Source of the DNA: a virus
Direction: 5' to 3' (one strand)
Length of the DNA: 64,000 bases
Virus record (IMG/VR): IMGVR_UViG_3300046820_000903
Span: 1-64,000 of that record
Part shown: piece after piece, positions 1 through 64,000 of the stretch
How positions within the stretch are numbered: position 1 is the stretch's first letter
Layout of the letters: every line of letters begins with the position of its first letter
Translations under genes and position numbers: made by a program
Notes under the pieces: generated by a model
The model's database searches: none
Told to the model about the DNA's origin: nothing
What the model saw: the letters and a program-made list of their open reading frames with translations, nothing else

Positions 1-160
1 GGGCTATGGCGGTTATGGGGGCTATGGCGGTTATGGGGGCTATGGCGGTTATGGGGGCTATAACTGTAGCCCAGGTGGCTATGGGGGCTATGGCGGTTAT
101 GGTGGCTATGGCGGGCACAGTAGTTATAGTGGTGGCTATGGCGGATATGGCGGATACGCA
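1..160 (+). repeat. Tandem 9/18-bp coding repeat (ggctatggcggttatggg) encoding (GYG)n
   Basis: Directly visible tandem copies at 1-61 and 77-112, with degenerate copies to about 160. Confidence 0.95.
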
Positions 161-373
161 TCTAGCCGTTTAAAACTATATGGTTATATTGACGGCAACA
201 AATTGGTCCTACGTACTTTGTTAGACCATTTAGGACTTGGTTGCGTAGTCACTGGCGTTGTGAATATGACTGTTACAATGAGTCATCCAAATACAGTTAC
301 GGAAAACGGTGTAACACTTACACTCCCAACTCCAACTGTAACCCAAATTGTTCCTTGGTACATTGTTATCTAA
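2..373 (+). CDS. 3' end of a protein with Gly-Tyr-Gly repeats (5'-truncated by window); probably virion/tail-associated
   Basis: Frame 2 is open from the window start to TAA at 371-373: GYGGYGGYGG...NCSPGGYGG...ASSRLKLYGYIDGNKLVLRT...PWYIVI*. Absent from the ORF track because it has no start in the window. Confidence 0.8.
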   Translation, partial: GYGGYGGYGGYGGYGGYGGYNCSPGGYGGYGGYGGYGGHSSYSGGYGGYGGYASSRLKLYGYIDGNKLVLRTLLDHLGLGCVVTGVVNMTVTMSHPNTVTENGVTLTLPTPTVTQIVPWYIVI

Positions 374-437
374 TTGGTTAAAGTGAATTATATGCGTTGG
401 TAAATAACAGCGCATATAATAATTCTGGGACCAATGA

Positions 438-785
438 ATGGACGATAAAAAACTAAATGAGGCCTTAGCCTTTGCTAATTACAGGCTCACCTTACAGGTA
501 CAGCGTCAAAACATTGAGGCCAGAGTTGAAGCGGCCTTATTAGTATCTTACAATGGTGCTCTTTTTAAAGCATCACAAGCACTTATTAACTTTGTTTCAT
601 TGCGAGTAATACGTAATGAACAAGTGCTAGTAGAAGATAACAGCAATAATGTTATCACTATTGAAGATGCTAATGCTTTTTTAAAAGCACTACTAGATGC
701 ATATGATTCTGCTATGCAATTAAAACAGCAAGAACAAAAACGACTAAAGTCAGCAAGAAGCACACCTAAAATTGTAGGACTCTAA
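438..785 (+). CDS. Hypothetical protein
   Basis: 115-aa ORF leading the operon; TAAATA motif upstream at about 401. Confidence 0.8.
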   Translation: MDDKKLNEALAFANYRLTLQVQRQNIEARVEAALLVSYNGALFKASQALINFVSLRVIRNEQVLVEDNSNNVITIEDANAFLKALLDAYDSAMQLKQQEQKRLKSARSTPKIVGL

Positions 786-786
786 A

Positions 787-1665
787 ATGAGTACCCAAGG
801 CTTCATGATGTTCGCTTACAACAACGAACAATTAGATTATACTCAGTTAGCATTAGTAGCCGCCTACGCTGTAAAAAAGCACATGCCAGACTATCCTGTT
901 GTGTTAGTTACAAATCAACAAAGCTTAGAACATTGTAAAAACACACACGGTCATTTAATGATGGCTGCCGCCTTTGATGACATTGTTTTAACCAATCCCG
1001 AATACGAACGCAACATGCGTCTACATTATGACGGCGCATACCATAGTTTCAATGCACAATTCACTAACACCAACAAGCACGACATTTACAACCTAAGCCC
1101 GTTTGATGAAACAATTTTGATAGACACAGATTACTTGTGCGGCAACAACAACCTATCAAAGCTATTTGGTGGCCAACACGATGTTGCCATGTTTAGGGAT
1201 GCTCGCAACTTAAGATGCGAAGAACCATTTACAACAGAACGTTGGTTACACTATGCTGGTATTCGCATGTGGTGGTCAACTGTGGTATACTGGCGCAAGA
1301 GCGAAGAAGCTGAACACTTCTTTAACATTTGGTCAGCAGTTAAAAAGAACTGGGAGTATTATCGCTTCCTGTATAAATTCCCCGGTACGTTATATCGCAC
1401 AGACTACTCTGCTAGTATTGCAGCTCACATGTGCGATGGCTGGACAGACGGTGGCTTCATTGGACAGATTCCCAACTTTATGCGTTATCAAGATCAGCGT
1501 GATGATATTGTAGAAGTGCTTGGTCCTAATCACTGGGTAATGATGAGCAATCTGCCAGAAGAGTGGAAGAACATGGTTGTTGAAATCAAAGGCGAAGACG
1601 TTCACTTGATGAACAAGAAAAGCATACTTCGTAACTATGATAAGATCATGGAGAACCTAGCATGA
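787..1665 (+). CDS. Putative GT-A fold glycosyltransferase
   Basis: YNLSPFDETILIDTDYL with DxD motif; N-terminal 'YTQLALVAAYAVKKHMPDYPVVLVT' typical of nucleotide-diphospho-sugar transferases. Confidence 0.7.
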   Translation: MSTQGFMMFAYNNEQLDYTQLALVAAYAVKKHMPDYPVVLVTNQQSLEHCKNTHGHLMMAAAFDDIVLTNPEYERNMRLHYDGAYHSFNAQFTNTNKHDIYNLSPFDETILIDTDYLCGNNNLSKLFGGQHDVAMFRDARNLRCEEPFTTERWLHYAGIRMWWSTVVYWRKSEEAEHFFNIWSAVKKNWEYYRFLYKFPGTLYRTDYSASIAAHMCDGWTDGGFIGQIPNFMRYQDQRDDIVEVLGPNHWVMMSNLPEEWKNMVVEIKGEDVHLMNKKSILRNYDKIMENLA

Positions 1666-2363
1666 CATTCTTTGTAATTGTACCGCCGGGTAAAGATAAC
1701 TTAGCTGAAGTTTCTAAAATTGACATTGGTTTTGTGTTGCCAGGTTCTCGAGTTGAATTTGTCAAAGTTGATGCTGTGCCATCTTCACAACTTAAAATAC
1801 TTGCTTCTTTGAATTTAGAAGCAGGTGATGTTATTTGTTTTGCTGGACTATGTGTTAGACGTACTACTATTGATATAATAGAGCTATCTAAATCTACCAA
1901 GTTGAATTATATGCCAGGTGCCGGAGTTGATCATAGAGGTGTACATATTCCTGCTGGTAAAATTAGTTGTAGGCAACCAATTGAAAAAAACTATCAAACA
2001 GCTTGGCCGTACTTAATGGTTATTGGTAATCCTGAAACTGCTAAAATTAGTTTTGAACTATTTGAACATCTAAGTCCTACAGACTATTGGCCTAATTATG
2101 TTCCTGACATGCCAGAACTTATACACCTATTAGGCGTAATATCAATGACAGGATATTGGCAAGTACCAGAATGGTTCAAGTTAGTTGACCTTAGCATTAG
2201 AGACTTAGAGCTTGCCCCAGTAATGTATACTAGCCATACTTGGCATGATTGGATTGCTTTCTACCCAGCCAACAGCAATTTTAAATTAGAAAATCACGCA
2301 CAGCTATTTCCTGTATGGCTCGATGGAAGTGAAAAACCATTGGAGCATTGGAAACGTGGCTGA
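1662..2363 (+). CDS. Hypothetical protein (possibly degenerate glycosyltransferase-like)
   Basis: 233-aa ORF overlapping its neighbours in the operon. Confidence 0.65.
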   Translation: MTFFVIVPPGKDNLAEVSKIDIGFVLPGSRVEFVKVDAVPSSQLKILASLNLEAGDVICFAGLCVRRTTIDIIELSKSTKLNYMPGAGVDHRGVHIPAGKISCRQPIEKNYQTAWPYLMVIGNPETAKISFELFEHLSPTDYWPNYVPDMPELIHLLGVISMTGYWQVPEWFKLVDLSIRDLELAPVMYTSHTWHDWIAFYPANSNFKLENHAQLFPVWLDGSEKPLEHWKRG

Positions 2364-3330
2364 TATTGAGTTTGAATTACGTAAGCGTAAAAAGGTACGC
2401 CAAGACTTCTGGTCTATAAAGTACAATGTACACAATGGTTACATTGAATCTATTGAAGCTGGCAACAAACTTTTACCGGATCATTTAATTGTATCATATG
2501 CCAAAGTAAAAGATATACTGGCTGGTAAACTAAACCAAAACGATTATCGTGTTGCATTCAATGAAAAGCTAGGTGCTCTTGACTTGGTTGATATTAAACG
2601 ACCTAGAGAGTTTAAAAAGAAACAAGTATGGGTTGGATGGTTAAGCGCAGGCGAAGCAGATCTTAACATCTTTAGCCCGCTGAGAATTATACTATTCGGT
2701 GACACTGGTATTATGCGTGTAGAAGCCAGTAGAGAATGGTCTACTAGTTTGCGAGAAACAATGGATAGACGCACAGACCTAGAAGATGTTCCATTCTTTA
2801 TAAGTGATGTCGAAGATCCACATCAACTGTTAGGTCATGATAAAATTAGACTAGTTGACATTGTAGAACGTGGATACTGGGAAAAACGCTTATGGTCATT
2901 CATGGATCATGATAATGTACAGCGAATACTTTACCAAGGGTTGCAAATACGCATAAACATGCCGCCAGTGGCCAGCGAACTGTCATTGACACGTATGGTC
3001 CAATACAGTCCATTCACTGGTATCATTGACGAGTCATCAGTTATCAGTCATCGAGGCCGTGGCAAGCATATTTCTGTTTTTACCAAAGACGGCGGCATAT
3101 GGGCACAAAGTCATTATGAAAAGGGTAATGCTATTGATCATTTAATTGGCAACTTACGTGTAGCAGTTGTAAAAGGAGATGACCCAGAAGATTTTGTTGC
3201 CTGGGCAGAAATGCCAGCACTGATGCTAAGACAGCCACAACCATTTGAAATCTTACCAGATTGGCAGTACCAGAGCACTCCAAGTCTGTTATATAAAGCT
3301 AACAACATTGATATAGGAGTACTATCTTGA
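2356..3330 (+). CDS. Hypothetical protein
   Basis: Long ORF; the likely start is the in-frame GTG at 2356, overlapping the upstream stop. Confidence 0.7.
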   Translation: MADIEFELRKRKKVRQDFWSIKYNVHNGYIESIEAGNKLLPDHLIVSYAKVKDILAGKLNQNDYRVAFNEKLGALDLVDIKRPREFKKKQVWVGWLSAGEADLNIFSPLRIILFGDTGIMRVEASREWSTSLRETMDRRTDLEDVPFFISDVEDPHQLLGHDKIRLVDIVERGYWEKRLWSFMDHDNVQRILYQGLQIRINMPPVASELSLTRMVQYSPFTGIIDESSVISHRGRGKHISVFTKDGGIWAQSHYEKGNAIDHLIGNLRVAVVKGDDPEDFVAWAEMPALMLRQPQPFEILPDWQYQSTPSLLYKANNIDIGVLS

Positions 3331-4298
3331 AAACCCCAATTACAGAATTTGACGTAGTGTTTATCAGCTATGATGAGCCAAACGCAGATGAGAATTACGC
3401 CGACTTGCTAGAGAAATGCCCATGGGCCAAACGTAGCCATGGTGTATATGGCAGTGATGCTTGCCATAAAGCGGCAGCAAAGTTAGCTGAAACAGAACGT
3501 TTCATTACCATTGATGCTGACAACAAAGTGCGCCCAGACTTCTTTGAACTTGAGTTGGACTTACATAAGTTTGATCGCAGTGATGTATTAAGCTGGAGTG
3601 GTAAAAACGTTATCAATGGCTTGGTATATGGCAATGGCGGTGTCAAGTTATGGCCCAAGAAGGTTGTTGAGCAAATGCGTACACACGAAGCAGTTGACTG
3701 TGGAGCAGGCGCAGTTGACTTTTGTTGGGATATTCACTATCATCAACTAAACAACATTTACAGTGATGTGTATAATAACAGTACTCCATATCAAGCGTAT
3801 CGCGCTGGGTTTCGCGAAGGTGTTAAGCTTGCTCTAATTGATGGCCGCCCAATGGACTGGCGTCAAATTGCTGATAAAAACAACTTTAAGAACCATCGCA
3901 GACTACTAGTTTGGATGAGTGTTGGCCAAGATGTACAAAATGGATTATGGGCCATGTATGGTGCTCGCTTAGGTTGCTATCTAACTAACCTACGCAAAGA
4001 CTGGGACTACAAATTAGTTGCTGACTTTGAGTGGCACAATGCTTACTGGGCAGAAGAAGTTATGCCACAGTTTGCTGGCACAGAAGTAACTTGCCCTGTT
4101 AGCAAGTACTCATATGATGCTTCTAAGTTAATGGAAGAAACCAAAAAGCTTGGCAGAGTATTACATCAAGACCTACGCTTAGAAATTGCTGACCTAGACG
4201 AAGCAGGCAGTCGCTTCTTTAAGGCCAGTTACTTTAACCCACATCGTCTTGGCCCAACAGTCAAAGAAAGCGATGTAGAACAGTTTATTGCGGAGTAA
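3327..4298 (+). CDS. Putative glycosyltransferase, paralog 1 of 3
   Basis: VVFISYDEPNADENY...HKAAA...FITIDADN (DxD)...YGNGGVKLW...AYRAGFREGVKL. Confidence 0.7.
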   Translation: MKTPITEFDVVFISYDEPNADENYADLLEKCPWAKRSHGVYGSDACHKAAAKLAETERFITIDADNKVRPDFFELELDLHKFDRSDVLSWSGKNVINGLVYGNGGVKLWPKKVVEQMRTHEAVDCGAGAVDFCWDIHYHQLNNIYSDVYNNSTPYQAYRAGFREGVKLALIDGRPMDWRQIADKNNFKNHRRLLVWMSVGQDVQNGLWAMYGARLGCYLTNLRKDWDYKLVADFEWHNAYWAEEVMPQFAGTEVTCPVSKYSYDASKLMEETKKLGRVLHQDLRLEIADLDEAGSRFFKASYFNPHRLGPTVKESDVEQFIAE

Positions 4299-4301
4299 TC
4301 A

Positions 4302-5174
4302 TTGTTAGATGTATTCTTCATCACAATGGGAGAACTGGGTAGCGATGTCAATTGGAATCGTTTACTAGAGTTTGTCCCAAATGCCAAAAAAGTAGAAAAT
4401 GTAAAAGGCATTTATAACGTACACAAAGCCTGTGCGGAACAAAGTACAACTGATAATTTTTGGGTAGTAGATGCTGATGCGTGGATTGTTAATGACTTCT
4501 CTTTTGATTGGAAACCTGATCCTGCTGTAAAGTATTGGAATGTTCCCGAAACAGAATGTGTTGTTATATGGCCAAGCTACAATCCTGTCAACGAACTTGT
4601 GTACGGGTACGGCGCAGTTAAAGTATTCCCACGTAAACCTTTTTTAGAAGACCGTGGATGGTCTATTGATATGAGCTTGTCAATTGCCAAAGTAGTTGTA
4701 TCCAAAGACATTGTCAGTTGCGAAACACGATTTAACGCCACACCCGAATCTGCCTGGATAGGTGCATTCCGTGAATGTGCCAAGCTGTCAAGTTTATCAA
4801 TGGTAAAAACTCGTATTCGTAAATCTGTTGCCGCAGAAACAAAAAGTTTACTAGACCTTGAAAATCATATACAGTCTCAACCATGGGACAACAATAAAAA
4901 AGCAAACTATCGTCGCACACAAACCTTGCTAATACAAGAACGTTATAAAGACGAGCAAAGTATTTTCAAGTACTGGGAAGAAATTGAAACTTACAGTCGA
5001 CGTAGATTAACTTGGTGTACACATGGATGGCACAAGACAAACGGAAACTACTCACTGCTAGGGGCACAGGCTGGCAGCAAATTTGGATTAGAAAACAGTG
5101 ACAACCTAGATGCATTAGATCTGATCAATGACTGGGATTGGCTAAAAAAGGAATTTAAAAATGTCAATGTTTAA
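4302..5174 (+). CDS. Putative glycosyltransferase, paralog 2 of 3
   Basis: HKACA...FWVVDADAW...YGYGAVKVF...AWIGAFRECAKL; same motif order as its neighbours. Confidence 0.7.
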   Translation: MLDVFFITMGELGSDVNWNRLLEFVPNAKKVENVKGIYNVHKACAEQSTTDNFWVVDADAWIVNDFSFDWKPDPAVKYWNVPETECVVIWPSYNPVNELVYGYGAVKVFPRKPFLEDRGWSIDMSLSIAKVVVSKDIVSCETRFNATPESAWIGAFRECAKLSSLSMVKTRIRKSVAAETKSLLDLENHIQSQPWDNNKKANYRRTQTLLIQERYKDEQSIFKYWEEIETYSRRRLTWCTHGWHKTNGNYSLLGAQAGSKFGLENSDNLDALDLINDWDWLKKEFKNVNV

Positions 5175-6129
5175 TGTTATCAAGAACCCAACAATCTATA
5201 AAAAGATGTTGGATGTTCCTGTTGTGTTTTTAAGTTTTGATGAACCCAATGCAGATGAGAATTGGGAATTGCTAAAGTCAATAACACCACACAAGAACAT
5301 TGCCAGAGTACATGGCGTTGTTGGATTTGATGCGGCACATAAAGCCGCTGCCGCTGAGTTCCCGAAGAGTGAATATATTATCACAGTTGATGCTGATAAC
5401 AAAGTTGATCCAAAATTCTTTGATAAGTTTTTACCAGAAGGCATGGACGGTAAAGTTAGCTTTACCTGGGGCGGCCGCCAGTTTACAAATGGCCTAATGT
5501 ATGGCAACGGTGGATTGAAAATGTGGAGCACAGAACATCTTGCTAATATGCGTAGTCATGAATTGGCCACAGAGGAACGAGATGCTGTTGATTTTTGTTG
5601 GGATTTCAACAGGTATAAAGAACTAGCAGGTTGCCATTCTACTGTGTACACCAATGCCAGTGCTTATCAGGCCTTTAGAGTTGGATTTAGAGAAGGTGTC
5701 AAGCTTAGTATGGAACAAGGCCAGGTAATACCATTTGCTGATTGGACAACGACCATGCATGCCGCAAACTTTCAACGTTTATTGACATGGATGACAGTGG
5801 GTGCTGATGTTGAAAATGGTGCCTGGAGCATGTTTGGCGCTAGGTTAGCTGTTAAACTTTTACAATACGATGACTTTGATTTTGTAAACATTAGAGATTA
5901 TGCCTGGTTCAATGAATTCTTTGCTGAAGAATCAAAGCATAATCCTACCAAAGCCAGTAAGGCTCTTGGAAAACAAATTAGCCAAGGACTTGGTTGGGTA
6001 CTTCCAGACTTTGATGAGGATCAGAGTCGATTTGTCAAAATGACTCAATTGCATCCTGCCAAGTCATTGACATACGAAGATGTTCGTTGGAGAACAAATT
6101 TAAAACTATTTGGATGGTTCAATGGATAA
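5161..6129 (+). CDS. Putative glycosyltransferase, paralog 3 of 3
   Basis: VVFLSFDEPNADENW...HKAAA...ITVDADN...YGNGGLKMW...AFRVGFREGVKL. Confidence 0.7.
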   Translation: MSMFNVIKNPTIYKKMLDVPVVFLSFDEPNADENWELLKSITPHKNIARVHGVVGFDAAHKAAAAEFPKSEYIITVDADNKVDPKFFDKFLPEGMDGKVSFTWGGRQFTNGLMYGNGGLKMWSTEHLANMRSHELATEERDAVDFCWDFNRYKELAGCHSTVYTNASAYQAFRVGFREGVKLSMEQGQVIPFADWTTTMHAANFQRLLTWMTVGADVENGAWSMFGARLAVKLLQYDDFDFVNIRDYAWFNEFFAEESKHNPTKASKALGKQISQGLGWVLPDFDEDQSRFVKMTQLHPAKSLTYEDVRWRTNLKLFGWFNG

Positions 6130-7312
6130 TATTAAACCAATAGACAACAACTCAGAGCTACGTAGTTCGTTGATTTATTTTGTTGATGAAGCCATTGGCT
6201 GGCGCAAAAGTTTACATCATTATCAACGTTTCCTTGAAACAGGTGAAACCATTGAACTTGAGCATCTTATCATTGAAGTAGGCCGCGAACACTTTTTTGA
6301 TTTTTATCCGTTGTTGAATGCTGTTAAAGAAAACAATGACAGAGAAGGCATGATGACAATATATCATGGCATGGAAAGAGGGCTTTACGTTCCAGAGTCT
6401 TGGGAAGTCGTCGGGGGGAAAAAACTTAACACAGTAAGCGTTGAGTTTAGTGATAATCTTTTCAACACTACAGCAAGCTGGTGGAAACTTCGAGACTGGA
6501 CAGAAAACAATATCAAAGAAACTGGGACAGATGGACTTTCAGTTTTAGCACTAGCTCACCAGATTATTATTGATGCTAGAAATGATTTCTACAAGATCTT
6601 TGAACTATTTGAAGTACTACTTGGAAACAATACTCTTTTATCCTGTATTGCAGATACTGATATTAAAAAGTTAGGCAAAGTCGTTGGAACATATTATCCA
6701 CTACAAGCAAGGCACATAGAACGCTTGGCATCAGCTGTGGCAAACAATCCAACTCTAAATTGGAAAGATGCACTAAGTCGCAATCAAGTGAAAAGTAAGT
6801 TATGGCTCATTGACAAACTTAAAGAACACAGGATGTATCCAGAGAAACGCAGACTCACTGACCCAGAACACACAACTATTATTGTAGGTGGCTGGGTAGG
6901 CCTGCTGCCGTTTCTAATGTCAATGAAAAATATGCATCTAGATAGTGTTGTTAATGTTGACATTGATTCGTCTGTACACATTGCGGCTAACGAATTAAAT
7001 CTTGGAAACTTTACAAAGTTTAAAAATTCCAAAGAAGATATACGTACCTTGGACTTTACAAAGTTCAAGAAACTACTCGTCATTGACACTATTGTAGAAC
7101 ACTTTGAGAATCATGGTGAATGGGTAGCAACATTACCTAGCAACGCAAACATTGTACTACAAGGCAACGATATGTTCCATGTACCCGACCATGTCAACTG
7201 CCATAAGACGCTAGAAGAATTTACCGACTCGTGTGGATTGACTGATAAAAAATGGTCCGGCGAATTACCGCTGTATAAGTGTAATAGATATATGGCTATT
7301 GGAAAAGTATGA
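6122..7312 (+). CDS. Protein with C-terminal class I SAM-dependent methyltransferase-like domain
   Basis: IIVGGWVGLL glycine loop followed by VVNVDID acidic strand; ATG at 6122. Confidence 0.6.
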   Translation: MDNIKPIDNNSELRSSLIYFVDEAIGWRKSLHHYQRFLETGETIELEHLIIEVGREHFFDFYPLLNAVKENNDREGMMTIYHGMERGLYVPESWEVVGGKKLNTVSVEFSDNLFNTTASWWKLRDWTENNIKETGTDGLSVLALAHQIIIDARNDFYKIFELFEVLLGNNTLLSCIADTDIKKLGKVVGTYYPLQARHIERLASAVANNPTLNWKDALSRNQVKSKLWLIDKLKEHRMYPEKRRLTDPEHTTIIVGGWVGLLPFLMSMKNMHLDSVVNVDIDSSVHIAANELNLGNFTKFKNSKEDIRTLDFTKFKKLLVIDTIVEHFENHGEWVATLPSNANIVLQGNDMFHVPDHVNCHKTLEEFTDSCGLTDKKWSGELPLYKCNRYMAIGKV

Positions 7313-7824
7313 GCCTGAGAGCAGAACGCACTCCTGTGCAAATAGATTTGCAACGTCTAATTGAAGAAGCAATGAAGTTGACATGGGACGAAGAAACACA
7401 ACAAACTAGATTTCAAGTTGCTATCCAAAATGGTGGTACGCATGATTGGGATGAAGGGACCGGGTCTAGGCCGGGTGTAGCCGAAACACAATGGGATAAG
7501 TTGCATCCAAATTTAGTTGGCACTTGGTGGGACACTGATTTCTTTCCTAGCTTGCCATGGAAAGTGTATCGCACACGTATTATGACTATGGAAGGTCGTA
7601 AGTGCTACAGTATACACAAAGATGACAATCCAAGATTGCATATTGCGTTAAAGACAACCAATCAGGCAAGATTTATCTTTACCAAACCCCCAGAGATTAT
7701 ACACATACCAGCAGATGGGCATGTATGGTGGGTAGATACACGCAACGAACACACAGCAATAAATGGCGCAATTGAACCAAGAGTACATTTGCTAATGAGC
7801 TTGGCTAACACTGATAAAGATTAA
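7309..7824 (+). CDS. Aspartyl/asparaginyl beta-hydroxylase-like 2OG-Fe(II) oxygenase
   Basis: YSIHKD...RLHIAL...HIPADG..WWVDTRNEHTAING...RVHL; HxD...H facial triad. Confidence 0.75.
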   Translation: MSLRAERTPVQIDLQRLIEEAMKLTWDEETQQTRFQVAIQNGGTHDWDEGTGSRPGVAETQWDKLHPNLVGTWWDTDFFPSLPWKVYRTRIMTMEGRKCYSIHKDDNPRLHIALKTTNQARFIFTKPPEIIHIPADGHVWWVDTRNEHTAINGAIEPRVHLLMSLANTDKD

Positions 7825-7839
7825 TGGCTACATACACAT

Positions 7840-8502
7840 ATGAGTTTATATGTAAAAACAACCAACGCTGATGAATTTGAAGAGTATAGAAATGATTACA
7901 TTGTCTTCTTGAAAAAAATTGCACACTTAAAAAGTCCTGCTTTTGTTAATATGGGTCCACAGATGCCCATGGGATTTTTACATCTGGTTGATAATTTAAA
8001 ACGTTGGCGTAAGGACGAAGGGCAAATTAGTTTGCTCTATGATGATGTAAGTGGATCAATAGTTGGTATCAGCGCAGTTGAAAAATGCCAATTGTCAACT
8101 CATCTTAGTTCAGGTGGTAATCGTTGTTGGATACTTCCAAAGTATAGACAAAACAATGAAATAACAAAGTATCTTTTAAAATCTAATTTGGATTGGACTA
8201 GAACCCAAGGCAACGCCGGAATGATGCTCACATTCAATGAGTACAATAAATGGATATATGATACCATTCTAAAACTGTCTACCAACTCTGGTGCTACGCT
8301 AGGTACAGTATGGAGCGATTGGTGGGATGACTGCTATGCATTGCCAAGGATGGTACGACTACACAATACTCCGCAATGGGCTGTAATAAAACCATTGAAC
8401 CAAGAAAGTTGGGAGTCACTGATTGAAGAATTAGACAAGAAGTATGGCGTAAGAGATAAGCCCTTTATCACAACATCAGTAAAAAATGTCCAATATCGTT
8501 AA
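7840..8502 (+). CDS. GNAT-like acyltransferase
   Basis: IVGISAV...RCWILPKYRQ, resembling GNAT motif A. Confidence 0.5.
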   Translation: MSLYVKTTNADEFEEYRNDYIVFLKKIAHLKSPAFVNMGPQMPMGFLHLVDNLKRWRKDEGQISLLYDDVSGSIVGISAVEKCQLSTHLSSGGNRCWILPKYRQNNEITKYLLKSNLDWTRTQGNAGMMLTFNEYNKWIYDTILKLSTNSGATLGTVWSDWWDDCYALPRMVRLHNTPQWAVIKPLNQESWESLIEELDKKYGVRDKPFITTSVKNVQYR

Positions 8503-9439
8503 TACAGAAAACAACTTCCTTACCTACTACTATAACGATGACCCCAATCAGCGTTGGAGGTATGACAAGTATGACACAACTCATATGCAAGTTAAGGGAT
8601 GTACTCGTCGCCCGTTCAGCTTTAAAACAGAAATTGTTCGAACAGCAAGAGCATTAACAGCCATTTATCCTGACATTACTGTTTTCATGAGTGGTGGTCT
8701 TGATAGTGAAATAGCATTACGAGCATTTTTAGCCGCAGGACTTAAACCCAAGTTAGCAACAGTTCGATTTCCAAATGGAGCAAATGATCATGACATTGGT
8801 CCTATGCTAAAGATGATTGCCCACATGGGCCTAGACTGCCAGATTATAGATTTTGATATAGAAAAGTTTGTTGAGTCCGGAGAGTGTTATGAAGTTGCAA
8901 AACGCTATCAAGCATATAGTCTATATCAACAAATGCTATTACGTGTAGCAGAAAATTATGCGGCACCAATGATCACGGTCGACGAAGTTGAGTTAGAAAA
9001 AATTCCTAGGATTGATTGGGACACAGGCAAAAGTAAGCTAGAATGGAACTTTTTAAAGAAGGAAGACCAAGACGGAGTATGGAGAAGGTTCAACGATAAG
9101 ACAGGGATACCTGCACTAAACAATTTTTATACATACAGTCCCGAGTCAATGTTAGCTTTTTTAGATATACCAATAGTTGACGATTTAATCAATGATAGAA
9201 TATATGGCAAGCTTGGATGGACCAGTAGTAAAATTCAAATTTACTCAGACACTGGCTTTCAGTTTAAGCCAAGACCAAAGTTTACTGGGGTAGAAAATTA
9301 TATGCATCTGTGGAATCAGGTACAGTACAACATTGCAGAACATCTAGGGGAGATTATACCTGCGTTCTATGTAATTCCAGCACTGGAATTAAGAAACAAT
9401 TTAAGAGTAGGGAAAGAATCAATATGTCATTCATTTTAA
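8486..9439 (+). CDS. PP-loop (adenine nucleotide alpha-hydrolase / asparagine-synthase-like) ATPase
   Basis: TVFMSGGLDSEIAL PP-loop motif. Confidence 0.7.
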   Translation: MSNIVNTENNFLTYYYNDDPNQRWRYDKYDTTHMQVKGCTRRPFSFKTEIVRTARALTAIYPDITVFMSGGLDSEIALRAFLAAGLKPKLATVRFPNGANDHDIGPMLKMIAHMGLDCQIIDFDIEKFVESGECYEVAKRYQAYSLYQQMLLRVAENYAAPMITVDEVELEKIPRIDWDTGKSKLEWNFLKKEDQDGVWRRFNDKTGIPALNNFYTYSPESMLAFLDIPIVDDLINDRIYGKLGWTSSKIQIYSDTGFQFKPRPKFTGVENYMHLWNQVQYNIAEHLGEIIPAFYVIPALELRNNLRVGKESICHSF

Positions 9440-10086
9440 AACCGTTAAACGAAAACGATATCGACTTCATGGTAGCGTCGGCTGTTAGCATCTACGAAGA
9501 CAGTGATCCCGACAAGTACCCTGACTTTAAAATTACCAATGACCTAGACAGGGAAACTCGTTTTAGAAAGTTTTTTAGACTGTTTGTAATGCCTGCAAGA
9601 TTTAACAATCATAATGTGCGTAAAGCATTTGGATTGTTTAAAGACGACGAGTGTGTTGCATTAGTGGGAGTTAGGCGTTGGGCACACATGCCTAGCTGGA
9701 GCATTAGCTGGTTATTAAGTCCTAGTATTGGTCCTCGTTTTATTCCTATGTTTAGAATTATAGTTGCCGAACTATGCAAGTTCCACGAAGAAGCTGGTAT
9801 GAATGAATTCTTTGTTTCCTATCCGTCTAGTAGAGAATCAGCATATAGCAGAATTATGGCGCCAGTACGTGAACGTTATTACAGCTTTGTTGAGTGTACT
9901 ATTAAAAAAGGCGAAAGACATTCGTATGGATTTATTCATGAACTAATGGGCGGCGTATTACATCCACACGATATGAGTTTAAGAAGATATATACTGAGAA
10001 GAGAGAATACAGAGCCGCTCAACGCCGGCGGAAAAGTAATAAGAAATAAAAAAGAGACTACTGATGACAATAATAGCATGGCTTGA
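9424..10086 (+). CDS. GNAT-like protein
   Basis: Likely start MSFILKPLNENDID at 9424; KAFGLFKDDECVALVGV beta-hairpin typical of GNATs. Confidence 0.5.
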   Translation: MSFILKPLNENDIDFMVASAVSIYEDSDPDKYPDFKITNDLDRETRFRKFFRLFVMPARFNNHNVRKAFGLFKDDECVALVGVRRWAHMPSWSISWLLSPSIGPRFIPMFRIIVAELCKFHEEAGMNEFFVSYPSSRESAYSRIMAPVRERYYSFVECTIKKGERHSYGFIHELMGGVLHPHDMSLRRYILRRENTEPLNAGGKVIRNKKETTDDNNSMA

Positions 10087-10963
10087 TACACAGCGAGAAT
10101 TATATCGCAAAACCCACCAGATACCATACATTTTAGCTGTATGGTTTCCTTACCATTTAACAGCAATTGCCGCATTTATATGGGCATTTGCAACTGGCTG
10201 GTCTTGGTGGTACCCTGTGTGGGCTATACTAGGTTGGATATTGTTAGATGGTGTTGGTAATAACTTAACATTGCATCGCTTCCTAAGTCACAAGTCATGG
10301 AAACCTTATAAATGGATGGAACCATTTTTATTGTGGGCAGGTGTTATGGTAGGTGAAGGTAGTCCTTTATGGTGGGCGGCATTGCATCGTGGACACCATC
10401 ACAGAGTAAGCGATCAGCCTGGCAAAGACTTTCATACACCAGTTGAAAATGGTTGGTTGTGGAGTTACATGGCGTGGCAGTTTGCAGTTAAACAAGATAC
10501 TGTAAGTTTCCGCTATGCTGTAGATCTTTTAAAAGATAGACGAGTAGTATTCTGCCACGAACACTATAACAAGATTATATTGTGTACACTATTACTAAGC
10601 GCATTTCTATTTGGCTTACCATTTACAATTTGGTTCTTTATTGTTGGTAGCTTGATGAGTTTGCATGCCGACGGCCTTGTTAACACGTTTGGTCATGTGC
10701 CTGCCGCGGGATATAGAAATTTTAATACCAAAGACCAAAGTACAAATGTCTGGTGGATTGGTTACTTCCACTGGGGTAGTGGTTGGCATAACAATCATCA
10801 CCAAGAAGCTTCTAGCTTTGATTTTGGTAGTAGTGTAAGCGGTCGAGCACATGAACTTGATCCGTGTATGATTTTAATGATTCCTTTTGCACCTCCTTCG
10901 GAAGTGAAACGCTTGTGGTCTAGGCGTAAAGATGCTATACTAGCGTATAACACCAAGGAATAA
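10064..10963 (+). CDS. Membrane fatty-acid (delta-9 acyl-CoA/lipid type) desaturase
   Basis: Three His boxes HRFLSH, HRGHHH and HNNHH, plus transmembrane segments and VNTFGH. Confidence 0.9.
   Translation: MTIIAWLDTQRELYRKTHQIPYILAVWFPYHLTAIAAFIWAFATGWSWWYPVWAILGWILLDGVGNNLTLHRFLSHKSWKPYKWMEPFLLWAGVMVGEGSPLWWAALHRGHHHRVSDQPGKDFHTPVENGWLWSYMAWQFAVKQDTVSFRYAVDLLKDRRVVFCHEHYNKIILCTLLLSAFLFGLPFTIWFFIVGSLMSLHADGLVNTFGHVPAAGYRNFNTKDQSTNVWWIGYFHWGSGWHNNHHQEASSFDFGSSVSGRAHELDPCMILMIPFAPPSEVKRLWSRRKDAILAYNTKE
10913..10941 (+). promoter_or_regulatory. Sigma70-like promoter upstream of thyX
   Basis: TTGTGG-N17-TATACT with extended -10 TG; AAGGA RBS before the ATG at 10966. Confidence 0.5.
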
Positions 10964-10965
10964 AA

Positions 10966-11631
10966 ATGAATGTTAAGTTATTGTCTTACTCCCAACCTAC
11001 AAAAGAATTTGCGGATTTGGGAGTTGCAGACGCTCAGGAACTTATTGCGTATTGCGCCCGTGTGTCCAATCCTAGCAACCAGCTCAACACAGAGACATCA
11101 GAAAAGCTTATACGCTATCTTATTAAACACGCACACTGGAGTCCACTTGAAATGGTCAGTGCCTGCATTGAAATTACAACCACGCGAGACATTGCCCGTC
11201 AAATCTTACGACACAGAAGTTTCAGTTTCCAAGAGTTCTCTCAACGCTATGCTGACCCAACAAAAGATCTCAATTTTGTTACAAGAGAAGCTAGACTTCA
11301 AGACCCCAAGAATAGACAGAACAGCGTCGAAGTCGATGACCAGCTGTTACAAAATGAATGGTACAGAGCTCAACAACGAGTCATCTATGCCGCACAACGT
11401 GAGTACGAGTGGGCTATTAAAAATGGCATAGCCAAAGAACAAGCTCGTGCTGTGCTACCAGAAGGACTTATTGAAAGTCGTTTGTATATGAATGGTACAT
11501 TGCGTAGTTGGATTCACTTTATTGAATTGCGTAGTGCCAATGGCACACAAAAAGAACATCAGGAAGTTGCTCGAGCCTGTGCTGAAGTTATTGCTACAGT
11601 ATTTCCAATGGCAACAAGTTTAACACAATGA
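10966..11631 (+). CDS. thyX: FAD-dependent thymidylate synthase
   Basis: ThyX motif RHRSFSFQEFSQRY; HWSPLE; ARAVLP. Confidence 0.97.
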   Translation: MNVKLLSYSQPTKEFADLGVADAQELIAYCARVSNPSNQLNTETSEKLIRYLIKHAHWSPLEMVSACIEITTTRDIARQILRHRSFSFQEFSQRYADPTKDLNFVTREARLQDPKNRQNSVEVDDQLLQNEWYRAQQRVIYAAQREYEWAIKNGIAKEQARAVLPEGLIESRLYMNGTLRSWIHFIELRSANGTQKEHQEVARACAEVIATVFPMATSLTQ

Positions 11632-12407
11632 TTAAAACCATCAACAACCAACCTTGGATTAGCTTTGACAAGCATGTGGATATTGATGCACTCAATGCTC
11701 TTAAAATAGAAACATGCAAAGGCTTTGCACAGAGTTGGTCGGTTGGTCACGTGCTTCCTAGCGTAGCTGGTATTGGTCCTAACTGGCCAGATGGCAAAGA
11801 TGCATTACCAACGCCTGTTGGCAGAGAACTTGTTGATGTAATGCACTATACTAAACGTAATGTAGATGCCCTAGGTCATAATGAATTGCTAGAACTAACA
11901 AAAGACATTAACTCATATGGTTATATGTTCTTAAAGTTAATTGGTGACAACTTGGGCATTGGTTATAACTTGTATCTACGTGCGCCAACTACACAAGACT
12001 ATAACGACAAGCACTTAGAAAGTAAAACAACTTGGACTAAAGCCGCCGCGAACTTTAAGCCTCTTATCAAATGGGTACACGATCAAAGCATCTTTAGCGA
12101 AATTGGTCGTGTTGTTGTTTTCTTTAACGATCAAGATCAGCATTGCTTGATGCATAGAGACCGTAGTGATCTTAATCCTGTTGCTACTCCTGATAACTTT
12201 ATTTGGATTAACTTATTTCCCGACCGTAAGCAGTTTTACATTTACGATGGTGAAACAGGAGAAGAGCATCCTGTCACTGATCAAGTAGCTTGGTTTGATA
12301 CTGAAAACTGGCATGCCAGTAAAACCAGTCCATTTGCCGCTTTCAGTATTCGCTTTGATGGTGTGTTTACAAAAGAATGGAAGGCCAAAAACGGCCTTCC
12401 TGATTAA
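11628..12407 (+). CDS. Putative 2OG-Fe(II) oxygenase / double-stranded beta-helix protein
   Basis: IGRVVVF...MHRD...WFDTENWHAS...SIRFDG (HxD...H). Confidence 0.55.
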   Translation: MIKTINNQPWISFDKHVDIDALNALKIETCKGFAQSWSVGHVLPSVAGIGPNWPDGKDALPTPVGRELVDVMHYTKRNVDALGHNELLELTKDINSYGYMFLKLIGDNLGIGYNLYLRAPTTQDYNDKHLESKTTWTKAAANFKPLIKWVHDQSIFSEIGRVVVFFNDQDQHCLMHRDRSDLNPVATPDNFIWINLFPDRKQFYIYDGETGEEHPVTDQVAWFDTENWHASKTSPFAAFSIRFDGVFTKEWKAKNGLPD

Positions 12408-13468
12408 CCTGTATAAGTTTTGGTAGCCGTTAGCTTACCAGTTTCGTCTTGCCATAAAAATCCCCACGCATTGTTATAACGTGTTATTGTTGGCAAGCTA
12501 GGCCACTTAGTTTTAAACTTAAAGTAGTTGTCATTTGGCCAAATTTCATTAATTAGTTTCTTGGCAGGTAACTTGTAAGTATTCCATCGTCCACCTACTT
12601 TATCTTCTTTTGTATATAACGCCCAACGTTGATAGTTTTCGCTGTCAAAGAAGTTAATTACATTGGCGGCCATGTACTCTGCTTGTTCAGCAGTTGGAGA
12701 GTGCATACTCATGCGATATTTGACAGCTTGCCACTTCATAGCATAGTTGAGCCACCATAAGAAATCATGGTTAGTGTCAATATTAATAGGTGCGGCATTA
12801 ACAAGATCATAAAGCATTTGTTCACGCTCGTCTCTATGACCCTCAACCTTATCTAATAACCAAACTAAACTTTCAGTTTCCCAGTTGCCATGAATACACT
12901 TGTAATCTCTAATAGAGTCCATGTAACTCTTTAAGGTCAAGCTACCAAATAAGTTATCAGCACATTCACCAGTGACACATACATAGTCTGGATTAGTTAC
13001 AATACTATAAAAGTGATTACTTGAAATAAGGTTATGCCCAAAGTTTGGAAGAATCATCTCATAAAAGAATTCTGGATTCTCTAGTTGACTGTCTTCATTG
13101 AAAGCAAGTAGTGTACGGTCTTTGACACGCAGCCATGCAGGATGACTAACAAGTAAACATACGATTAGTGTACTATCTATGCCACCGGAGTATAGTATAA
13201 CAAGATTCTTTTTATTGGATTCTTCAAATTGTTTTACAATCTGATCTATGCGGTTGTAGCTACAGCTATCAAATGTTTCTACAACGCCAAATTCAGGAAT
13301 AGGACTATTGTTAAAGATTGGTACTCCGGGAATATCTAATGTGCCAGTACGATCGCTAAGACTAATCCATGGATTAAACATTTTAAAAAAACTTCTGTTT
13401 ACTGGAGACAACTCAATTGATTCATCAGTTAGTAAACGATGTGGGATATAGTATAATAAATTTTTCAT
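12404..13468 (-). CDS. PP-loop asparagine-synthase-like ATPase
   Basis: ILYSGGIDST and VTGECADNLFG (asparagine synthetase-like TGxGADExFG motif). Confidence 0.75.
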   Translation of the reverse strand: MKNLLYYIPHRLLTDESIELSPVNRSFFKMFNPWISLSDRTGTLDIPGVPIFNNSPIPEFGVVETFDSCSYNRIDQIVKQFEESNKKNLVILYSGGIDSTLIVCLLVSHPAWLRVKDRTLLAFNEDSQLENPEFFYEMILPNFGHNLISSNHFYSIVTNPDYVCVTGECADNLFGSLTLKSYMDSIRDYKCIHGNWETESLVWLLDKVEGHRDEREQMLYDLVNAAPINIDTNHDFLWWLNYAMKWQAVKYRMSMHSPTAEQAEYMAANVINFFDSENYQRWALYTKEDKVGGRWNTYKLPAKKLINEIWPNDNYFKFKTKWPSLPTITRYNNAWGFLWQDETGKLTATKTYTG

Positions 13469-14088
13469 TACATTAACATGCTTAAGAATGAGTCCTCTTC
13501 CATAGCGGCTCTAATTTTTGTCATATCTTCTTTGTCTATTGCTTCTCTAATGGCTTGTTGGTGCTTTAGTCTAATGTACTCAAGTTTACGAATAAGACCT
13601 GCTTGATTTTCACTTTTTACTTTTATAACATTTGCCGCTGTAAGTATGTCAGTTCCTATAACATTGGCATAGTCTACTACCATACCGATGTCCCCGTTGA
13701 GATTGTTGATAACCCTGTCAGCTTGTTTGGCTTTAATTTTGTATGCTTCTTGTTGCCATGGCACCATGTTATTGAATCGTTTATAGCCATGAGCTAGACG
13801 CATGCCTAGTTCTATTGTTAAGTTTACCTTTGCTTGCAGTTGCATTGAAAGGATTTTGATATCTTTGGCTCGTTCTTCGTGAATAAATTCGGTAGTACGA
13901 GCATTTTTAAATCTTAGCACATAGTCTAAGTTGCCTTTTTTAAATTCATTAGCAATTGATTCGTCAACCGAGTACACTCTACAAATGGCTCTAAATTCGC
14001 CACCACATGCACTTTCCAAAACAGCTAGGCTTTCATTCCAAGCAAGTAGTTCGCCTTCAGCAGTACATGCCAATGCTAACCAATTCAT
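13468..14088 (-). CDS. Hypothetical protein (C-terminus resembles phage tail-fibre-associated helical proteins)
   Basis: QQEAYKIKAKQA...YANVIGTDILTAANVI...LEYIRLKHQQAIREA pattern; resemblance by eye only. Confidence 0.55.
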   Translation of the reverse strand: MNWLALACTAEGELLAWNESLAVLESACGGEFRAICRVYSVDESIANEFKKGNLDYVLRFKNARTTEFIHEERAKDIKILSMQLQAKVNLTIELGMRLAHGYKRFNNMVPWQQEAYKIKAKQADRVINNLNGDIGMVVDYANVIGTDILTAANVIKVKSENQAGLIRKLEYIRLKHQQAIREAIDKEDMTKIRAAMEEDSFLSMLM

Positions 14089-14125
14089 AACTAACTCCCT
14101 ATATTGTTAAGTTAGTTATCGTTGC

Positions 14126-14686
14126 TTATTGGTCGAGTAATCCCAGATCTGGAACAAACCTTATACTAAGCATTAGACGCCGTTGATTAGATAAATTTTC
14201 AACGTTGTGAGGAACATTTACTTGAACTAATGTTGGTTCACTTATCAAGGCACGTTCTGCTATTTCGGGCTTTTCTTTCCATTCAATTTTTAAAAGCTTC
14301 AGCCCTTCTTTGGTTTTGTTCTCTACCAAATCATACTTGCCCTTGTACCAATTCATATAACCATGATCACAATTTAAAATTGGAATGTTAAGAGCAAAGT
14401 TACTGGCATTTTTTCTTTCCAGTGAATAACCGTCAATGTGTATGCCCGCACTTTCGCCTGGACCGTTTCCAAACAGTATTGCACCCTTTGGTATTCTATT
14501 AACAAATCCATGCATTGATAATGGTACATTTAGCACCCTGTACATAGTAAGCATAAATTCAGTATCGTTTATACCAAATGTCTTACTAACCAAGTCAACT
14601 GGCTCGTGTGGGACAATTTTTTCTAGAATATAGTTTTTTACTTCTGTCCAAGCAGGGCCAAGGTCAATCCTACTATAATAGGTCAT
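14126..14686 (-). CDS. Putative 2OG-Fe(II) oxygenase / cupin-like protein
   Basis: GIHIDG...ALNIPI...VPHNVEN...RRLMLSIRF. Confidence 0.6.
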   Translation of the reverse strand: MTYYSRIDLGPAWTEVKNYILEKIVPHEPVDLVSKTFGINDTEFMLTMYRVLNVPLSMHGFVNRIPKGAILFGNGPGESAGIHIDGYSLERKNASNFALNIPILNCDHGYMNWYKGKYDLVENKTKEGLKLLKIEWKEKPEIAERALISEPTLVQVNVPHNVENLSNQRRLMLSIRFVPDLGLLDQ

Positions 14687-15147
14687 TGTGCTTCCTTGTG
14701 CGACTTAAATGTACCAAATAACATATCCCAAACAGGAATGAATAATCCGTAATTTACAGATGTATTGTGATGATGTATTAGATGCCACTTGCCGCTGGTT
14801 AGATACGGATATAGATCAAACTTGGGATTATGTTCAACAATTTCTTGTATCAGAGCGGCCCATACGTAGTAAAAAACGCTAACCCACCATTCGCCAGTAA
14901 TTAAGCTAAAAAGCAATGTAGGAACAACTTCTGTAATCCAAAGATCTAATGTACTCATCCATGTATCGTTGAATAGAAACAGATTGTTCCAGTGCCATGT
15001 TGTTTGTTTATTTGTGTTAATGTATCTGTGATGATCTGCATGTGCATTAAATGCAACGGGGAAAAAACGTAACCCAATTGAATGAATTACGCGGTGTATT
15101 ACGTATAGATATAAAGTCCAGCTTATAAAAACAAAAATGTAGTACAT
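14683..15147 (-). CDS. Sterol desaturase / fatty-acid hydroxylase family membrane protein
   Basis: His boxes HRVIH, HADHH and HLIHHH, plus NYGLFIPVWDMLFGT. Confidence 0.85.
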   Translation of the reverse strand: MYYIFVFISWTLYLYVIHRVIHSIGLRFFPVAFNAHADHHRYINTNKQTTWHWNNLFLFNDTWMSTLDLWITEVVPTLLFSLITGEWWVSVFYYVWAALIQEIVEHNPKFDLYPYLTSGKWHLIHHHNTSVNYGLFIPVWDMLFGTFKSHKEAQ

Positions 15148-15163
15148 ACACTACTTATCACAA

Positions 15164-15931
15164 CTACGCTGGAAGTTTGCCTTCGCTTCCTGTCCAATAC
15201 TTTTTAGATGTTTCACCAGTGCGAGTAGACCATTCATAAAATTTACGGAAAGCAATGTTAGGTGAATCTTTTTGTAATAGCAAAACTGATGGCCAAGCGT
15301 CCCACCAATGCCTACTAGTAGCTTTAAGTTGATCAGTATATGCAATGTTTGATGGGTGCAATCTTAACCCAATGGGTTCATTATTGGTATTAAAATAAAC
15401 CTGACTTGGCCCATTAATAACTTCATGCTTATCCAAATAGTCAAATGTTGTTTCAACAATATCTTCCCAGACAGAATCAAACTCAGTATTAATTTGAACC
15501 CCGTTGCTATTGAAGCGTATACCTTGTATTACAACATGTCTACCATTGTAAGTTAACACATCAATTAGTAGTTCATTGGCTTCTGGTTTTCTTTTATTAA
15601 ATTTTTCCAATCGTGCAGGATTGCCTGAAATATTATTAAGCAATAGTTGAGATTGAATACCTTCGAGGAACGATTGTCCAGTGAAGTTATACGCAAATCC
15701 ACCTACAAATTTTAAACTTGAATCCCATTCTTCTCTACGCAGGTCTATTAGAGTTGCATTGTTTTCTATAGCAAATACTTCTTTACTCGGCAGAGGTTGT
15801 TGATATTCAGTTGTTACTACAACAGTAACATTAAACTTATCTTCTGTTTTTGTATCAACCCCAGCTCTAATCAACCTGAAAGCTACTTCAGATGGGTTAA
15901 CAACTAAAAGATGATTTTGTGGATTGGCCAT
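15164..15931 (-). CDS. Hypothetical protein (weak ATP-grasp-like C-terminal region)
   Basis: 255-aa ORF; E..IDVLTYNGRHVV and NGPSQV reminiscent of ATP-grasp. Confidence 0.55.
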   Translation of the reverse strand: MANPQNHLLVVNPSEVAFRLIRAGVDTKTEDKFNVTVVVTTEYQQPLPSKEVFAIENNATLIDLRREEWDSSLKFVGGFAYNFTGQSFLEGIQSQLLLNNISGNPARLEKFNKRKPEANELLIDVLTYNGRHVVIQGIRFNSNGVQINTEFDSVWEDIVETTFDYLDKHEVINGPSQVYFNTNNEPIGLRLHPSNIAYTDQLKATSRHWWDAWPSVLLLQKDSPNIAFRKFYEWSTRTGETSKKYWTGSEGKLPA

Positions 15932-15933
15932 GG

Positions 15934-16236
15934 TTATTCCTGATTAAAATGTGTAGCAAGTAATGCACCCACGAATCGTGTAACACGAGTTTTAATAAGC
16001 TCACTGTTCATCATAACTTCAAAATCAACAATTCGATCTAAGTACTGTTCTAACGACTTTATACCTAAAACTTCTTTGCTTGTTTTAATATCACTCAAAT
16101 CACTTTGCTTAAAAATTAACTCAGTACCATCATCTAGATAGACCTTTATCCAATCTATATACTCTACTGGAACTTCTTCTACATGTATTTCTCTTAACAT
16201 GTTTTCAAAGCTACGGTCTTTCTTACGAATGCTCAT
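15934..16236 (-). CDS. Hypothetical protein
   Basis: ORF MSIRKKDRSFE... preceded by a GGAG RBS. Confidence 0.7.
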   Translation of the reverse strand: MSIRKKDRSFENMLREIHVEEVPVEYIDWIKVYLDDGTELIFKQSDLSDIKTSKEVLGIKSLEQYLDRIVDFEVMMNSELIKTRVTRFVGALLATHFNQE

Positions 16237-16279
16237 TACTTGCTCCAAAACATTTTTATTTTATCAAACAGTCCAGTTT

Positions 16280-16939
16280 TTAAACTGTTTCTGCTTTCTT
16301 CGATGGACGTCCTCTGCCCCGTTTCACTTCGGTCGCCGGCGACGGGGATAACTTTTCTTGGACGGCCGCGACCACGTTTTTTGGGTCTAGCTTTTCTGCC
16401 TCCTCCCGTAGTCTAATAACCTCTGTTTCAAAGCTATTTGCTTGTGCCCTATATTTGGCGGCAAGTTGTACATCATCAATGACGCCAGGTGGGTTTCGTG
16501 CTGGTTCAACAACTCTTGGTGGAGGAGTTGGCACGTTGGTAGCAATATCGCTTGAACGTGTAGAACCAGAAGCCGCTTGCTCATTTCCTATTTGCTTTAA
16601 CTCGCGATTTAAATCAACTAGGTTAATAGTAACACCAGGGCGAGGTGTCATTGCAACTGACTTAGTTGGAACCTTTACCATCCAGCCACGCTGGTGAATA
16701 GTATTAAGCATGTTAGTACCATCGTGGAATGCTTGTCTAAACAAGTATTCACTTGGATCCATGCTAGCTTGACAGTTTGTACTTTCAATTGCTCTAATTA
16801 AATCATCATGATATAATTGCGGCAATGCATCAGTTGGAATAACTAACGCAGAATCAGGATCGTTGGGTACTTCTCTAAATACCACAACAATCTTTTTCTG
16901 ACTGCCGTTTACGCCTACGTGTTTAATAAATTGTGCCAT
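16280..16939 (-). CDS. Hypothetical protein with C-terminal AT-hook
   Basis: KRGRGRPSKK at the C-terminus; AAGGAG RBS. Confidence 0.75.
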   Translation of the reverse strand: MAQFIKHVGVNGSQKKIVVVFREVPNDPDSALVIPTDALPQLYHDDLIRAIESTNCQASMDPSEYLFRQAFHDGTNMLNTIHQRGWMVKVPTKSVAMTPRPGVTINLVDLNRELKQIGNEQAASGSTRSSDIATNVPTPPPRVVEPARNPPGVIDDVQLAAKYRAQANSFETEVIRLREEAEKLDPKNVVAAVQEKLSPSPATEVKRGRGRPSKKAETV

Positions 16940-16956
16940 AGCGGCTCCTTTTCTAA

Positions 16957-17226
16957 TTAAGCTTGCTCTGCGGTAACTTCTTCAGCTGGCGCTTCTGCCG
17001 GTGCCTCAGCAGTTTCTTCTGCAGGTTGTGCTGGCTCGTTAGCTTTTAAGAAAGCGGCCAACTTATTGTAAGTAGCACCAATGATTTCCATCTCTGGAGC
17101 ACGGTAGCCACCACGTTGTGCGCCCAACTCAATTGCGCCAGCTAAAACTTTTAAGTCTTGTAGTGTTAAGCCAATTGGTTGTTGGGCTTGTTGGGCTTGT
17201 TGTTCTTGTTGTTCTTGTTGTTCCAT
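16957..17226 (-). CDS. Small acidic low-complexity protein
   Basis: AGGAG RBS; QQE/QQA 9-bp repeats at the N-terminus and an EAPA-rich C-terminus. Confidence 0.75.
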   Translation of the reverse strand: MEQQEQQEQQAQQAQQPIGLTLQDLKVLAGAIELGAQRGGYRAPEMEIIGATYNKLAAFLKANEPAQPAEETAEAPAEAPAEEVTAEQA

Positions 17227-17297
17227 TTAAATCTCCTAGGTTATAGAACGGAATATATCCACGAATACTTATAGTTAGAATCACCCAAGATTTAACC

Positions 17298-17323
17298 AAA
17301 AAAAACGCACCCGAAGGTGCGTT
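17298..17323 (-). terminator. Rho-independent terminator
   Basis: On the - strand AACGCACC-TTCG-GGTGCGTT followed by a T-run, downstream of the VWA gene. Confidence 0.9.
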
Positions 17324-17346
17324 AAAGGAGCAACTACCTACCCAAA

Positions 17347-18567
17347 TTAATGACGGCTATGTTGTTTATGAGGAGCATAGTTAGCAGTAATACCAAACGG
17401 TGCTGTAATGTCATCACTGCCATGTACAACAAACAGCGTGTCGCAATAGTCTGGGTCGCCCCAGCTACCAAACGGATAGCCGTCTGTAAACACTACCAAC
17501 TGGTGAGGTTGAACATCATTCTGCTTCATCCATTGCCAGATGCAAGTAAAGTCTGTACCACCACCACCGGTAACCTCATACTCTGCCATGCTTCGACCAT
17601 CGTCGCCAGTAAATGTGTCTTCATTATAAATGTCAGTGTCAAATGTTACAACACGAACTTTATAAGAAGTAAACTGATCCAACGCACCTTGTACCATGCC
17701 CAAGAAGTCCATCAACATGCCTTCGTCAATAGAACCAGATGCGTCCAGTGCTACAACAATGTCAAGTTCCTCACCAGGCAATTGTCCTGGCAGTACTGCA
17801 CCAGTATGCCAAGCTTTGCGGTTAGGACGCATCCATGTGTAGTCGCTTTTAACAGAGCCACTGAACTGGATACGCAACAGGTCCTTCAAGTCCATTACAG
17901 GAGCAGTAATGTCTTTTACCAGGCGTTGAATAGCGGCCGGTGTGTTACCTGCACCTGCATTCTTGGCGGCTTGAATAACTGCCTCACGCCACTCATCGCG
18001 CAGAGCTTTGCGTTCTTCTTCTGACAGTTTCTTGAACTTAGGCTTGCCTTTACCGTCTTTACCTGGCTTGCCCTCGCCATCACCGTCTTCGCCTTCCTCG
18101 CCATCGCCTTCCATGTCCAGGTGATCGTCAAGCGTCATTTGTATAACTGTGGCATTGGCCATTAAGTCATCATATACTTCGTCGGCAGTCTTGCCTTCAT
18201 ACTTACGGTCTGCCAAGATTGGTACTGTGGTAATTGCGGTACCAACACCTTCGCGGATTAGCATGTTGTTGATAACATAGTCACCTGCCATGTTCCAAAT
18301 TTGTGGCTCACGGTCTCCGCGGCGTGTCATGTGATCAAAGATAATGTGTCCAAGTTCGTGACCAAAGCCAAAAATCATTTCACCATCTGACAACTTGCTA
18401 ACGAACTCCGAATTGTAGTAAAACTTGCGACCGTCTGTTGCAATAGTCTTGCACCATTCAACTTCTTCCAACTTTAGACGTGTCGCCAAAGGACCCCAGA
18501 AGGGATACTTCAAAAGCATAGCAACACGGCTTTTAACTAGTTTATCACGAGCAGGCAATTTAGACAT
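17347..18567 (-). CDS. Metallopeptidase-like + VWA domain protein (DUF2201-type), partner of the MoxR AAA ATPase
   Basis: TIATDG...HELGH (HExxH); C-terminal DASGS MIDAS, GGGGTDF, VFTDG. Confidence 0.9.
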   Translation of the reverse strand: MSKLPARDKLVKSRVAMLLKYPFWGPLATRLKLEEVEWCKTIATDGRKFYYNSEFVSKLSDGEMIFGFGHELGHIIFDHMTRRGDREPQIWNMAGDYVINNMLIREGVGTAITTVPILADRKYEGKTADEVYDDLMANATVIQMTLDDHLDMEGDGEEGEDGDGEGKPGKDGKGKPKFKKLSEEERKALRDEWREAVIQAAKNAGAGNTPAAIQRLVKDITAPVMDLKDLLRIQFSGSVKSDYTWMRPNRKAWHTGAVLPGQLPGEELDIVVALDASGSIDEGMLMDFLGMVQGALDQFTSYKVRVVTFDTDIYNEDTFTGDDGRSMAEYEVTGGGGTDFTCIWQWMKQNDVQPHQLVVFTDGYPFGSWGDPDYCDTLFVVHGSDDITAPFGITANYAPHKQHSRH

Positions 18568-18601
18568 TTTAGGTGGCTCCTATTTGTTTCTGTATGTATC
18601 T

Positions 18602-18630
18602 ATTATACTATGTTCTTGGTTCCAGGTCAA
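18602..18630 (-). promoter_or_regulatory. Sigma70-like promoter
   Basis: TTGACC-N17-TATAAT upstream of the VWA gene. Confidence 0.75.
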
Positions 18631-18958
18631 CCGTTTTTTCTTGTTTATTTTGTGGGCCTGATATATCCCAAATCATTGCTACTTGCGGGTCTCTAAACCA
18701 AATATTTTGCTTTGGTATAAAGTCCCAATCCAATCGCTTTAATCCTTGTTCCCTGGCCCATCTGGTAACTTCATTAATTGTGGCTCCTTTGGGATAAGTT
18801 CGGACGGACCAACTTTTCCTTTGTTCGCGGAGCCACTCGCTAACATCAGATGGGGTAGGGGGCTGGTCCGTCCAGACCTGGCGGGCTTCTGAGCCGTACA
18901 TTATTTCTAGTACGGCCCAGTCCCTTGACCTTTTATTCGTCTGTGAGTAAGTTGGCAT
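18608..18958 (-). CDS. Hypothetical protein between the AAA and VWA genes
   Basis: 116-aa ORF; ends with WF(R)DP..AM.W, like the small-paralog family. Confidence 0.55.
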   Translation of the reverse strand: MPTYSQTNKRSRDWAVLEIMYGSEARQVWTDQPPTPSDVSEWLREQRKSWSVRTYPKGATINEVTRWAREQGLKRLDWDFIPKQNIWFRDPQVAMIWDISGPQNKQEKTVDLEPRT

Positions 18959-20033
18959 AGCGTTTGAAGAACTCTGGAAAGTTGGTCATTTTCTTACGAT
19001 CAAATACAACCTTATAGTTCTTCAATACAGTATGAGCACCCATAATAACCATCTCTGGTTCAAAGTTACTCATCATAAAGCTGAGCCAGTTATCTGCACT
19101 CTTGTTAAAGTCTTCCAACTTGCCGCTTCTCTTGCCATCTTCATAACGTGTACGAAGTTCGTAGCTTAGGCTGGTAACCAAAGCATAAGCGGCTGACACT
19201 TCCTTGCTCTTGAAGGTGGTAACTTTGCCTGACAGCACATCTGCTGGATCAGGTAAGTCTGCGGCATGCTTACGGTGTGCCATAAACTTAATTGCCATAC
19301 CTTCGCCAACCAAGCCTGCTACCATATCTGTGTTGGCAGAGTCGGGCATGTCGTCATCCAACATGTCGCTTACAAAACTCCAGGTGCGTGGAGTAGCAAA
19401 GGCACGGTCATGTTGTGTAGGATCAAAATTGTACAAGTCGCCTTTGAACTGTTTCAAGAAGCCCACCACGTGTGGATGGACTTCGTTCATAATAGCCCAT
19501 TGTTCCCAGTCTTCAAAGTCCACTCGGATCTCTAAGTGCATGAAGCGGTTAGCCAGTGGGCTAGGCATACGATATGTAACACCCTTATCACCCATTCGGT
19601 TACCTGCGGCAATTAGAACTACATTGCCTGGCAATGTGTATTGTCCAACCTTGCGGTTAAGAATAAGCTGGTAAGCCGCGGCCTGAACAGCAGGAGGGGC
19701 AGAGTTAAGTTCGTCTAAGAACAAGAATACAATGTCGTATTCTTTAGCAAAATCTGCACTAGGCAATTCTGAAGGGGTAGCCCACTTCATAGTGTTATCG
19801 CCTTGACTGTAGTAAGGGACACCTTTAATGTCCGTTGGATCCATAAGAGCCATACGCAGGTCGACAACAGCAGAGTTGGGCCACTCTGCGGCAACCTGGT
19901 TCACCATGTCGGACTTGCCAACACCAGGAGGACCCCAAACAAACACCGGGCGGCGTTTTGCAACGGCGCGGCGAAGAATAGGTTTACACTCGCTAATCTT
20001 AACGGTGCGTGTTTCGACTGTATTATTTCCCAT
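18933..20033 (-). CDS. MoxR-like AAA+ ATPase
   Basis: Walker A GPPGVGKS, Walker B FLFLDE, AAGN sensor, PLANRF, ATPRTW. Confidence 0.92.
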   Translation of the reverse strand: MGNNTVETRTVKISECKPILRRAVAKRRPVFVWGPPGVGKSDMVNQVAAEWPNSAVVDLRMALMDPTDIKGVPYYSQGDNTMKWATPSELPSADFAKEYDIVFLFLDELNSAPPAVQAAAYQLILNRKVGQYTLPGNVVLIAAGNRMGDKGVTYRMPSPLANRFMHLEIRVDFEDWEQWAIMNEVHPHVVGFLKQFKGDLYNFDPTQHDRAFATPRTWSFVSDMLDDDMPDSANTDMVAGLVGEGMAIKFMAHRKHAADLPDPADVLSGKVTTFKSKEVSAAYALVTSLSYELRTRYEDGKRSGKLEDFNKSADNWLSFMMSNFEPEMVIMGAHTVLKNYKVVFDRKKMTNFPEFFKRYANLLTDE

Positions 20034-20068
20034 TTGGTGGCTCCTACTTAGGGTGTGTTAAAAATTTA

Positions 20069-20097
20069 ATTATAGCAAAGAATGAGGTATTTGTCAA
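20069..20097 (-). promoter_or_regulatory. Consensus sigma70 promoter
   Basis: TTGACA-N17-TATAAT with extended -10 TG. Confidence 0.85.
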
Positions 20098-20115
20098 TAC
20101 CCCATTCCGTTGTAT

Positions 20116-20484
20116 TTAGGCAACTGCTTTTGGCAACTCGCGGCCTTCGGGCATAACTTGAGCGATAAACTCGCTTGAGTCAATTTGCTCTTTAGTCATT
20201 GGCTCTGGCAGTTCTACAAATTTAACATCTGTACAACCAGCACGGACCAAGGTACGAGTACGGCGCTTGTCGTTAGTGTAGCGAAAGGCACCACGACCCT
20301 TTTTGTCAACAGCATATCCAACGTGGGTGAAAGTTTCACCAGCGATAACTTCTGCAATAGCGGCTTCAACGACAGCAGGTGCTACTACAGGAGCGGCAAC
20401 TACCATTTCCATGACACCAGCGGCACGAGCACGAGCGGCACGTTTACGAATAGCGTCGGGGGTTTGCGAAAGAACTTTAGACAT
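20116..20484 (-). CDS. Hypothetical protein
   Basis: 122-aa ORF with a GGAG RBS, downstream of a strong promoter. Confidence 0.75.
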   Translation of the reverse strand: MSKVLSQTPDAIRKRAARARAAGVMEMVVAAPVVAPAVVEAAIAEVIAGETFTHVGYAVDKKGRGAFRYTNDKRRTRTLVRAGCTDVKFVELPEPMTKEQIDSSEFIAQVMPEGRELPKAVA

Positions 20485-20543
20485 ATAAAAACTCCAATTT
20501 GTTTGTTGAGTGTGTTATTGCAGAACCGTTCCGCAATAGTGTT

Positions 20544-20572
20544 ACTATACTACAGACCCAGATCCTTGTCAA
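20544..20572 (-). promoter_or_regulatory. Sigma70-like promoter with overlapping 13-bp palindrome
   Basis: TTGACA-N17-TATAGT; ATAGTGTTACTAT at 20536-20548. Confidence 0.8.
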
Positions 20573-20714
20573 CCTGTTTTTGGTTCTTTGCGTGTCGTTT
20601 ATATGCAACACGACTCTGCTCAACCTTACCTTTAAAAGGGGTATTTGCAGAGTACAGTTCCACACAACGGCGCTTTGAACGCTCAAGTTTGATTGTGATA
20701 GTAGTCCGTTTCAT
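20550..20714 (-). CDS. Small basic protein (54 aa), weakly ArfA-like
   Basis: Manually translated MKRTTITIKLERSKRRCVELYSANTPFKGKVEQSRVAYKRHAKNQKQVDKDLGL*; lies directly behind a promoter and is shorter than any ORF in the supplied track. Confidence 0.65.
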   Translation of the reverse strand: MKRTTITIKLERSKRRCVELYSANTPFKGKVEQSRVAYKRHAKNQKQVDKDLGL

Positions 20715-20723
20715 AGTGTTACT

Positions 20724-20752
20724 ATTATATGTGTTTTAGAGCCAAGAGTCAA
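20724..20752 (-). promoter_or_regulatory. Sigma70-like promoter with adjacent 13-bp palindrome
   Basis: TTGACT-N17-TATAAT with an upstream A-rich UP-like tract; ATAGTGTTACTAT at 20713-20725. Confidence 0.8.
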
Positions 20753-20851
20753 CCGGTTTTTGCACTTTTTTGACTCTTTTTTGTTGTTTTTTGCAACTCT
20801 GCTTAAAAAATAAGCAGATTAGTACTTTGTACTACTTTGCTAAATATGGTT

Positions 20852-21550
20852 ATGAATCCACGCCAAATTTTATCAGCCGCTTTTACAGCAAACGGAGGTA
20901 TTGCTGACTTTAGACCTCAATCAAATGCACTTGTTCCATTGGTGCTACCTGCGCCAGTTGGCACTTCAAACTTTTGGGTCAAGGGTCATAGCTTTCAGCT
21001 CAGTGAACGTGTTTGGCAAAACAACAATTCTGTTAAAGTAGTTGGGTTGGTATTCCATTGGTTCCTTGCACAAGATACAGGTGTTGAAACATCTTTAGCA
21101 AATAAAATTAATCCGTTGCTTGCATCTGAAGTCTACTATTTTAGAACCACTGACATGGCATGGATGGGCACGGCAGTGACGCAACTATATCCAACTATTG
21201 GTTCATTTTTAAGAATTCCAGATCTTACACAAAATCTTACATTTTGGATTAAAAACGATACACCAGTTGCCGCCCCAGAGGTTAGTAATGTTGACCAAAG
21301 CTTTTACTGTTCAGTGAGAGCAGGCAAGCCACTACTTACTGCTCCTAGCATCATGAATTCCAACTCAGCAACTATGTCAGATCGTGTAATTGCTTCGAAG
21401 ATACCTTTGAACATCAGTTGGAGAACAGAAGGTACTAAGTTAAAGTTTGGTTCAACTGGATTAAACTTTAGAATTGAAACGTTAAACAGCAGAATAGATC
21501 AAGTTGAAGTAAAGCTCGGCAGTACAAACACAGCACTTGTTAGAATTTAA
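20852..21550 (+). CDS. Hypothetical protein (lone + strand gene)
   Basis: ORF with likely ATG at 20852, 5 nt after TAAATA; converges on the next gene with a TTAA overlap. Confidence 0.7.
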   Translation: MNPRQILSAAFTANGGIADFRPQSNALVPLVLPAPVGTSNFWVKGHSFQLSERVWQNNNSVKVVGLVFHWFLAQDTGVETSLANKINPLLASEVYYFRTTDMAWMGTAVTQLYPTIGSFLRIPDLTQNLTFWIKNDTPVAAPEVSNVDQSFYCSVRAGKPLLTAPSIMNSNSATMSDRVIASKIPLNISWRTEGTKLKFGSTGLNFRIETLNSRIDQVEVKLGSTNTALVRI

Positions 21551-21957
21551 CTTTTGCGTTGAATAGACCTGCGTAACCCATCAAGCCATAGCAAGATATC
21601 ATCGTTTACTAAACGTATTTCTATGGCATCGTTTTCCCCAAAAATACGGAAGTAACCTGCTCCGTGGTAGTAAGGCCAATCTAAGTGTTGCTCGAGACCA
21701 ATCAAATGCCCAGGCTTTGGACTCCAACCAGGAGGCATTTGATAAGACCAATATCGAAAGTGTGGTTTCATTAGTTCCCAACCAAAAGCAGTTAAGCGCA
21801 AACCTTTTTGCCGTCCTGGCTGGTAGTTTTTAAACACCGTGTATGGTGTTATTTTTGTTGCCTCCCATATATGAGGCACAGGATACTGAGCTAGGTACTC
21901 AGTTATCTTTAAAGCTAGTTCCTGACTCATTGATTTTGCGACCTTGTTTGAGTTCAA
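21547..21957 (-). CDS. Hypothetical protein
   Basis: 136-aa ORF (start probably MSQEL); GLRLTAFG motif. Confidence 0.7.
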   Translation of the reverse strand: MNSNKVAKSMSQELALKITEYLAQYPVPHIWEATKITPYTVFKNYQPGRQKGLRLTAFGWELMKPHFRYWSYQMPPGWSPKPGHLIGLEQHLDWPYYHGAGYFRIFGENDAIEIRLVNDDILLWLDGLRRSIQRKS

Positions 21958-22210
21958 CTACACTAAAATCTGTAGTTTTAAACATTTTGTTCAAACGGTC
22001 AGACAAGTTAAATGCATGTCCGGGGTTAGAAAAACTTACCTTTTTATATTTTGGCCCTGGGTACGAAACCAAGCTATTCAGGGTACGTAAGTTAATAGGT
22101 TTGTCTTTATAGAATACGGCATATATAGCGTCAGCCGCGAGCACCTCTTCACTTTTATACGTGCGAGGGTTTGTATTTGTTAGTATTATTGTTGGCTTAG
22201 GTCTGCTCAT
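21899..22210 (-). CDS. Hypothetical protein
   Basis: MSRPKPTII...GPKYKKVSFSNPGHAFNL; ATG 5 nt after TAAATA. Confidence 0.75.
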   Translation of the reverse strand: MSRPKPTIILTNTNPRTYKSEEVLAADAIYAVFYKDKPINLRTLNSLVSYPGPKYKKVSFSNPGHAFNLSDRLNKMFKTTDFSVVELKQGRKINESGTSFKDN

Positions 22211-22258
22211 GCACTTATTTAGCAAAAGTGCGTATTTAATGGACCTATTAACTACAGC

Positions 22259-22645
22259 TTAAATTGTTGTTTTGGTAGAATGAATAGTCTTTAGCTTACT
22301 GCCGTATGCTACTACACAGCTAATTTCACGATTTTTATTGTCTGTTAGTACAAGAGTCCATTCTCTAGTTTCTCTATTTGCCCAAAAAGACATCACAAAC
22401 AGATCATCAACTACGCCAGTGGCAATGATATCTTCATTATTGGCATTTAAAGTTGCTCCTACTTCTATGCTAGGGCCGCAAGTCCATTTGCTATCAACTA
22501 CAACACTTGCGGCCAACACTGGGATACACTTTGCTATAAGATATAGCAATAATCCAAATATGGCAATTTTAGTTATAAGTGGCCGCCAGCCATTGAGTAT
22601 GTTGTTGAGCATTATCTGAAGCCTTCTGTAATCCATACTTACCAC
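22259..22645 (-). CDS. Hypothetical secreted/membrane protein
   Basis: Hydrophobic N-terminal segment followed by a beta-rich domain with two Cys; start uncertain. Confidence 0.55.
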   Translation of the reverse strand: MVSMDYRRLQIMLNNILNGWRPLITKIAIFGLLLYLIAKCIPVLAASVVVDSKWTCGPSIEVGATLNANNEDIIATGVVDDLFVMSFWANRETREWTLVLTDNKNREISCVVAYGSKLKTIHSTKTTI

Positions 22646-23552
22646 AGAACTTCATAAAATGTGGTCCTACAGAGGGATTACGTTCTTTCTGTACAGCTTC
22701 GGCAATGGTTTGATCGAGGATAGCTTTAATATTGTCGGGTTGTGCTGTTAAGTCAATAATAGCTTTGTTGCGCTCGTAATCATCTCTAACCAAATGTTCG
22801 ACACCTTCGTGGTCGGACCAACGTTGCAACATTAGATTGTTCCACATGAATCCGCGGTTGTTTCTGTCGGCAAAGGCCTCACGGAGACCAACCTTATTCT
22901 TTGTCCCCTTCTCACGTACTCCCGGATACGCAGAGAAGACATTGTCGGAGGTGTCGCCACGCATACACTTCTCAAAGAGTAGCCATTGTGGGTCTGGTGC
23001 GGCTTTGATTTCACCAGTCTTTTTATCTTTAATAGGCTTACGCTTGTCATCAAAGTATCCTTCATGTGTAGTTAATACGCCCGAGATACCATTGAACAAT
23101 TGAACATTAGGTGCAATGAGTTGTTCAAAGTCTGTGTCGCTTGAAACGATAATGTGGTTATCGCTTGGATGCAATTGGATCCAGCGAGCAATGAAGTCAT
23201 CGGCTTCGCATACAGGATTGCGTAGTACTGTTACGTTAGTCTTAGTGCTAATGTACTCGTAGAACTTGTCAAAGCTTTCCCAAAACAGCTTTTCTTCTTC
23301 TGCCTCTGCGGTAGTATGTTTAGCACGACCTTCTGCACGATTGGCTTTATAAGGAAGATAGACATCTTTGCGCCAGCTACGACCTTCAAAGCAGAACACA
23401 ACATGTTTGCCCTGACGATCTCTCCACTCACGTAGAACAGATGCAAGAATAATGTGATAGCTCATGGCCACACGTTCTTCTGGATCACCAGTACGGATCA
23501 CGTGCCGTGCGCGAAAGAATAGATTAGCGGCGTCAACGATTAGATAGCTCAT
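22569..23552 (-). CDS. 5'-3' exonuclease / T4 RNase H-like flap endonuclease
   Basis: LIVDAANLFFR, YKANR, EADD, VSSDTDFEQL, GDTSDNV. Confidence 0.92.
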   Translation of the reverse strand: MSYLIVDAANLFFRARHVIRTGDPEERVAMSYHIILASVLREWRDRQGKHVVFCFEGRSWRKDVYLPYKANRAEGRAKHTTAEAEEEKLFWESFDKFYEYISTKTNVTVLRNPVCEADDFIARWIQLHPSDNHIIVSSDTDFEQLIAPNVQLFNGISGVLTTHEGYFDDKRKPIKDKKTGEIKAAPDPQWLLFEKCMRGDTSDNVFSAYPGVREKGTKNKVGLREAFADRNNRGFMWNNLMLQRWSDHEGVEHLVRDDYERNKAIIDLTAQPDNIKAILDQTIAEAVQKERNPSVGPHFMKFCGKYGLQKASDNAQQHTQWLAATYN

Positions 23553-23558
23553 GTGTGT

Positions 23559-23587
23559 ATTGTAGCAAGAGCTACTAGAAAAGTCAA
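23559..23587 (-). promoter_or_regulatory. Sigma70-like promoter, probably giving a leaderless mRNA
   Basis: TTGACT-N17-TACAAT; the ATG begins 6 nt after the -10 box; no SD. Confidence 0.7.
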
Positions 23588-23907
23588 GCCTGATTACGAG
23601 TTTTATTGTTTGTTGCCATTCGGCCCGCTTCGGCTATAAATGAGCCATCTGCCATCCCATCCATACCAACATTACGGCAGAGTTCGGTGAACCAACCATC
23701 AACGATTTCTTCTGGTGTAGCACCTCTAAAACCATTTTCTCTTAGGAACAGCACAAAGGCAGGATTCCATTCAAGTTCGAAATAACCTTGCTTTGGATTA
23801 TTAGGATCAACATGTGCGGCAATAACATTAACCCATGGGTCTGGATTATCCTTCATTGACTTTGCAGTTGGTTTACGTTTGAATAGATTCTTAATATAGG
23901 TTAGCAT
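23584..23907 (-). CDS. Hypothetical protein
   Basis: PWVNVI...GYFELEWNPAFV; ATG 5 nt after TAAGTA. Confidence 0.75.
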   Translation of the reverse strand: MLTYIKNLFKRKPTAKSMKDNPDPWVNVIAAHVDPNNPKQGYFELEWNPAFVLFLRENGFRGATPEEIVDGWFTELCRNVGMDGMADGSFIAEAGRMATNNKTRNQA

Positions 23908-23943
23908 ATGAATACTTATTTTGAGAAGTTACCGGTAAACAGC

Positions 23944-24855
23944 CTAATTTGCTTTTAAGTCAAGGAAGTTATCCCACTTATATGCCTTATGAAAGAAAAA
24001 GTTAAAATACTTTTGTGGAACAGCGTGTGAATACGAACCATTTCCACGAAGACCTCTGTCCATTACTTTAGTAAACATGAACTCGTCTTTGAACTGTTTT
24101 TGCATTAATGCAACTTTATTTGTTGAAAATGCCACTGGTAAAAAGTTGGTAGTATCAATGATCCATTGAAACAGCGCCATACCTCTAGGATGTTTAGGAT
24201 AAATGTCATCCATTACAATTATAGCGTTGTCATTTATGTAGTTGGTAGTAAGGTCTTGAAAAATTTCTTGATTCTCTTCAAACGAATCAGCGGCAAGATC
24301 AAACATCACCAAATCAAATTTTCTCTGACCTGGAATGCTCTTTAGGCTAACGTACATTTCTCTATGAGGTGGATTGTCTATTTTGTAAAAGGTTGTAAAC
24401 TTCTGCCAAAAAATAACAAACTCTTCTACAGTTGACGGCGGAACACAATATTTGCCGTGTACTTCAAACATTTGTTGCTTCTCGGGATTAATGTTTTCCA
24501 GCTTCCATGTGTCTAGATGAAATTTCTTTAAGAACTTTCCTGAAAACATATCATGTCCTCTAATGAAATTTGCAAGTTCTTTTACATAGGTGCAGTTATC
24601 TATTAGAGTCCAATTGAATTTTTTATTGTCTCCGTATAGTGTATGCAATTGTTCTGTTAAGATAGGAAGCATACCAAAATAGCTACCAAGGTCAAGTATA
24701 TGTTTTGGATTGTGAGCTTCCATGAGAAGTGCAAAAAATACACAATCGGGATAGTGAAAGTTTAATGCAATATCTGGTTCATATAATGAACTACGATCTA
24801 TCGTTTTGAAGCCTTGCCATATAAAGTTTTCTGTAATTCGAGGTATGTTTAGCAT
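23944..24855 (-). CDS. Class I SAM-dependent methyltransferase
   Basis: ILDLGSYFG motif I; FDLVMFD; IIVMDD. Confidence 0.7.
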   Translation of the reverse strand: MLNIPRITENFIWQGFKTIDRSSLYEPDIALNFHYPDCVFFALLMEAHNPKHILDLGSYFGMLPILTEQLHTLYGDNKKFNWTLIDNCTYVKELANFIRGHDMFSGKFLKKFHLDTWKLENINPEKQQMFEVHGKYCVPPSTVEEFVIFWQKFTTFYKIDNPPHREMYVSLKSIPGQRKFDLVMFDLAADSFEENQEIFQDLTTNYINDNAIIVMDDIYPKHPRGMALFQWIIDTTNFLPVAFSTNKVALMQKQFKDEFMFTKVMDRGLRGNGSYSHAVPQKYFNFFFHKAYKWDNFLDLKAN

Positions 24856-25031
24856 TAAAAAAATCTGTTTTCGCGCTTTTTAATCTCGATTAAGACATTA
24901 TCTCTCCATTCATTGGATTCTCTATACCAGTTGTCTTTTTCATCAAGTGTGCGTGAACAACCGATGCAGAAATCTTTTTCATCTATAACGCAAATGCCCT
25001 GGCAGGGGTTTGATTCATTTGCGTGTTCCAT
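24855..25031 (-). CDS. DUF1289-like small Cys-rich (Fe-S) protein
   Basis: NPCQGICVIDEKDFCIGCSRTLDEKDNW; likely start MEHANES. Confidence 0.75.
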   Translation of the reverse strand: MEHANESNPCQGICVIDEKDFCIGCSRTLDEKDNWYRESNEWRDNVLIEIKKRENRFF

Positions 25032-25035
25032 CGTA

Positions 25036-25305
25036 TTAACCTTGTCTGTCATAATAGTCGTGTTGGTTTTCATCAAGTTTAGTGTATAACTCTTTTGGTA
25101 AGAATAAGGCGGCAATTCTCCGGCTCATTGGCAAGTTTGTTTCTTTTGGACGTTTAATTAAAGGAGAAACTCTATAGCCCTCAAATCGTAATGATTGTAC
25201 TTGGTGGCTAAGGCCACAGCTACATATCTGCTTCAACGGCAGAGTATAGAACGTATTATCTGAACTGCAAAGATGTGACCAAGTTTCCATAATGCTATAT
25301 ATCAC
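25036..25305 (-). CDS. Hypothetical protein
   Basis: 89-aa ORF filling the operon. Confidence 0.5.
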   Translation of the reverse strand: MIYSIMETWSHLCSSDNTFYTLPLKQICSCGLSHQVQSLRFEGYRVSPLIKRPKETNLPMSRRIAALFLPKELYTKLDENQHDYYDRQG

Positions 25306-25649
25306 TTAAGGTGAGTTTTTTCTAGATTTACAATTTCTGCCTTGATAGCTTCAGCAAAGTTTAATGCTGATTGCTTGTTTAAAAGCATATGATGTTCTTG
25401 CTTGTGTACTCCATTAACAAGTATATCATACACAGCTTTTAACCTATCTCCCCAACCTTTCCAGATTGGCGTCCACGTAGTGACATAGAAGCTTACTTCA
25501 ACATCAGGGATGTCTTTATCACGTTGAACTTCAATCCACATTTTAACAGCATGGTCATCGGAGGTACAATCACACTCAACGTTAAAAACTTTAGCATCTC
25601 CAAAATCATTGTCGATGCTGATGCCCTGCGCTGGTCGTTGTGCTTTCAT
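25302..25649 (-). CDS. Hypothetical protein
   Basis: MKAQRPAQG...VECDC...; coupled to the queE stop. Confidence 0.7.
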   Translation of the reverse strand: MKAQRPAQGISIDNDFGDAKVFNVECDCTSDDHAVKMWIEVQRDKDIPDVEVSFYVTTWTPIWKGWGDRLKAVYDILVNGVHKQEHHMLLNKQSALNFAEAIKAEIVNLEKTHLK

Positions 25650-26518
25650 CACTTGCCCCAACCGTTTGACCAGATGTCAACGTGCAGTCTAGGACTATAT
25701 CTATAACCACGTGCCAGTGCTTCGTCTGCAATGTGTCTAGTATTTGAAAAGTATGCTTTGTCCGTGCCACCTACTGGCATAACATAAACTTGTCCACCAA
25801 AGCCTGCTTTGCGATACTCGCTAACTGCTTGGTCTACTTCTTTAAAATCTAAGATGTTATCAATAACAAACTTTAAGTAGGTATGTCCTAGTGTTTGATA
25901 TTCGACTATAACATCGGGCTTAATAGCATCACTCCACTTTTCACCACTGGCACTTAACTTAGGGCTTACGCTAAAAGTTAGGTAGTCTCTGTCTCTACCA
26001 AAACGTGTCCATTCTTGAAACAAGTATTCATAAAAGTCTTCGTGTAACTTTTGAGTACCATTGGTTTCAAATGTTAAATTTTCTAAGTCTGCCATGCGTG
26101 GGTTGCTTAACAAACTTGGATAAAGCATTTGCCAACCCAACAACGGTTCACCACCTGTAATAACCAAATGTACATCGTTACCATTGTCTTGTAACCATTT
26201 ATGATTAGGGGTAAGGTCTAGCATTGTGTCAATGCTTTGCTCTACGGAGTAGTTTGGACTAAGATGTTTAAAAGCAGGATGCCAACTTGCATAGCTATCA
26301 CATCCTGTTTGTGCTAACGGCAAGTCCATGAATGTTTTATATAAGTGAACTTCCTTACCAATGTCATCTGGCTCTGTAGTTTTCTCGCCAGCGGGCAGTC
26401 CAAAGCCCGGACACTTAAAGTTGCAACCAAATGTGCGGAAGAACACACTAGGTACACCTACAAAGCGTCCTTCGCCTTGTGCTGAGTAAAAGACTTCACT
26501 TACTTTAAATTCATTCAT
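25649..26518 (-). CDS. queE: 7-carboxy-7-deazaguanine synthase (radical SAM)
   Basis: EVFYSAQGEG, FFRTFGCNFKC..., VITGGEP, FETNGT, SVSPKL, YSPRLHVDIW. Confidence 0.9.
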   Translation of the reverse strand: MNEFKVSEVFYSAQGEGRFVGVPSVFFRTFGCNFKCPGFGLPAGEKTTEPDDIGKEVHLYKTFMDLPLAQTGCDSYASWHPAFKHLSPNYSVEQSIDTMLDLTPNHKWLQDNGNDVHLVITGGEPLLGWQMLYPSLLSNPRMADLENLTFETNGTQKLHEDFYEYLFQEWTRFGRDRDYLTFSVSPKLSASGEKWSDAIKPDVIVEYQTLGHTYLKFVIDNILDFKEVDQAVSEYRKAGFGGQVYVMPVGGTDKAYFSNTRHIADEALARGYRYSPRLHVDIWSNGWGK

Positions 26519-26783
26519 AGATAGTAGACCACACTTTCAGTTTTTCAATTTTGGCTTGCTTTGCTTTGTCAAGGCCAGCTTCTGTTACAATTCCCTTTAA
26601 TTTTAACAGATCTACCATGGCAAGTACATCACCAATTTCACCTTCTAGGTGCTGTGCATTAGTTAGGGGCTTACCTGGCTTGAGGTTATCCAAACCAAAG
26701 CGATGACACTTGCTGACTGCTTGGATTACCTCTGCACATTCTTCACTGAGAATGTTCATAACTTCATGTAACTTGTTATCCAT
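26511..26783 (-). CDS. MazG-like NTP pyrophosphohydrolase
   Basis: EECAEVIQAVSK...LEGEIGDVLAMV. Confidence 0.8.
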   Translation of the reverse strand: MDNKLHEVMNILSEECAEVIQAVSKCHRFGLDNLKPGKPLTNAQHLEGEIGDVLAMVDLLKLKGIVTEAGLDKAKQAKIEKLKVWSTIYE

Positions 26784-26784
26784 A

Positions 26785-27336
26785 TTAACCTAAGTCCTGT
26801 CCGTAATCATCTGTAAATTTATCTAGCTTGTGTCTTTCAATTGCGGCACGAAGTGCTTCTTCAATAAGTGCATTAAAAGTCATATCACGTTCGTGAGCTA
26901 GCTTCATATATTTTAGCAATTCTTCGTCAGTGAAGTCAACTGGTACTTGCACACGAGTATCATAGGTTTCACCATTTACAATGGCTTCTAGTTTTTCAAG
27001 GAAGTCTTCTTCTACTTCCAAATCAGTGTAGTCAACGTCATCCCACGCTTGGTTACCAAGCGCACCGCGACTAGATGCCTCAGCACTATGTTTAGCCTGA
27101 TACTTGGGATTGATTAATCGATATGCTCGATCATTTGTATAGTCACATACTTCAACTTCATATACTTTTTGGCTCTTTGTGCTAAACACAATGTTAGCAC
27201 TCCATCCACCACTACCATGGATGCCATTCCATGAACTTAGTTGATATGAGTTTGAACCATAGCAAGTCCATCCATAGTCGCCGCCTTCGGTAATACGGAA
27301 TCCAGTTGTTTCAAAAAATTGTTGCAAGCTAATCAT
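26785..27336 (-). CDS. Hypothetical protein with C-terminal ribbon-helix-helix-like segment
   Basis: 183 aa; C-terminal ...LAHERDMTFNALIEEALR. Confidence 0.7.
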   Translation of the reverse strand: MISLQQFFETTGFRITEGGDYGWTCYGSNSYQLSSWNGIHGSGGWSANIVFSTKSQKVYEVEVCDYTNDRAYRLINPKYQAKHSAEASSRGALGNQAWDDVDYTDLEVEEDFLEKLEAIVNGETYDTRVQVPVDFTDEELLKYMKLAHERDMTFNALIEEALRAAIERHKLDKFTDDYGQDLG

Positions 27337-27345
27337 ACTAACTCC

Positions 27346-28185
27346 TTAAATTTCAATTAAAATGTCAGGGTTCCAACCTGACTCTTCGCCGTGCGATTCA
27401 TAACCACGTGGGTTACAAACAACTCTAGTTTCACCAATCATATAATCAAATGTTTGGTGCATATGGCCATGTGTCCATAGTTTAATCTGCGGACGATCTA
27501 ATATAAACTCACTTAGGTCGCTAGCATAGCCACCATTCATGAGTGTATCGTGTTTGTACTGCTTGCTAATGCTTTGATAGCTAGGCGCATGGTGACCAAC
27601 AACCACGCACTTCCTGTCTTTGTTGGCATCAACAATTTGCTTAATATACTCAACTGTTTTACGATGCCGGTCCATGGCATGTGCAGGACGTAGTTTAGTA
27701 TATCCATGCTCGTCATTACGAATAACACGGAAGTCATTCATCATGTCACCAATGGTATGTAAGGTCATTGGATCACCTTTGTTCATGTCAGTCCATAGTG
27801 TACCACCTACAAATAGTACACCTTCAATAAACTGCATGTCACGTTCCAAGAAGTATATGTTAGGAAATTTAGCACATTCTTCACGTAGGTGTTCTACACC
27901 TCTGTGGAATTCTCCGTGGTAGAATTCATGATTACCAGCAACATAAACCACATGCGGGAATTGAAAACTACAACGCTTTAAAAAGTCGCGAAATAACTGA
28001 GCACGAGCCTGTCCAAATTTTAGTGCGGCAATTTCTAAGTGGCTGTACTTTGCTTCGGGGTGGTCGTGTAAGTCGTTGATGATCATAATGTCACCAGACA
28101 AAATAAGGACATCATAGTCCTTGTCGTTTTTAATGTTAATGTCTACAAACTCAAGGTGTAAATCACTAACCAGTTTGATCTTCAT
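27346..28185 (-). CDS. Calcineurin-like metallophosphoesterase
   Basis: SDLH, SGDI, AGNHE, HHAP, HGHMH, NPRGY. Confidence 0.92.
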   Translation of the reverse strand: MKIKLVSDLHLEFVDINIKNDKDYDVLILSGDIMIINDLHDHPEAKYSHLEIAALKFGQARAQLFRDFLKRCSFQFPHVVYVAGNHEFYHGEFHRGVEHLREECAKFPNIYFLERDMQFIEGVLFVGGTLWTDMNKGDPMTLHTIGDMMNDFRVIRNDEHGYTKLRPAHAMDRHRKTVEYIKQIVDANKDRKCVVVGHHAPSYQSISKQYKHDTLMNGGYASDLSEFILDRPQIKLWTHGHMHQTFDYMIGETRVVCNPRGYESHGEESGWNPDILIEI

Positions 28186-28459
28186 TGCCAGCTTCCAGTT
28201 TTGCTATGGAGTTTAGTCCGTTTACTGGGATTCCATCTTCGTCAACGATTGCAAAACCATCAAAGACAAACCCAGCACCTTTACAAAAGTCTTCAAACGC
28301 TTGTAAAATTTCTTCTAGGTTGTCATGATTATGATCTAAGACAAGTTTCCTAGTACCATCATTGTAGCATAACACCCATTGTGTGTCAAGCTCATTCTTG
28401 TCTATTTTGCCTAACGAGTGCAATGCTTTAACAATGGTGTCCCAATCTTTATTGCTCAT
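28166..28459 (-). CDS. Hypothetical protein
   Basis: 97-aa ORF within the operon. Confidence 0.65.
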   Translation of the reverse strand: MSNKDWDTIVKALHSLGKIDKNELDTQWVLCYNDGTRKLVLDHNHDNLEEILQAFEDFCKGAGFVFDGFAIVDEDGIPVNGLNSIAKLEAGNEDQTG

Positions 28460-29240
28460 TGGACCTCAATGATTCGTTTAATACAGAAATGGCTCTAATC
28501 AAATCAATGTGTATGCCAGACTTAACAAGGGCCGCCTCAAATGTTTTTACATCTTTTGGAAAGCATTTTCCACTAAATCCGTACATACCATCAGCACCTG
28601 GAACTGTCCAATGGCTTACTCCAAGTCGACCTTCGTGTGTTAACAATTGTTTAACAACATCATATGAGGCACCATGTGCTTTGCATAATTGTGAAACTTG
28701 ATTAGCAAAGATAACCTTCATTGCCAAGAATGTATTTGTAGATAGCTTTGCTATCATTGCTTCCAGAGGATCTGTGATAATAGTAAGGCCAGGGTAACTC
28801 ATTACAAGGTCTGAAAACTCTTTAGCATCACCACCCAATACAATTACATTTGGATTCATTGCATCTTCTCGCCAAGTTGCTTCTCTGATATATTCAGGCC
28901 ATACAATTAAATCATCACCAAACAATTCAATCAACTTTTGAACCGACTCGATGCTTGATGTACTACGTAAAACAATCTTGCCTTTAAAACCTTTTTCTAA
29001 TGCTTCGTTAATTGCCGAGTCAACATTAGCTGTAGAGTTTTCTGGAATTGGTAGAGAATCATCTAAGTCTGTGTTTACACAAATTACAAGGTACTCTGCT
29101 TTATCCCATGAATCAGGATTAGCAATGATTCCTTTTGGTGGATCGTTAAAAATAACATCAATTGAGGGATTGAAGTTTTTTAGAAAAAGTTCTGTGGATT
29201 GGCCAACAATGCCTTGGCCTTGAATGATAATAGAGGTCAT
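28449..29240 (-). CDS. UDP-glucose/GDP-mannose dehydrogenase family protein
   Basis: GQGIVG Rossmann motif, LRST, PEYIRE, AKLSTNTFLAMKVIFAN, GFSGKCFPKD. Confidence 0.88.
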   Translation of the reverse strand: MTSIIIQGQGIVGQSTELFLKNFNPSIDVIFNDPPKGIIANPDSWDKAEYLVICVNTDLDDSLPIPENSTANVDSAINEALEKGFKGKIVLRSTSSIESVQKLIELFGDDLIVWPEYIREATWREDAMNPNVIVLGGDAKEFSDLVMSYPGLTIITDPLEAMIAKLSTNTFLAMKVIFANQVSQLCKAHGASYDVVKQLLTHEGRLGVSHWTVPGADGMYGFSGKCFPKDVKTFEAALVKSGIHIDLIRAISVLNESLRSNEQ

Positions 29241-29245
29241 AATTT

Positions 29246-29274
29246 ATTTTAACACAAATAGTTTTTAATGTCAA
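29246..29274 (-). promoter_or_regulatory. Sigma70-like promoter, probably leaderless
   Basis: TTGACA-N17-TAAAAT; ATG 5 nt downstream. Confidence 0.7.
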
Positions 29275-30020
29275 GGACGGATTGCGTACTCTGGATACTT
29301 TGCTATGCTACGATCAAGTAGTTCTTCTAGTCGATTTACATCAATCCAGCCTTTGATAACTACAAGAATTTTTCTATACTTTGGATTAAAGTCTGCGCCG
29401 TGTAAGTAGTCTTCGTTGTTCCATGAAAACGTATTTGAGTCCTCGGGCAAGCTTATATAATAACGGCCCGACTTAGGCACACGTTTTTTTGAATTGGGCT
29501 TATACTTTTCACTTGAGCATAACCAAAAAGTTTCTTTGGGATTTTGGTCAGCTAACTTAATACGTATCTCAGTTGGAAAACGCATAATACCATCAAGCGC
29601 TGGAGGCATATTACCATCGTAATGTGCAATAATAGTTTTATGTGCGCTCCATAATCTAATTGAGCGAATTCTTACATAAGGCAGTTCTTCAAATATACGT
29701 TTAAGGTATCTGGGTTGCGAGTAAGCAAGGTTGGTTGAAACTTTTGTTTTCCATGCGGCATCTTTAAGAAGCTTTGCATCTTCGTACAATGCAAGACCGT
29801 CCCATTGAGTATGTTCAAGTGAAGGGTTGTTAGTTCCAACAGCACCACGGTCAATTATTTGTCTAGCAACGTTTTCTTTTTCTTCATGCCATATACGCCA
29901 AAACTCTTCTGGATTGTCTAGTTCAAATTTTGGTACGTCAAGTGGCAAATAAGCAATGCCCTTGTACTTTTCTATAAGTCTTGGACATTGTGAAAGATTG
30001 ATTAGAGATTCTAGACCCAT
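29271..30020 (-). CDS. Putative 2OG-Fe(II) oxygenase-like protein
   Basis: IAHYDG...NTFSWNNEDYLHGAD (HxD...H). Confidence 0.5.
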   Translation of the reverse strand: MGLESLINLSQCPRLIEKYKGIAYLPLDVPKFELDNPEEFWRIWHEEKENVARQIIDRGAVGTNNPSLEHTQWDGLALYEDAKLLKDAAWKTKVSTNLAYSQPRYLKRIFEELPYVRIRSIRLWSAHKTIIAHYDGNMPPALDGIMRFPTEIRIKLADQNPKETFWLCSSEKYKPNSKKRVPKSGRYYISLPEDSNTFSWNNEDYLHGADFNPKYRKILVVIKGWIDVNRLEELLDRSIAKYPEYAIRP

Positions 30021-30344
30021 TTACTTTTCCAACAAATGCGTTTTTTCTTTAACGTCTTTGAATTCATCAGCAGTTTCGAGCTGGGGCTTCTTCTTTAGGA
30101 TGGTTGGCCAAATCATACTAAGCTCTGCGTTTAATGCAATATATGGATGTTGACTTGCATCAACATCAGTATCTGCAAAAATTGCATCTACTGGGCACTC
30201 TGGCACACATACTCCACAGTCAATGCATTCATCTGGATCAATAACAATAAAGTTAGGCCCTTCTTTAAAACAGTCAACTGGGCATACGTCTACACAATCA
30301 GTGTACTTGCACTTGACACAACTTTCAGTAACTACATAAGTCAT
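30021..30344 (-). CDS. fdxA: 7Fe ferredoxin (FdxA family)
   Basis: [18 protein letters not shown]...[21 protein letters not shown]. Confidence 0.95.
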
Positions 30345-30758
30345 TTATATTTTCCAATTAGATTCAATGTATTCTTTATTATCAGGCTTATTGCCTGTAA
30401 GCCCTAGCATACTTCTGTATGCCTGCCATGCTTCTTGTACCATTGGATCTGTATGTCCACCAGTAGGTAAAAGATCTGCCCATACAGCATCTTCTTGCAT
30501 CATACTTCTATATATACCAAAGTTGCGAGGCTGGTGTATTTTGCCCTCACGAAATAGAACACTGGCTACACCTTGACAGTCAGACTCGTCTAATCCATCC
30601 AAGTATCCAGGCCTATACATATATTCTTGAATGATTGGAACCAGTTGTTCCTGTGTTTCAAACCGTGTACCAGCTACAATAACAACAACATCGTTGATAT
30701 CAACTACATCCATAACAATGTCACGAATACAACGACCTAGGCTAAAACCAACTTTCAT
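30345..30758 (-). CDS. Hypothetical protein
   Basis: Likely start MKVGFSLGRCIRDIV with an AGGAG RBS; GKIHQPR motif. Confidence 0.75.
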   Translation of the reverse strand: MKVGFSLGRCIRDIVMDVVDINDVVVIVAGTRFETQEQLVPIIQEYMYRPGYLDGLDESDCQGVASVLFREGKIHQPRNFGIYRSMMQEDAVWADLLPTGGHTDPMVQEAWQAYRSMLGLTGNKPDNKEYIESNWKI

Positions 30759-31261
30759 AATGTACTCCTGTTCCACCAAGATTCCCAAGGAAAATCGATC
30801 CAAATATCGTTTTCCGCTTTGTTAACGCTCATACCACAGTAGTCAGTATACTGGTTGCTGGCCTCATTGTCAACCAAAGCGGCAAACCGTATTGCACTAT
30901 GCCAATACTTTTCAATAAAATCTGGCTCAATACCAGCTACACTAGACGCCCAATCTTCCATGAGCCACTGTTGTGTTGCCCCTGAATCATTGATGTCATC
31001 AACTAACAAGATTTTCTTCCCGGCTATAACATCTTCTGGAGCCCACAGTAAAGATTCTGTTTGCGGGTTATCTCGCAATGATATCTTGACAGCTTCATGC
31101 GGCACTCCCAGGTAATGACTCATCATTATGCTTATAGGTAGACCACCACGATCGACACCTATTACAACATCCGGACGCCAGTCCTGCTTTTGCATTTGTC
31201 GAAGTATTTCCTGTACAGTATTCTGTACATCTTGCCAGCCTAGTGTTAGTTTATTACTCAT
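30755..31261 (-). CDS. Purine (xanthine/hypoxanthine-guanine) phosphoribosyltransferase
   Basis: GVDRGGL, PRPP-binding LLVDDINDSGAT, WIDFPWE. Confidence 0.88.
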   Translation of the reverse strand: MSNKLTLGWQDVQNTVQEILRQMQKQDWRPDVVIGVDRGGLPISIMMSHYLGVPHEAVKISLRDNPQTESLLWAPEDVIAGKKILLVDDINDSGATQQWLMEDWASSVAGIEPDFIEKYWHSAIRFAALVDNEASNQYTDYCGMSVNKAENDIWIDFPWESWWNRSTL

Positions 31262-31763
31262 TGGAATCTGGTCCGCTTAAAAGTTTTTCTATTGCCTTAT
31301 ACTCATCATACATTTCTTTTAGCATGGGATACTTTTCATGCATTTCAAAATTTGGTGCAATTATTAGTAAACGCCTCTTTAGTGTTTCCATCATGTCTGC
31401 CAGTTCGTCGATATCAATTTTACTCTTTCCAGTTTTAATATAACTTTTGTTATCTTCATTGGCAATTGATATATTAGGTTGACTTGATCCTATAGTATAT
31501 GTAGACTGTCCAATTCCATTGCTACTAAGGTATGCACCGCTAGTTCCAGATAGACCTGTTATTGTTATGTTTCCCAAGTCAATAGGGTTAAGTGGACCCA
31601 AGCTAATAGTATCATATGTGCCATTTAAATCTATAGAGGCAGTTTCAATTTCTTCTGCTATAAAACCAGTTTGAGTAGACATATTTGTCTCATCCCATTT
31701 AAACTCAACAGGATCTATAGTGGACAGTACATCCTTCAATTTGTTTTTAGTATCATCATTCAT
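31254..31763 (-). CDS. Hypothetical protein with N-terminal fragment resembling the intramolecular chaperone (peptidase S74) motif
   Basis: LSTIDPVEFKWD...TGFIAEEIE. Confidence 0.55.
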   Translation of the reverse strand: MNDDTKNKLKDVLSTIDPVEFKWDETNMSTQTGFIAEEIETASIDLNGTYDTISLGPLNPIDLGNITITGLSGTSGAYLSSNGIGQSTYTIGSSQPNISIANEDNKSYIKTGKSKIDIDELADMMETLKRRLLIIAPNFEMHEKYPMLKEMYDEYKAIEKLLSGPDSNE

Positions 31764-31766
31764 ACT

Positions 31767-32510
31767 TTACCGTGGGGCAAATTCTTGTTGCATTTTAATA
31801 TTGTCAAAGAACTCTTTCTTTGTACTTTGATCATCCTTAAAGGCACCTTTAAGTACTGTGGTCTGTGTCAAACTAGAGTGTGCCATAATGCCGCGATTCT
31901 CACAGCATCCGTGCGTGGCTTGAATGTATACTGCTACGTTTTCAGAGTCAGTAGCTTTGCTAATCTCGCGGGCGATGTCGTTACAAAGTTCCTCCTGGAG
32001 AGTACCTCGTCTGGCGCACCACTGGGCAATTCTTGTGTACTTCGATAAGCCAATAAGTTTATTAGCGGCAATAATACCAATATAGGCAACACCACTAACA
32101 GGCTGATGATGATGACTGCACATACTGCGAAGCTCGCTACGTACAACAAGCATACCTTCATAACGGTCCGCTGAGTCATTTGGAAATGCTGTTGCATCTG
32201 GTGGTGTTTCATATCTACCTGCCATTATTTCATTGAAGTACATTTTAGCAAGTCGTCTTGCAGTACCTTTTGAGTTTGGATCGTCTTCACGATCGATAAG
32301 CAACCTATCAAGCACTAGTTCAAATGCTTCTGCGGCTTCGTTAATTAACACTTCTTTTTCAGATTCGTTAATGTATTCGCTGATGTTGTCGCCAGCCCAA
32401 AAGCGTTTACCTTCACGCCTCATTCTAGAACGAATGTAGCCACCTAAGTAGCCTTCTGAATACCCACCATCGCCTGCCATTGCGTCCAGGCCTGTTTCTT
32501 TATTTGTCAA
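31767..32510 (-). CDS. folE: GTP cyclohydrolase I
   Basis: SMCSHHHQP, IGLSKYTRIA, LQEELC, HGCCENRG. Confidence 0.95.
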   Translation of the reverse strand: MTNKETGLDAMAGDGGYSEGYLGGYIRSRMRREGKRFWAGDNISEYINESEKEVLINEAAEAFELVLDRLLIDREDDPNSKGTARRLAKMYFNEIMAGRYETPPDATAFPNDSADRYEGMLVVRSELRSMCSHHHQPVSGVAYIGIIAANKLIGLSKYTRIAQWCARRGTLQEELCNDIAREISKATDSENVAVYIQATHGCCENRGIMAHSSLTQTTVLKGAFKDDQSTKKEFFDNIKMQQEFAPR

Positions 32511-32551
32511 TTTTGTTTCTCCGAGTTAATGACGTGGATGTCATATTGTTT

Positions 32552-32580
32552 ATTGTAACATCTATTTAGGAATTTAGCAA
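32552..32580 (-). promoter_or_regulatory. Sigma70-like promoter upstream of folE
   Basis: TTGCTA-N17-TACAAT with extended -10 TG. Confidence 0.55.
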
Positions 32581-32853
32581 GACTTCACTTGGCCAACTTA
32601 GCATGTATAACATTAAATCTTCTGCCTTTTTAAAGTGTATCAGTATGGTAATGTTAAAGTCTGGTGCTAACATTATATCCTTATCTGCATTCATCTTACC
32701 AAGTTTACGCCAATTAAAGTCGTTTCCTTTGTAATCAGTTGCGGTCCATCTATTCTTGCAATTATCAATCAACCACCGCCTAATGTCTTTGAGTATAAAC
32801 AATGAAGCGGCGGTCTTGGCCGAATATACTTTATCCTTGGTTTGCGTTAGCAT
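32566..32853 (-). CDS. Small protein of the 'F...ED..xFxLxW' paralog family
   Basis: IRRWLIDNC...HFKKAEDLMLYMLSWP. Confidence 0.65.
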   Translation of the reverse strand: MLTQTKDKVYSAKTAASLFILKDIRRWLIDNCKNRWTATDYKGNDFNWRKLGKMNADKDIMLAPDFNITILIHFKKAEDLMLYMLSWPSEVLLNS

Positions 32854-33076
32854 AGAACTCACTTTTACGCAAGTCATCCCAACCACCTACTAACTTACCA
32901 TCAATTACAATTTGTGGAACAGCACGGGCTGATGGAACGGCTTCTAATAAGTTCTCACGAGTAAAACCATTAGTACCAATTTTATGTTCGGTGAAAGCAA
33001 TGTTCTTGCTCTTCATCCAGTTTTTTGCCATATCGCAAAACTGGCATTGTTCTTTACTATATATAACGACTTGCAT
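32831..33076 (-). CDS. Glutaredoxin
   Basis: CQFC active site, AVPQIVIDGKLVGGWDDL. Confidence 0.92.
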   Translation of the reverse strand: MQVVIYSKEQCQFCDMAKNWMKSKNIAFTEHKIGTNGFTRENLLEAVPSARAVPQIVIDGKLVGGWDDLRKSEFYANANQG

Positions 33077-33511
33077 TTATTTTTCCTGTGATGTATCGTA
33101 TGTTTGTGCAAAGATGTCTTTCTTGACTGCACCAAAATCGCCCGGCCCGTGTCTAACAATGTAGTCGTTGCCCTTTGTGTATGCCAAGTCTCCCCACGAT
33201 GTATGTAGTGTACCATCGTGGTTGGCTAGTTTGGCATGTTTGTTAATTTTCTTAGGTGTAGCTGTACCATTGCCATTGTCATCATAAAGTGTTTTAAACT
33301 TCTCTGGAGTAATAGGATAATTTTCTCCTTTTGGTCCAGTCATAATGTAGTGACCTACTTCGTAGTTAACCGGACCTTCTAATGTTTTTACAGTACCTGG
33401 CTCTTTGGCAACTTCATACTTGACAGGTGCGGCCTTTTTAAATGTAGTAAAGGCACCGTCAGTGAACCAATCGTCATTGACTACTGATTCCTTTAAGTCT
33501 TTGATTTTCAT
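33077..33511 (-). CDS. PGDYG-like repeat protein with MKIKDLKE N-terminus (possible head-packaged protein)
   Basis: Two internal repeats: TLEGPVNYEVGHYIMTGPKGENYPI / TSWGDLAYTKGNDYIVRHGPGDFGAV. Confidence 0.6.
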   Translation of the reverse strand: MKIKDLKESVVNDDWFTDGAFTTFKKAAPVKYEVAKEPGTVKTLEGPVNYEVGHYIMTGPKGENYPITPEKFKTLYDDNGNGTATPKKINKHAKLANHDGTLHTSWGDLAYTKGNDYIVRHGPGDFGAVKKDIFAQTYDTSQEK

Positions 33512-33675
33512 ACATTATCTCCTTTAGTGTCTTCTTGATTTGTTAGATATTTTTCTAAGGCATCTTTAAATGCTTCTTCGGTTAGACCATGCCAACCAAT
33601 ACATTTTCCAGTCGGACTACGACCACACCCACAGCTACCAAACTCTTTGGGGTTTTCTTTAACTCTGATTTGCAT
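33508..33675 (-). CDS. CDGSH-type iron-sulfur small protein
   Basis: CGCGRSPTGKCIGWH; likely start MQIRVKE. Confidence 0.7.
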   Translation of the reverse strand: MQIRVKENPKEFGSCGCGRSPTGKCIGWHGLTEEAFKDALEKYLTNQEDTKGDNV

Positions 33676-34093
33676 TTTTTTCTTTTTCTGCTTCGTACAC
33701 TCTTTTACGTAAGCTACTAGATGAAAAACTATGGTCACGCCCGTTAAAGTATAGGTCAATGTTTCGTTTGTGGCAAAGTTCCCTGCCAGTGAACTCTTTA
33801 CCTTCGTATTCTACACCTAAGATGCGAACATCAAGTGGTAATATTAACAGCAAATCTTCTAAGTCTTTTTCAGTATTGTAGACCCAAATTTCATCTACAT
33901 ACTTATTTCCTCGTAGTTGCATTTGGCGTTCAATGATACTTTGTATAGGCTTATTTTTTGTAGCCCTATCTAATGTAGGATCGTTTTGTAAGCCTACAAT
34001 TAGATAATCACATTGTGTCTTTGCTTCTTGCAACATAGAAACATGACCAGCATGTAACAAATCAAATGTTGAACAAGTAAATCCTACTTTCAA
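33659..34093 (-). CDS. Cytidylyltransferase (TagD/glycerol-3-phosphate CT-like)
   Basis: TFDLLHAGH (HxGH), LIVGL, SSSSLR; TTG start at 34093. Confidence 0.88.
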   Translation of the reverse strand: MKVGFTCSTFDLLHAGHVSMLQEAKTQCDYLIVGLQNDPTLDRATKNKPIQSIIERQMQLRGNKYVDEIWVYNTEKDLEDLLLILPLDVRILGVEYEGKEFTGRELCHKRNIDLYFNGRDHSFSSSSLRKRVYEAEKEKNANQS

Positions 34094-35085
34094 GCTCTGC
34101 TCCTGTATTCTACAGAGTTGTACCATGCCCATGCAGTTTTAACAATGTTGTCAATACTACTAGAATCAGTCTTCCAACCTGTTTCTTTCTTAAATTTATA
34201 TGCACTGGCAACTAGCGTAGCAGGGTCGCCTTCTCGTCTTGGTCCAGTATGTGTTAATACCATTCTTCCCGTGATACGTTCAACGCTGGCAATGATTTCT
34301 TTAATGCTTACACCTTGGCCAGATCCTAGGTTGTATTCTACTGAGGATCCTGGTGACATGCCTTCGGAATACAATGTTGATAGGTAATGTGCATTAGCAA
34401 TGTCTTCTACATGTAGATAGTCACGTACACAGGTACCATCGGTAGTAGGGTAATCTGTGCCGTTAAGAGTAAACACACCCTTGTCAACAATTGTTTCCAT
34501 GATGCGAGCAATTAAATGAGTTGCTTGTTTCAATTGGCCATGTCTTACTTTTGAATCAGCACCACAGGCATTGAAGTAACGCAATGCTACAGTTTTAAAT
34601 CCATAGCCTTTAGCACAGTCCCGTAATACTTGCTCTGCCATTAACTTGCTTTGACCATATGGACTAATTGGAGACTTATCGCTTTGCTCTGTTAATGATG
34701 TACTATTGCCAGGGTCTCCATAAACTGCGGCACTGGAAGAAAACACTACAGTTTTTTTCCAACCTCTACTGGCAAGTGTGCTTAATAGACGAGCAGTATT
34801 ACCTACATTGTTTAGATAGTAAGGACCTGGATCGGTCATACTAGGCCCAACTAAACTTGTGCCAGCAATGTGAATAAGTGCTGATGGATTCTTATCAATC
34901 ATTAAATTGATAAACATAGGATTGGTAAAGTCGCCTGTGACAAAGGAATCTACAACACCACGTATCCATGGAGCAGTAGTATTTCTATCTACTCCAATAA
35001 CGTGATATCCTAGATCCTTAAATCTTAGAACAGTTTGTCCGCCAATATAACCATTGCAACCAGTTATAGCTACGCACTTATCCAT
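34090..35085 (-). CDS. galE: UDP-glucose 4-epimerase
   Basis: TGCNGYIG, FSSSAAVYG, YGQSK, LRYFNACGA, DGTCVRDYLHV, RREGDP. Confidence 0.93.
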   Translation of the reverse strand: MDKCVAITGCNGYIGGQTVLRFKDLGYHVIGVDRNTTAPWIRGVVDSFVTGDFTNPMFINLMIDKNPSALIHIAGTSLVGPSMTDPGPYYLNNVGNTARLLSTLASRGWKKTVVFSSSAAVYGDPGNSTSLTEQSDKSPISPYGQSKLMAEQVLRDCAKGYGFKTVALRYFNACGADSKVRHGQLKQATHLIARIMETIVDKGVFTLNGTDYPTTDGTCVRDYLHVEDIANAHYLSTLYSEGMSPGSSVEYNLGSGQGVSIKEIIASVERITGRMVLTHTGPRREGDPATLVASAYKFKKETGWKTDSSSIDNIVKTAWAWYNSVEYRSRA

Positions 35086-36296
35086 TAGTACTTTGCTCCT
35101 GATACATGATCACGATAGCGATTGCCTGAGCGATTCCATGGTGTAGCTTTACATTCCATACCACCTTCGGCAACAGTCCCAGCAGTTTCCATAATGTCAA
35201 TGATGCGATCAACAGTACCATTGTTCCAATCGCTAATCTTACCTTGACGAACATGAACACCAGCTAGTTGAATACGAAGCTTGTTTATAGCGTCATCTAA
35301 ACTCCATGGAACATATAACCTGGTATGGTCATTGGCAAATGTCTCAGGAAAGCTACGATAGGCAGGATACAAAACATTACAACCAAGAGCATCGGCCTCG
35401 CTAACGGTGTTTGAAACCCAGTCTTGTAAAGCACAGTTGAACAGAACACGGCTATCATTGACAATACTATAATACTCATTTTTACTTAGGTCCTCGTAGA
35501 TTTTGAGTTTGTTTTGTTCTGCCATCTTGTAAGCACGTTCCAAATACTTTGGATTGTTACTGCGTAACGGACCGCCACTTAGTACTGCGAACTCAACTGG
35601 ATAGCCTGGCCATTGACGATGCCATTCTTCAATAAGATCCATAAAGAAGTCGGGTTGCTTCTCTTGGTCAAACCTTGCCGCAAAAATTACACGGTGTGCT
35701 CTTTCTGGGAAAGATTTAATTTTATTATTAACACGACCTTGTACTTCTTCCTTACCAAATGCCAGTCCGCTAATGTTATAGATAGGAGCAGTCCAGTTTG
35801 CAATACGCATATGAGCTACCATCTCTTCGTTTGTTGCAAGCACTCCTGTAACAAAACAATTTACCATTTGCTCATATGTGCTCATCCACTTGCTCATTCC
35901 CCATACGTGAACAAAGTCATCTGGGTCAATTGCTTGTGCTAAACAACGCACAAAGATACGTGGACGCAAGTTAGCAGGCACTTGATCAAGGATGTAAGGT
36001 AAGCTTTCGATACCTGGCTGGAACATGTCTTCAAAATAAATGACATCTTCATTTGTGACATCACCTCGTCGCATCATTTGAACAAGGTTCATCATTTGAC
36101 TCATACCAAAGTAACTACGGCCATGTGCGTCTAACACTTGTCCTACACTAATTGCTTTAGTATTGTCAATAGTACTTCCAGGCACTATCACATAGTTGAT
36201 GCCTCGGCGTTTAAATACAGCTTCATTCCATTGCTGGAGTTGAAGCGTGTAACGCCCTTCATAGGGCTCGAGGCCCATATAAAAGAGCTTACGCAT
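35085..36296 (-). CDS. GT-B fold glycosyltransferase
   Basis: VIFAARFDQEKQP, SNTVSEADALGC...SFPE, typical of the GT4-like C-terminal domain. Confidence 0.75.
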   Translation of the reverse strand: MRKLFYMGLEPYEGRYTLQLQQWNEAVFKRRGINYVIVPGSTIDNTKAISVGQVLDAHGRSYFGMSQMMNLVQMMRRGDVTNEDVIYFEDMFQPGIESLPYILDQVPANLRPRIFVRCLAQAIDPDDFVHVWGMSKWMSTYEQMVNCFVTGVLATNEEMVAHMRIANWTAPIYNISGLAFGKEEVQGRVNNKIKSFPERAHRVIFAARFDQEKQPDFFMDLIEEWHRQWPGYPVEFAVLSGGPLRSNNPKYLERAYKMAEQNKLKIYEDLSKNEYYSIVNDSRVLFNCALQDWVSNTVSEADALGCNVLYPAYRSFPETFANDHTRLYVPWSLDDAINKLRIQLAGVHVRQGKISDWNNGTVDRIIDIMETAGTVAEGGMECKATPWNRSGNRYRDHVSGAKY

Positions 36297-36740
36297 TACA
36301 GCACCAATCGATTTGGGTTACAGCACAGCCCATCAACTGTGTGTGCTTTACCTTCTGGAGTCCATGGGCTTTTATAAAAGCCTACATGAATCTTAAGTGC
36401 TTTGTTAGCACGGTCTTGTGCGCTTTGCACATTAACTGTATAAGTGAAGCTACGATCTCCACTTGCCTCATGAGTACGCAACTCTGGCGTATCAATAGCA
36501 TAACTGTAAATCATGCCATCCTTACACAAGTCTGTAAGGTATTGGTTATAGAACTCCAAAGGCAAGTGCCCAAGGTCTTCAGTTAATACACCATCGTATA
36601 ACTCGCTAATTTTTAGCAAGTCAAACTTGATGTGGTTGATGTTAAGACCAGCCCTGCGGGGTTGGTAGCCATTGTTGTAACCACGGTCACCACCGCGATT
36701 GAATTTTACGTGTTGTTTAATATTGCTTGAGGCATCCATT
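36296..36740 (-). CDS. Hypothetical protein
   Basis: ORF between the QueD-like gene and the glycosyltransferase; start uncertain. Confidence 0.65.
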
Positions 36741-37085
36741 TTCGCCATCCTCCGAAACTTCAATCCAAACTTTACGATCTGTGTACTTTGATGAGATCTG
36801 ACCATGTAGATCATCTGCCATCATTTCACAGGACTTGAAATCCAATGCCAGCGTTCCTTGCGAATATAAATTCTCTAACCAACGCTTGAACTGAATAAAC
36901 TCCACATCTCTATCATCATGAAAGACTTCGAGATACACTTTAAAGTGGAACATGTGTCGATGAGGATGTCCTAAAAAAGAAACATCATACTCGTCACCTG
37001 TTGCCAACTTAGGATCCGTAAGTGCCGCCGGATACCTATGAATACCTTCTTTGCGGAAGGTTACCCAAATCATGTCTGTTGACAT
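36717..37085 (-). CDS. dpdL: QueD/PTPS-like T-fold protein of DpdL type (putative CDG decarboxylase)
   Basis: FLGHPHRHMF fits LxxxHRHxF rather than the QueD CxxxHGH motif; SCE and EDGENG motifs. The DpdL signature is recalled from memory. Confidence 0.65.
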   Translation of the reverse strand: MSTDMIWVTFRKEGIHRYPAALTDPKLATGDEYDVSFLGHPHRHMFHFKVYLEVFHDDRDVEFIQFKRWLENLYSQGTLALDFKSCEMMADDLHGQISSKYTDRKVWIEVSEDGENGCLKQY

Positions 37086-37093
37086 GTTATTCC

Positions 37094-37303
37094 TTAATCA
37101 ATGTAGTTGTTAGCTTTTAAGTATACCCACATCTTCCAGTCAATTGCCTGAGCAAATTCTAGAAGCTTGTCCATTTTTTTGTTAAGTTCAGCGATACCAT
37201 CATCGCTACCGCTCTCTGCAACGGCTTCATCGGCACCAGCAGACTTTGGCAAAGGACGCTTAACCGCCTTGTTTAAATTGCCAACTTTAACATCATCGTT
37301 CAT
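37094..37303 (-). CDS. Hypothetical protein
   Basis: 69-aa ORF, AIDWKMW; AAGGA RBS. Confidence 0.7.
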   Translation of the reverse strand: MNDDVKVGNLNKAVKRPLPKSAGADEAVAESGSDDGIAELNKKMDKLLEFAQAIDWKMWVYLKANNYID

Positions 37304-37304
37304 T

Positions 37305-37883
37305 TTATATTTCCTTGTTTAGGTTTACAGGTGTATCGCCTTTATAGGCACTCCATGGCGTAAAGTACTTTCTTTTAGTGAGGTTCTCTAAAGGAACGCA
37401 CCATACACCAGGATTCGTAGCATCAAAGCTCTTGTCGTCGACTTTGATGGTTGTATTATAATTTAACAGTCTTAGGTAAGGAAGTTTTACCGAAACCATT
37501 GGAATAACACGATTGTTGTCACTGGCAGAGCTTTCTAGAAAGCCTTCAATTTGACTGGCAGTGATGTCTACTGTAATATAATCAATACTAGTGCCGTCAA
37601 GCAATTCATCAATCATGCCATCAATTTGGCGCCACGTATAATAATCATCATTTGCTACACTATGAAAGCTCATGTTAGCACCGAGATAAACGTGACGAAT
37701 GTACTTTGAATGATCGTGATAGCTAGACCTATCACCAATAATACGTTTAAGTGTATCCATGGGTTGGATACCAACAACAAACAATGTTAGCATATCCTTA
37801 GCAGGCGAACTTTCAACTTCAGTCCCAATAAAGTAGTTTACACTAGTTGTTGGGCCTGTACCATAATCACGTTCAATACTCAT
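37305..37883 (-). CDS. Hypothetical protein coupled to the TGT/DpdA gene
   Basis: YFIGTEVE...TLFVVG...HVYLGANMSF...KVDDKSFDATNPGVWC; ATGA overlap with the dpdA stop. Confidence 0.75.
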   Translation of the reverse strand: MSIERDYGTGPTTSVNYFIGTEVESSPAKDMLTLFVVGIQPMDTLKRIIGDRSSYHDHSKYIRHVYLGANMSFHSVANDDYYTWRQIDGMIDELLDGTSIDYITVDITASQIEGFLESSASDNNRVIPMVSVKLPYLRLLNYNTTIKVDDKSFDATNPGVWCVPLENLTKRKYFTPWSAYKGDTPVNLNKEI

Positions 37884-39436
37884 TCCAAGTCCTCTTCAAG
37901 TTCCATTAACTTTTCATTGTCTAAACTTGCCATGTCATCTTCTTCTGGAAGCTCATCAACTGTGTCAAACAAGTCTTTACCTTTTGCGGCATTAGCGGCG
38001 TCAACACCACCAAAGCTAATGGAGTTTAAGAACGTTGTATTATCAACAATCATTTGACGAGCTTCTGCCATAGTAGTTGCAGGATCAAATAGAACTTCTA
38101 CAAAGTTGTTAAAGTACAAGATGTCATTTGGAATAAACTCACTTAACTGTGGAGCCTTCTTGCCAAACCCAACTGCATCTTTATAACTTACTTTGGTCCG
38201 CTCGTATTCAATATCTGCTACTCGCAATGTTTCTTGCACCGCTTGTATATGATTATACACGTTATGTGCCATGATGAGCAAGTAGGACATGGTATCCCAA
38301 CTAGTCTTTCCAACCTTACCTGTCTTGTTGGCATCGTTTGGACCAAGATAACAAATGTCGCCTGCTACCAGCCGTTCCATAATAGGACCTTGATGAGGCA
38401 TAGCCAGCTTTGAACCTTTGAGCCGCTTGTCGTCAACACTCTTGCCCATAGAATATGTTAGCTTCTGTGGAGTAAAGTAATTGTAATTGTAACTCAATGC
38501 ATAGCCACCAGCCGCAACAAACGGACTTGCCGCATCAAAGCTAATGTTGATGTTAGGATTGTGATGCTTTTGTAATTGGCGCTTGATAGAAGTCAAGTAG
38601 CAGGCCCACTTTAGACGACCAATGCCTAGGAAGTGAATCCAGTCCTTATCTGCAATAAGACCATCTTCAATCAAGTCAAGCATACGATTTAATACTGAGG
38701 GCATGTGCTTCATATTGATACCAGCAAACGCCCAACCTTCAAGTGTACGATCTTCGGTATAGCCTAACTCAACTACACTGGACTTTTTACTAAAGTGTTT
38801 GATTGTGTCGTACCACAGCTTGGAGTTATCTGGTGTGCTACCAGAGATAACGTTTAGAAACTTTGTAGCACCTGGTACACGATGCTTCATAAAGTAATGA
38901 AGGTTATGTACTGAAATATCAAGTGTATCTTCAAACTTGGTTAAACCAGTCTTAGCACTCAGCGGAGGTACTGCGGCAAACGCAGGAACGTCAAGTGTCA
39001 TTGACCAATCTGAAGTATGTTCTAAGTAGCGTAGAATTTCTTCGCGGAACTTGTCACCTTCCGCACCTTTGATGTTCTTCCAATCCATCTTGATAACACC
39101 AGTTGCCAATTGGAAACCAGAGCTATCACCTACAATTGTTGTTCGGCTACGATCACGCTTGTGAATCATTGGCTCTTTGTCATCACAACGAGTCAAGTTG
39201 CGATCAGCATGGCCTGCTGAATATAGCGCAACGCCATAGTGATAGTACGAGTCTTCTGTCTTAAGAAAGTTTACACCTTCCAAGCCGTGTTCAAAACCTG
39301 CAGGGACACGACCAGCAGGTACAAATGTTGGATCACTGGCAACCTTACCAAGTTGTTTGGTATAGAAGCCACTAATGGCTGGGAGATAAAAGGCATAGTT
39401 GCCTTCTACTGCCCTTTTGGTCATGTCAATAGTCAT
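37880..39436 (-). CDS. dpdA: tRNA-guanine-transglycosylase-like protein, probably a DNA 7-deazaguanine transglycosylase (DpdA family)
   Basis: GDSSGFQ, MTLDVP, IHFLG, SFDAASPF, HN motifs; lies next to the clamp and DNA polymerase, with folE, queE and a QueD-like gene in the same region. Confidence 0.75.
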   Translation of the reverse strand: MTIDMTKRAVEGNYAFYLPAISGFYTKQLGKVASDPTFVPAGRVPAGFEHGLEGVNFLKTEDSYYHYGVALYSAGHADRNLTRCDDKEPMIHKRDRSRTTIVGDSSGFQLATGVIKMDWKNIKGAEGDKFREEILRYLEHTSDWSMTLDVPAFAAVPPLSAKTGLTKFEDTLDISVHNLHYFMKHRVPGATKFLNVISGSTPDNSKLWYDTIKHFSKKSSVVELGYTEDRTLEGWAFAGINMKHMPSVLNRMLDLIEDGLIADKDWIHFLGIGRLKWACYLTSIKRQLQKHHNPNINISFDAASPFVAAGGYALSYNYNYFTPQKLTYSMGKSVDDKRLKGSKLAMPHQGPIMERLVAGDICYLGPNDANKTGKVGKTSWDTMSYLLIMAHNVYNHIQAVQETLRVADIEYERTKVSYKDAVGFGKKAPQLSEFIPNDILYFNNFVEVLFDPATTMAEARQMIVDNTTFLNSISFGGVDAANAAKGKDLFDTVDELPEEDDMASLDNEKLMELEEDLE

Positions 39437-39438
39437 GT

Positions 39439-40158
39439 TTAGTTTTGTGCGCCAGCAATATATTGATAAGCAATAAGACCGCTATTAAATTCAACCCGAG
39501 CGGCTTTCTCGCTAATGCTTAGAATAGGAGTACCTTGGCTACATTGTTTAAATGCTGTCATCATAGCTTGAATAGATAAAGCTACTGGACGCTTTAGTGT
39601 TTGTGTAGTGTCAGCAAAGGTAAACTTACCACCGTGACCACCACCTTGTCCACTACCAAATGTAAAGATCAACTTGCCGTTCTCTGTACTTGCAATAAAG
39701 TTTGGATCAATAGTAGCATACAATGTACCACGTGCCAACAATTCACTAATCTTGTTAGCTTGAGGCTGAACAACCACTTCCCAAGTTGTACCTTTAAATG
39801 TACGGCTCTTGGTTTTCATCAAGTTAGTGGGAGTCAATCGATACTCGTCCTTGTTATTGTCTTTGTTTGTAAAGACCAAACGATCTTTCTCGCTGTTTTT
39901 GTCTGTGCCAACATCTGCTGTGCTGTCTTCTGACTTGTACAAGTTTGTTAAGCCAATAAAGAAGCCCAAGTTCATCATACCGAAGTTATCTGGTAACTCT
40001 GCTACCTTATCCTTGCTGTTGGCAAGTACAGTAAGCAAGCTACCTTCTGGGTATGCTGTAAATTTTGTAGAGTCTGTTTCTTGTTCAACTAAGATCTCTT
40101 CAAAGAGGCCCAAGCTGGCGATGTTTTTTGCTACATCAAGCGCGATATCTTTTAACAT
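39439..40158 (-). CDS. Putative DNA polymerase sliding clamp
   Basis: 239 aa, two-domain alpha/beta pattern, immediately downstream of the polymerase; largely positional inference. Confidence 0.5.
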   Translation of the reverse strand: MLKDIALDVAKNIASLGLFEEILVEQETDSTKFTAYPEGSLLTVLANSKDKVAELPDNFGMMNLGFFIGLTNLYKSEDSTADVGTDKNSEKDRLVFTNKDNNKDEYRLTPTNLMKTKSRTFKGTTWEVVVQPQANKISELLARGTLYATIDPNFIASTENGKLIFTFGSGQGGGHGGKFTFADTTQTLKRPVALSIQAMMTAFKQCSQGTPILSISEKAARVEFNSGLIAYQYIAGAQN

Positions 40159-40181
40159 TGTGATTCTCCTGTCATGTATTG

Positions 40182-40210
40182 ATTATATTTAGATTTAGGT
40201 TTAAAGTCAA
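40182..40210 (-). promoter_or_regulatory. Sigma70-like promoter driving the clamp-dpdA operon
   Basis: TTGACT-N17-TATAAT; AGGAG RBS. Confidence 0.8.
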
Positions 40211-40226
40211 GTTCCTGTTCACCGTT

Positions 40227-42875
40227 TTAGGAAAACAAGTCATCAATAAATCCTCGGTCCTTACTAAGGCTCAAGTCCCAGTGTAATACGCCGAGCAAGT
40301 TTTCAATCTTACTGTCAATGATAGTTTCCTCCATTGCTGTATGATCAAATGGCAATTGCTTAAACCAATCTGGGAGATTCATCTCGTCAATTGGATACGC
40401 AATACTGTTAATTTGCATTGGGTTGGACCTTAGCTTGCATACAATGGCCTTTTGACCATCTGTAATATCCATACTACGCCTATCTCCAAATGCTTCTTTG
40501 ATACGATTCCAGTTAATGGCCGCCATAGCATGTCCTACTCCGCATTTACCTGTTTTGACATAAACATCTGTATGCTTAGTTAGATTATTAACACGCTTGG
40601 GTGTGCCCTTTTCCCAACCAGGGCGGCTCTTAAACTCCTCACGGAACTGTTTAACACGAGCCATGACATCTTGTTCACTCTTACCTTCCAGAGTCATGGT
40701 AAGTGCTTCTTCCAAGAACCGTTGCATGAACTCTGGAGTATCGGCTCGCTTCATGTCAAGCCCCATGGCTTTAAGCTCACCAGTGGCACCATCTTTATCT
40801 TTACGCTTGCCTTCCTTATCATAGATAAGAACAGCATAACGCTTCTTGGTCATGTAAATGCCTTTACTTGCAACTACTTCTCGACCAGCTTTGATAATCT
40901 CACCTTGGCTAGCAGGAGCATTGAACGCATAGTTCATAAACGCAGAGAAGGTATCGTTTACCTGCTCACTAATAGCATCGTACAACTCGATAATCTTTTC
41001 TCTGCTCCAATCAATCTCATCACGTTCAATTTGTTCTTTAAAGATTGGATATGCAGAGAAGTAAACAGAGTCAGTGTCACCATAGATAATTGCCTTGCCC
41101 ATATGATCCTTCTCACCTGTCAAGCAATCGTTAACAGCACCTGCCATGTGTCTAGCAACTAAGCGTCCACATAGTGTAGTTGATTGACCTAAGCGTTGAT
41201 CAAAGAATCGACTACCAGCGTTCAACAACGCACCGTAAGCAGAGTTCAAGTTAATCTTCTTAACCAGCTGTCGCTTGTCCCAGAAGTCAAACATATCTGT
41301 TCCGTAAGCTTCTTTGGCTTTTGCCTGTAGTTCTTTACGTTCAGCATACCAACGCTCTAGTAGACCTGGGATAACACCTTTACTGGCATAGCTAAAGATT
41401 GTACCGTTGCCACTGATCATCAATGGCTTACCACCATGGAATACAAAGTCGTATACTTCTGCGCTTGACATTTCACTGCTGGTACCATCTGCCCAATCAA
41501 CAATTTCTGTTTGCCCAATGTCTCGTTTCATCACAGATTCATATTCAAAGCAAGCAAACTTGCCCTCCCAAAACTCTGCAATGCCTTTGCCATTTGCAAT
41601 AAATTCGTCAATGCCGGCAAGTGTGCGTGATTGTCGTACTTGACCAATGATAGTCTCGGGACTCATATTAAGCGCACGGATCAGACTTGGATACAGACTG
41701 TTAATGTCCATACTGCCAATCCACTCATGCATGCCTGCTTTAGGTACAGCAACATAAGCACCTGCCGCGGCATTGTCTTTTGCATCATTACTGCGCCTTG
41801 GGCGGTCTGGAACCACCATGCCTAGTCTATGTGCTTCATTGATAACAGCTTGATCGGTAACTGCCACTGCACCTAGTGTAGCCCGAAGTCCTACACAGTT
41901 GGCATGACTAATCAAATTGGTAAGCTCAATGAACTTTAACTTGTCATCTAGTTTCTTCAACAACAGTACGTCTTGCCTGTTGTAGGCAATGAACTTTTCC
42001 CAGTCGTTGTTGTATAACTGATCCAGTGTGCCTTCATATGGAATCTTATTCTCACCAAGTTCATACTCACCAATGGCATCCAAGCGATAAGTGTGCATCT
42101 CATGATAGTTGTATTTTCGATACAGTTCAAGATAGTCCAGGTGAACACGACCAATAGGATCGTATGTTTCTAGTGTCTTGCCATACTTTTCAAACTCACG
42201 CTTCTTGGGGAATTGGTTCCATAGACAAATCCTTCGAGTGTGTTCTTTGCCTAGTATGCGTGTGATGCGATTGGTAGTGTAAGGAATATCAAAGCCTTCA
42301 CTGTTCCAGCCACTCAGTACATCTGCATCATCTATCAGATCCAGAAACATTTCCAACATTTCTTTTTCGTCTGCACACAAGATTGTGTCATCAAACTTTG
42401 ATACAATGTCTTTGGCAATGTTATCTGCCATTGCTTCGGGTTTAAGAACTAATGTAATAGTCCTATTAATCCATTGCAAGTGCGTGGTGATAGCAGTAAT
42501 GTAATTGAAAGGATCATCTGGCGGCGCAAAGCCTTTTACCTTGTCGTATGATACCTCAATGTCAAAAAACGCTACATGAAGGTTAGGAGCATCCATACCG
42601 CTATACACTTCTTCCAAGCAACGATTAAGCGGCTTGTAATCGCTTTCACACAGCTTTTTGTTATTGTGTATGCGCCTCTCTTTGTCAAAAGCCGCGGCAT
42701 TGCTTAGTAGGATACGACTAACACGGTCACCGGCAATGTTAGTAAACTTGCCTTTGCTATCTGGGTAATACAGTACATACTTGGCTGGATACTCTTTGAG
42801 TACCCTCTTGCCATCTACACGTTCTACAACGTGGATGATTTCTTTTTTCTTATCGTGATATGCGTCTACAAACAT
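40227..42875 (-). CDS. Family B DNA polymerase
   Basis: Exo FFDIE, GWNSEGFDIPY, YNRQDV; pol motifs DINSLYPS, KINLNSAYG, YGDTDS, KKRY; no intein. Confidence 0.97.
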   Translation of the reverse strand: MFVDAYHDKKKEIIHVVERVDGKRVLKEYPAKYVLYYPDSKGKFTNIAGDRVSRILLSNAAAFDKERRIHNNKKLCESDYKPLNRCLEEVYSGMDAPNLHVAFFDIEVSYDKVKGFAPPDDPFNYITAITTHLQWINRTITLVLKPEAMADNIAKDIVSKFDDTILCADEKEMLEMFLDLIDDADVLSGWNSEGFDIPYTTNRITRILGKEHTRRICLWNQFPKKREFEKYGKTLETYDPIGRVHLDYLELYRKYNYHEMHTYRLDAIGEYELGENKIPYEGTLDQLYNNDWEKFIAYNRQDVLLLKKLDDKLKFIELTNLISHANCVGLRATLGAVAVTDQAVINEAHRLGMVVPDRPRRSNDAKDNAAAGAYVAVPKAGMHEWIGSMDINSLYPSLIRALNMSPETIIGQVRQSRTLAGIDEFIANGKGIAEFWEGKFACFEYESVMKRDIGQTEIVDWADGTSSEMSSAEVYDFVFHGGKPLMISGNGTIFSYASKGVIPGLLERWYAERKELQAKAKEAYGTDMFDFWDKRQLVKKINLNSAYGALLNAGSRFFDQRLGQSTTLCGRLVARHMAGAVNDCLTGEKDHMGKAIIYGDTDSVYFSAYPIFKEQIERDEIDWSREKIIELYDAISEQVNDTFSAFMNYAFNAPASQGEIIKAGREVVASKGIYMTKKRYAVLIYDKEGKRKDKDGATGELKAMGLDMKRADTPEFMQRFLEEALTMTLEGKSEQDVMARVKQFREEFKSRPGWEKGTPKRVNNLTKHTDVYVKTGKCGVGHAMAAINWNRIKEAFGDRRSMDITDGQKAIVCKLRSNPMQINSIAYPIDEMNLPDWFKQLPFDHTAMEETIIDSKIENLLGVLHWDLSLSKDRGFIDDLFS

Positions 42876-42892
42876 GTATTATGTATTTCTCT

Positions 42893-43285
42893 TTAATAGA
42901 AGTGTCTAGCCAGCGCATCACGCAACTTTTCTGACTCTACTTCAATCTCAAGTTCTTTGAGTGTGTTGGTCATCACATGCTCTAGGTCATCAAAGTCATA
43001 GATAGCATTATGCAGGCCCAAGAAGCCAGCATGTTGCGCGGCCGCATAAGCTTCCGGTCCCCATCCAAAGGTATCGTATAATACACCTCGGTAGCTACGC
43101 TTTTCATCAAGTTCACCTTTACACAGCTTTTCAACCACAGCACAGAATGCCCATAGCTGTTCCTCGGGTTCAAGACTTGAGAAGTACGAATTGGCCATTT
43201 GCTGCCAGCTGTCAGCTGCCTTGGCAAACTCTCTGCCAGACTCATGCAATGCATCCATTACTTCTTGTTTTTTAATTTCATCCAT
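42893..43285 (-). CDS. Hypothetical protein
   Basis: SYRGVLYDTFGWGPEAY; GGAG RBS. Confidence 0.75.
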   Translation of the reverse strand: MDEIKKQEVMDALHESGREFAKAADSWQQMANSYFSSLEPEEQLWAFCAVVEKLCKGELDEKRSYRGVLYDTFGWGPEAYAAAQHAGFLGLHNAIYDFDDLEHVMTNTLKELEIEVESEKLRDALARHFY

Positions 43286-43716
43286 TAATTCTCTCCAAAC
43301 AACTTATACATGAACCATTCTTCTTCTGGAATGATAGCAACGTTGAAACATTCTTTGATGTAGGTTTTCTTTTTAGGTGCGGCAAAACTTCGCTTGTGTT
43401 CCAGTGCAGGTACAAGCGCAACACGCTTTGCTGTAAAATGTTTAATACCACATACCATAATGCGGTTGTTGTCTACTGCTAATACAAACTGTCCAACTTG
43501 CAAAGACCTGCCAATAATATCTCTGTGGAATTCGTTTGGCTCAGCAACCACCGTTGGTACTTTGTGCTTTTTTGGCATGGAAGGCGGAGGGGTACCAACA
43601 GGTAGACAAGTCACTGGATTATAAGTACTACTCTTTCTCCCTTGCAGTGAAGGTGGTAAAGGGCGTGTTAAAGAAAGCCGTCTGCTGGGAAACTTTGAAA
43701 TGTTCTTGGTTGCCAT
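43285..43716 (-). CDS. Hypothetical protein
   Basis: Likely start MATKNIS with a GGAG RBS; DIIGRSLQVGQFV SH3/KOW-like segment. Confidence 0.65.
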   Translation of the reverse strand: MATKNISKFPSRRLSLTRPLPPSLQGRKSSTYNPVTCLPVGTPPPSMPKKHKVPTVVAEPNEFHRDIIGRSLQVGQFVLAVDNNRIMVCGIKHFTAKRVALVPALEHKRSFAAPKKKTYIKECFNVAIIPEEEWFMYKLFGEN

Positions 43717-43740
43717 ACAATCTCCAATTGTAAAAGTACT

Positions 43741-43769
43741 AGTATAGCATATAGTTAAACGCAAGTCAA
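43741..43769 (-). promoter_or_regulatory. Sigma70-like promoter upstream of the polymerase operon
   Basis: TTGACT-N17-TATACT with extended -10 TG. Confidence 0.75.
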
Positions 43770-44009
43770 CGCAAATAACGCCGCTTCCTCGTCGCATTCA
43801 AATTGAATAAACTTCTCTCTTAGATAACCAGGGCTATGGTAGTATGGATGCTTACAGTTTGCTTTCAGCCACTCGTCTACCAAATGATCCTTATAACTGC
43901 GTTGGTATAGTGCCTGTACACCGTCAACAGTTTTTGCATAAACTACTTTGTGCAAGACAGGAAAGTTAATGCCAGGCCATGCTTCATTGGTTTTATAAGT
44001 TACTGTCAT
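43755..44009 (-). CDS. Small paralog-array protein 8
   Basis: VDEWLKANC...FECDEEAALFALTCV. Confidence 0.7.
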   Translation of the reverse strand: MTVTYKTNEAWPGINFPVLHKVVYAKTVDGVQALYQRSYKDHLVDEWLKANCKHPYYHSPGYLREKFIQFECDEEAALFALTCV

Positions 44010-44263
44010 GACCACCTCAGTATAAAATACATAAGGTCGTCTTTATTCCTAAACCAAAACTTAGCATTGTTAACATACCAACGCATACCCGGTGTCCATA
44101 CTCCATCAGCAGAGCTTGGCCCGTATGTTTCCACGCACCAAGCTACCATATCATACCATCTATCTACTCCGGCCTGGGTATGGTACAAATCCCATGATGG
44201 TACAGGCTGTACAGTGTAGTAACGTGCGCCGTAAACACGGCCCTCATCTTGAGTTAACCCCAT
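44006..44263 (-). CDS. Small paralog-array protein 7
   Basis: MVAWCVETYG...FRNKDDLMYFILRWS. Confidence 0.75.
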   Translation of the reverse strand: MGLTQDEGRVYGARYYTVQPVPSWDLYHTQAGVDRWYDMVAWCVETYGPSSADGVWTPGMRWYVNNAKFWFRNKDDLMYFILRWS

Positions 44264-44529
44264 GTTAGTTTAAATAGTGCCGCTTCTTCTCTGCTTTCAA
44301 AAACAAATATTCTTCCGCAATGTTTCCATTCACATTTACATTCATTATGCAACCAGTTGGTTATATCGATTGCACGTTTATTTGGACGTAGTGCTTCAAA
44401 CTCAACTTTAACCCAACCTATGTCTACAAGCAGGCTACACATGACACCAAAGTCAATATCTTCAGCAATTTGTCGGCCTGCTCGTTCAATTATTTGATCT
44501 TGCAGTACTTGCGTCGCGGTCTTATTCAT
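44254..44529 (-). CDS. Small paralog-array protein 6
   Basis: ITNWLHNEC...FESREEAALFKLTWG. Confidence 0.75.
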   Translation of the reverse strand: MNKTATQVLQDQIIERAGRQIAEDIDFGVMCSLLVDIGWVKVEFEALRPNKRAIDITNWLHNECKCEWKHCGRIFVFESREEAALFKLTWG

Positions 44530-44794
44530 GTCCCCACCTTAGTTTAGTCATAGTAAACATCTCTTGCGATACATCAAAGGTATTACGGTAAATCATCCAT
44601 CTACCGTCGATATGACTATACCACTCACTGCCCTCTACACCGTTTTCTCGAATCCACATGGAAACTTCTTTGCGGCATGCAATAGTGTACCAAGGCACAC
44701 CATCAACCTCAGCAGTTGTTAGCACTTCAAACGGTGGCTCTGGATAAACCACATGGGTCCATTGTTGTTGAACGGCAGTTTTAACTACTGGCAT
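44522..44794 (-). CDS. Small paralog-array protein 5
   Basis: VSMWIRENG...DVSQEMFTMTKLRWG. Confidence 0.7.
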   Translation of the reverse strand: MPVVKTAVQQQWTHVVYPEPPFEVLTTAEVDGVPWYTIACRKEVSMWIRENGVEGSEWYSHIDGRWMIYRNTFDVSQEMFTMTKLRWGHE

Positions 44795-45011
44795 TGGACC
44801 ACCTTAATATAAACAAAGCACGTTCCTCTGGATCTTTTACTCGCCATAAGTCATGCCCCATAACACCGTAAAGCTCACCATGAACATTGACTTCTTGGCT
44901 TTTGCACCAATTCCAAACTTGTTCGCGCAACTTAACTGGCAATAGCACATCACGATTGTCGCCTACAATAGACAAGCCATCTTTGCTTGTTAAAAATGTT
45001 TTGACACTCAT
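44781..45011 (-). CDS. Small paralog-array protein 4
   Basis: VWNWCKSQ...VKDPEERALFILRWS. Confidence 0.7.
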   Translation of the reverse strand: MSVKTFLTSKDGLSIVGDNRDVLLPVKLREQVWNWCKSQEVNVHGELYGVMGHDLWRVKDPEERALFILRWSNASS

Positions 45012-45289
45012 TAGGACCACCTAAGGTTGTAAATCATTATAAACTGATTGGCTTCTTCTGCAGATTTAAACTTCCATGTATCGTAGCTGATTCTGCGAGC
45101 ATTAGAGTTTTCCTGTACCCATTCTAATACTTTTTCAATCTCATCTGGGTCAACTGTAGTTCCAAAGAACTTGTCAGACTTATGTTCGGGGTTTTCATTC
45201 AGCTGAACAGTATGTCCCCATACTCCTTGCCAGCAATATTGAGCCTTGTACCACTTCACTGTATGCTTCCGCCCCATACCAAATGACAA
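45011..45289 (-). CDS. Small paralog-array protein 3
   Basis: VLEWVQEN...FKSAEEANQFIMIYNLRWS; start uncertain. Confidence 0.7.
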   Translation of the reverse strand: MSFGMGRKHTVKWYKAQYCWQGVWGHTVQLNENPEHKSDKFFGTTVDPDEIEKVLEWVQENSNARRISYDTWKFKSAEEANQFIMIYNLRWS

Positions 45290-45522
45290 TACATTACATC
45301 TTCCTTGTTACTAAAAGTAACTTCAGTGATAGTATCCCATTTGCTACTGTTTACATCACTAACATCTGTAGTATTCATGATCCACTTATCGTCATCGCCA
45401 TGATACATTTCAAAGTAAGCAAATTCTGCTTTGGTTGTCATAACAAGCGGGCTAATGTTTTCACATAACCAATTCAGCAAAGCTTCTTCGTTTGCATCAC
45501 CTATGTAGATACGGGTTTTCAT
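45256..45522 (-). CDS. Small paralog-array protein 2
   Basis: LLNWLCENI...FSNKEDVMYCHLVWG. Confidence 0.7.
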   Translation of the reverse strand: MKTRIYIGDANEEALLNWLCENISPLVMTTKAEFAYFEMYHGDDDKWIMNTTDVSDVNSSKWDTITEVTFSNKEDVMYCHLVWGGSIQ

Positions 45523-45812
45523 TAGATGTTAAAGTTTAACATAAAGTATGCGGCTTCGTCTTTGTCCTTGATATGTACAGTAATCATCGGATCACCTGAA
45601 TTGAATCTAGGAGTACAGTCGGCTGTTGGACAATGTTGTTGCATCCACTTAATAAACTCATGCTGGTCTTTGCAGTAGGCCCAGCAATGCCAGCCTACAA
45701 TTTCTTCAAGAAACTCTCTTTTTGGGGCTCTTGGATCTTTGAGAAGAAAGTCTGGTATATTGTGCCAACCATCCTCACGGCGCCAGTGATGTATTGTGAC
45801 TGCTTGTTCCAT
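45522..45812 (-). CDS. Small paralog-array protein 1
   Basis: FIKWMQQHC...IKDKDEAAYFMLNF. Confidence 0.7.
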   Translation of the reverse strand: MEQAVTIHHWRREDGWHNIPDFLLKDPRAPKREFLEEIVGWHCWAYCKDQHEFIKWMQQHCPTADCTPRFNSGDPMITVHIKDKDEAAYFMLNFNI

Positions 45813-45813
45813 G

Positions 45814-46101
45814 TCATAACATTCTAATTAGGCCTATGGTGTCAATTGTGGTCAACAAAATATAGTTAGCGAGCATGCCAAAAGATTTCCTAGTCCAACT
45901 AGCCCAAGCATACATAGCACAGCCAAGGATCCAAATAGGATAAAGAGTAAGAAGCGGAGGCGTGGGGACTGTGAGTGCCATAGTAATACTGCAACCAATG
46001 CTGATAGCCCAAGCAAGCAACTCAACAACAAACCGAATTCGGTTAGACTTAAAGTCATCCTGGATCCAATCTATCGTTGGCCTAACAAATACATCTAACA
46101 T
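45814..46101 (-). CDS. Small three-helix membrane protein
   Basis: Three hydrophobic segments in 95 aa. Confidence 0.7.
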   Translation of the reverse strand: MLDVFVRPTIDWIQDDFKSNRIRFVVELLAWAISIGCSITMALTVPTPPLLTLYPIWILGCAMYAWASWTRKSFGMLANYILLTTIDTIGLIRML

Positions 46102-46352
46102 TACACTTTGTTTTTAGTAACGATTAGAATTTCTTCGACAGCATCCAAATCACTCTGGTCCTTGTCAAAGTCACCTTTAAAAGCTTTGGTGATAGCTTTT
46201 GTCAAGACTGCGGGCTTGATTTCCATTTCTTCGGCAATTGCCGCAACTGTTTCTTTCAGGCCCACATTAAGGTCGTCAATTTCACGTTTGACTTGAACGC
46301 CTTCTTGGATCACTTTAGTCAGTTTGGCAATTTGTTCGGGGGTAAAGCTCAT
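46101..46352 (-). CDS. T4 DsbA/GapR-like dsDNA-binding protein
   Basis: Helical pattern ...EIDDLNVGLKETVAAIAEEMEIKPAVLTKAI; AGGAG RBS. Confidence 0.6.
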   Translation of the reverse strand: MSFTPEQIAKLTKVIQEGVQVKREIDDLNVGLKETVAAIAEEMEIKPAVLTKAITKAFKGDFDKDQSDLDAVEEILIVTKNKV

Positions 46353-46388
46353 TGTATATCTCCTGTAAATGAATATGTTACAGTAGTA

Positions 46389-46417
46389 AGTATAGCGGAT
46401 TAGCTTCGATAAGTCAA
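46389..46417 (-). promoter_or_regulatory. Sigma70-like promoter upstream of the DsbA-like gene and the small-ORF array
   Basis: TTGACT-N17-TATACT. Confidence 0.7.
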
Positions 46418-47191
46418 CTGATGATTGCGTCGGACTATATCATTTTCATCGCACACTGATCCATGTTGGATCTCCACAATCTTACAAGGACCACTAAAGG
46501 GATTGCTGATCCTGTGCCATTCACCCAATGGCACAACATAATGTTGACCTGCTGATATGGTCCTTGGTGGTAAATTGTAGCCACTGTGCATTTCACCGTA
46601 CACATCACACATGCCTGATACAATGTGCCAGTATTCGTGTCGAGACTCATGCTTTTGCATACTCAGGCTTTGACCGGGCTCAACCACCAGCTCTTTGACT
46701 TTTGTTGCCTGTCCATTGGTAGGATCATTGTATATGACCCGATATCCACCCCATGGCCGTTTTACAAATACACCTTTCCAATCACTTAGGAAATCACTGC
46801 TGGAACCGCGTTTATCTTCGCCACCAATGCCAAACTTAAAAATGATATCAGTCACAGCCATTTCTGGAATGTTGGTGGCTGTACGATCACCCCCATTGGC
46901 AAATATGATTTGATCGCTGGGGTATTCTTTTTTAACACGTTCCAATAAATCTGTAGCTGTATCGTCATTGTCATCCCAGCTCAAGACTTGATCCACTTGT
47001 TTTAAATTGCCAACAACTTCAGCACGATGATACCAGGGCATAAAGGCAGAACCTTTTTTACGTGCTAGCCAAACATCACTGTTGATGCCCACAACAAGAC
47101 AGTCGCCCAGCTCTGCGGCTGACTTTATCAATGAAATGTGGCCAGCATGAATAGGATCAAACCCGCCACTCACAACCACAACTCGCTTCAT
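46400..47191 (-). CDS. Cytidylyltransferase fused to a mannose-6-phosphate-isomerase-type cupin
   Basis: SGGFDPIHAGH, FANGGDR; C-terminal RPWG...SLSMQKH..RHEYW...EIQHG. Confidence 0.88.
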   Translation of the reverse strand: MKRVVVVSGGFDPIHAGHISLIKSAAELGDCLVVGINSDVWLARKKGSAFMPWYHRAEVVGNLKQVDQVLSWDDNDDTATDLLERVKKEYPSDQIIFANGGDRTATNIPEMAVTDIIFKFGIGGEDKRGSSSDFLSDWKGVFVKRPWGGYRVIYNDPTNGQATKVKELVVEPGQSLSMQKHESRHEYWHIVSGMCDVYGEMHSGYNLPPRTISAGQHYVVPLGEWHRISNPFSGPCKIVEIQHGSVCDENDIVRRNHQLTYRS

Positions 47192-47793
47192 AGTAATTTA
47201 GAAAACTTTTCTTTTACTTCTTCGTAGGTTGGATTATTTTCAAACCCAATCTGTACAAAATACAAATGTTCGCTGTTGAATCTGTTGTCAAACATGACAA
47301 CTTGATCTCCACGCATCATCCAGGCACCTTCTGGAATAAAAGTATCTTCATCCAGTGGGAAATCTCTTTTATTTCTATCTTCGTCCTTGACTATTACATC
47401 CTTGGAGATCCATTTGACATTGGATGTTGGATGACTTGCAAGTGTCAGATTGAATAAACATTGTCTTGCAGGTAAATCATAATCAAAGATCTTGTCCACT
47501 GCTGGATTGAACGGCGTAGTACGAATACGACCTTGCCAAGGAATACTGATGCTGAAGGGTTTTAAATTGACAATGTTCAACAGCTCAATGTTTAATCCAA
47601 TGTCTTCGATATGGTTGAGCAATTCAAACTGTCCTTGTAGGTCAGGTGTCATTCTAATCTTGCGTAACAGTCCAGTGATAGGATTGAAGTTGAGTGTTAA
47701 TTTTTTAACCTGCTCCATGTCTGCCGCAAACCATTTGTTAAAGTTCTCAACATCAGTGCTATAGTTTTTTTGAATTAGGTGTGCTTTTTCCAT
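47188..47793 (-). CDS. Hypothetical protein
   Basis: 201-aa ORF; possibly a degenerate DSBH fold lacking the HxD triad. Confidence 0.65.
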   Translation of the reverse strand: MEKAHLIQKNYSTDVENFNKWFAADMEQVKKLTLNFNPITGLLRKIRMTPDLQGQFELLNHIEDIGLNIELLNIVNLKPFSISIPWQGRIRTTPFNPAVDKIFDYDLPARQCLFNLTLASHPTSNVKWISKDVIVKDEDRNKRDFPLDEDTFIPEGAWMMRGDQVVMFDNRFNSEHLYFVQIGFENNPTYEEVKEKFSKLL

Positions 47794-47796
47794 TTT

Positions 47797-48960
47797 TTAC
47801 TCTAAATATAAGGGATTACTCAGGCATGTCATTAGCCCTTTTTTTATTCCGCCCAACTTGATCCAGTCATTGCCAACCAAGTCTGCTAATTTTTCTAGTC
47901 CAGCTGTATATATCTGAGTATGCTTGGCATGTGCGTCCTTCAAAAACCATTCGTCTCTGGGACTCCACATCAACAGCAAATCGTGTTTGCCACTGGAATA
48001 TGTATCTGCTGACCAGTCTTCATAGACCAAACGATGGCATCCGTCATTGGTCAGATACCATGTTTTACCGTTGACAACTGCATTGCCCAGTGCATTGCCT
48101 TTTCTATTGAGCCAGCGTGAATCAAAGTCCTCTACCGGAATATTTTTAAGATATCGCATTATAACATGTCCTTGCTTGCACAGTAGATCTTTGGCATCTG
48201 GGCTCCAAAAGAAGAACTCATCATGTTCCCAGTCTCTGTTTAGGCTCTGTGTGACTGGACTAACTGAGTTATCAACAATGTCAACAAAGCGGATGGCATA
48301 ACGCCGATCCTTCTCTAGGTTAACTCTGGGCTTGTCCATGCCCCATACAAAACAAACACGCTTGCCTTGGGCAAACAGGTCCAAGTAGTCTTGATTCTTT
48401 TCTCTAATGTAGCGGCGAGCCAGTTGGTTGGGACTGAACACAGCATTTGCTTTGTATAGAAAATCAAACTTGTTATCATCCACACTAAACAGGTTGGGCT
48501 GATAGTCAATATGGTCAACTAATCTAAACTTTGTAGCAGGACTAGATTCTAGTATCTTTTCAGCCACCGGGATGGCCACACGCTTTACTTCGCTGTTGAG
48601 ATAAGTGTCCCAAGAACCATCGCCGCCAAAGTTGTGGAATGTTGCTAACTCATCTACATGTAGCCCTTGATCAATAAATGCACGAAGCATGGTATAACTG
48701 TCAGCACCACCTGACCACCATAAGACCACATAGTCATAGCGTTCTCTAATTTGTCTGGCACGAGCTTGATATAACTGTTTTAAACTTTCAGCAGGTTCCA
48801 CAGTCCAATCATACAGGCCAAATTCTTCATCATTAAAGTTCCAATGTACTGGAATAGCAGTGGCATTGCTTAACTCAATGGCTTCTACCTTGCTGTAAGT
48901 TTTGAACTTGCCAACTTGGTAAAAGCCAAACTTGTCCTTGCTTAAATGTGCGTTTAACAT
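47797..48960 (-). CDS. PP-loop ATPase (adenine nucleotide alpha-hydrolase)
   Basis: VVLWWSGGADSYTML; WGMDKPRV. Confidence 0.7.
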   Translation of the reverse strand: MLNAHLSKDKFGFYQVGKFKTYSKVEAIELSNATAIPVHWNFNDEEFGLYDWTVEPAESLKQLYQARARQIRERYDYVVLWWSGGADSYTMLRAFIDQGLHVDELATFHNFGGDGSWDTYLNSEVKRVAIPVAEKILESSPATKFRLVDHIDYQPNLFSVDDNKFDFLYKANAVFSPNQLARRYIREKNQDYLDLFAQGKRVCFVWGMDKPRVNLEKDRRYAIRFVDIVDNSVSPVTQSLNRDWEHDEFFFWSPDAKDLLCKQGHVIMRYLKNIPVEDFDSRWLNRKGNALGNAVVNGKTWYLTNDGCHRLVYEDWSADTYSSGKHDLLLMWSPRDEWFLKDAHAKHTQIYTAGLEKLADLVGNDWIKLGGIKKGLMTCLSNPLYLE

Positions 48961-50270
48961 TATGTTCCGTATTTTTTTCTAAAATTGATTACCGACTGTA
49001 CTTTTGCTGTTTGTAAAACTCTAAAGTTAAAATCTACTATGGTTTTTATTTTTATACTTGCTTCTAATTTTTTCTCGTCTGACCAAGATGCAATTTCTTT
49101 AATCAGTTCTAACACTTTAAAGAAACGTTGGGTATCATCTGTTTCTAGATCGTAGCTTTCATCCCAAATACTATTAAATGTAACAAACCCTTGTTCGCGC
49201 ATTGCTTTTAAACTGCCACTGGTTGCAAACATAATAAATGGTTGCTTGTACGCAATAGGTTTGTAACTTTTTTCAGTCAAGTGTACAATGTTAGTAAAGA
49301 AGTTTGTTTCAGCAATAATATTAACAAAGCTGTTTTCATACAATTGTCTAGTAGAATCAAACTCGTCAAACATTAAATTCAACTTATGGTCAGGCGTGTC
49401 CAGTATTAGAGGAAGCTGTGCTTCAATGCCTGCTAGATCTTCATCTGATATAATATTCCTTGTGCTTAGTCTATTGAAGAATTGTCTGGCATGATTGGTG
49501 TATGTGCCGCCGTTGTCAATTTCCAATTTGGAAAAGCTAATGTTAAAATGTTCCAGCAAGTTGTTCTTATACAAATAAGCCAGAATGAGTACACGATGAG
49601 CCTGTGAGCCCCAGCGACGATTGAACATTAAAAACGTCTTGGACTTCTTGCCTATTGTATACTTGACTTCTTTGTTTTGTAAAATATCTTTATAGATGTA
49701 AAAGTAAAACGGAAGATATTCAAACTGTAAGCCTTCGTTGGGCTTGCTGAATCGTTGACAATAGCTGTCATAAACTTCTTGACAATTAGGACTGCATGTT
49801 AGATATATAACTTGTGACATTGGTAAACCACTGTTGCGAAAGTAGTTTTCTATCTGCATCAAGTCGCTGTCTTTTAAAATGCTTTCCAATGGACATGTTA
49901 CAAGTAGGTATGCTGTTTTATTTTTAATGCGATTAAACACATTAGCTGGCAGCTGACTCCACCCTAGCATGCCTCCTAACTTGCCTGAGCCAAAAAACTC
50001 TTCTATGCTGTGCCACCAGTAATGATTGTACTCGTACAAGAAAGTTTCATTGGGTAAGTCACATATTGGATATGTTCTGACCAGTTCAGATTTCTGAAGA
50101 AACTCATAACAGTTGGATGTTTGAAGCTCAAATTGAAGCTCATTGCCTACTCGCTTGAAATGTGTTCGGCCCGAAGCTCTGGCCATATCATACACATTGG
50201 GCGGACTATTATTGGGTATTGGATTGATTGGTCCAATCCAATCAAATACAAAATTAACCTTTTTGCTCAT
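48960..50270 (-). CDS. Hypothetical protein, putative glycosyltransferase-like (paralog of 54086-55387)
   Basis: FLMFNRR...HR...VNIIAETNFF...LTEKSYKPIAYKQPF...GFVTF..IWDESYD; likely start MSKKVNF. Confidence 0.6.
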   Translation of the reverse strand: MSKKVNFVFDWIGPINPIPNNSPPNVYDMARASGRTHFKRVGNELQFELQTSNCYEFLQKSELVRTYPICDLPNETFLYEYNHYWWHSIEEFFGSGKLGGMLGWSQLPANVFNRIKNKTAYLLVTCPLESILKDSDLMQIENYFRNSGLPMSQVIYLTCSPNCQEVYDSYCQRFSKPNEGLQFEYLPFYFYIYKDILQNKEVKYTIGKKSKTFLMFNRRWGSQAHRVLILAYLYKNNLLEHFNISFSKLEIDNGGTYTNHARQFFNRLSTRNIISDEDLAGIEAQLPLILDTPDHKLNLMFDEFDSTRQLYENSFVNIIAETNFFTNIVHLTEKSYKPIAYKQPFIMFATSGSLKAMREQGFVTFNSIWDESYDLETDDTQRFFKVLELIKEIASWSDEKKLEASIKIKTIVDFNFRVLQTAKVQSVINFRKKYGT

Positions 50271-50931
50271 AGGTGTTGTAAAAAATAGTATTGATAGCGT
50301 CAGCATAAATTTCTTTATAGCCATGTAAGACAAGAAGATTTCTAATTAATTTATGACTGCGTTGTATATCAGGGTAGTTGTCGTAGCCCGAATGTATATC
50401 TGATAATTCTGCAATAATCATTTTAGGTCTAAAGTCCTCTAAGCTAAACGATTCAAAGACTTCTTGCTCATAACCTTCAACATCAACAACTAGTAAGTCA
50501 AAGTCTTTGCTAATATTATGTTTATGCAAAATAGTATCTAACTTAGTGGTCGGTACAATTAGTTCTGACTCGTTGTTAAAGTGTTTATGTTCAAAAATAT
50601 TCTTGTGGGCGGCATGCATAGTATCGCTCAGTGTACTCAGTCCCCCAGCAACATGAATCTTTTTTTCGTTGTTACTATTTCCAATAGCACATTGTTCAAA
50701 TTGAACATTGTTGTTTTGATGTCGTTGCTTGCACTGGTCCATATGATCGGGTACAGGTTCTATGTAAATCCCAGTCCAACCTAGATCTGCAAGCCCGCTA
50801 GTATTAGAAAAAGATTCGCCATTAAATGCACCAACTTCAACAAAACAGCCGTTAGTTTTATTAAAATACTGTAGATAAATTTCTTTAAGATTGGTTATTT
50901 GGCAAGTAGGAGATATTCTAATATTATTCAT
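50254..50931 (-). CDS. FkbM-family methyltransferase
   Basis: FVEVGAFNG, YIEP, LLVVDVEGYE. Confidence 0.88.
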   Translation of the reverse strand: MNNIRISPTCQITNLKEIYLQYFNKTNGCFVEVGAFNGESFSNTSGLADLGWTGIYIEPVPDHMDQCKQRHQNNNVQFEQCAIGNSNNEKKIHVAGGLSTLSDTMHAAHKNIFEHKHFNNESELIVPTTKLDTILHKHNISKDFDLLVVDVEGYEQEVFESFSLEDFRPKMIIAELSDIHSGYDNYPDIQRSHKLIRNLLVLHGYKEIYADAINTIFYNTYEQKG

Positions 50932-50964
50932 CGTTATTCAAGTCCTTTAACCAGTTATTTAATA

Positions 50965-51609
50965 CTATTGAACTATCAGCTCATAGTCTGTCACACTTAC
51001 AGTATTTAAAACGTATAGAGCATCACAGTGATCTTTGAATCTTTCAAGGTAACCAAGAGATTCCATCAGTGCTCTGAAGCCTTCATAAGTTGTTCCAGTC
51101 TTGTACATATTAAACTCACTGATTTCTGCCCACACTATGCTAGGCCGTGCCGCACCAATAGAACTGAATACTTGATGTTCAGCACCCTGTACGTCAATGT
51201 GAACAAAGTCTGGACTAGCATTATGCACAGAACAAAAGGTGTCTAAGGTAATACTGGGAACTGTATAGCCTTCGCCCCATTGCCAACGTTCATTTAATAA
51301 GTTGGGTCCTGGTTCGCATACACTACCAGACCATGGCCATTCTTGTCCGTCTAGCACAGCACTGGGATAAAAGGTTAAATTCCCATTGGAATTTGATACT
51401 GCCATATGGAAGTAGTTTATGCCATGCTCAACTGCTGTTTTTTTGTTTTGTGCTTCCCATGCACTGGCGCATTCAAATGCATAAAATGTCGCGGCAGGAA
51501 ATTCGGCTTTGATTCGTCTGGTGTCATTCAAGTCTGCGGCACCTATGTCAAATATTACTGCGTTGGGCCTTAGGTTGGTGGCCAGCCATGTTAAATTAAG
51601 ATTACTCAT
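50965..51609 (-). CDS. FkbM-family methyltransferase
   Basis: IFDIGA, YAFE, TLDTF, VHIDVQGAE. Confidence 0.88.
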   Translation of the reverse strand: MSNLNLTWLATNLRPNAVIFDIGAADLNDTRRIKAEFPAATFYAFECASAWEAQNKKTAVEHGINYFHMAVSNSNGNLTFYPSAVLDGQEWPWSGSVCEPGPNLLNERWQWGEGYTVPSITLDTFCSVHNASPDFVHIDVQGAEHQVFSSIGAARPSIVWAEISEFNMYKTGTTYEGFRALMESLGYLERFKDHCDALYVLNTVSVTDYELIVQ

Positions 51610-52561
51610 TGATTTGTCCTTGTATCCAGTCGTATGTTTTATTCAACCCATACTCTAAGTTCTCACCAGGTGCCCAGCCTATTGTGTCTCGAATAAGTTT
51701 GTTGTGACTGTTGCGCCCCATAACTCCCGTTGGCCCATCTACATTTCTAATAGACACATTCTTGTATGCCAACTTGGCAATCAATAGAGCTAAATCATTG
51801 ATGCTGATCATACGCTCGCTACCCAAGTTTAAAGGAAACTCGCAGTCGCTGGCCATGATGCGATGTATGCCTTCTATACACTCATCAATGTACAAGAAGC
51901 TACGAGTTTGATTGCCTGGCCCCCATATCTCTACTGTGTCGCTTTCTGTGCATTGTGCTACCTTGCGACACAAGGCCGCCGGCGCTTTTTCTTTGCCGTT
52001 ATTCCAAGAACCCCAAGGACCAAAAATATTATGAAAGCGGGCAATTCTTGCTCTGATGCCATAATTGCGAGCAAAACTCATGTACAGACGCTCACTGAAT
52101 AACTTCTCCCATCCATATTCGCTGTCTGGGTCAGCAGGATACGCACTTTCTTCGCTCAGTAACGGATTGGCTGGATCCAGTTGGTTATGGCTGGGATACA
52201 TGCAGGCGCTACTACTGTAGAACACACGAGTAACACCCTTCTTGGTCATTTCATGTACAATATTCAAATTGATCATTGCTGAGTTATGTACAATGTCAGC
52301 GTCATGTTCACCAGTGAAGATATAACCTGCGCCGCCCATGTCCGCGGCCAGTTGATATATTTCGTAAATGTCTTCTGTTATCAATTGCTGTACATTGGTT
52401 TGCACACGAAGATCCATAATATGGAATTCATCTGCATCTGTAGCACTGAACTCTGGATGCTTTAGGTCAGCACCAATTACATAGTGACCTAGTCGTTTTA
52501 AATCAGTCACCAAGTGACTTCCAATGAAGCCACCGGCTCCGCATACTAATACTTTTTTCAT
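51602..52561 (-). CDS. NAD-dependent epimerase, GDP-mannose 3,5-epimerase-like
   Basis: GAGGFIG, QLAADMGGAGYI, SSSACMYP, YGWEK, KEKAPAALCRK. Confidence 0.9.
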   Translation of the reverse strand: MKKVLVCGAGGFIGSHLVTDLKRLGHYVIGADLKHPEFSATDADEFHIMDLRVQTNVQQLITEDIYEIYQLAADMGGAGYIFTGEHDADIVHNSAMINLNIVHEMTKKGVTRVFYSSSACMYPSHNQLDPANPLLSEESAYPADPDSEYGWEKLFSERLYMSFARNYGIRARIARFHNIFGPWGSWNNGKEKAPAALCRKVAQCTESDTVEIWGPGNQTRSFLYIDECIEGIHRIMASDCEFPLNLGSERMISINDLALLIAKLAYKNVSIRNVDGPTGVMGRNSHNKLIRDTIGWAPGENLEYGLNKTYDWIQGQINE

Positions 52562-54066
52562 TCTGATGGTTCTATAATAGTTGTTGAAGGCTGATTGTAG
52601 TTGCCTGTTTTGGCTATTTCTTTAGCCAATTTACTTACCTCATACTCTCTTTGACACCTGTCAATGAAGGTAACCATTTCAGGGAACACTTCCTTGAAGT
52701 TGGTACCATTGCGCTTGTCATGCTCTTGTATGTACAAATAAAAATCATGCCGGGCAACAACGTTTTCTCGTTTGTTTGGATCCTCAGCCTTGATAACGTT
52801 CAGTAGTCTTGCCAAGTTATCTACTTCATGCTGATAAAAGCCATCCTGATAGTCCACGTATTCAAATTGGCCCACATTTCCTGTCATCCAGTTCACATGC
52901 TTTTCCAATGTTTCTATCAGGCCTGGGCCTGCAATCAATGCACTTAAATGCCTGGGATGACGCAGGTATGGGAAGTCAAGTGTGACGCCACGAAGGCCAC
53001 TGACCTTATGTTCGGGTGTTGGTGATCTACGTATTGCAAGAATATCTTTTAAGAAATTTCTAAATTGTGGAATACTCAATATATTGAATGTACACATGAT
53101 TGTCACATCCAACTCTGGATAGCGTAGAGCCAAGTTCCATAAGTTGTAGTACCACTTGTTATAGTCCAGGCCTACACGAACATATTCGGCTTGCTTGCCC
53201 CATGTATCACAAGACGTAAAGATCTTTAAATTTCTAACCTTGCCTTCACGTTTAATTTGTTGACATTTCTCAAAGAACTTGTCAATGATGTCTTGGTCAA
53301 CACCCAGGTTAGTATTAATGGCCAGTTCTAAGTCAGGATTAGGATTTTCAATGATCCAGTCTAGTGTGCGGAATGTTTCTTTGCTTAGTAAGGGTTCGCC
53401 TCCAGTAATACGAAATACCTTTAATTCAGGATATAGTGTAGGCCACCACTTCCACCATGCGTCGATATAAGGGTTGACGTCCTTATTTGGAATAGGCATG
53501 CGGTTTGCGCTTTCCAACCAGGTAATATCTTGTGTGACAGATTGACTGAGTTTAATAGCACCATGGCGCTTGGCAGACTGCATTAGTGTACTGCTGATCT
53601 CTGGACTGCAATAACCACATCCAAAGTTACATACATTACTAAAACTCACTTCCACGTAGGCTGGAACAACATCTGCATCCCAGGGCAGTTTAGAACTGGA
53701 TTCTAAGAATGGTTCTCCCCAGACTGTATCAGCACTTTTCTTTGTACGATCCGAAACGTATGTGCCATCATTACCTGGAGCATCTTCTACTCGCCAGCAG
53801 TAGTCGCACTCTTTGGGACGTTGACCTTCCAGCATTAGTTTACGAGAGTGCTTCTTGTGCCAGGTATTGTGCAAGGCACTGGGATTGACTACAATTTCCT
53901 CTAAGGGAATTTTATGTGGACTGGGATGATGACACGAGTGTGTTTGCCCAGTGGCCAAATGAATGGTTACTTGTTGCCATTTGGCCACACAATAAGTGGG
54001 GCTGACCTTGTCCAATTCTTTATGAATACGGATCAGTCTGTCGTTGTATTGTTCGGTAATTGCCAT
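52558..54066 (-). CDS. Radical SAM protein with N-terminal twitch/SPASM-like Cys cluster
   Basis: CVAKW...SCHH...CDYCW; CNFGCGYC; ITGGEPLL; start MAITEQ 5 nt after TAAATA. Confidence 0.88.
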   Translation of the reverse strand: MAITEQYNDRLIRIHKELDKVSPTYCVAKWQQVTIHLATGQTHSCHHPSPHKIPLEEIVVNPSALHNTWHKKHSRKLMLEGQRPKECDYCWRVEDAPGNDGTYVSDRTKKSADTVWGEPFLESSSKLPWDADVVPAYVEVSFSNVCNFGCGYCSPEISSTLMQSAKRHGAIKLSQSVTQDITWLESANRMPIPNKDVNPYIDAWWKWWPTLYPELKVFRITGGEPLLSKETFRTLDWIIENPNPDLELAINTNLGVDQDIIDKFFEKCQQIKREGKVRNLKIFTSCDTWGKQAEYVRVGLDYNKWYYNLWNLALRYPELDVTIMCTFNILSIPQFRNFLKDILAIRRSPTPEHKVSGLRGVTLDFPYLRHPRHLSALIAGPGLIETLEKHVNWMTGNVGQFEYVDYQDGFYQHEVDNLARLLNVIKAEDPNKRENVVARHDFYLYIQEHDKRNGTNFKEVFPEMVTFIDRCQREYEVSKLAKEIAKTGNYNQPSTTIIEPSE

Positions 54067-54085
54067 AATGTTATTTAGTATGTAG

Positions 54086-55387
54086 TTAATCCCATAAGGT
54101 TTCAATTGCTTCTACAACTTGAGTTGAGATTAGTTGATCCATAAATGCCTTGTTGGTCAGCAGATGTCTATTGTGCTGTATTGTTGGTTGGCACTGGAGT
54201 AATAGTGCGGCAAAGTCTGCTTCACTTAGTGCAATGATACGCTTTAATGTACGAGTCAATTCAATTCCACGTTCTACAGGATCAGTTATGGCGTCATATG
54301 ATTCATCTATATACGGGCCAAAGGTTTTAAATCCATACTCACGTAGCTGTTGTAAGAATCCCGGAGCACCTGCCAACAAGAATATTTGTCCGTGTAGCAT
54401 GGGTTTAAAAATCTTTTCTGTGGGGAATATGGCATTGGTAAAGAAAAGTGTTTCAGTAACAAGATTTACAGGGTATTCATCGTATAGTGTGTTATTTAAA
54501 TCCAGTGCGTAGTTGATGTCAAAGCGATCTGTGTCTGCTATCAGCGGAAGTTTATTATACACTTGATTAAAACTGTTGTCAAGATTGTCAATGTAACCAT
54601 TGCAACGATCTTTAAGTAGTTGCCATTGATAAGGCAAGTCAAAGTCTTTGCCTTCCCAATTGATATCAGGTTCCGTAAAATGCTTGGGCATACTGACAGC
54701 ACCATGTTCTACAAGACCAAAGTGTTCCAGTAGCGTAACAAAGAATATGCGGTGCGGATACGGGCGCCTATTTAAACTCATAAAACGACGAGTACCAGGT
54801 TTCCATTTGGCCATTGGGATACCTAGTTCTGGCTTGTCCCTGTAGCGTTGATTAAAGTTAATCCAGTTGGCAAAGAATCCATACCAAGCACACTTCATTA
54901 ACACTGGCATCTTGTTTCTGCGGCACCATTGTAGATACACAGATTCTACGTTGCAAGTACTGCTGACATACAGCACACGATCTGCTAAGTTGTATTGTGC
55001 TATCCAATTGGTCAAGTCTGGGAATACTTCTTCCGTAAAGCCCTCTTCTGAGTAGTCAATTATAATGCGACAGTTGGCGTCATGCAATGCCAGTAGTCTG
55101 TTGGGATTGGAAGCAAACCACGAGTCAATCAGGGCCAGCTTCTGCTGATTCCATCCTCCGTGTAGACCAATGATTACTACACCACGTTCTGTGGCTTTAT
55201 ATTCATTAAATGTTTTAAATTCATTTTGGCTTTTAAAGTAATTGAAAATGATGTAGTCTAGTAGCGGATCAATTGTAAAGTTCTTAGAGCCTTCTTCGGG
55301 TATGTACTGTTTCAAGTAACGGTTCCATAAGTTCTCATCTGTAAAGTCTGGGGCAATGTAATCGCCATACCACGTGATAGTTGTCAT
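54086..55387 (-). CDS. Hypothetical protein, putative glycosyltransferase-like (paralog of 48960-50270)
   Basis: FMSLNRRPYPHR...VNLVTETLFF...PTEKIFKPM...GFKTF..IDESYD. Confidence 0.6.
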   Translation of the reverse strand: MTTITWYGDYIAPDFTDENLWNRYLKQYIPEEGSKNFTIDPLLDYIIFNYFKSQNEFKTFNEYKATERGVVIIGLHGGWNQQKLALIDSWFASNPNRLLALHDANCRIIIDYSEEGFTEEVFPDLTNWIAQYNLADRVLYVSSTCNVESVYLQWCRRNKMPVLMKCAWYGFFANWINFNQRYRDKPELGIPMAKWKPGTRRFMSLNRRPYPHRIFFVTLLEHFGLVEHGAVSMPKHFTEPDINWEGKDFDLPYQWQLLKDRCNGYIDNLDNSFNQVYNKLPLIADTDRFDINYALDLNNTLYDEYPVNLVTETLFFTNAIFPTEKIFKPMLHGQIFLLAGAPGFLQQLREYGFKTFGPYIDESYDAITDPVERGIELTRTLKRIIALSEADFAALLLQCQPTIQHNRHLLTNKAFMDQLISTQVVEAIETLWD

Positions 55388-55403
55388 GCTGATACTTATA
55401 GTC

Positions 55404-55451
55404 AAAGAAAAACCCCAACGTGCCAGGATGATCAGTCCGCAGAGGTTGGGG
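55404..55451 (-). terminator. Terminator-like long stem with internal hairpin, after the endolysin gene
   Basis: - strand CCCCAAC...GTTGGGG followed by TTTTTCTTT. Confidence 0.6.
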
Positions 55452-55461
55452 CCGTGTTAAC

Positions 55462-56097
55462 TTATTTGCTGTCAGTGTGAACTGATCGTAATACTTCTAG
55501 TATATGATGAAAGTGTGCAGTACGATCAGCTAAGCCAATTGTGCCACCGTTGATCTTTTTAGTGACTGTTGTTACATCTTCCTTGTCAGCCCATGTATTC
55601 AACTTGCGAGTATCCCAGAACCAACCTGCACTTAGTACAGCCACTGGGTTCTTGGCAACTTGATCTGGGTCTGCTACTAAGTCTAAGCCTAGTGCTTTAC
55701 CACATGATTTGTAGTTGTCTTTACCTGTCAATTGAATTACACCGCGCCCGCGAAACTTGTAGCCTTCGCCTGATGCCTCATTGCCATTGCCCATACGGTC
55801 GCAATAGGCTCTGTTTGCAATCTTTTCTGGCTTACGTGCGTATTCGTCTGCAACACCTGCAAACTTCTTAGGCCAAAAAGCCAACAATGCTTTGGCTTGA
55901 TAGTTTAAGTTTTCTTCTACTGCATTAAAGTTACCACTTTCGTGGGCAGTTTGTGCAATAAACATGGCCTGTCTTTCGGGCGTATTGATTTCAAAGTGTT
56001 CAAACGTTTCGTTTAGTCCTTCTAAGAACATAGACAAACGTTCTGACTTTGCCTGGGGCAAACATGCTTTTAACACATCCAAAGTTAATTCTGACAT
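55462..56097 (-). CDS. Glycoside hydrolase family 19 endolysin
   Basis: FIAQTAHESG, EENLNY, FRGRGVIQLTGKDNY, SAGWFW, TKKINGG. Confidence 0.93.
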   Translation of the reverse strand: MSELTLDVLKACLPQAKSERLSMFLEGLNETFEHFEINTPERQAMFIAQTAHESGNFNAVEENLNYQAKALLAFWPKKFAGVADEYARKPEKIANRAYCDRMGNGNEASGEGYKFRGRGVIQLTGKDNYKSCGKALGLDLVADPDQVAKNPVAVLSAGWFWDTRKLNTWADKEDVTTVTKKINGGTIGLADRTAHFHHILEVLRSVHTDSK

Positions 56098-56107
56098 AAA
56101 TGTCTCC

Positions 56108-57415
56108 TTATTGTATGTGCTTATTTAACAAATCAGAGGTTCCAGGTAGCGTTTTACGCCAGTCTGTGCCACGTGTAGTGTCTAAAAAGTCCATTAATTC
56201 TACGTAACGCTTAACTGCTAGTATGTTTTCAAACTTACTGTCAAAGTGATCAATTAACCATTTGTGAATAGTTCTACCTACAGGTGTGTCCCGTGTAGCG
56301 TATAACTCTGCTAATTCTTCCTTAGCTGAACGTGGTAAACTCATAACGCTGTGCATAGCAGGAGCATCAACAAACTTAACTTGGAATGGTACGCCTTGGC
56401 TGTGGACCCAATCTTCTGTTTCAAACATTGTATGTGTAGTGCTCATTTGTGTACAGCTTGTTAGTCTATGTAACTTAACAACGCCTTCTTTTTCGTACTC
56501 TTTAACTCGCTTAACGTTGCGTTGGAATGTGTCCCACGAACTTGTACGAATTAACTCAAAAGGTTCGTAAGCCGCATCAATGCTGCCGGCCAATTCAACA
56601 TGCTTGAAGTGACTCCAACGCTGTGCTAATTTGTCGTTAATAACTGACAAGTTAGTATCGTAGTCTAAGTATACTTCTTTAGCACGACCTGACGCAATAA
56701 TACGATCTAGCATTTCGTCGTGTGCAGGAACAATCATTGGTTCCCCGCCTGTGATGTAGATATGTTCTAGTGTAGGTAGTAGTTCATCAAACTTAGACCA
56801 CCATATGTCAGTTTCCCACCAACGTACTTCTTTTGGATTAAACAGCTTGCCGTGTTCGTTGCGTTCTAGTTTAACTCTAGGATGACCAAAGCCCCAAGGC
56901 ACTTCTAAATTATTATTGTTAAATCCAACCCAGTCTTCATACCATTGGTTTGAGTAGCTGGGTCCACAGTGAACACACTTTTGGTTACATAAGTTTCCAA
57001 AGCGTATGTCTAGTGTTGTTGGATTCCATTTGACATAGCCATTTTCGTCCATGTCTGCATTCATATAAGTGGCAGGACTTACTATGTTTGTGCTTGGATT
57101 ACGGCGCTCCATGCTTTGTCTACGACTAGCATTAATGTTCTTTGGATCGCCACCTGTTGCGCTTTCACGCTCACTACAGCATGAGCACAAGTCATGCCAC
57201 CCGCCTTGTGTTTTTACATCATTAATGCGAACTGACCTATGCCACTTACCATTGAGCCCTTGATTAGGCGTGTGTGTCATAATGTTCATTAACTTGCCGT
57301 TCTCATCAAGAGCCATGCCCTCGTTCATTGTTCGACTGTTAGTTAATGCACATATCCTATAATCGCCAAGAGGGGTTATCATCAACCCCTGCCACGGCAG
57401 TCTACAAAAAGCCAT
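56108..57415 (-). CDS. Radical SAM protein with N-terminal twitch/SPASM-like Cys cluster
   Basis: FCRLPW...IC...CSCC; CNQKCVHC; ITGGEPM. Confidence 0.88.
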   Translation of the reverse strand: MAFCRLPWQGLMITPLGDYRICALTNSRTMNEGMALDENGKLMNIMTHTPNQGLNGKWHRSVRINDVKTQGGWHDLCSCCSERESATGGDPKNINASRRQSMERRNPSTNIVSPATYMNADMDENGYVKWNPTTLDIRFGNLCNQKCVHCGPSYSNQWYEDWVGFNNNNLEVPWGFGHPRVKLERNEHGKLFNPKEVRWWETDIWWSKFDELLPTLEHIYITGGEPMIVPAHDEMLDRIIASGRAKEVYLDYDTNLSVINDKLAQRWSHFKHVELAGSIDAAYEPFELIRTSSWDTFQRNVKRVKEYEKEGVVKLHRLTSCTQMSTTHTMFETEDWVHSQGVPFQVKFVDAPAMHSVMSLPRSAKEELAELYATRDTPVGRTIHKWLIDHFDSKFENILAVKRYVELMDFLDTTRGTDWRKTLPGTSDLLNKHIQ

Positions 57416-57418
57416 TGT

Positions 57419-60049
57419 TTACTTTCGGGCTAAAAAGCCCTGAGAGTTACGCTTGTATCCTTCTGGGATTAGCTTTACTTGTTTATCCAACATACAGAAG
57501 TATTCGTTTTCCTTTAATTGTGCAGATGCGTTTACAAGTGCTTGATCAAAGTTTTCATTCTTTTGTTTGTTGTGAATAGTCCACATTGTGGCATACGCAC
57601 GTTCTGGATTGTCTTTATACTGCTTTAGTAATTTCTTTTCTAAGTCTTGATCAAAGCCAGGAGGTGCGCTTTCTTTAACTTTTTTGTTGTCCTTCTTTTC
57701 AGGACGCTTGCCACCAGTTTCTTTTTCTAGACGTTGTAGTAATTCTTCATCACTGCCGCCACCCAGCTTGTCAAATGCTTTTTTAGCGCCTGCTTTGATA
57801 GTGTCAATAATACCTTCATTTACAGCAGGAGCCATTGACCTACGGCTTTCAGCCACTTGTTTGATTACAGCTTTAGCGGCTTGTGCTTGTTCTGGAGGTA
57901 ACGTAGCAATTTTAGACTGTGTATATTGTTCTACTTTGTCATCGCCGCCTAGTTTCTCAGAGGCCATGTCCCATAGTTTTTCTACACCCTTCATGCCTAA
58001 CTTTGCCGCACTATAAGCGCCATAAGCGGCCATTGGGATACCAAGTAATGGGCCTAAGATACCAACAATAGCTGGAGCACCTGCTGCCGCAACAACACCT
58101 AATCCAAGACCGCCGGCAAACTTAGCCAATGCAGGAGCGTCTTCTTCTACACCACGTTCGCCAGGAACGCTGCCACGAAAGTTCTTTTGCTTGTCTAGTA
58201 CAGCTCGCATCTTGGTCATAATACGATCAAATGCACGAGCATCTGTTAAAGCACGTAAGAACTCTTCTTGACGGCCAGCTTTCATAAAAGACTTATAACG
58301 TCCGCCAACAAAGCGAGCTTCTGGATATTCTAATGTAATTGGCTCACCACCAACCATGATTTCAGCATCTTGCCCTTGTTCAACGGCTTTTAAAATGCTT
58401 AGTATGTTCTTACGGCCTTGTTCCGATTCCATATTTGCTTCCTTAATTTTTGTTACGTTTTCAACCTTAGGATCTATGCCTTGTTCTTTTTGGCTTAGCA
58501 AATAGTCCCAAACACTTGTTGTCATCATTTCTGCTTTGGCAATTTTTTCTTGCGCCCATTCTGGCAAGTTATCGTTGTCGCCAATTGTGTCCATTAGGCC
58601 GTTGACCGCTCGAGCCATGGTACGCAGATTGCTTTTGGCCATACCTGCTTCGTCATCGTATTCAGGATTACTGGCTTCAGTCATACTTTCACCCATGCCA
58701 GCTAGATTCTGTTCTACTTGTTTAACCCATCCTGACACATCACTGCTACCGATTTCTTCTACATCGCCTACAAAGTCAGCAACTTCATCCACTGCCGCTC
58801 CTACCTTTTCTGGGCCGTGTTTGGCCAATAGGTCTGTGCGTTGCATTAGAATACGACGAATAATGGCCTGTGCTACTGGTGAGTCTTCATCACCAGGATT
58901 GTCCATCATGCCTTCCGCCACACCTTGTTCTAAGCTTTCGACAATTACGCCTAAGCCTTTATTACCTGTGCCTTCTTTATTTGGACCAAGAATTTGAGTG
59001 ACTCTGACTTTTTTACCGTCATGGGGACCACCGTTTACTGTAATTATATTACCTACTTGTCTATTAGGCTTAAGGTTAAGTTTAATCTCTTGCGGTGCAG
59101 AATTTTGTGGTTGTGCTGATTGTTGCGGAGGCTGTTCTTGCTTTTGTGCAGGTTTGCTACCCTTCTTCCACTCGTATACCTCGTCATTCAATGAAGCTCT
59201 ATATGCTAATACAAATTGTTTTTCTGACCCCGACCTGTAAACAAAGTTGTCAATTTTAGATATTTTAACTGCTTCTTTGGTTGCATTGTCAATTGCTTGT
59301 TTTGCATTATAGCAGTCAGTTAATTCACAATACTTTGTAACCAAATCATACACATTAGTTGCCATGTACTCCATTGGAGAAATACTATCTCCGGTAGAAA
59401 TTTCTATGTCGGCGGACCTAAGTCTAATTTTTAATCCGCCAGTGGCATCTGTTAGCGCCTTACCAGCATAATTAGCCCAGTAACCTGGCCCTTTAGCTTG
59501 TGCCAATGTTGGTAAACCTGCGCCAGCTACAGCGGCAGCTCCGGCACCCAAGCCTTTTAAGAATCCTCTACGGTCGATTTCTTCTAAACTGCCTTCCGCC
59601 ACACCTTCAGCAGGCTTGTCTTTCCAAGGCTTCCACATACCGTGCTTGTGATTATCTACAATGTATAGTGTATGTGTGACAGAGCCGTCTTCATTCTTAG
59701 ATTTTTCTACATCAACAACTTTTTTAGCACCCCATTCGTTCTTGTCAAACATGTATTCTTCATGGTCAGCAGTTGCTTCGTCTTGTGCCTGGATAACGTA
59801 TAACTTGTTATACTCTTTACCGTTAGGAGCAGATCCTTCTTGGTCAACATACTTTACAGCACGTTTCTGTGTGAATGCTTTGTGTTGAGCTTGACGTTGT
59901 TGACTAATAGCATCTTCGTCATCTGCGGCCTGTTGAGCAGGGCTAGGACGTGGCTCGCTGGGAACTCGAGCCTTAGGTTTAGCATTTAGCGCCGCATAAT
60001 AATCGACGTCGCTGTCAAAGTTGCGTGGATCTACTTCGTTGATTTTCAT
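57419..60049 (-). CDS. Large acidic modular protein, probable virion-internal polyprotein
   Basis: Starts MKINE; many hydrophobic-x-E junctions (GVAEG x2, MTEA, IKEA, VEED, VNEG, VKES); contains an internal Tat-like signal and a hydrophobic segment. Confidence 0.7.
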   Translation of the reverse strand: MKINEVDPRNFDSDVDYYAALNAKPKARVPSEPRPSPAQQAADDEDAISQQRQAQHKAFTQKRAVKYVDQEGSAPNGKEYNKLYVIQAQDEATADHEEYMFDKNEWGAKKVVDVEKSKNEDGSVTHTLYIVDNHKHGMWKPWKDKPAEGVAEGSLEEIDRRGFLKGLGAGAAAVAGAGLPTLAQAKGPGYWANYAGKALTDATGGLKIRLRSADIEISTGDSISPMEYMATNVYDLVTKYCELTDCYNAKQAIDNATKEAVKISKIDNFVYRSGSEKQFVLAYRASLNDEVYEWKKGSKPAQKQEQPPQQSAQPQNSAPQEIKLNLKPNRQVGNIITVNGGPHDGKKVRVTQILGPNKEGTGNKGLGVIVESLEQGVAEGMMDNPGDEDSPVAQAIIRRILMQRTDLLAKHGPEKVGAAVDEVADFVGDVEEIGSSDVSGWVKQVEQNLAGMGESMTEASNPEYDDEAGMAKSNLRTMARAVNGLMDTIGDNDNLPEWAQEKIAKAEMMTTSVWDYLLSQKEQGIDPKVENVTKIKEANMESEQGRKNILSILKAVEQGQDAEIMVGGEPITLEYPEARFVGGRYKSFMKAGRQEEFLRALTDARAFDRIMTKMRAVLDKQKNFRGSVPGERGVEEDAPALAKFAGGLGLGVVAAAGAPAIVGILGPLLGIPMAAYGAYSAAKLGMKGVEKLWDMASEKLGGDDKVEQYTQSKIATLPPEQAQAAKAVIKQVAESRRSMAPAVNEGIIDTIKAGAKKAFDKLGGGSDEELLQRLEKETGGKRPEKKDNKKVKESAPPGFDQDLEKKLLKQYKDNPERAYATMWTIHNKQKNENFDQALVNASAQLKENEYFCMLDKQVKLIPEGYKRNSQGFLARK
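58909..59607. repeat. Perfect 18-bp direct repeat TGCCTTCCGCCACACCTT (58909-58926 and 59590-59607) encoding GVAEG
   Basis: Both copies read directly; spacing 681 bp = 227 codons, so in frame. Confidence 0.9.
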
Positions 60050-62163
60050 TTTCTTAATACACTTTTCATAAACTGTGTGGCCATTGCTTGCGCTTCGCTA
60101 ACTGGCTTCATGTGAGTACTTAGCCCGATACTTTCTTGGGCTGGTTGCTTACTAATATCATGGAATCCAAAGCGGTCTACCATTAGGTATGTACTGCCCA
60201 CTTTCATAATATCGCCAACGCTCATGCTGGTGTGTCCTGTGTTGCTTTGATTGATTAGATCACGTGCTTCTCCACGTGGACTCCAGTTTTCACCTTGCAT
60301 CATTGAAAACACTTTGTCTGGATTAGTTTCACGTAGTGTACCAATTTGTACATGTGTTTGTTCCAGTGTTTCTGGTGTGGGCATTTGACCCTTCTTGGTC
60401 AACCAGTTGGCACCCATCATCATGTCACGGCCTGCTTCATCGTTCCAGTACCAAACTTCTGTGCTGCCTTCTGGGTAAGCATCAGACAAGCTGGAGTATT
60501 GTGTAGCCGCAGGTCCTGCTTCTGTTTGTAATTCACGCTCGCCAAAGTAGTTTAACATTTGACGGAAGCCTTCGCCATCGTTTAGTGTTTGTTGCATTAT
60601 GGCCTTGCTTTCTGGCTTTAACTGATCAAACTTGCTTAGGATCTTGTTGGCTGTTTTAGCACTGATAGTAATGCTACTACCGTCGGCCAAGGTCATTGGC
60701 TGTGGCTTATCGTAGTCAGCTTGACGACGAATCTGCATGATAATGTTCTTGTCTGCTGATGCTTGATCAGCTGGTGTAGCTTCATCTTCTTCAGCTTCGG
60801 TTACCGGTGCCATACCGCCTACTTCACGATCTAGTTTGTCAGCAATCCATTGTACTGGATCACCTTCACGTGCTTTGGCAACACCATAAGGCATTTCACC
60901 ACTGTTTAAATAATAATCAAATAAGGCTTCGTAAAATTCTGGATTATCATCAATTTCGCCGCCAGCTTTAAATTGTTTAAATGAATCTGCAAATTGATCT
61001 AAAATACTTTCTAATTCCGGATCAACAATTAGGCCTTCATTTAAATCAATTCCTAAATCTTCAGCAAATAATTCACCAATTTCGTTGTCATCATCTGCGT
61101 CACGTTGTGCTTTATAACTTAGACGATCATAGTAGTGAAAGTGTAGATCTGTTTCTAAAGCTTGACTTAGTTCGCCGCCGGCTTTAAAGTGCTCTACAGC
61201 TTCTTCATTGTTGGCAATGATTCTGGCCAACTGTGGATCCATACGGTATTCAGCTTCTTTAACTTCGATGCCAGCTTGACGTAAAACAGCAATGTTGTCA
61301 TCGCCCAATTCTTCTTCGTCATCTAATTCCAATTGACCGTTCTTGTTAAACGTTACATTGGTTGTACCGCCTGTTTTGTCAAACTGTGGCTTAGGCGCAG
61401 AACTGGTAGCGTTGCCCATGTTGGGAGTATTGCCGCCTGCACGACTTGGAATAGTGCCTGTAGTACCAATTGTACCAAAGCCTTCGCTTACGCTTTCATT
61501 TTGTATGCCTGTTGTATGTGGGTGACGTACATAATAAGCTTGACCGCTTGCACTGATATAGTGTGGTAGTCGTTGTCCGTCACCGTCCATAAACTCTAAG
61601 TCACGTGCGCTAATGCGTGTAATACGGTTGTCCATGTCATAAAGAATTAGAAACTTGCCGTTTTGGCTCATACGTGCTTGGTCATATACCTTCATACTAC
61701 GTCCGTCGGCTGGTAAACCATATTGCTGGCGAGTATCTTGTCTAACACGATCTGTTTCTGCACGACGAATTTCATTTTGACGAGCATTATAAATTCTACG
61801 CTGTGTTTCACGTTCTGCTTCACGTTGACGAACTAGTTCTTTATAGTTAGGGCTAAAAATATCTGCCATGTGACGACCAACGCTGTATTCTGTGCCAGGA
61901 TGACGATTCTGTCCTGGCGTACCTGTATTCTGAGCATGTGCCCCGCTCATTGCAACACCAGCGGCCATTGCTGCCGGAATAATCTTTCTGGCAACATGTT
62001 GTAGGATGTCTTTACCAGCTTCGCTTAGGTCACCTTCAACAACAACAATGGTGTCAAACGGGTCTTTAAACTGCTTGACCTGCTGAAGCACAATGCCTTC
62101 ATGTAGACGACTGCTAATTTGCTTAACAACACGACCTTCACGGACTAATTGAATACGAATCAT
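60046..62163 (-). CDS. Large acidic modular protein, probable virion-internal polyprotein
   Basis: Junctions LSEA, VSEG, VKEA, LNEG, VTEA; internal signal-peptide-like segment; C-terminal GHTSMSVGDI (YodL-like). Confidence 0.7.
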   Translation of the reverse strand: MIRIQLVREGRVVKQISSRLHEGIVLQQVKQFKDPFDTIVVVEGDLSEAGKDILQHVARKIIPAAMAAGVAMSGAHAQNTGTPGQNRHPGTEYSVGRHMADIFSPNYKELVRQREAERETQRRIYNARQNEIRRAETDRVRQDTRQQYGLPADGRSMKVYDQARMSQNGKFLILYDMDNRITRISARDLEFMDGDGQRLPHYISASGQAYYVRHPHTTGIQNESVSEGFGTIGTTGTIPSRAGGNTPNMGNATSSAPKPQFDKTGGTTNVTFNKNGQLELDDEEELGDDNIAVLRQAGIEVKEAEYRMDPQLARIIANNEEAVEHFKAGGELSQALETDLHFHYYDRLSYKAQRDADDDNEIGELFAEDLGIDLNEGLIVDPELESILDQFADSFKQFKAGGEIDDNPEFYEALFDYYLNSGEMPYGVAKAREGDPVQWIADKLDREVGGMAPVTEAEEDEATPADQASADKNIIMQIRRQADYDKPQPMTLADGSSITISAKTANKILSKFDQLKPESKAIMQQTLNDGEGFRQMLNYFGERELQTEAGPAATQYSSLSDAYPEGSTEVWYWNDEAGRDMMMGANWLTKKGQMPTPETLEQTHVQIGTLRETNPDKVFSMMQGENWSPRGEARDLINQSNTGHTSMSVGDIMKVGSTYLMVDRFGFHDISKQPAQESIGLSTHMKPVSEAQAMATQFMKSVLRK

Positions 62164-62164
62164 T

Positions 62165-64000
62165 TTATTTTACCTTTTTCCAATCTATGCTAGGCACAGT
62201 ACTGTTTTTATTAACGAAATCTGGCTCTTTGCTTTTGCTACCTGTTAACTCTACAGGCTCCTTGCCTGTGATAGCTTTAACAGCGTCTCTGATCATTTTA
62301 TTTTCTTCATCTGTATAAGCATAGGCAAACGGACCAGCATTTGGTCCCAGCACTACTTTGTCACCGCCGCGGTTACCAGCCACGTGAATAGCATAACGAT
62401 AAAAGCCATAACCAGGATCAGTGTTTAAATGGAACATTCCTTTAATAATACTGGCCTGCTCTGGATTCATTTTATCTTCTTTAAGATAATGGTGAATACC
62501 TTCTACAATACGTTGTGCTTGCTTTACACGATGCGTATACAATTCCAATGTCGTCATACGCTGTGAGCACTCACGCATGAAGTTAGACTCTTCATCTGTA
62601 ATACCACGCGATCCACGACCACCTTTACTGCGAATACGCTTTAATTCATTGTATGCCGCAACAATAGTATTTAATGTATTTGTCAACTGCTTGATGTTCT
62701 CAGCGGCACGACGGAAGCTGCCACCGTGTTCTACTTTAAGGTCTGCGGCCATTGCGTCTGCTTCGCGGCGTGCTTTATCACGTAACCCGCCTAGAGTATA
62801 ACGACCTGCGCCACCCAATACTAACACTTCTGTGTCTGTCATTGGTTTATCTCGATCCAAGCGATAGATAACATTTTTATGATCTAATACATGTGCTTCT
62901 TTTGCAATCTTTGTATTACGGCGATTATTCATCCACTCTTTATATTGACCAAATTCATGTGGACTTAATGAAACATTATTTTTCACTTTCCAAACAATTC
63001 GCTGAATTGTTTCTGGAATATCTTTATCAATTTTACTGAAATAATCACGCATGGTAGTAAGTTTAGTTGGATCTTTTGCATCCGTATTACCTGCAAAATA
63101 ATCACGCATGGTAGCTAAACTAGATTCAAATACACCTTGCCCAATGTAAGCAGGACCTGGAGTGTACTTTTGTCCCACTGCGGCACGTGCGGCTCTACGC
63201 CTGGCTCGACGACTACGACCACGTGTCATTGGATAAGCCACTACAGCAATGTCTGCACTTGTTGTGGCACCCGGAGACGCACCACCTTCGTCTTCCATGA
63301 CATTGCCTTCTGCTAGACCATGCTTCTTCATCAAACTATAAATCTGACTGCCTGGCTTGACTGGTTGTCCAGATTTTAAAAACGCATCAATCATGCCCAA
63401 TTCTTGTTGCTTGCGTTGTGCAGACGTATCAACAGCAGGTGTTGCATTAGTGTTGCTATCGTCGTCACTGATGTCGTTGGGCTCATAATACCAGCCCATG
63501 CCCGGATCATCACTGCCAGTTTTTGCTGGATTATCAAACTTGAAATAGGCAATTTGTGTTTTGCCCCAGTAGCCTTTGAATTCGCCAGTGGCATCATTCA
63601 TGTCTTCTCGATCAAAATGATCTGCTTCAAATCGACCAAAGAAATCTATACTACGACGATATGACTCTGGCTTGGGATACTTGTAAGGATCTTCTCCATT
63701 GTCATCATCTCTGCCGTGCCCATTTGAAAATTCTTCTAAGTCTTTTTTGGCAAAGTTATCATTGTGGAAACTACCAACAATGTACCATTTTAAATCATGA
63801 TCAACATCATTGTGTTCTACGCCTATTACGTTGACATTGTAACCTCGATCGTCAAACCAACTGTTGGCATAACCCACTAGATTTTGTTTGGCTTTTTCGC
63901 CACGTGTATCAATGTTAAATCCATCGTTGCTGACATCAAATTCTTCAAACCAATCATCACCAATGATATCAGCAAGCTCGTCATCTGAGTACCAACGTCC
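62165..64000 (-). CDS. Large acidic modular protein (5'-truncated by window)
   Basis: The frame stays open from 63877 to the window edge (GRWYSDDELADII...); junctions LEEF, GLAEG, VMED, VFES, LKED. Confidence 0.75.
   Translation of the reverse strand, partial: GRWYSDDELADIIGDDWFEEFDVSNDGFNIDTRGEKAKQNLVGYANSWFDDRGYNVNVIGVEHNDVDHDLKWYIVGSFHNDNFAKKDLEEFSNGHGRDDDNGEDPYKYPKPESYRRSIDFFGRFEADHFDREDMNDATGEFKGYWGKTQIAYFKFDNPAKTGSDDPGMGWYYEPNDISDDDSNTNATPAVDTSAQRKQQELGMIDAFLKSGQPVKPGSQIYSLMKKHGLAEGNVMEDEGGASPGATTSADIAVVAYPMTRGRSRRARRRAARAAVGQKYTPGPAYIGQGVFESSLATMRDYFAGNTDAKDPTKLTTMRDYFSKIDKDIPETIQRIVWKVKNNVSLSPHEFGQYKEWMNNRRNTKIAKEAHVLDHKNVIYRLDRDKPMTDTEVLVLGGAGRYTLGGLRDKARREADAMAADLKVEHGGSFRRAAENIKQLTNTLNTIVAAYNELKRIRSKGGRGSRGITDEESNFMRECSQRMTTLELYTHRVKQAQRIVEGIHHYLKEDKMNPEQASIIKGMFHLNTDPGYGFYRYAIHVAGNRGGDKVVLGPNAGPFAYAYTDEENKMIRDAVKAITGKEPVELTGSKSKEPDFVNKNSTVPSIDWKKVK
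63039..63114. repeat. 19-bp direct repeat AAATAATCACGCATGGTAG encoding TMRDYF twice
   Basis: Copies at 63039-63057 and 63096-63114, 57 bp apart. Confidence 0.8.

Follow-up and report, generated by a model that had tools for sequence, protein, structure and literature searches.

A glycosyltransferase and a UDP-glucose 4-epimerase linked to a probable 7-deazaguanine DNA-modification module of an uncultured giant phage

The DNA of Cellulophaga phage phiST contains plain dDG. The phage encodes DpdL, a protein characterized by the motif LxxxHRHxF and proposed, as a predicted activity, to decarboxylate 7-carboxy-7-deazaguanine (Cui, Hutinet et al., NAR 2023, PMC10516641). In the part of that paper dealing with expression, dpdA and dpdL of either Acidovorax phage ACP17 or phiST produced no dDG in E. 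coli, and its authors considered that other enzymes might be required; for ACP17, the account as consulted covers dpdA and dpdL only (PMC10516641). The DNA of Pseudomonas phage PA5oct resists restriction at sites that contain G; according to a preprint, it has a modified G with unsolved chemistry (PMC12191111). A 7-deazapurine base is glycosylated with UDP-GlcNAc by the enzyme HuiG (bioRxiv 10.64898/2026.04.15.718813). No description of a sugar-bearing deazapurine in phage DNA was found in the literature, in line with the original prediction for the locus described here, which knew of no such example.

The window is a stretch of 64,000 nucleotides, positions 1 to 64,000 of IMG/VR record IMGVR_UViG_3300046820_000903, and 82 kb of this record, or 25% of the genome by CheckV, were surveyed. 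The source is an uncultured freshwater giant phage. As predicted, nine ORFs, all on the minus strand, occupy positions 33659..40158, and neighboring ORFs abut or overlap. Starting from a clamp-like gene, they encode a TGT-fold protein, two small ORFs, DpdL, a 172-aa ORF, a GT-B glycosyltransferase (GT), GalE and a cytidylyltransferase-like protein. The run lies downstream of a family-B DNA polymerase gene on the same strand and is followed, farther downstream, by genes for FolE, a phosphoribosyltransferase (PRTase), FdxA, a truncated UDP-sugar dehydrogenase, MazG and a divergent QueE. The original assignment to 7-deazaguanine DNA modification is supported by DpdL and the TGT fold, and the set is very probably such a module, of a QueC-less 'DpdL type'. 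Conservation was examined in two sets of 80 loci from viral contigs, one picked by similarity to GT and the other by similarity to DpdL; the misses in the GT-picked set include loci cut by contig ends.

DpdL (122 aa, 36717..37085, minus strand) is a QueD paralogue recognized by tblastn and by its motif. It is 54.7% and 33.9% identical (tblastn) to the genes at the published DpdL positions of ACP17 and phiST, respectively, and its LGHPHRHMF conforms to LxxxHRHxF, with no Cys. It is present in 76 of the 80 GT-picked loci. The ORF had been labeled 'QueD-like', but homology and motif lead to the rejection of QueD in favor of DpdL. Neither QueD, QueC nor a Pfam-detectable TGT was found in the 82 kb surveyed (25% of the genome by CheckV).

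Family matches bear out the FolE, PRTase, MazG and QueE genes that had been predicted downstream, all on the minus strand. FolE, GTP cyclohydrolase I (247 aa, 31767..32510), matches PF01227 over residues 69-238 (E 3.3e-40), carries about 60 additional N-terminal residues and is found in 65/80 GT-picked loci with a median identity of 82%. The purine-type PRTase (168 aa, 30755..31261; PF00156, 50.5 bits vs 26.3) has weak matches to XPRT and HGPRT and counterparts in the BUCT-ZZ01 and PA5oct clusters. The MazG-like NTP pyrophosphohydrolase (90 aa, 26511..26783) matches PF03819 (27.4 bits vs 22) and phrog_4856 (E 5e-22). The QueE-like radical-SAM protein (289 aa, 25649..26518) is divergent: it matches phrog_2076 (E 2.7e-50), five QueE models of NCBIfam match below their cut-offs (E 2e-9 to 1e-6), and it is 45% and 30% identical to the annotated QueE of BUCT-ZZ01 and PA5oct, respectively. 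Ferredoxin FdxA (107 aa, 30021..30344, minus strand; NF045490, 159.8 bits vs a cut-off of 135), present in 22/80 GT-picked loci, is a possible electron donor for QueE.

The 518-aa protein (37880..39436, minus strand) has no match in Pfam, PHROG, NCBIfam or PDB-sequence searches. However, the earlier TGT/DpdA label is borne out at the level of the fold. When its AF2 model (pLDDT 85.6) was compared with the PDB by Foldseek, the best 50 matches listed were all TGT chains (E from 3.9e-6, TM 0.27-0.54). Across 67 diverse sequences of the family, residues D104, S105, G107, H268, G271 and D301 do not vary, and hhalign matches the family profile to the 424-aa protein of ACP17, taken as the DpdA of that phage, with a probability of 96.9% (E 1.5e-10). 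Model and profile together suggest a DpdA-like transglycosylase, although a distant one. KDLFD occurs in the disordered tail of the protein. The gene occurs in 72 of the 80 GT-picked loci.

The DNA polymerase (882 aa, 40227..42875, minus strand; PF00136, E 8.1e-36; PF03104, E 3.7e-18; phrog_262, E 1.3e-188) ends in the C-terminal tail ...IDDLFS and is found in 66/80 GT-picked loci. A sigma-70-like promoter match (40182..40210, minus strand; TTGACT-17-TATAAT, 11/12) lies in the 68 bases that separate polB from the following gene, and AGGAGA precedes the ATG of the latter. This site, predicted earlier as a promoter, ranks best in the region 33000-40400, but the region holds 20 promoter-like sites against 19.1 in shuffles (sd 4.2), which is no excess. 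The gene that follows (239 aa, 39439..40158, minus strand; 65/80 GT-picked loci) had been called a clamp and is probably a gp45-type sliding clamp. The label agrees with ESM Atlas clusters of gp45-type clamps (PF09116; 0.95-0.96, 206-207 shared features) and with Phosso, where a gene annotated as a clamp occupies the same slot; it is a lead only. The protein has no match in Pfam or NCBIfam, and its match in PHROG, phrog_12062, is a family without assigned function.

Three small ORFs, all on the minus strand, complete the run. The conserved p192 (192 aa, 37305..37883; 71/80 GT-picked loci) has a 29%-identical counterpart immediately upstream of DpdA in ACP17, and family searches, the ESM Atlas and a profile search against the PDB returned nothing informative for it. 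The 69-aa ORF (37094..37303) occurs in 13/80 of these loci, close relatives only, and the basic 172-aa ORF (36296..36814, pI 9.2) in 18/80; neither has a family match in Pfam, PHROG or NCBIfam. The latter overlaps the end of dpdL, so that its true start is probably internal.

GT (403 aa, 35085..36296, minus strand) scores 20.9 bits against PF00534, under the cut-off of 26.4, and its homolog in BUCT-ZZ01, 70.7% identical, clears two family cut-offs. Despite the low Pfam score, the GT-B label given earlier is borne out by the fold, which is GT4-like: the AF2 model (pLDDT 73.2) matches PimA, BshA and MshA in Foldseek (E from 7e-10) and superimposes on PimA in VIA with a Z of 21.5 and an rmsd of 3.7 Å over 320 residues. 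R208, K213, D292 and E300 are invariant, and mean column identity is 81% in 28 sequences. The substrates of the matched enzymes are small molecules, lipids or glycans, and a DNA glucosyltransferase is absent among the best 50 matches listed by either Foldseek or VIA.

GalE (331 aa, 34090..35085, minus strand; PF01370, E 9.2e-46) is UDP-glucose 4-epimerase, as first labeled, since it exceeds the equivalog cut-off of TIGR01179 (306.3 bits vs 262.3). A GalE-like gene is present in 76/80 GT-picked loci, mostly directly after GT. The last ORF of the run (157 aa, 33659..34132, minus strand) retains its cytidylyltransferase label at the level of the domain (PF01467, 44.7 bits vs 21; TIGR00125, 53 vs 27.7); it resembles RfaE domain II or TagD, and the rfaE_dom_II and g3p_cytidyltrns models match under their cut-offs. 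It is a variable add-on, found in 23/80 GT-picked loci and at times in another slot. The predicted UDP-sugar dehydrogenase (28449..29240, minus strand; PF00984, E 3e-16) belongs to that family but is truncated to 263 aa, covering positions 73-296 of the 413 in TIGR03026 (102.5 bits vs a cut-off of 189.8). A second sugar cluster is situated upstream, at 46400-57415.

The order PolB, clamp-like, TGT-like, p192, DpdL, GT, GalE, FolE is conserved, and in the GT-picked loci it is kept despite identities of about 56% for PolB and about 34% for the TGT-like protein. GT is present in 59/59 DpdL-picked loci having at least 3 kb downstream, and TGT/DpdA in 63/64 having at least 4 kb upstream. Because both sets consist of relatives picked by similarity, much of this synteny is shared descent; the known independent lineages number only about five. 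Among 50,697 records of cultured phages, GT matches 16, each of them one of the 28 that have DpdL. GT adjoins DpdL or is at most 1.6 kb away in the PA5oct-like phages, ACP17, Xanthomonas X1/BUDD and BUCT-ZZ01; in a fifth group, Phosso, the gene next to DpdL is annotated as a glycosyltransferase and shares 38-42% identity with the GTs of ACP17 and PA5oct. Three phages with DpdL, phiST, RHph_I1_18 and Bakedbeans, have no GT by tblastn of the record, and no glycosyltransferase is annotated in the DpdL flanks of the first two. The combination is not confined to this phage; the module is widespread and conserved. The proposed tie of GT and GalE to the deazaguanine genes is supported by the viral contigs and, for GT, also by the cultured phages, and GT does co-occur with dpdA in relatives. 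GT is no local insertion; it is tied to the module and likely belongs to the deazaguanine pathway. It looks like an added layer, because phiST has DpdL and plain dDG without it.

Since GT and its own sugar-supply gene travel with deazaguanine genes in many phages, a sugar-bearing purine may be present in the DNA. The data show what the genes are, how their products fold and that their linkage is conserved; each chemical step, the nature of the donor sugar and of the acceptor atom, and the arrival of the sugar in DNA are inferred from them. The module would be replication-linked and would replace guanine in DNA by a 7-deazaguanine. FolE, a QueD from outside the surveyed sequence and the QueE-like enzyme, possibly with FdxA as its electron donor, would make 7-carboxy-7-deazaguanine, which DpdL, by its proposed activity, would decarboxylate to 7-deazaguanine. 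The DpdA-like enzyme would then swap this base into the DNA, probably at the replication fork. The presence of a PRTase and MazG gives a hint of an additional or alternative route at the nucleotide level. GalE would supply a UDP-4-epimer sugar, e.g. UDP-galactose, which GT would place on the deazaguanine, either as the free base before insertion or within DNA, so that virion DNA would bear a sugar-carrying deazapurine. This last proposal is tentative. The acceptor atom cannot be named because 7-deazaguanine has no hydroxyl, and the resemblance of the GT model to small-molecule, lipid and glycan enzymes also counts against it, as does the lack of QueD, QueC and a Pfam-detectable TGT in the 82 kb surveyed. 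Moreover, DpdL functions in phiST without GT, so that GT is not needed for dDG.

The DNA might instead contain plain dDG, as in phiST, with GT and GalE co-inherited but serving another product, either a small-molecule glycoside (of a pterin or deazapurine) or a protein or cell-surface glycan. The set of FolE, PTPS-like T-fold protein, SDR and GT is similar to that for biopterin glucosides in cyanobacteria, and BGluT, which glucosylates tetrahydrobiopterin, is among the fold matches of GT (E 1.7e-8, Z 19.4-19.6). Median identity in the GT-picked loci (72-82% for GT, DpdL and FolE vs 34% for the TGT-like protein) would also fit a small-molecule role, and dDG without an obvious acceptor group and the second sugar cluster point the same way. 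Nevertheless, this alternative is unlikely: every cultured phage record with GT is that of a DpdL phage with the two genes adjacent or near, ACP17 and PA5oct place GT between dpdA and dpdL, the SDR of the present phage is a genuine GalE and no pterin reductase, and a pterin glycoside offers no apparent benefit to phages of Pseudomonas, Acidovorax, Xanthomonas and Sinorhizobium.

Less probable still is an essential role of GT in synthesis or delivery of the base, for instance by way of a short-lived glycosylated intermediate or in partnership with the large DpdA-like enzyme, with a final DNA base free of sugar. The extreme conservation of GT, the size of the DpdA-like enzymes in GT-bearing phages (416-540 aa) and the failure of dpdA and dpdL from GT-bearing ACP17 to yield dDG in E. 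coli would agree with this. However, the pair from phiST, which has no GT, failed likewise; furthermore, catalytic-type residues of GT are invariant, and a dedicated GalE in 76/80 loci implies that a UDP-sugar is really consumed. Although all phage DNA glycosylation known to us is on hydroxylated pyrimidines, a sugar on another modified base, such as a hydroxymethylated pyrimidine, in a hypermodification merely linked to the module, as had also been suggested, is very improbable, because GT tracks DpdL and no pyrimidine gene, and the 82 kb surveyed (25% of the genome) contain ThyX only and no hydroxymethylase, TET-like or pyrimidine-modifying kinase gene.

A sugar-bearing deazapurine in DNA, the preferred reading, has partial parallels. 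Mannosyl- and galactosyl-queuosine of eukaryotic tRNA are sugar-bearing derivatives of 7-deazaguanine in a nucleic acid, but this is RNA, and the sugar is on the cyclopentenediol, which the present pathway cannot make. In T-even phages, a GT-B enzyme and a UDP-sugar decorate a non-canonical base, 5-hydroxymethylcytosine, against restriction (PMC13216743); the acceptor there is a hydroxymethyl on a pyrimidine, unlike the deazapurine proposed here, and the alpha- and beta-glucosyltransferases of T-even phages are not among the best 50 matches listed for the GT model. HuiG, likened here by its pathway description, is a UDP-sugar glycosyltransferase acting on a deazapurine from FolE, QueD and QueE-type genes, but huimycin is an actinomycete secondary metabolite, and the pathway as described has no nucleic-acid insertion enzyme (bioRxiv 10.64898/2026.04.15.718813).

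The described part of the phiST DpdL/DpdA3 system shares FolE, QueE, MazG and the LxxxHRHxF of DpdL with the present phage (PMC10516641). Both have a TGT-superfamily DpdA beside polymerase genes and show no QueC, in the present phage within the 82 kb surveyed. Unlike the present phage, phiST has neither glycosyltransferase nor GalE; its cluster includes a kinase-like ATPase, and its DpdA3 has 259 aa compared to 518 here, with a profile match of 67.9%. The PA5oct order is like that of the present phage: PolB, clamp-like, TGT-like, GT-like, DpdL, epimerase fragment, PRTase, QueE and RNase H. The TGT-like proteins of the two are 52% and the DpdLs 56% identical, whereas the PA5oct GT, of the ACP17/Phosso subfamily, is 21.6% identical to the present GT. 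The epimerase-like gene of PA5oct encodes only a fragment of 172 aa, and a p192 homolog was not found in the PA5oct locus examined. The ACP17 cluster also resembles that of the present phage, with genes for a p192-like protein, DpdA (424 aa), a GT-like protein, DpdL and QueE following one another consecutively.

The contig is an 82,291-base IMG/VR virus record, of which the window constitutes the first 64 kb. Because CheckV estimates its completeness at only 25%, it probably derives from a jumbo phage with a genome of about 300 kb. Near-identical DNA is present in freshwater metagenomes. From about 12.4 kb through to the end of the window the genes are on the minus strand. The nine ORFs of the original prediction are all found at positions 33659-40158, with the predicted coordinates and order, and they abut or overlap one another. 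The family-B DNA polymerase (40227-42875, minus strand) is positioned upstream of this run. The 68-base gap that follows the polymerase, where a promoter had been proposed, does contain the top-scoring sigma-70-like site of the region (TTGACT-17-TATAAT), but the number of such sites in the region (20) is close to that in shuffled sequences (19.1, s.d. 4.2).

Most genes of the run and of its downstream extension could be identified. The galE product (34090-35085, minus strand) scores 306.3 bits over residues 5-324 against the TIGR01179 equivalog model, the cut-off of which is 262.3, and the galE label is borne out. The 157-aa protein is a member of the cytidylyl/adenylyltransferase family, in keeping with its designation as a cytidylyltransferase. 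FolE, a purine-type PRTase, FdxA, MazG, a metallophosphoesterase and a glutaredoxin have clear identities. In FolE (31767-32510), the Pfam domain begins at residue 69, and about 60 residues lie ahead of it. The ORF at 28449-29240 retains its family match to UDP-sugar dehydrogenases, as had been supposed, but is truncated (263 aa). Because only the middle of the profile is covered (positions 73-296 of 413), the gene may be split or a remnant.

The queE-like product is a divergent protein, judging from its sequence. Five QueE NCBIfam models match it at 28-37 bits, far under their cut-offs of 200-300, and the Pfam Radical_SAM model does not match it. It is recognized by the PHROG family phrog_2076 ('QueE-like', E 2.7e-50), and is 45% identical to the annotated QueE of Synechococcus phage BUCT-ZZ01. 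Searches of the 82 kb contig for the TGT, QueC and PTPS families yielded no QueC, no PTPS protein and no TGT recognizable by Pfam, and tblastn with three phage QueD proteins detected no QueD in the contig. The 239-aa protein encoded after the polymerase (39439-40158, minus strand) is probably the sliding clamp. It adjoins the gp45-type clamp clusters in the ESM Atlas (0.95-0.96), and an annotated clamp gene occupies the same slot in Sinorhizobium phage Phosso.

The remainder of the contig carries a varied cargo. A second sugar-type cluster is located upstream of the polymerase, at 46400-57415 on the minus strand. It comprises a cytidylyltransferase fused to a mannose-6-phosphate-isomerase-type cupin, two FkbM methyltransferases, a GDP-fucose-synthase-like SDR, two twitch-domain radical-SAM proteins (302.8 and 247.1 bits, cut-off 170), a GH19 lysozyme-like gene and several unknowns. 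A DUF2201 metallopeptidase/VWA protein adjoins a MoxR-type AAA ATPase at 17347-20033. Two fatty-acid desaturases, a fatty-acid hydroxylase, an Asp/Asn beta-hydroxylase-like protein and ThyX are encoded at 7309-7824, 10064-10963, 10966-11631 and 14683-15147 of the window and at 3545-4282 of L085, the part of the contig that lies beyond the window (64001-82291). L085 also encodes the curli-secretion proteins CsgG and CsgF, a CHASE2 adenylate/guanylate cyclase, a FecR-like protein, an amidoligase, a GGACT-like protein and another radical-SAM protein (5571-7634, 7660-10119, 12445-13551 and 14591-16052 of L085). For a phage such a cargo is unusual, unless the end of the contig is chimeric.

The 122-aa protein (36717-37085, minus strand) had been called QueD-like; this label has to be replaced, because its motif and its identity to published genes make it DpdL. 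It is 54.7% identical (E 1e-35) to the DpdL of Acidovorax phage ACP17 and 33.9% identical (E 4e-7) to that of Cellulophaga phage phiST, both matches being at the published positions of these genes. Cui, Hutinet and co-workers describe LxxxHRHxF as the DpdL signature that replaces the CxxxHGH of QueD (PMC10516641, accessible part). The window protein has LGHPHRHMF, in which L38, H42, H44 and F46 are invariant in five sequences, and thus carries the former signature; in PA5oct, F replaces the R. The same text proposes DpdL, as a putative activity, to be a CDG (7-carboxy-7-deazaguanine) decarboxylase, which would explain the full replacement of dG by dDG (2'-deoxy-7-deazaguanosine) in phiST. Expression of dpdA and dpdL from phiST or ACP17 in E. 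coli gave no dDG, and other enzymes are possibly needed (PMC10516641, accessible part).

The 518-aa protein (37880-39436, minus strand) is assigned as a distant DpdA-like member of the TGT superfamily on the strength of its predicted fold and motifs. Its AF2 model, built on 39 relatives, has a pLDDT of 85.6 and a pTM of 0.86 and displays the TGT-type TIM-barrel. The best 50 Foldseek matches in the PDB are all TGT chains (E from 3.9e-6, probability 1.00, TM 0.27-0.54). The protein contains GDSSGFQ, a DSGGFQ-like motif, and a later Asp motif. In 67 diverse members of the family, down to 24% identity, D104, S105 and G107 (all in GDSSGFQ) and D301 (in SFDAASPF) are invariant, as are H268 and G271 (in HFLGIG), and Q109 and D149 are nearly so. 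These invariant motifs presumably correspond to the catalytic motifs and residues of bacterial TGT. Their counterparts in the ACP17 424-aa protein are, by alignment, DSGGLQ and ISYDS. The family profile is related to this protein with 96.9% probability (hhalign, E 1.5e-10, 177 columns), but the match of the profile to phiST DpdA3 reaches only 67.9%. The ACP17 424-aa protein adjoins ACP17 dpdL and is presumably the dpdA product expressed in the E. coli experiments (PMC10516641, accessible part). Sequence searches alone do not place the 518-aa protein: it has no Pfam, NCBIfam or PHROG match, PF01702 matches nowhere in the 82 kb, and neither phmmer nor the 67-sequence profile finds a TGT among PDB sequences. 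Its relatives form a large unannotated family (1931 of 8000 scored candidates; 750 representatives at 50% clustering in a separate search). Base exchange on DNA is its predicted activity.

The DpdA-like protein ends in a disordered tail (residues ~484-518) with the sequence KDLFD, conserved as [S/D]LF[D/G/E]. The polymerase has the C-terminus IDDLFS. T4-type polymerases carry clamp-binding tails resembling such LF ends. Within the last 8 residues, [L/I/M]F occurs in 20 of the 67 diverse 518-aa family members, compared to 2.5 (s.d. 1.5, maximum 9) for random internal windows. None of 28 glycosyltransferase sequences has a comparable LF-type tail. By analogy, the tail suggests that the DpdA-like enzyme may be tethered to the clamp encoded next door, which bears on where base exchange would take place.

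The 192-aa protein (p192; 37305-37883, minus strand), encoded between the 518-aa protein and DpdL, resembles nothing characterized in the databases searched. Its ESM Atlas score (0.90, 112 shared features) is at chance level, a profile of 24 sequences finds only designed repeat proteins in the PDB, and Pfam scans of the 24 members give nothing at E <= 0.05. In Phosso, a 177-aa annotated 'glycosylase' is in the slot beside the clamp; compared with p192 by BLASTP, it gave E 39.

The 403-aa glycosyltransferase (GT; 35085-36296, minus strand) has the two-Rossmann GT-B fold in a model with a pLDDT of only 73.2, which includes two low-confidence yet invariant loops. The nearest structures among the matches listed are the retaining GT4/GT20 enzymes PimA, BshA, MshA and OtsA. 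For PimA, Foldseek gives E 7e-10, and VIA gives Z 21.5 with an rmsd of 3.7 Å over 320 residues. Neither the alpha- nor the beta-glucosyltransferase of T4 is among the best 50 matches listed by Foldseek or VIA. The Pfam GT1-type scores of 20.9 and 21.0 bits are under the cut-offs of 26.4 and 27, whereas the BUCT-ZZ01 enzyme, which is 70.7% identical to that of the window, passes both (26.5 and 28.3). PF00534 is carried by 9 of 120 close relatives. R208, K213, D292 and E300 are invariant in 28 sequences; they may be the Arg/Lys residues and the acidic EX7E-type motif that bind the nucleotide sugar. It is a very large and very highly conserved family, with matches to 7995 of 8000 candidates and 76-94% identity in the best 120. 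Charge and pI figures of the protein and its domains are uninformative.

The GT is tied to the deazaguanine genes. Its co-occurrence with dpdA and dpdL in relatives, which had been set beforehand as a test, was found. In 80 IMG/VR loci picked by their GT, with up to 10 kb of flank and with loci cut by contig ends counted as misses, DpdL and a GalE-like protein were each present in 76, the TGT-like protein in 72, p192 in 71, PolB in 66 and FolE in 65. The cytidylyltransferase was present in 23 of these loci and a downstream QueD in 31. The order PolB, clamp-like, TGT-like, p192, DpdL, GT, GalE, FolE is constant. Identity is about 56% for PolB and about 34% for the TGT-like protein, compared to 72% for the GT, 74% for DpdL and 82% for FolE. 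In 80 loci picked by DpdL, the GT was present in all 59 that extend at least 3 kb downstream, and a TGT/DpdA in 63 of the 64 that extend at least 4 kb upstream. Both sets were selected by similarity and consist of relatives; what they show is chiefly that the linkage persists as sequences diverge, less that it arose several times. Contigs assembled from RNA libraries of three studies contain parts of the GT, dpdL and TGT-like genes at full identity, a result that is compatible with DNA carry-over and is no sign of a transcript.

The independence of the linkage comes from cultured phages. Of 50,697 records, 16 match the GT, and each of these belongs to the set of 28 with DpdL. They belong to the PA5oct-like jumbo phages, Acidovorax phage ACP17, Xanthomonas phages X1 and BUDD, and the T4-like BUCT-ZZ01. 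Phosso constitutes a fifth lineage, whose annotated glycosyltransferase, next to DpdL, shares 38-42% identity with those of ACP17 and PA5oct. The GT gene lies between dpdA and dpdL in PA5oct and ACP17. In Phosso, the homologue of the 518-aa protein is ~170 kb away from the DpdL-GT-FolE-QueE cluster (record positions 150422 and 323249).

The deazaguanine cluster (8790-12947) of BUCT-ZZ01, which is classified as a Synechococcus phage in the Kyanoviridae, contains two GT-B genes. The product of one of them is 70.7% identical to the GT of the window, whereas the BUCT-ZZ01 DpdL is only 38% identical to that of the window and its DpdA has no BLAST likeness to the window's. The comparison suggests that the GT moves between phage lineages.

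Three phages with DpdL, namely phiST, RHph_I1_18 and Vibrio phage Bakedbeans, have no tblastn match to the GT in their records, and the flank annotations of phiST and RHph_I1_18 contain no glycosyltransferase. The GT is therefore specific to DpdL systems, but is not essential to them, a pattern that would fit an added decorating step. That GT-less phages have small DpdA3 enzymes is a conjecture; BLASTP detected no resemblance of phiST DpdA3 to the candidate ORFs in RHph_I1_18 or Bakedbeans. In Bakedbeans, the DpdL match corresponds to the last third of an annotated ORF of 383 aa (6212-7363), and this DpdL may be fused to another domain.

The gene identities, folds and linkage suggest a pathway, every chemical step of which is predicted. 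FolE, a QueD and QueE would produce CDG, with the phage FdxA as a plausible reductant of QueE. DpdL would convert CDG into 7-deazaguanine, which the DpdA-like enzyme would exchange into DNA. GalE would supply a UDP-4-epimer sugar, and the GT might place this sugar on the deazapurine, whether free or already inserted. The PRTase and MazG, both also present in the clusters of PA5oct, BUCT-ZZ01 and phiST, would allow a route at the nucleotide level, ahead of replication. We propose tentatively, and with somewhat more doubt than confidence, that the virion DNA of this phage and of PA5oct, ACP17, BUCT-ZZ01, X1/BUDD and Phosso contains hexosyl-7-deazaguanine, installed at the fork by a clamp-tethered DpdA-like enzyme with a GT4 fed by GalE.

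The original prediction of a glycosylated deazapurine thus stands in so far as the GT belongs to a DpdL-type deazaguanine system, but the sugar on the base is deduced. A rival product of the GT is a pterin glycoside, an explanation favoured by the presence of the pterin glucosyltransferase BGluT among the fold matches. Several properties speak against a sugar-bearing base: 7-deazaguanine does not have a hydroxyl group, the fold matches are small-molecule and glycan enzymes, and the conservation pattern also places the GT with small-molecule enzymes. Furthermore, the contig covers a quarter of the genome.

If true, hexosyl-7-deazaguanine would be a glycosylated purine without precedent among the bases described in DNA, and sugar-bearing deazapurines would make up a new class of such bases. 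Such a base would bear on restriction, CRISPR, glycosylase defences, sequencing and enzymology. It would explain the modified G of PA5oct, and also why dpdA and dpdL did not suffice to reconstitute dDG. The GT-DpdL family is abundant in freshwater viromes and is carried by several cultured phages, so the question of the sugar is open to mass spectrometry on existing material.

All phage DNA glycosylation known to us is on pyrimidines. A literature search, mostly of abstracts and with few subscription journals in its scope, found no description of a glycosylated deazaguanine in DNA. Eight 7-deazaguanine derivatives have been reported in phage DNA, none of them sugar-bearing according to the accessible part of the report (PMC10516641). 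The DNA of PA5oct contains a modified G, the chemistry of which was not determined in the study, as far as its accessible text goes (PMC12191111). A glycosyltransferase of the huimycin pathway adds GlcNAc to a 7-deazapurine base, according to the accessible part of a preprint (bioRxiv 10.64898/2026.04.15.718813). The system studied here is a variant of the known DpdL-type deazaguanine system, and its proposed product is undescribed. The DpdL system of phiST yields dDG and has no GT, whereas the phage of the window combines a DpdL system with a GT.

Follow-up and report, generated by a model that had tools for sequence, protein, structure and literature searches.

Codon-locked in-frame joints between the modules of mosaic genes in freshwater giant phages: probable swap points and predicted protease sites

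Why does one gene of an uncultured phage carry the same 18-nt word twice, in the same frame and with the same codons, on either side of a segment that has a signal sequence of its own? That phages exchange genes at short stretches of conserved sequence is established, as is their loading of varied proteins into the head behind a short tag that is cleaved by a protease; in the clade described here the shuffling site and the cut site may be fused in one word. The locus lies in a 64,000-nt stretch (the window; positions 1–64,000 of IMG/VR record IMGVR_UViG_3300046820_000903) of an 82,291-bp contig with a GC content of 0.37–0.47, rated 25% complete, which is part of the genome of an uncultured T4-type giant phage from fresh water. 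We put at roughly 0.6 the probability that such joints are clade-wide, codon-locked, in-frame swap points, most likely serving as prohead protease sites as well.

The repeat, the mosaic gene and the Tat-signal cassette

The word AAGGTGTGGCGGAAGGCA occurs in two exact copies in the window, at 58909–58926 and 59590–59607, and still in just two when three mismatches are tolerated. Both copies are on the minus strand, 681 bp (227 codons) apart and in frame within the 876-aa open reading frame at 57419–60049(−), P0001, as claimed in an earlier note on this DNA. Shuffled controls gave a mean of 0.04 matches, with at least two copies in 0 of 100 shuffles, and the sequences flanking the two copies are unrelated to each other on both sides. 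The 13-mer GGTGTGGCGGAAG, with up to one mismatch, marks these two sites alone in the whole 82,291-bp contig (reversed control, 0). Both copies are read as xAA GGT GTG GCG GAA GGC A, encoding E148-GVAEG153 upstream and Q375-GVAEG380 downstream. These codons are atypical because GTG makes up 12–13% of Val codons and GCG ~7% of Ala codons in the polyprotein ORFs, which agrees with the earlier description of them as GC-rich codons in an AT-rich genome; the GLAEG peptide at 63305–63319, in a 757-aa gene, is spelled with the ordinary codons GGT CTA GCA GAA GGC, a difference that had also been pointed out. The rare codons GTG and GCG fall exactly on module borders. The features of the locus are as follows.

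62165–64000 (to 64438, past the window), minus strand: 757-aa mosaic gene, starting MKLRELTLNE and containing GLAEG
60046–62163, minus strand: 705-aa mosaic gene of the same coupled gene run, upstream of P0001
57419–60049, minus strand: 876-aa mosaic 'polyprotein' gene P0001, whose orthologues keep both ends and vary between them
59608–60049, minus strand: N-terminal module, aa 1–147, MKINEVDPRNFDSD...WKPWKDKPA, conserved in orthologues
59590–59607, minus strand: upstream joint copy, encoding (E)GVAEG, aa 148–153
58913–59593, minus strand: cassette of 227 codons, aa 153–379, bounded by joints
59495–59590, minus strand: predicted Tat signal peptide, SLEEIDRRGFLKG...LAQA, aa 154–185 (Pfam TAT_signal)
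58909–58926, minus strand: downstream joint copy, encoding (Q)GVAEG, aa 375–380
58676–58912, minus strand: Module X, aa 380–458, MMDNPGDEDSPVAQAIIRRIL...GESMTE, following the cassette
58478–58675, minus strand: conserved helical domain of ~66–80 aa, NPEYDDEAGMA...DNLPEW.QEKIAKAEMM..VWDYLLSQ

The start codon of P0001 and the stop codon of the 705-aa gene before it overlap (ATGA). A DNA search of the P0001 gene against 50,697 phage records returned no match, the three mosaic proteins matched 0 PHROG families, the 705-aa gene had no Pfam or PHROG family, and P0001, searched whole and in pieces against Pfam, gave TAT_signal alone and otherwise sub-threshold noise. The conserved helical domain is found at 44–82% identity (best tblastn segment) in 51 viral loci with open frames of 224–1609 aa, mostly at 70–80% where the match is the domain alone, and distant copies are located at the ends of small proteins in T4-like cyanophages. 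In tblastn searches of P0001 against cultured phages just this 80-aa domain was matched, in cyanophage hypothetical proteins, so the virion proteomes of PA5oct and CBB cannot be used for P0001; the PA5oct record carries 'ESI-MS/MS' notes. The late promoter TATAAATA has 0 occurrences in the contig; an ATAAATA stands 7 nt before the start of the 757-aa gene and is not relied on as a promoter.

Three parts make up the cassette: a Tat-signal module whose core is helical, a spacer rich in Q and P, and a small beta part at the C-terminus, with QGVAE as its last residues. A structure model of the cassette (mean pLDDT 62) has a confident four-helix core, and Foldseek found no PDB match for the cassette at E ≤ 1e-3. 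Pfam TAT_signal matches it at 24.4 bits (cut-off 22.7), a match present in 12 of 12 members of the family, and its DRRGFLKG...LAQA combines S/T/D-R-R-x-F-L-K, a hydrophobic Gly/Ala-rich region and an A-x-A end. Its 18 homologues (E ≤ 1e-3) occupy various positions in proteins of 240–1401 aa, and some stand alone, which upholds the proposal of a self-contained segment with its own signal. Tat signals are N-terminal, whereas that of P0001 is internal, from residue 154; in the family it is N-terminal only in the stand-alone homologues, behind leaders of 12–20 aa ending in L-x-E or V-D-E. To function, the predicted signal would need a cut at VAE|G or LEE|I.

The clade-wide joint and its codons

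The two copies are this locus's version of a linker found across the clade, (Q/E)GVAE(G/A), with the DNA consensus (C/G)AA GGT GTG GCG GA(A/G) G(G/C)N. We gathered 61 related loci through two unrelated peptide patterns and not through the DNA motif. GVAE copies were dropped if their six upstream or downstream residues matched a copy already counted, which reduced 94 to 60 independently flanked copies from 28 loci; loci fetched by the motif (L058–L067 and L079–L099) and G000 are left out of the codon test. The spelling GGTGTGGCG was found in 44 of the 60 copies, against an expected share of 0.4%. GGT was used in 53/60 (background 0.42), GTG in 49/60 (0.13) and GCG in 51/60 (0.07), and loci gathered through the Tat signal alone had the locked spelling in 15 of 15. 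Counts of 36–41/48 and 52/70 were set aside as biased, having taken in loci fetched by the DNA motif. Binomial P values for the codon lock overstate its significance because the copies are related by descent; as a control for descent, a neighbouring conserved domain had a modal codon share averaging 0.59 and a third-position identity of 0.44, with some silent positions also 85% fixed. VAE without the preceding G was spelled with GTG in 7/17 and with GCG in 4/17, and a GVAE in an unrelated ORF of the source contig reads GTA GCC. The joint is kept among phages whose polymerases are just 55–59% identical, its spelling being fixed on rare codons although the phages have otherwise diverged to saturation. 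Fixation of silent positions, which the earlier note had offered as a check, thus extends across many diverged phages.

The joint is also confined in strand and frame. The exact 11-mer had 10 matches in three of five large contigs, all beside the DNA polymerase and on the coding strand (reversed control, 0), and 21 matches in four of five further contigs, all 21 in frame as G-V-A-E in long ORFs; its occurrence solely in frame, on the coding strand of such multi-module genes, answers the question of confinement in the affirmative. It had 0 matches in four cultured phages, namely the cyanophage S-WAM2 and three phages that count as relatives on their capsid protein, PA5oct, CBB and Phosso. In other phages the same 15–18-mer is found up to eight times per gene, between unrelated modules, and where boundaries carry decayed or different joints (GVTE, SVTE, SMTE and PVAE), these are still hydrophobic-x-E.

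Module exchange, an allele without the cassette and predicted cleavage

Between these joints, modules of fixed length (160, 227, 152, 90 and 65 aa) turn up repeatedly, in changing order and next to different neighbours. The N-terminal module is common to P0022, P0024–P0027, P0029 and P0036, which then continue with different modules, and Module X, which follows the cassette in P0001, precedes the Tat module in P0003 and P0024. The repeat marks module boundaries: orthologues of P0001 retain its two ends, and what distinguishes them at such joints is the presence of other whole modules. Of the BLAST segment ends (n=2544), 8.6% fall no more than 2 aa from a joint, where 1.7% would do so at random.

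The cassette itself is absent from P0023, a JGI protein on a separate contig of 5,983 bp. Its first 16 residues equal P0001 aa 138–153 and are followed by aa 381–876, with a BLAST segment identical at 501 of 502 positions over aa 375–876. In X1, a public lake run, one contig of 4,117 nt aligns to 59590–60500 and departs from the reference at 59590, and 12 further letters equal 58897–58908, a string unique in the window; these 12 unaligned letters are the whole basis of the deletion junction, and the automatic alignment listed no joint. Another contig of X1 stops at 58926. Homology to contigs of other phages breaks at 58909 and 58931 (runs X4 and X5), and also at 59608. X1 contig depth was 6.5 over 58897–59361 and 15.8–19.8 in the flanks, which is no measure of allele frequency, and the stretches without contig cover, 59457–59573 (X1) and 58989–59222 (X3), prove nothing about the allele. 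P0023 and the X1 contig, each joined joint to joint, are sequences of the kind the earlier note had suggested looking for, and they support a natural allele without exactly the 227 codons, pointing to a recent event at this repeat. The two may be one observation, since both may stem from the sample that gave the window. The allele pair shows an outcome, and neither its mechanism nor its direction.

The linker looks like a built-in swap point because the repeats bracket a module and variants occur without exactly that module. At the DNA level, identical joints would act as short homologies for the phage's general recombination machinery, whose action would delete, insert or swap whole modules of multi-module genes with the frame intact; recombination at the joints would be the origin of the deletion allele. 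Since the two wild alleles are identical apart from the Tat module, which one of them lacks, this half of the reading can be tested directly in public lake metagenomes.

At the protein level, VAE|G is most likely the cut site of a T4-type prohead protease. The protease prediction draws on relatives because the source contig (82 kb, rated 25% complete) has no protease or capsid gene. Peptidase_S77 is encoded in G003 and G004 (Pfam E 1e-26 to 1e-27), the polymerase of G004 being 86% identical to that of the source contig, and a G006 protein is 64% identical to the G004 protease. All three encode the gp23 capsid protein and a T4 portal, the relatives' T4-type head module also has a gp22-like scaffold, and their capsid proteins have ALTE|G or ALLE|G near the N-terminus. 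G007 (342,865 bp, rated 99% complete, polymerase 56% identical, five joints) gave no S77, gp23 or T4 portal by Pfam, with the relatives' proteins or by tblastn of its 40-kb ends; it does have a T4-like terminase. The T4 gp21 prohead protease cuts after L/I-x-E (PMC9026906), whereas the joint has Val at P3. In the T4 targeting tag, a hydrophobic residue at position 8 and Glu at position 10 are named for processing (PMC9026906); P0001, with Pro 8 and Asn 10 in MKINEVDPRN, departs from this pattern, and the MKLRELTLNE of the 757-aa neighbour (Leu 8, Glu 10) fits it. A place for the polyprotein in the virion is plausible. A cut at V-A-E|G would free each module and place the cassette's Tat signal within a few residues of a new N-terminus.

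A bolder version, which we think less likely than not, is an intragenic cassette exchange in which one 18-nt word is selected both for DNA swapping and for release of injected cargo by the head protease, with the Tat signal unmasked. Any module bearing the word would be excisable, possibly as a circle, insertable and swappable in frame, and the Tat-bearing protein, once injected, would be exported again, into the periplasm of the host. The internal Tat signal thus raises a separate, testable question, namely whether phage proteins that have been injected can be passed on to the periplasm. If the joint serves both as swap point and as cut site, a giant phage would re-equip its injected protein kit module by module, never losing the frame, and nature would have supplied a standardised connector with which cleavable fusion cargo could be built.

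Alternative readings and known systems

The earlier note's 'integron-like' array is not supported in the sense of a dedicated site-specific system. When the ORFs flanking the locus on either side were scanned with Pfam and PHROG, no integrase, recombinase or endonuclease came up beside it; around it lie genes for radical SAM enzymes, an endolysin, a desaturase, a cyclase and curli, and the 18-mer, by direct reading, has no dyad symmetry and is not attC-like. An integron was rejected for the lack of a recombinase nearby and of a palindrome in the site. These results also tell against a dedicated enzyme, either a site-specific recombinase or a homing-type endonuclease, that would recognise a 16–18-bp site in a true intragenic integron-like system; conservation of the site well past the needs of the peptide among polymerases 55–59% identical, and an HNH endonuclease family protein at 17347–18567 in the window, speak for such an enzyme, which we consider very unlikely. 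Ordinary short-homology recombination fits better. A RecA/UvsX-like recombinase is encoded in three of six related contigs, and T4-type phages recombine at short homology, both at PeSLs, for which 'small (<50 bp) patches' are described (PMC2839356), and at adhesin motifs; for homologous recombination of the T4 type, a length of 18 bp is short.

It might be argued that the letters of the joint are kept for a reason of RNA or translation, with recombination a by-product. Candidates are a purine- and G-rich pause site, a Shine-Dalgarno-like GGAGG/GGAAGG and a two-layer G-quadruplex of four GG runs (GG-TGT-GG-C-GG-AA-GG). The position of the rare codons would suit these, and so would a dependence of the Glu codon on the next residue, GAG and GAA numbering 6 and 6 before Ala and 2 and 28 before Gly (Fisher P 0.004), a pattern that would preserve GGAGG or GGAAGG. 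Two repeat subfamilies by descent explain it equally well, no start codon lies regularly 3′ of the joints, and the homology breaks at the joint and the exact joint-to-joint deletion would be left unexplained, so that we regard an RNA-level origin as unlikely and recombination as the probable keeper of the joint codons. Somewhat less improbable is a mere flexible linker in an uncut multi-domain ('polyvalent'-type) protein, the Tat-like stretch being a membrane or anchor segment: G007 has joints yet no detectable S77 protease, and a conserved Gly/Ala-rich hydrophobic stretch also occurs at ~aa 640–680 of P0001. A spacer would not need the conserved Q-G-V-A-E-G with its invariant Glu, nor variants that keep the hydrophobic-x-E of T4-type sites, and both the leaders of the stand-alone homologues and the scoring of all 12 family members as Tat signals count against an uncut linker. 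That the pair is a remnant of local tandem duplication or a chance match, as a bare repeat with nothing further might suggest, has practically no chance of being right; it is refuted by the shuffles, the recurrence between unrelated modules in other phages and the codon lock, and the flanks are unrelated. We keep to in-frame swap points that are most likely also protease sites.

A full-text literature search for 'GVAEG' gave no phage work; among the titles and abstracts listed, those on jumbo phage polyproteins, prohead proteases or freshwater phages had no such joint, and none dealt with phage-injected Tat substrates. Among known systems, P0001 resembles the polyvalent proteins of phages and conjugative elements, whose unrelated domains share a single polypeptide that is thought to travel with the element's DNA (Iyer et al. 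2017, PMC5512222), in having many unrelated modules in one chain; its modules differ in having no Pfam match save the Tat signal, and a codon-locked joint is outside that concept as set out in the passages compared. The array of unrelated cassettes bounded by a recurring site recalls integrons (attC x attI, IntI), in which an IntI-type tyrosine recombinase adjoins the array and attC sites have imperfect inverted repeats; here neither is found and the cassettes are translated as one chain, so the locus is not a member. The PeSL cassettes (promoter plus stem-loop) of T4-type phages are comparable as dispersed short repeats bracketing non-essential modules. Neighbouring PeSLs recombine to delete a module, which can yield a circle that could be re-inserted elsewhere, and general phage recombination is thought sufficient for this (PMC2839356; PMC4122927). 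With an early promoter and a terminator stem-loop, PeSLs regulate from between genes, are tens of bases long and move whole genes; the joint is 15–18 nt long, coding and in frame, and would move parts of proteins.

The T-even tail-fibre adhesins (gp38 glycine-rich motifs and gp37 boxes) are likewise shuffled inside an ORF with the frame kept, and in both cases exchanges map to conserved coding motifs flanking variable segments. The adhesin motifs build the core of a single folded domain, in which the segments are loops, whereas the joint separates whole unrelated modules and resembles protease sites; a rare-codon lock is absent from the adhesin description compared, as far as that description goes. 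The T4 internal proteins (IPI, IPII, IPIII and Alt) also offer a parallel, in that relatives of the source phage have a T4-type head module and both systems have diverse, unrelated and fast-turning-over cargo (putative cargo here) joined only by a short conserved peptide ending in hydrophobic-x-Glu, which in the T4 tag reads MKTYQEFIAE. The targeting sequence is the sole part common to the T4 internal proteins (PMC3012670). In T4 the tag is N-terminal and there is one per gene, whereas the joint is internal, occurs up to eight times per gene, has Val at P3 where T4 sites have Leu or Ile, and is fixed in its DNA at silent sites.

The joint and its codons

The gene of the 876-aa mosaic polyprotein P0001 (ORF 57419–60049, minus strand) contains two copies of the 18-nt repeat AAGGTGTGGCGGAAGGCA, at 58909–58926 and 59590–59607, which are the only copies in the window, none further being found at up to three mismatches. 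Both are in frame on the minus strand and lie 681 bp (227 codons) apart, with the codons xAA GGT GTG GCG GAA GGC A specifying E148-GVAEG153 and Q375-GVAEG380. Shuffled windows gave a mean of 0.04 matches to the 18-mer and two copies in 0 of 100 shuffles, and the 13-mer core has no other copy anywhere in the 82,291-bp contig. The peptide GLAEG at 63305–63319 is spelt with ordinary codons (GGT CTA GCA GAA GGC). The earlier note, which had described a perfect repeat identical at silent positions and a differently encoded GLAEG, is right in all details of the repeat that were checked. The repeat, encoding (Q/E)GVAE(G/A), is termed the joint, and the 227 codons between its copies the cassette. Other features of the gene and its neighbours are as follows.

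55462–56097: endolysin, flanking the mosaic genes
57970–58110, minus strand: Gly/Ala-rich hydrophobic stretch (APALAKFAGGLGLG..AAAGAPAIVGILGPLLGIPMAAYGAYSAAKLG), P0001 residues ~640–680, kept in orthologues; a possible membrane segment within the polyprotein
58478–58675, minus strand: helical domain of ~80 aa (..EYDDEAGMA..DNLPEW.QEKIAKAEMM..), mostly 70–80% identical where polymerases are only 55–59% identical
62165–64438, minus strand: 757-aa mosaic neighbour, starting at 64438 (beyond the window), N-terminus MKLRELTLNE

A search of viral contigs with P0001 returned 51 loci with open frames of 224–1609 aa, whose common part is mainly the 80-aa domain (residues 459–524). This domain is far more conserved than the remainder of the protein, with 44–82% identity in the best tblastn segment of the 51 loci and mostly 70–80% where the domain alone matches. 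In this set (Q/E)GVAE(G/A/S) occurs up to five times per protein, separating unrelated segments. Searching with the cassette's Tat-signal peptide gave 10 further loci as an independent set, which includes a 1067-aa ORF with eight GVAE copies, all encoded by GGT GTG GCG GAA.

Codon choice was analysed in the 61 peptide-found loci, leaving out the window's contig and all loci fetched by DNA motif, and counting each flank context once. The spelling GGTGTGGCG was found in 44 of 60 GVAE copies (28 loci), against 0.4% expected from the codon usage of the same ORFs, with GGT in 53, GTG in 49 and GCG in 51 of the 60 (backgrounds 0.42, 0.13 and 0.07); the binomial P value is minute, but shared ancestry of the copies means that it exaggerates the significance. 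The orthologous 80-aa domain next to the joint served as a control: at its conserved four- to six-fold columns the commonest codon had a mean share of 0.59 (range 0.33–0.85), and pairwise third-position identity was 0.44, so that at this divergence silent sites are largely randomised, a few excepted. VAE without a preceding Gly used GTG in 7 and GCG in 4 of 17 cases, and the GVAE of an unrelated ORF in the window's contig is spelt GTA GCC. The exact 11-mer GGTGTGGCGGA had 10 matches in three of five large contigs, all adjoining the polymerase and on the coding strand, against none for the reversed control, and 21 matches in four of five further contigs against one control match. Each of these 21 encodes G-V-A-E in frame within the longest open frame; confinement to one frame with suppressed silent variation, for which the earlier note had proposed a test in related phages, is borne out. 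The 11-mer is absent from four cultured phages, namely three relatives by capsid protein and cyanophage S-WAM2.

The Glu codon of joints in loci L003–L077 tracks the next residue, with GAG/GAA counts of 6/6 before Ala and 2/28 before Gly (Fisher P 0.004). Read at the nucleotide level, this choice preserves a fourth GG run, as GGAGG or GGAAGG; either two subfamilies of the repeat or a constraint on the RNA or DNA could lie behind the dependence.

Module exchange and the Tat cassette

Splitting the proteins at the joint yields recurrent fixed-length modules (160, 227, 152, 90 and 65 aa) whose neighbours vary from contig to contig. BLAST segments end within two residues of a joint in 8.6% of cases versus 1.7% at random (n = 2544), and start within that distance in 4.8% versus 1.9% (n = 2485). 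The closest of 531 P0001-related database proteins (E ≤ 1e-10) share residues 1–147 and the C-terminal third and differ in the middle. In P0025 and P0027 the N-terminal module is followed directly by module X (P0001 residues 380–458), P0022 has two other, QGVAEG-bounded modules between the shared ends, and P0024 carries a Tat module farther downstream, bounded by GVTE. Module X precedes the Tat module in P0003, the reverse of P0001. In contig G004, whose polymerase is 86% identical to that of the window, the 80-aa domain is preceded by a different module ending in QPVAEG.

The 80-aa domain is a candidate anchor for core or DNA binding; in T4-like cyanophages such as Synechococcus phage S-WAM2 (L105:3638–4177), a distant form of it lies at the end of small hypothetical proteins. 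A Cys-containing mini-module (C-W-x-G-Y-K-x-x-G-T-K-x-K-G-x-x-x-V-x-x-C-V) is a polyprotein module in lake phages (L005, L039, L016/L036), and in S-WAM2 it lies within a separate small gene (L105:3033–3641) adjoining the 80-aa-domain gene. Joint-bearing polyproteins of relatives (L009:1963–6777, L048:5410–7638) contain LysM and phage lysozyme, and cytidylyltransferase-like and peptidoglycan-binding domains, a content that hints at envelope-directed cargo.

The cassette begins with a Tat signal at P0001 residues 154–185 (DRRGFLKG...LAQA), which scores 24.4 bits against the Pfam cut-off of 22.7 and is matched by 12 of 12 aligned homologues. Among 1.84 billion representatives searched, 18 relatives turned up at E ≤ 1e-3. 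The module starts at residue 10–21 in stand-alone proteins of 240–357 aa, in keeping with the earlier note's reading of the segment as self-contained with its own signal peptide, and at residue 69, 124, 163, 238 or 883 in longer proteins. Leaders of the stand-alone forms are 12–20 aa long (for example MKTLRETIDQLDE|ISRR). The module usually ends in ...PEFESV.QGVAE, and the stand-alone P0002, 55% identical to the cassette, ends in QGVAE-DK. The structure model has a confident four-helix core, for which no structural match was found. Locus L045 is a second instance of an RR signal immediately after GVAE. The internal Tat signal (59495–59590, minus strand) lies directly behind the putative cut site, VAE|G (compare L045 and P0002–P0019), which raises the question of re-export by Tat of an injected phage protein.

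An allele lacking the cassette is present in a separate 5,983-bp JGI/IMG contig. Its 512-aa protein, P0023, starts with MWKPWKDKPAEGVAEG (P0001 residues 138–153), continues with MMDNPGDE... to the end, and is identical to P0001 residues 375–876 at 501 of 502 positions, the sole difference being E/Q before the joint; it is P0001 without exactly residues 153–379. Logan contigs (k = 31) of four lake metagenome runs, a source independent of the P0023 record, were aligned to the region. In run X1, a 4,117-nt contig on 59590–60500 continues with 12 letters equal to 58897–58908, a string unique in the window; the contig alignment lists no formal joint, and the junction is this 12-letter contig end. 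Of two further X1 contigs, one stops at 58926 and the other runs from 58897 into the cassette. The 31-letter words spanning the 18-nt repeat must derive from reads, and therefore both forms, including the one without the 681 bp that the earlier note had envisaged, exist in the X1 sample. A contig of X3 passes through the upstream joint into the cassette, and matches to contigs of other phages in X4 and X5 stop at 58909, 58931, 59544 and 59608, that is, at the joints. P0023 and X1 may derive from the window's own sample, and allele frequencies are not obtainable from contigs. The gain or loss appears recent because the flanks are near-identical on both sides, and the allele pair does not give its direction; the adjacency of the N-terminal module to X in orthologues P0025, P0027, P0029 and P0036 hints at insertion.

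The phage and its surroundings

The window spans the initial 64 kb of an IMG/VR virus contig rated 25% complete by CheckV. Its family-B DNA polymerase shares 86% identity with that of G004 and 55–59% with the enzymes of eight other large contigs. Contigs G003, G004 and G006 carry a T4-type head module, composed of T4 portal, acidic core protein, Peptidase_S77 prohead protease (Pfam E 1e-26 to 1e-27 in G003/G004; the G006 protein is 64% identical to that of G004), gp22-like scaffold and gp23 capsid protein (Pfam E ~1e-97 in G003/G004; 73% identical in G006), with ALTE|G or ALLE|G near the capsid protein's N-terminus. The nearest cultured phages by capsid protein are PA5oct, CBB, GAP32 and Phosso (63–65% identity). 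Parts of the gene occur in 21 public runs, every one of them a freshwater, lake or aquatic metagenome. This kinship of polymerase and head module, with the aquatic runs, identifies the source by sequence as an uncultured freshwater T4-type giant phage whose own head genes lie outside the fragment. Contig G007 (342,865 bp, rated 99% complete, holding locus L068) has a related polymerase, a T4-like terminase, a RecA-like gene and five joints; a T4-type portal, S77 protease and gp23 capsid protein were not detected anywhere in it, 40 kb at each end included.

The three mosaic genes are translationally coupled: one pair overlaps in ATGA, and the other is separated by 1 nt. They are flanked by three radical-SAM-domain proteins (515, 435 and 506 aa), at 52558–57415 (minus strand) and contig positions 66016–67536 (plus strand). 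Farther out, contig positions 69571–79565 encode a CHASE2-adenylate/guanylate cyclase, an amidoligase-like protein, an F5/8-type-C and curlin-repeat protein, a FecR-like protein and CsgG.

Proposed mechanism and known systems

What the sequences directly establish is the joint itself with its locked codons, its restriction to one strand and one frame, the mosaic proteins and the pair of alleles. In the proposed mechanism, identical joints would give the phage's general recombination system short stretches of homology to work on; three of six related contigs carry a RecA/UvsX-like gene. Crossover between two joints of one genome would delete a module, possibly releasing a circle, as PMC2839356 reports to be demonstrated for PeSLs in T4-type phages, and crossover between genomes would swap modules. 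Joints mutating toward common codons (GTA, GCA) would drop out of exchange, and young junctions would therefore dominate the population. A dedicated enzyme could instead act on the joint, but there is no recombinase near the locus. The codon lock could also be kept for an RNA-level reason, which the four GG runs, or the GGAGG/GGAAGG preserved by the Glu-codon choice, would favour.

In a second step, the joint peptide would be cut by the prohead protease. It has an invariant Glu, a hydrophobic P3 and a small P1′, boundaries without the DNA motif are also hydrophobic-x-E, and T4 gp21 is described as cleaving after L/I-x-E, with processing blocked by a Glu-to-Asp change at P1 (PMC9026906). T4 internal proteins, as characterised in PMC9026906 and PMC3012670, have only a short cleaved targeting tag in common; Leu 8 and Glu 10 of the 757-aa neighbour are the processing positions named for that tag. 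Against cleavage, the N-terminus of P0001 does not match the tag, and G007 combines five joints with no detected S77 protease, gp23 or portal. The joint may alternatively be an uncut linker; cleavage by the prohead protease is most likely.

The integron-like array suggested in the earlier note is not upheld: the joint system is not an integron. It works similarly to the T4 targeting-tag cargo system, to in-frame motif-mediated swapping as described for T4-type adhesins (PMC3157838) and to PeSL cassette shuffling of T4-type phages, but joint genes are not strict members of any of these. Full-text search of open-access papers and preprints found no description of such a joint. New here is a single word that appears to act both as swap point and as cut site, with rare codons fixed, repeated within ORFs and accompanied by a wild presence/absence allele.

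Follow-up and report, generated by a model that had tools for sequence, protein, structure and literature searches.

A Tat-type signal peptide behind a candidate head-protease site inside a modular protein of an uncultured jumbo phage

An 876 amino acid open reading frame of an uncultured phage carries a twin-arginine (Tat) type signal peptide well inside the chain, directly behind a candidate protease site (Table 1). It belongs to a window of 64,000 nucleotides, positions 1 to 64,000 of IMG/VR record IMGVR_UViG_3300046820_000903; the record itself has 82,291 bases and is rated 25% complete. The source is a T4-related jumbo phage of lakes, with a genome of roughly 330 kb. By profile scores and conservation, residues 158–185 are a genuine Tat-type signal, and the signal lies in a cassette that is an independent unit, polymorphic for presence and absence. 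We tentatively put forward the reading that a cassette with a cleavable Tat signal has been joined in frame to other modules, and that a head-protease cut, ejection and Tat export in the next host may follow.

Table 1. Positions in the 64,000-nucleotide window of the features discussed.
Feature	Position	Strand	Basis or remark
876-aa modular open reading frame, eight modules	57419..60049	minus	
Tat-type signal peptide, I158–A185	59495..59578	minus	profile scores and hydropathy
L155-E156-E157, candidate L-x-E protease site	59579..59587	minus	two residues ahead of the twin arginines
Upstream copy of 18-bp GVAEG repeat, residues 149–153	59590..59607	minus	
Downstream copy of 18-bp GVAEG repeat, residues 376–380, cassette end	58909..58926	minus	
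Passenger domain, residues 188–298, predicted four-helix bundle	59156..59488	minus	structure model
Gln/Pro-rich linker and small C-terminal part, residues 299–375	58925..59155	minus	
Second hydrophobic module, residues 638–690, directly behind V634-E635-E636	57980..58138	minus	Kyte-Doolittle 2.11
Internal Sec-like signal, A49–A77 of the 705-aa open reading frame (60046..62163)	61933..62019	minus	A-H-A before Q78
GH19 endolysin, two genes downstream of the polyprotein genes	55462..56097	minus	phrog_181, 1e-82; Glyco_hydro_19

The peptide PAEGVAEGSLEEIDRRGFLKGLGAGAAAVAGAGLPTLAQAKGPGYW is part of the 876-aa open reading frame on the minus strand, and nucleotides 59490–59590 correspond to residues 154–187. 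A sequence-only reading of this DNA had described a Tat signal about 155 residues inside a protein, with Asp at the first consensus position, an A-x-A signal-peptidase site after the h-region and V-A-E or L-E-E directly ahead of it. These features are all present. The signal starts at residue 158, and its core, D159-R-R-G-F-L-K165, has Asp instead of Ser/Thr ahead of the twin arginines (R160-R161, nucleotides 59567–59572). The layout is IDRRGFLKG, an Ala/Gly h-region and A183-Q184-A185, with a predicted signal-peptidase cut before K186. V150-A151-E152, within GVAEG (149–153), and L155-E156-E157 both precede it. The NCBIfam profile TIGR01409 (TAT_signal_seq), whose curated cut-off is 16.7 bits, covers residues 158–185 and scores 20.2 bits for the whole protein and 24.2 for the fragment. 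Residues 157–175 also match Pfam PF10518 (TAT_signal), at 21.7 bits (E = 1.9e-4), slightly below its gathering score of 22.7. The h-region is weakly hydrophobic, with a top 15-residue Kyte-Doolittle mean of 1.39 versus 2.11 at residues 638–678, the latter being of membrane-helix strength. Ordinary N-terminal Tat signals of the TIGR01409/PF10518 type show the same R-R-x-F-L-K core, weak Ala/Gly h-region and A-x-A c-region. Unlike these, the present signal sits at residue 158 of 876, has Asp in place of Ser/Thr before the arginines and is flanked upstream by acidic residues. The module upstream of it is coding and has homologues of its own.

The Tat unit was found in 36 of 150 stored relatives and in all 23 IMG/VR loci fetched with that unit. 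There are 56 distinct 45-residue forms, RRGFLKG is invariant in every one, and 44 of them have A-x-A between +15 and +36, counted from the first Arg. Pfam TAT_signal matches 30/35 motif-carrying relatives. This recurrence argues that the signal is not a chance match. The prefix [SQ]L[EDS]E[IVM][DSNT] is followed by RR in 41 of the 43 distinct contexts that have it. In its wider form, [hydrophobic]-[DE]-E-[IVM]-[DSNT], the prefix is kept in N-terminal as well as internal copies. RR is internal (position 45–889) in 26 of the 36 proteins and N-terminal in 10; among the IMG/VR loci, it lies at least 50 residues beyond the first in-frame ATG in 20/23.

The signal is N-terminal in eight small stand-alone genes (P0121, P0132, P0127, P0129, P0135, P0136, P0139 and P0141) and thus appears to be used there as a true leader. 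The stand-alone P0121 (248 aa) is 85% identical to residues 149–300 of the 876-aa open reading frame. TonB_2, TonB_C or TolA domains are found behind the signal in 3/35 relatives; TonB/TolA C-terminal domains work in the periplasm. A tblastn search with the whole 876-aa protein against 50,697 GenBank phage records gave no match, nor did the 41-residue unit, a short query run with the low-complexity filter on. Thus no cultured phage with virion proteomics was found to carry the module. Literature searches gave no report of such a buried Tat signal in a phage polyprotein.

The 876-aa protein is built of modules. In 288 BLASTP HSPs with the 150 stored relatives, homology breaks near residues 150, 377, 456, 535, 634, 743 and 791. 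All seven breakpoints fall on [ILVM]-x-E-[GASD] sites, and so do the HSP ends wherever they form a major cluster. In the place of residues 638–690, P0004 carries another module. Neither the 876-aa nor the 705-aa protein had a match in PHROGs. An NPG after the junction was considered as a 2A-like skipping site and rejected, as the residue after G is Q, D or E, not P; 2A skipping also requires eukaryotic ribosomes.

The cassette consists of 227 codons (signal, four-helix bundle and linker) bounded by a perfect 18-bp GVAEG direct repeat. The 82,291-base record contains just two copies of the 14-mer core of the repeat, one at each cassette end. The passenger helices (model residues 40–55, 77–96, 101–116 and 127–150) form a block with pLDDT of about 80–95. 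When the modelled cassette was compared with the PDB by Foldseek, no entry reached E ≤ 1e-3, the weaker hits being generic helical bundles. The linker region is modelled poorly (pLDDT below 50); the part of P0121 equivalent to residues 299–375 is called KOW by Pfam, in 1/35 members. P0002, a 100% identical relative, lacks the cassette, and its ...KPAEGVAEG runs straight into MMDNPG.... P0004 likewise lacks it, and P0028 and P0042 contain it within other proteins. In sequencing run X1 the cassette contig has a depth of 6.5 versus 15.8 and 19.8 for its flanks, and a 12-letter loose end on one contig is the far flank. Uncovered stretches in runs X1, X3 and X4 were not counted as absence. Gain or loss of a mid-chain Tat signal would be hard to tolerate if the modules did not act separately.

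A protease that might separate them is encoded in the lineage. G009 is the closest relative, its DNA polymerase being 86% identical, and has genes for a gp21-type Peptidase_S77 protease (92.5 bits), a scaffold protein and a capsid protein of the Gp23 type; a gp21-family protease is also found in G003. The 82-kb record contains neither a protease nor a capsid gene, and such genes come from relatives only. No Peptidase_S77 or Gp23 match was obtained in G005, which spans 343 kb, is rated 99% complete and does have the Tat cassette. The L-T-E of the G009 capsid protein lines up with L-T-E65, the maturation site of T4 gp23; the T4 gp23 propeptide has 65 residues, as given in the text available of PMC5694885. 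T4 gp21 cleaves after L/I-X-E according to the accessible part of PMC9026906. As sequences, L155-E156-E157 and V150-A151-E152 agree with this specificity, the latter with V where T4 has L or I. The capsid protein of the lineage shares 63% identity with its counterpart in PA5oct-type phages, and is not of the phiKZ type.

We infer cleavage, packaging, ejection, Tat export and the passenger's role. The 227-codon cassette would have recombined in frame at the 18-bp GVAEG repeat into a beads-on-a-string protein with modules joined at hydrophobic-x-Glu sites. The precursor would be taken up into the prohead, and the gp21-type head protease would cut it after E152 and/or E157, freeing a piece that starts ...IDRRGFLKG. 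This piece would be ejected with the DNA and then exported by the Tat machinery of the next host, where signal peptidase would trim it after A185. The sequence-only reading had likewise proposed a signal exposed during head maturation, with superinfection exclusion or anti-defence as possible roles, and this mechanism is only partly supported. The protease and capsid genes are seen outside the 82-kb record, and G005 has no match to either. The new N-terminus, ID-RR, would be an unusually short n-region, and internal Tat signals are able to work uncut (PMC13673990, as far as its text was available). GVAE is V-x-E, the junction conservation may stem from recombination as much as from selection, and the nearby endolysin and small membrane proteins also fit late envelope proteins for the producing cell.

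Should cutting unmask the signal, the protein would be the first virion-delivered phage protein re-routed by a host export pathway, and its Tat signal a protease-activated one. Phage "internal protein" biology would be widened from the cytoplasm to the cell envelope, and a sixth mode of Tat-signal presentation would stand beside the five classes of the current review. The cassette layout would also provide a natural set of Tat passengers, with the design rule leader, cut site, signal, cargo.

The T4 internal proteins IPI, IPII, IPIII and Alt have a capsid-targeting sequence, are processed by gp21 and are ejected with the DNA; here such processing is a prediction. As in T4, there is a short conserved N-terminal stretch of M-K-x-x-x-E type that may serve as a leader, a hydrophobic-x-Glu site before the cargo, cargo that is highly variable among relatives and a gp21-type protease in members of the lineage (G009 and G003, with no match in G005). 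The 876-aa open reading frame begins MKINEV, and the family N-termini MKINEV.., MKIKEILTE.. and MKFFQEI.. resemble the ipII/ipIII starts read from the T4 record. The leader pattern, a regular expression written once the data had been seen, fits 53 of 141 Met-starting stored relatives versus 4 of 93 open reading frames of the record. Unlike T4, where the cargo is encoded by separate small genes, many cargo modules share one long open reading frame here, and the V-A-E or L-E-E junctions lie inside the chain. Cargo bearing an export signal is a further difference, none being described for T4 internal proteins in the literature consulted.

A second parallel is found in the ejection proteins of giant phages. 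SPN3US gp47, gp53 and gp54 and the phiKZ inner-body proteins lose propeptides longer than 100 residues through cleavage after A/S/G-x-E, and the mature fragment of gp47 begins with a transmembrane segment (both from the available text of PMC5694885). The 152-residue module 1 could act as such a propeptide. In contrast, the lineage here is, by its capsid protein, not phiKZ-type, and the element that a cut would expose is a Tat signal with A-x-A, not a membrane helix.

The modules might instead be cut at the same junctions and the signal used in the periplasm of the producing cell, the genes being late, envelope- or lysis-associated ones. We consider this unlikely, although it survives best of the alternatives. 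Downstream of the three polyprotein genes, and on their strand, is the GH19 endolysin; two small hydrophobic open reading frames begin just upstream, and TonB/TolA-type passengers would suit envelope remodelling. However, T4 ipII and ipIII also adjoin the endolysin gene e, so that such a neighbourhood is no argument against cargo. Further, the sole protease candidate found is of the gp21 type, which is active inside T4 proheads (PMC9026906, accessible part), and the family N-termini resemble T4 capsid-targeting leaders.

It is also improbable, to a slightly greater degree, that the internal copies are inert, the signal working only in the stand-alone genes and the fusions being recent, tolerated by-products of cassette shuffling. 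The perfect flanking repeat and the polymorphism of the cassette would be expected on this account, as would the truncated remnants of the unit in P0040 and P0079. Across 19 distinct loci the junction unit shows almost no synonymous variation, so that the copies are young or homogenised. Thus the conservation may reflect recombination as much as selection on the protease site or the signal, and the lack of RR decay is weak evidence. The stand-alone genes end in GVAE plus a few residues, which is compatible with a recombination scar. Against inert copies, internal ones outnumber N-terminal ones (26 versus 10, and at least 20/23 IMG/VR loci) and precede many unrelated passengers. They also persist with synonymous change in diverged lineages: L059, L061, L065 and L073 retain RRGFLKG, and the copy of P0145 compared with P0135 likewise persists. 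Were the signal not unmasked, uncultured jumbo phages would still be shown to have a widespread system of DNA-fixed module shuffling.

The premise that a Tat signal normally works at the N-terminus, on which the sequence-only reading relied, is weakened by the class IV (actinobacterial Rieske proteins) and class V (FecR) substrates. In the portion available of a 2026 review (PMC13673990), these carry internal, uncleaved signals, behind Sec-inserted helices in Rieske proteins and a folded N-terminal domain in FecR. An uncut signal of the FecR type would leave module 1 in the cytoplasm and send everything after the signal across the membrane, which we hold to be distinctly unlikely. The signal here is likewise away from the N-terminus and, as in FecR, behind a soluble module, the 152 residues of module 1 being without a hydrophobic segment. 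A hydropathy scan of residues 1–157 showed none either, and thus no Sec-type helices precede the signal as they do in class IV. However, in classes IV and V the signal anchors a cellular membrane protein and stays uncleaved, whereas the present one lies in a mobile cassette, and its weak h-region and A-Q-A are typical of a cleaved signal, not an anchor. About 690 residues would have to cross folded, including the downstream membrane-strength module (638–678), which together with the cassette polymorphism argues against the FecR type. With the 100% identical cassette-less variant in view, modules 3–8 would change compartment with each gain or loss of the cassette.

An internal translation start, at M138 or at the GTG of GVAEG, would yield an ordinary N-terminal Tat precursor, but this is very improbable. 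M138 is 22 residues ahead of RR, the start of P0002 is placed at the same Met by a gene caller, and of 14 Val-bearing units 13 encode the Val of GVAEG by GTG. Neither site has a Shine-Dalgarno-like run at a usable distance, and several contexts contain no Met in the 45 residues upstream. Other junctions have GTA, CTA or CTG, and the GTG was rejected as a general internal start. The product would also keep modules 3–8, leaving the passenger tied to 490 residues downstream. Least credible is a chance or low-complexity linker resembling a Tat signal. A Pfam score barely under its cut-off and the low complexity of the Ala/Gly run speak for it, but TIGR01409 is above its cut-off, RRGFLKG never varies in the 56 forms and the unit is N-terminal in stand-alone genes.

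In the window, 4.6 matches to the T4 late-promoter motif TATAAATA would be expected, and none occurs. An ATAAATA ahead of the third gene was rejected as its promoter, being 5 nt from the ATG and too close. From run X7, an RNA library, a single contig of 256 letters was placed at 58457–58712, which is not a demonstration of transcription.

The export of head-processed cargo proposed above may extend beyond this one protein. It is a more doubtful suggestion that T4-related jumbo phages of lakes pack "address-labelled" cargo, in which head-protease cuts would expose export or membrane signals that sort the injected proteins. The exposed N-termini would be Tat in the 876-aa protein, Sec-like in the neighbouring gene and a hydrophobic hairpin farther along the chain. 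Injected proteins would reach the periplasm or membrane of the next host ahead of any phage gene expression, and phage populations would reshuffle their set of cargo through recombination at the DNA-fixed linker. In the neighbouring 705-aa open reading frame the Sec-like signal lies directly behind L46-S47-E48, and this layout is kept in 7/7 IMG/VR relatives with 50–81% identity.

The Tat-type signal claimed in the sequence-only reading does lie deep inside the 876 aa open reading frame, where residues 149–187 read GVAEG-SLEE-ID-RRGFLKG-LGAGAAAVAGAGLPTL-AQA-KG. NCBIfam TIGR01409 matches residues 158–185 with 20.2 bits in the whole protein and 24.2 bits in the fragment, both above the cut-off of 16.7, and Pfam TAT_signal gives 21.7 bits on residues 157–175 (gathering score 22.7). 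Behind the RRGFLKG core, the h-region ends in A-Q-A and is weakly hydrophobic; its top 15-residue Kyte-Doolittle mean is 1.39 vs. 2.11 in a second hydrophobic module at residues 638–678. As judged from these motifs, residue 158 onward is a complete, cleavable-looking Tat signal. The cut site proposed directly before the signal holds as a motif: L155-E156-E157 fits L/I-X-E exactly, and V150-A151-E152 fits if Val is accepted. T4 gp21 cleaves after the Glu of L/I-X-E, according to a passage in PMC9026906.

Positions of the open reading frames, signal and cassette
Feature	Position	Strand	Remark
876 aa open reading frame with buried Tat-type signal	window 57419..60049	minus	
Cassette with both 18 bp repeats	window 58909–59607	minus	
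705 aa open reading frame, neighbor of the 876 aa frame	window 60046..62163	minus	
Internal Sec-like signal A49–A77 of the 705 aa frame	window 61933–62019	minus	A-H-A before Q78
Radical-SAM protein	window 56108–57415	minus	
Radical-SAM protein	window 52558–54105	minus	
Small open reading frame, possibly holin-like	source record 64554–64835	plus	just past the window
Small open reading frame, possibly holin-like	source record 65634–65984	plus	just past the window

BLASTP of the 876 aa protein against 150 relatives gave 288 HSPs, whose ends cluster near residues 150, 377, 456, 535, 634, 743, and 791. Every cluster falls on an [ILVM]-x-E-[GASD] site (VAEG, VAEG, MTEA, IKEA, VEED, VNEG, and VKES), which indicates that the protein is a string of eight predicted swappable modules joined at hydrophobic-x-Glu sites. 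The 18 bp stretch encoding GVAEG is found in exactly two copies in the record, 681 bp apart, one at each end of the cassette (signal, four-helix bundle, and linker). The related protein P0002 matches the window protein with 100% identity, yet its KPAEGVAEG runs straight into MMDNPG without the cassette. P0004 likewise lacks it, and P0028 and P0042 contain it within a different protein background. In Logan contigs of sequencing run X1, depth is 6.5 inside the cassette vs. 15.8 and 19.8 in the flanking contigs. A 4.1 kb contig of this run stops at the upstream repeat, and the 12 letters of its loose end equal window 58897–58908, the cassette-less junction; as the far side covers less than 31 letters, this counts only as a hint. 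A 4.5 kb contig of run X3 crosses the junction into the cassette. Because of these proteins and contigs, it is concluded that natural populations gain and lose the cassette.

A large protein collection holds 560 relatives of the 876 aa protein, every one mosaic. The survey for RR motifs behind such junctions, suggested earlier, showed that the unit of junction plus signal recurs, in 36 of the 150 relatives compared. RR is within the first 30 residues in 10 of these, eight beginning with Met and two with Val, apparently cut; in the other 26 it lies at positions 45–889. When IMG/VR was scanned with the aligned unit, 23 loci were confirmed. In 20, which have a long open frame, RR follows the first ATG in frame by at least 50 residues; another locus is truncated where its contig stops, and the remaining two, identical to each other, are N-terminal. 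Overall there are 56 distinct 45-residue forms ahead of many unrelated passengers, 44 with A-x-A at +15 to +36. Of 35 relatives with the motif, 30 are matched by Pfam TAT_signal, and three show TonB_2/TonB_C/TolA C-terminal domains behind the signal, domains that function in the periplasm. By these sequence comparisons the unit in the window protein is recurrent, not a chance occurrence.

The signal is truly N-terminal in the small stand-alone genes P0121, P0132, P0127, P0129, P0135, P0136, P0139, and P0141. P0121 (248 aa) shares 85% identity with window protein residues 149–300 and has the same order of signal, passenger, Gln-rich linker, and small C-terminal part, terminating in GVAE-DK. AlphaFold2 with 21 aligned sequences predicts residues 188–298 as a confident four-helix bundle (block pLDDT 80–95), with the signal, linker, and C-terminal part of the cassette disordered. 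A Foldseek search of the PDB with the cassette model gave no specific match. The data speak neither for nor against the roles in superinfection exclusion or anti-defense put forward earlier.

The source record is an 82,291-base IMG/VR virus rated 25% complete, therefore the genome would be roughly 330 kb. Its DNA polymerase displays 86% identity to that of the large virus record G009, 56–59% to four other large records, and 48% to those of Sinorhizobium phage Phosso and Agrobacterium phage Atu_ph07. G009 carries consecutive genes for a Peptidase_S77 (T4 gp21-type) protease (92.5 bits), a 370 aa scaffold-like protein, and a Gp23-family capsid protein with 63% identity to that of Pseudomonas phage PA5oct; G003 has the protease and capsid genes as well. 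No Peptidase_S77, scaffold-like, or Gp23-family gene is found in the partial source record. The 343 kb G005 (rated 99% complete), whose polymerase shares 56% identity with that of the window, bears a Tat cassette at locus L054 but matched neither Peptidase_S77 nor Pfam Gp23 nor the G003 capsid protein. In an alignment of gp23 and gp24 from the T4 record with the capsid proteins of G009 and G003, Y-L-T-E of G009 shares a column with L-T-E65 of gp23, which closes the 65-residue gp23 propeptide in the account excerpted from PMC5694885.

Family N-termini (MKINEV, MKIKEILTE, MKFFQEI, MKINQVITE) are like the ipII/ipIII starts in the T4 record. A leader pattern, set post hoc after viewing the data, is present in 53 of 141 Met-starting relatives vs. 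4 of 93 open reading frames of the record, three of the four being polyprotein-like genes. Passages in PMC9026906, PMC5694885, and PMC3012670 describe 10–20-residue capsid-targeting leaders of T4 internal proteins that gp21 removes, ejection into the host following. The reading tentatively placed first is that the head protease would cut the precursor at a hydrophobic-x-Glu site, the Tat signal would become the new N-terminus, and the unmasked piece would be exported by Tat in the next host. The part of PMC5694885 on SPN3US ejection protein gp47 offers a precedent, in that a transmembrane segment opens the mature fragment after the protease takes the propeptide off; here, however, the unmasked N-terminus would be a Tat signal. 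A literature search found no paper that connects cargo of phage heads with a twin-arginine signal. Tat signals and T4-type cargo are known kinds, and the present finding appears to be a variant of both, with unmasking as the proposed mechanism.

Cutting and export could instead take place in the producing cell as a late envelope function, which is unlikely but ranks second. The GH19 endolysin lies two genes from the polyprotein genes and small hydrophobic open reading frames also adjoin, which suits such a role. This cue is weakened by T4, where ipII/ipIII are immediate same-strand neighbors of the endolysin gene e (locus L087, 65416–66997 of the T4 record).

Next, and doubtful, is an inert internal signal, a by-product of shuffling. 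In 19 distinct loci (among L054–L076 plus the window) unit codons are nearly invariant (CGT AGA GGA TTC TTA AAA GGC), as are those of GVAEG (GGT GTG GCG GAA GGC). Therefore much of the conservation is at the DNA level, via recent spread or recombination homogenization. Stand-alone genes also terminate in GVAE, like a recombination scar, and P0040 and P0079 are truncated remnants. RR is kept in 41 of 43 prefix contexts, weak evidence of selection because conservation is largely DNA-level; only four diverged loci preserve the motif through synonymous change. Internal copies are, however, abundant and varied, and for this reason modules acting separately after cutting are favored over an inert signal, the two main options that remain. 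Across different phages and protein contexts, synonymous sites are almost fixed in the ~80 nt unit encoding QGVAEGSLEEIDRRGFLKGLGAAAVA, and the Arg pair has a different codon for each residue (CGT AGA) throughout the 19 loci.

Use of the uncut signal from inside the chain, as in FecR, is improbable. The earlier premise that a Tat signal normally works at the N-terminus is weakened, since the portion of PMC13673990 concerned lists internal, uncleaved signals, as class IV for Rieske proteins and class V for FecR, thus internal position is in itself no barrier. But the cassette is polymorphic, and uncut export would shift modules 3–8, including the hydrophobic module of membrane strength, between compartments with its gain or loss. 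An internal translation start yielding the signal is very improbable, and chance resemblance to a Tat signal is scarcely credible.

The 705 aa open reading frame has a conserved 48-residue N-terminal part ending in L-S-E that directly precedes its Sec-like signal, a layout kept in all seven IMG/VR relatives (50–81% identity). Taken alone, this signal could equally be an ordinary signal-anchor. A 256-letter contig of metatranscriptome run X7 equals window 58457–58712 in the module 3/4 region with one mismatch, which is no proof of transcription. The two small holin-like candidates, each hydrophobic in its N-terminal half, are divergently oriented relative to the polyprotein operon. The two radical-SAM proteins flank a 439 aa open reading frame and the endolysin, with the polyprotein genes on one side of this group and a nucleotide-sugar epimerase gene on the other.
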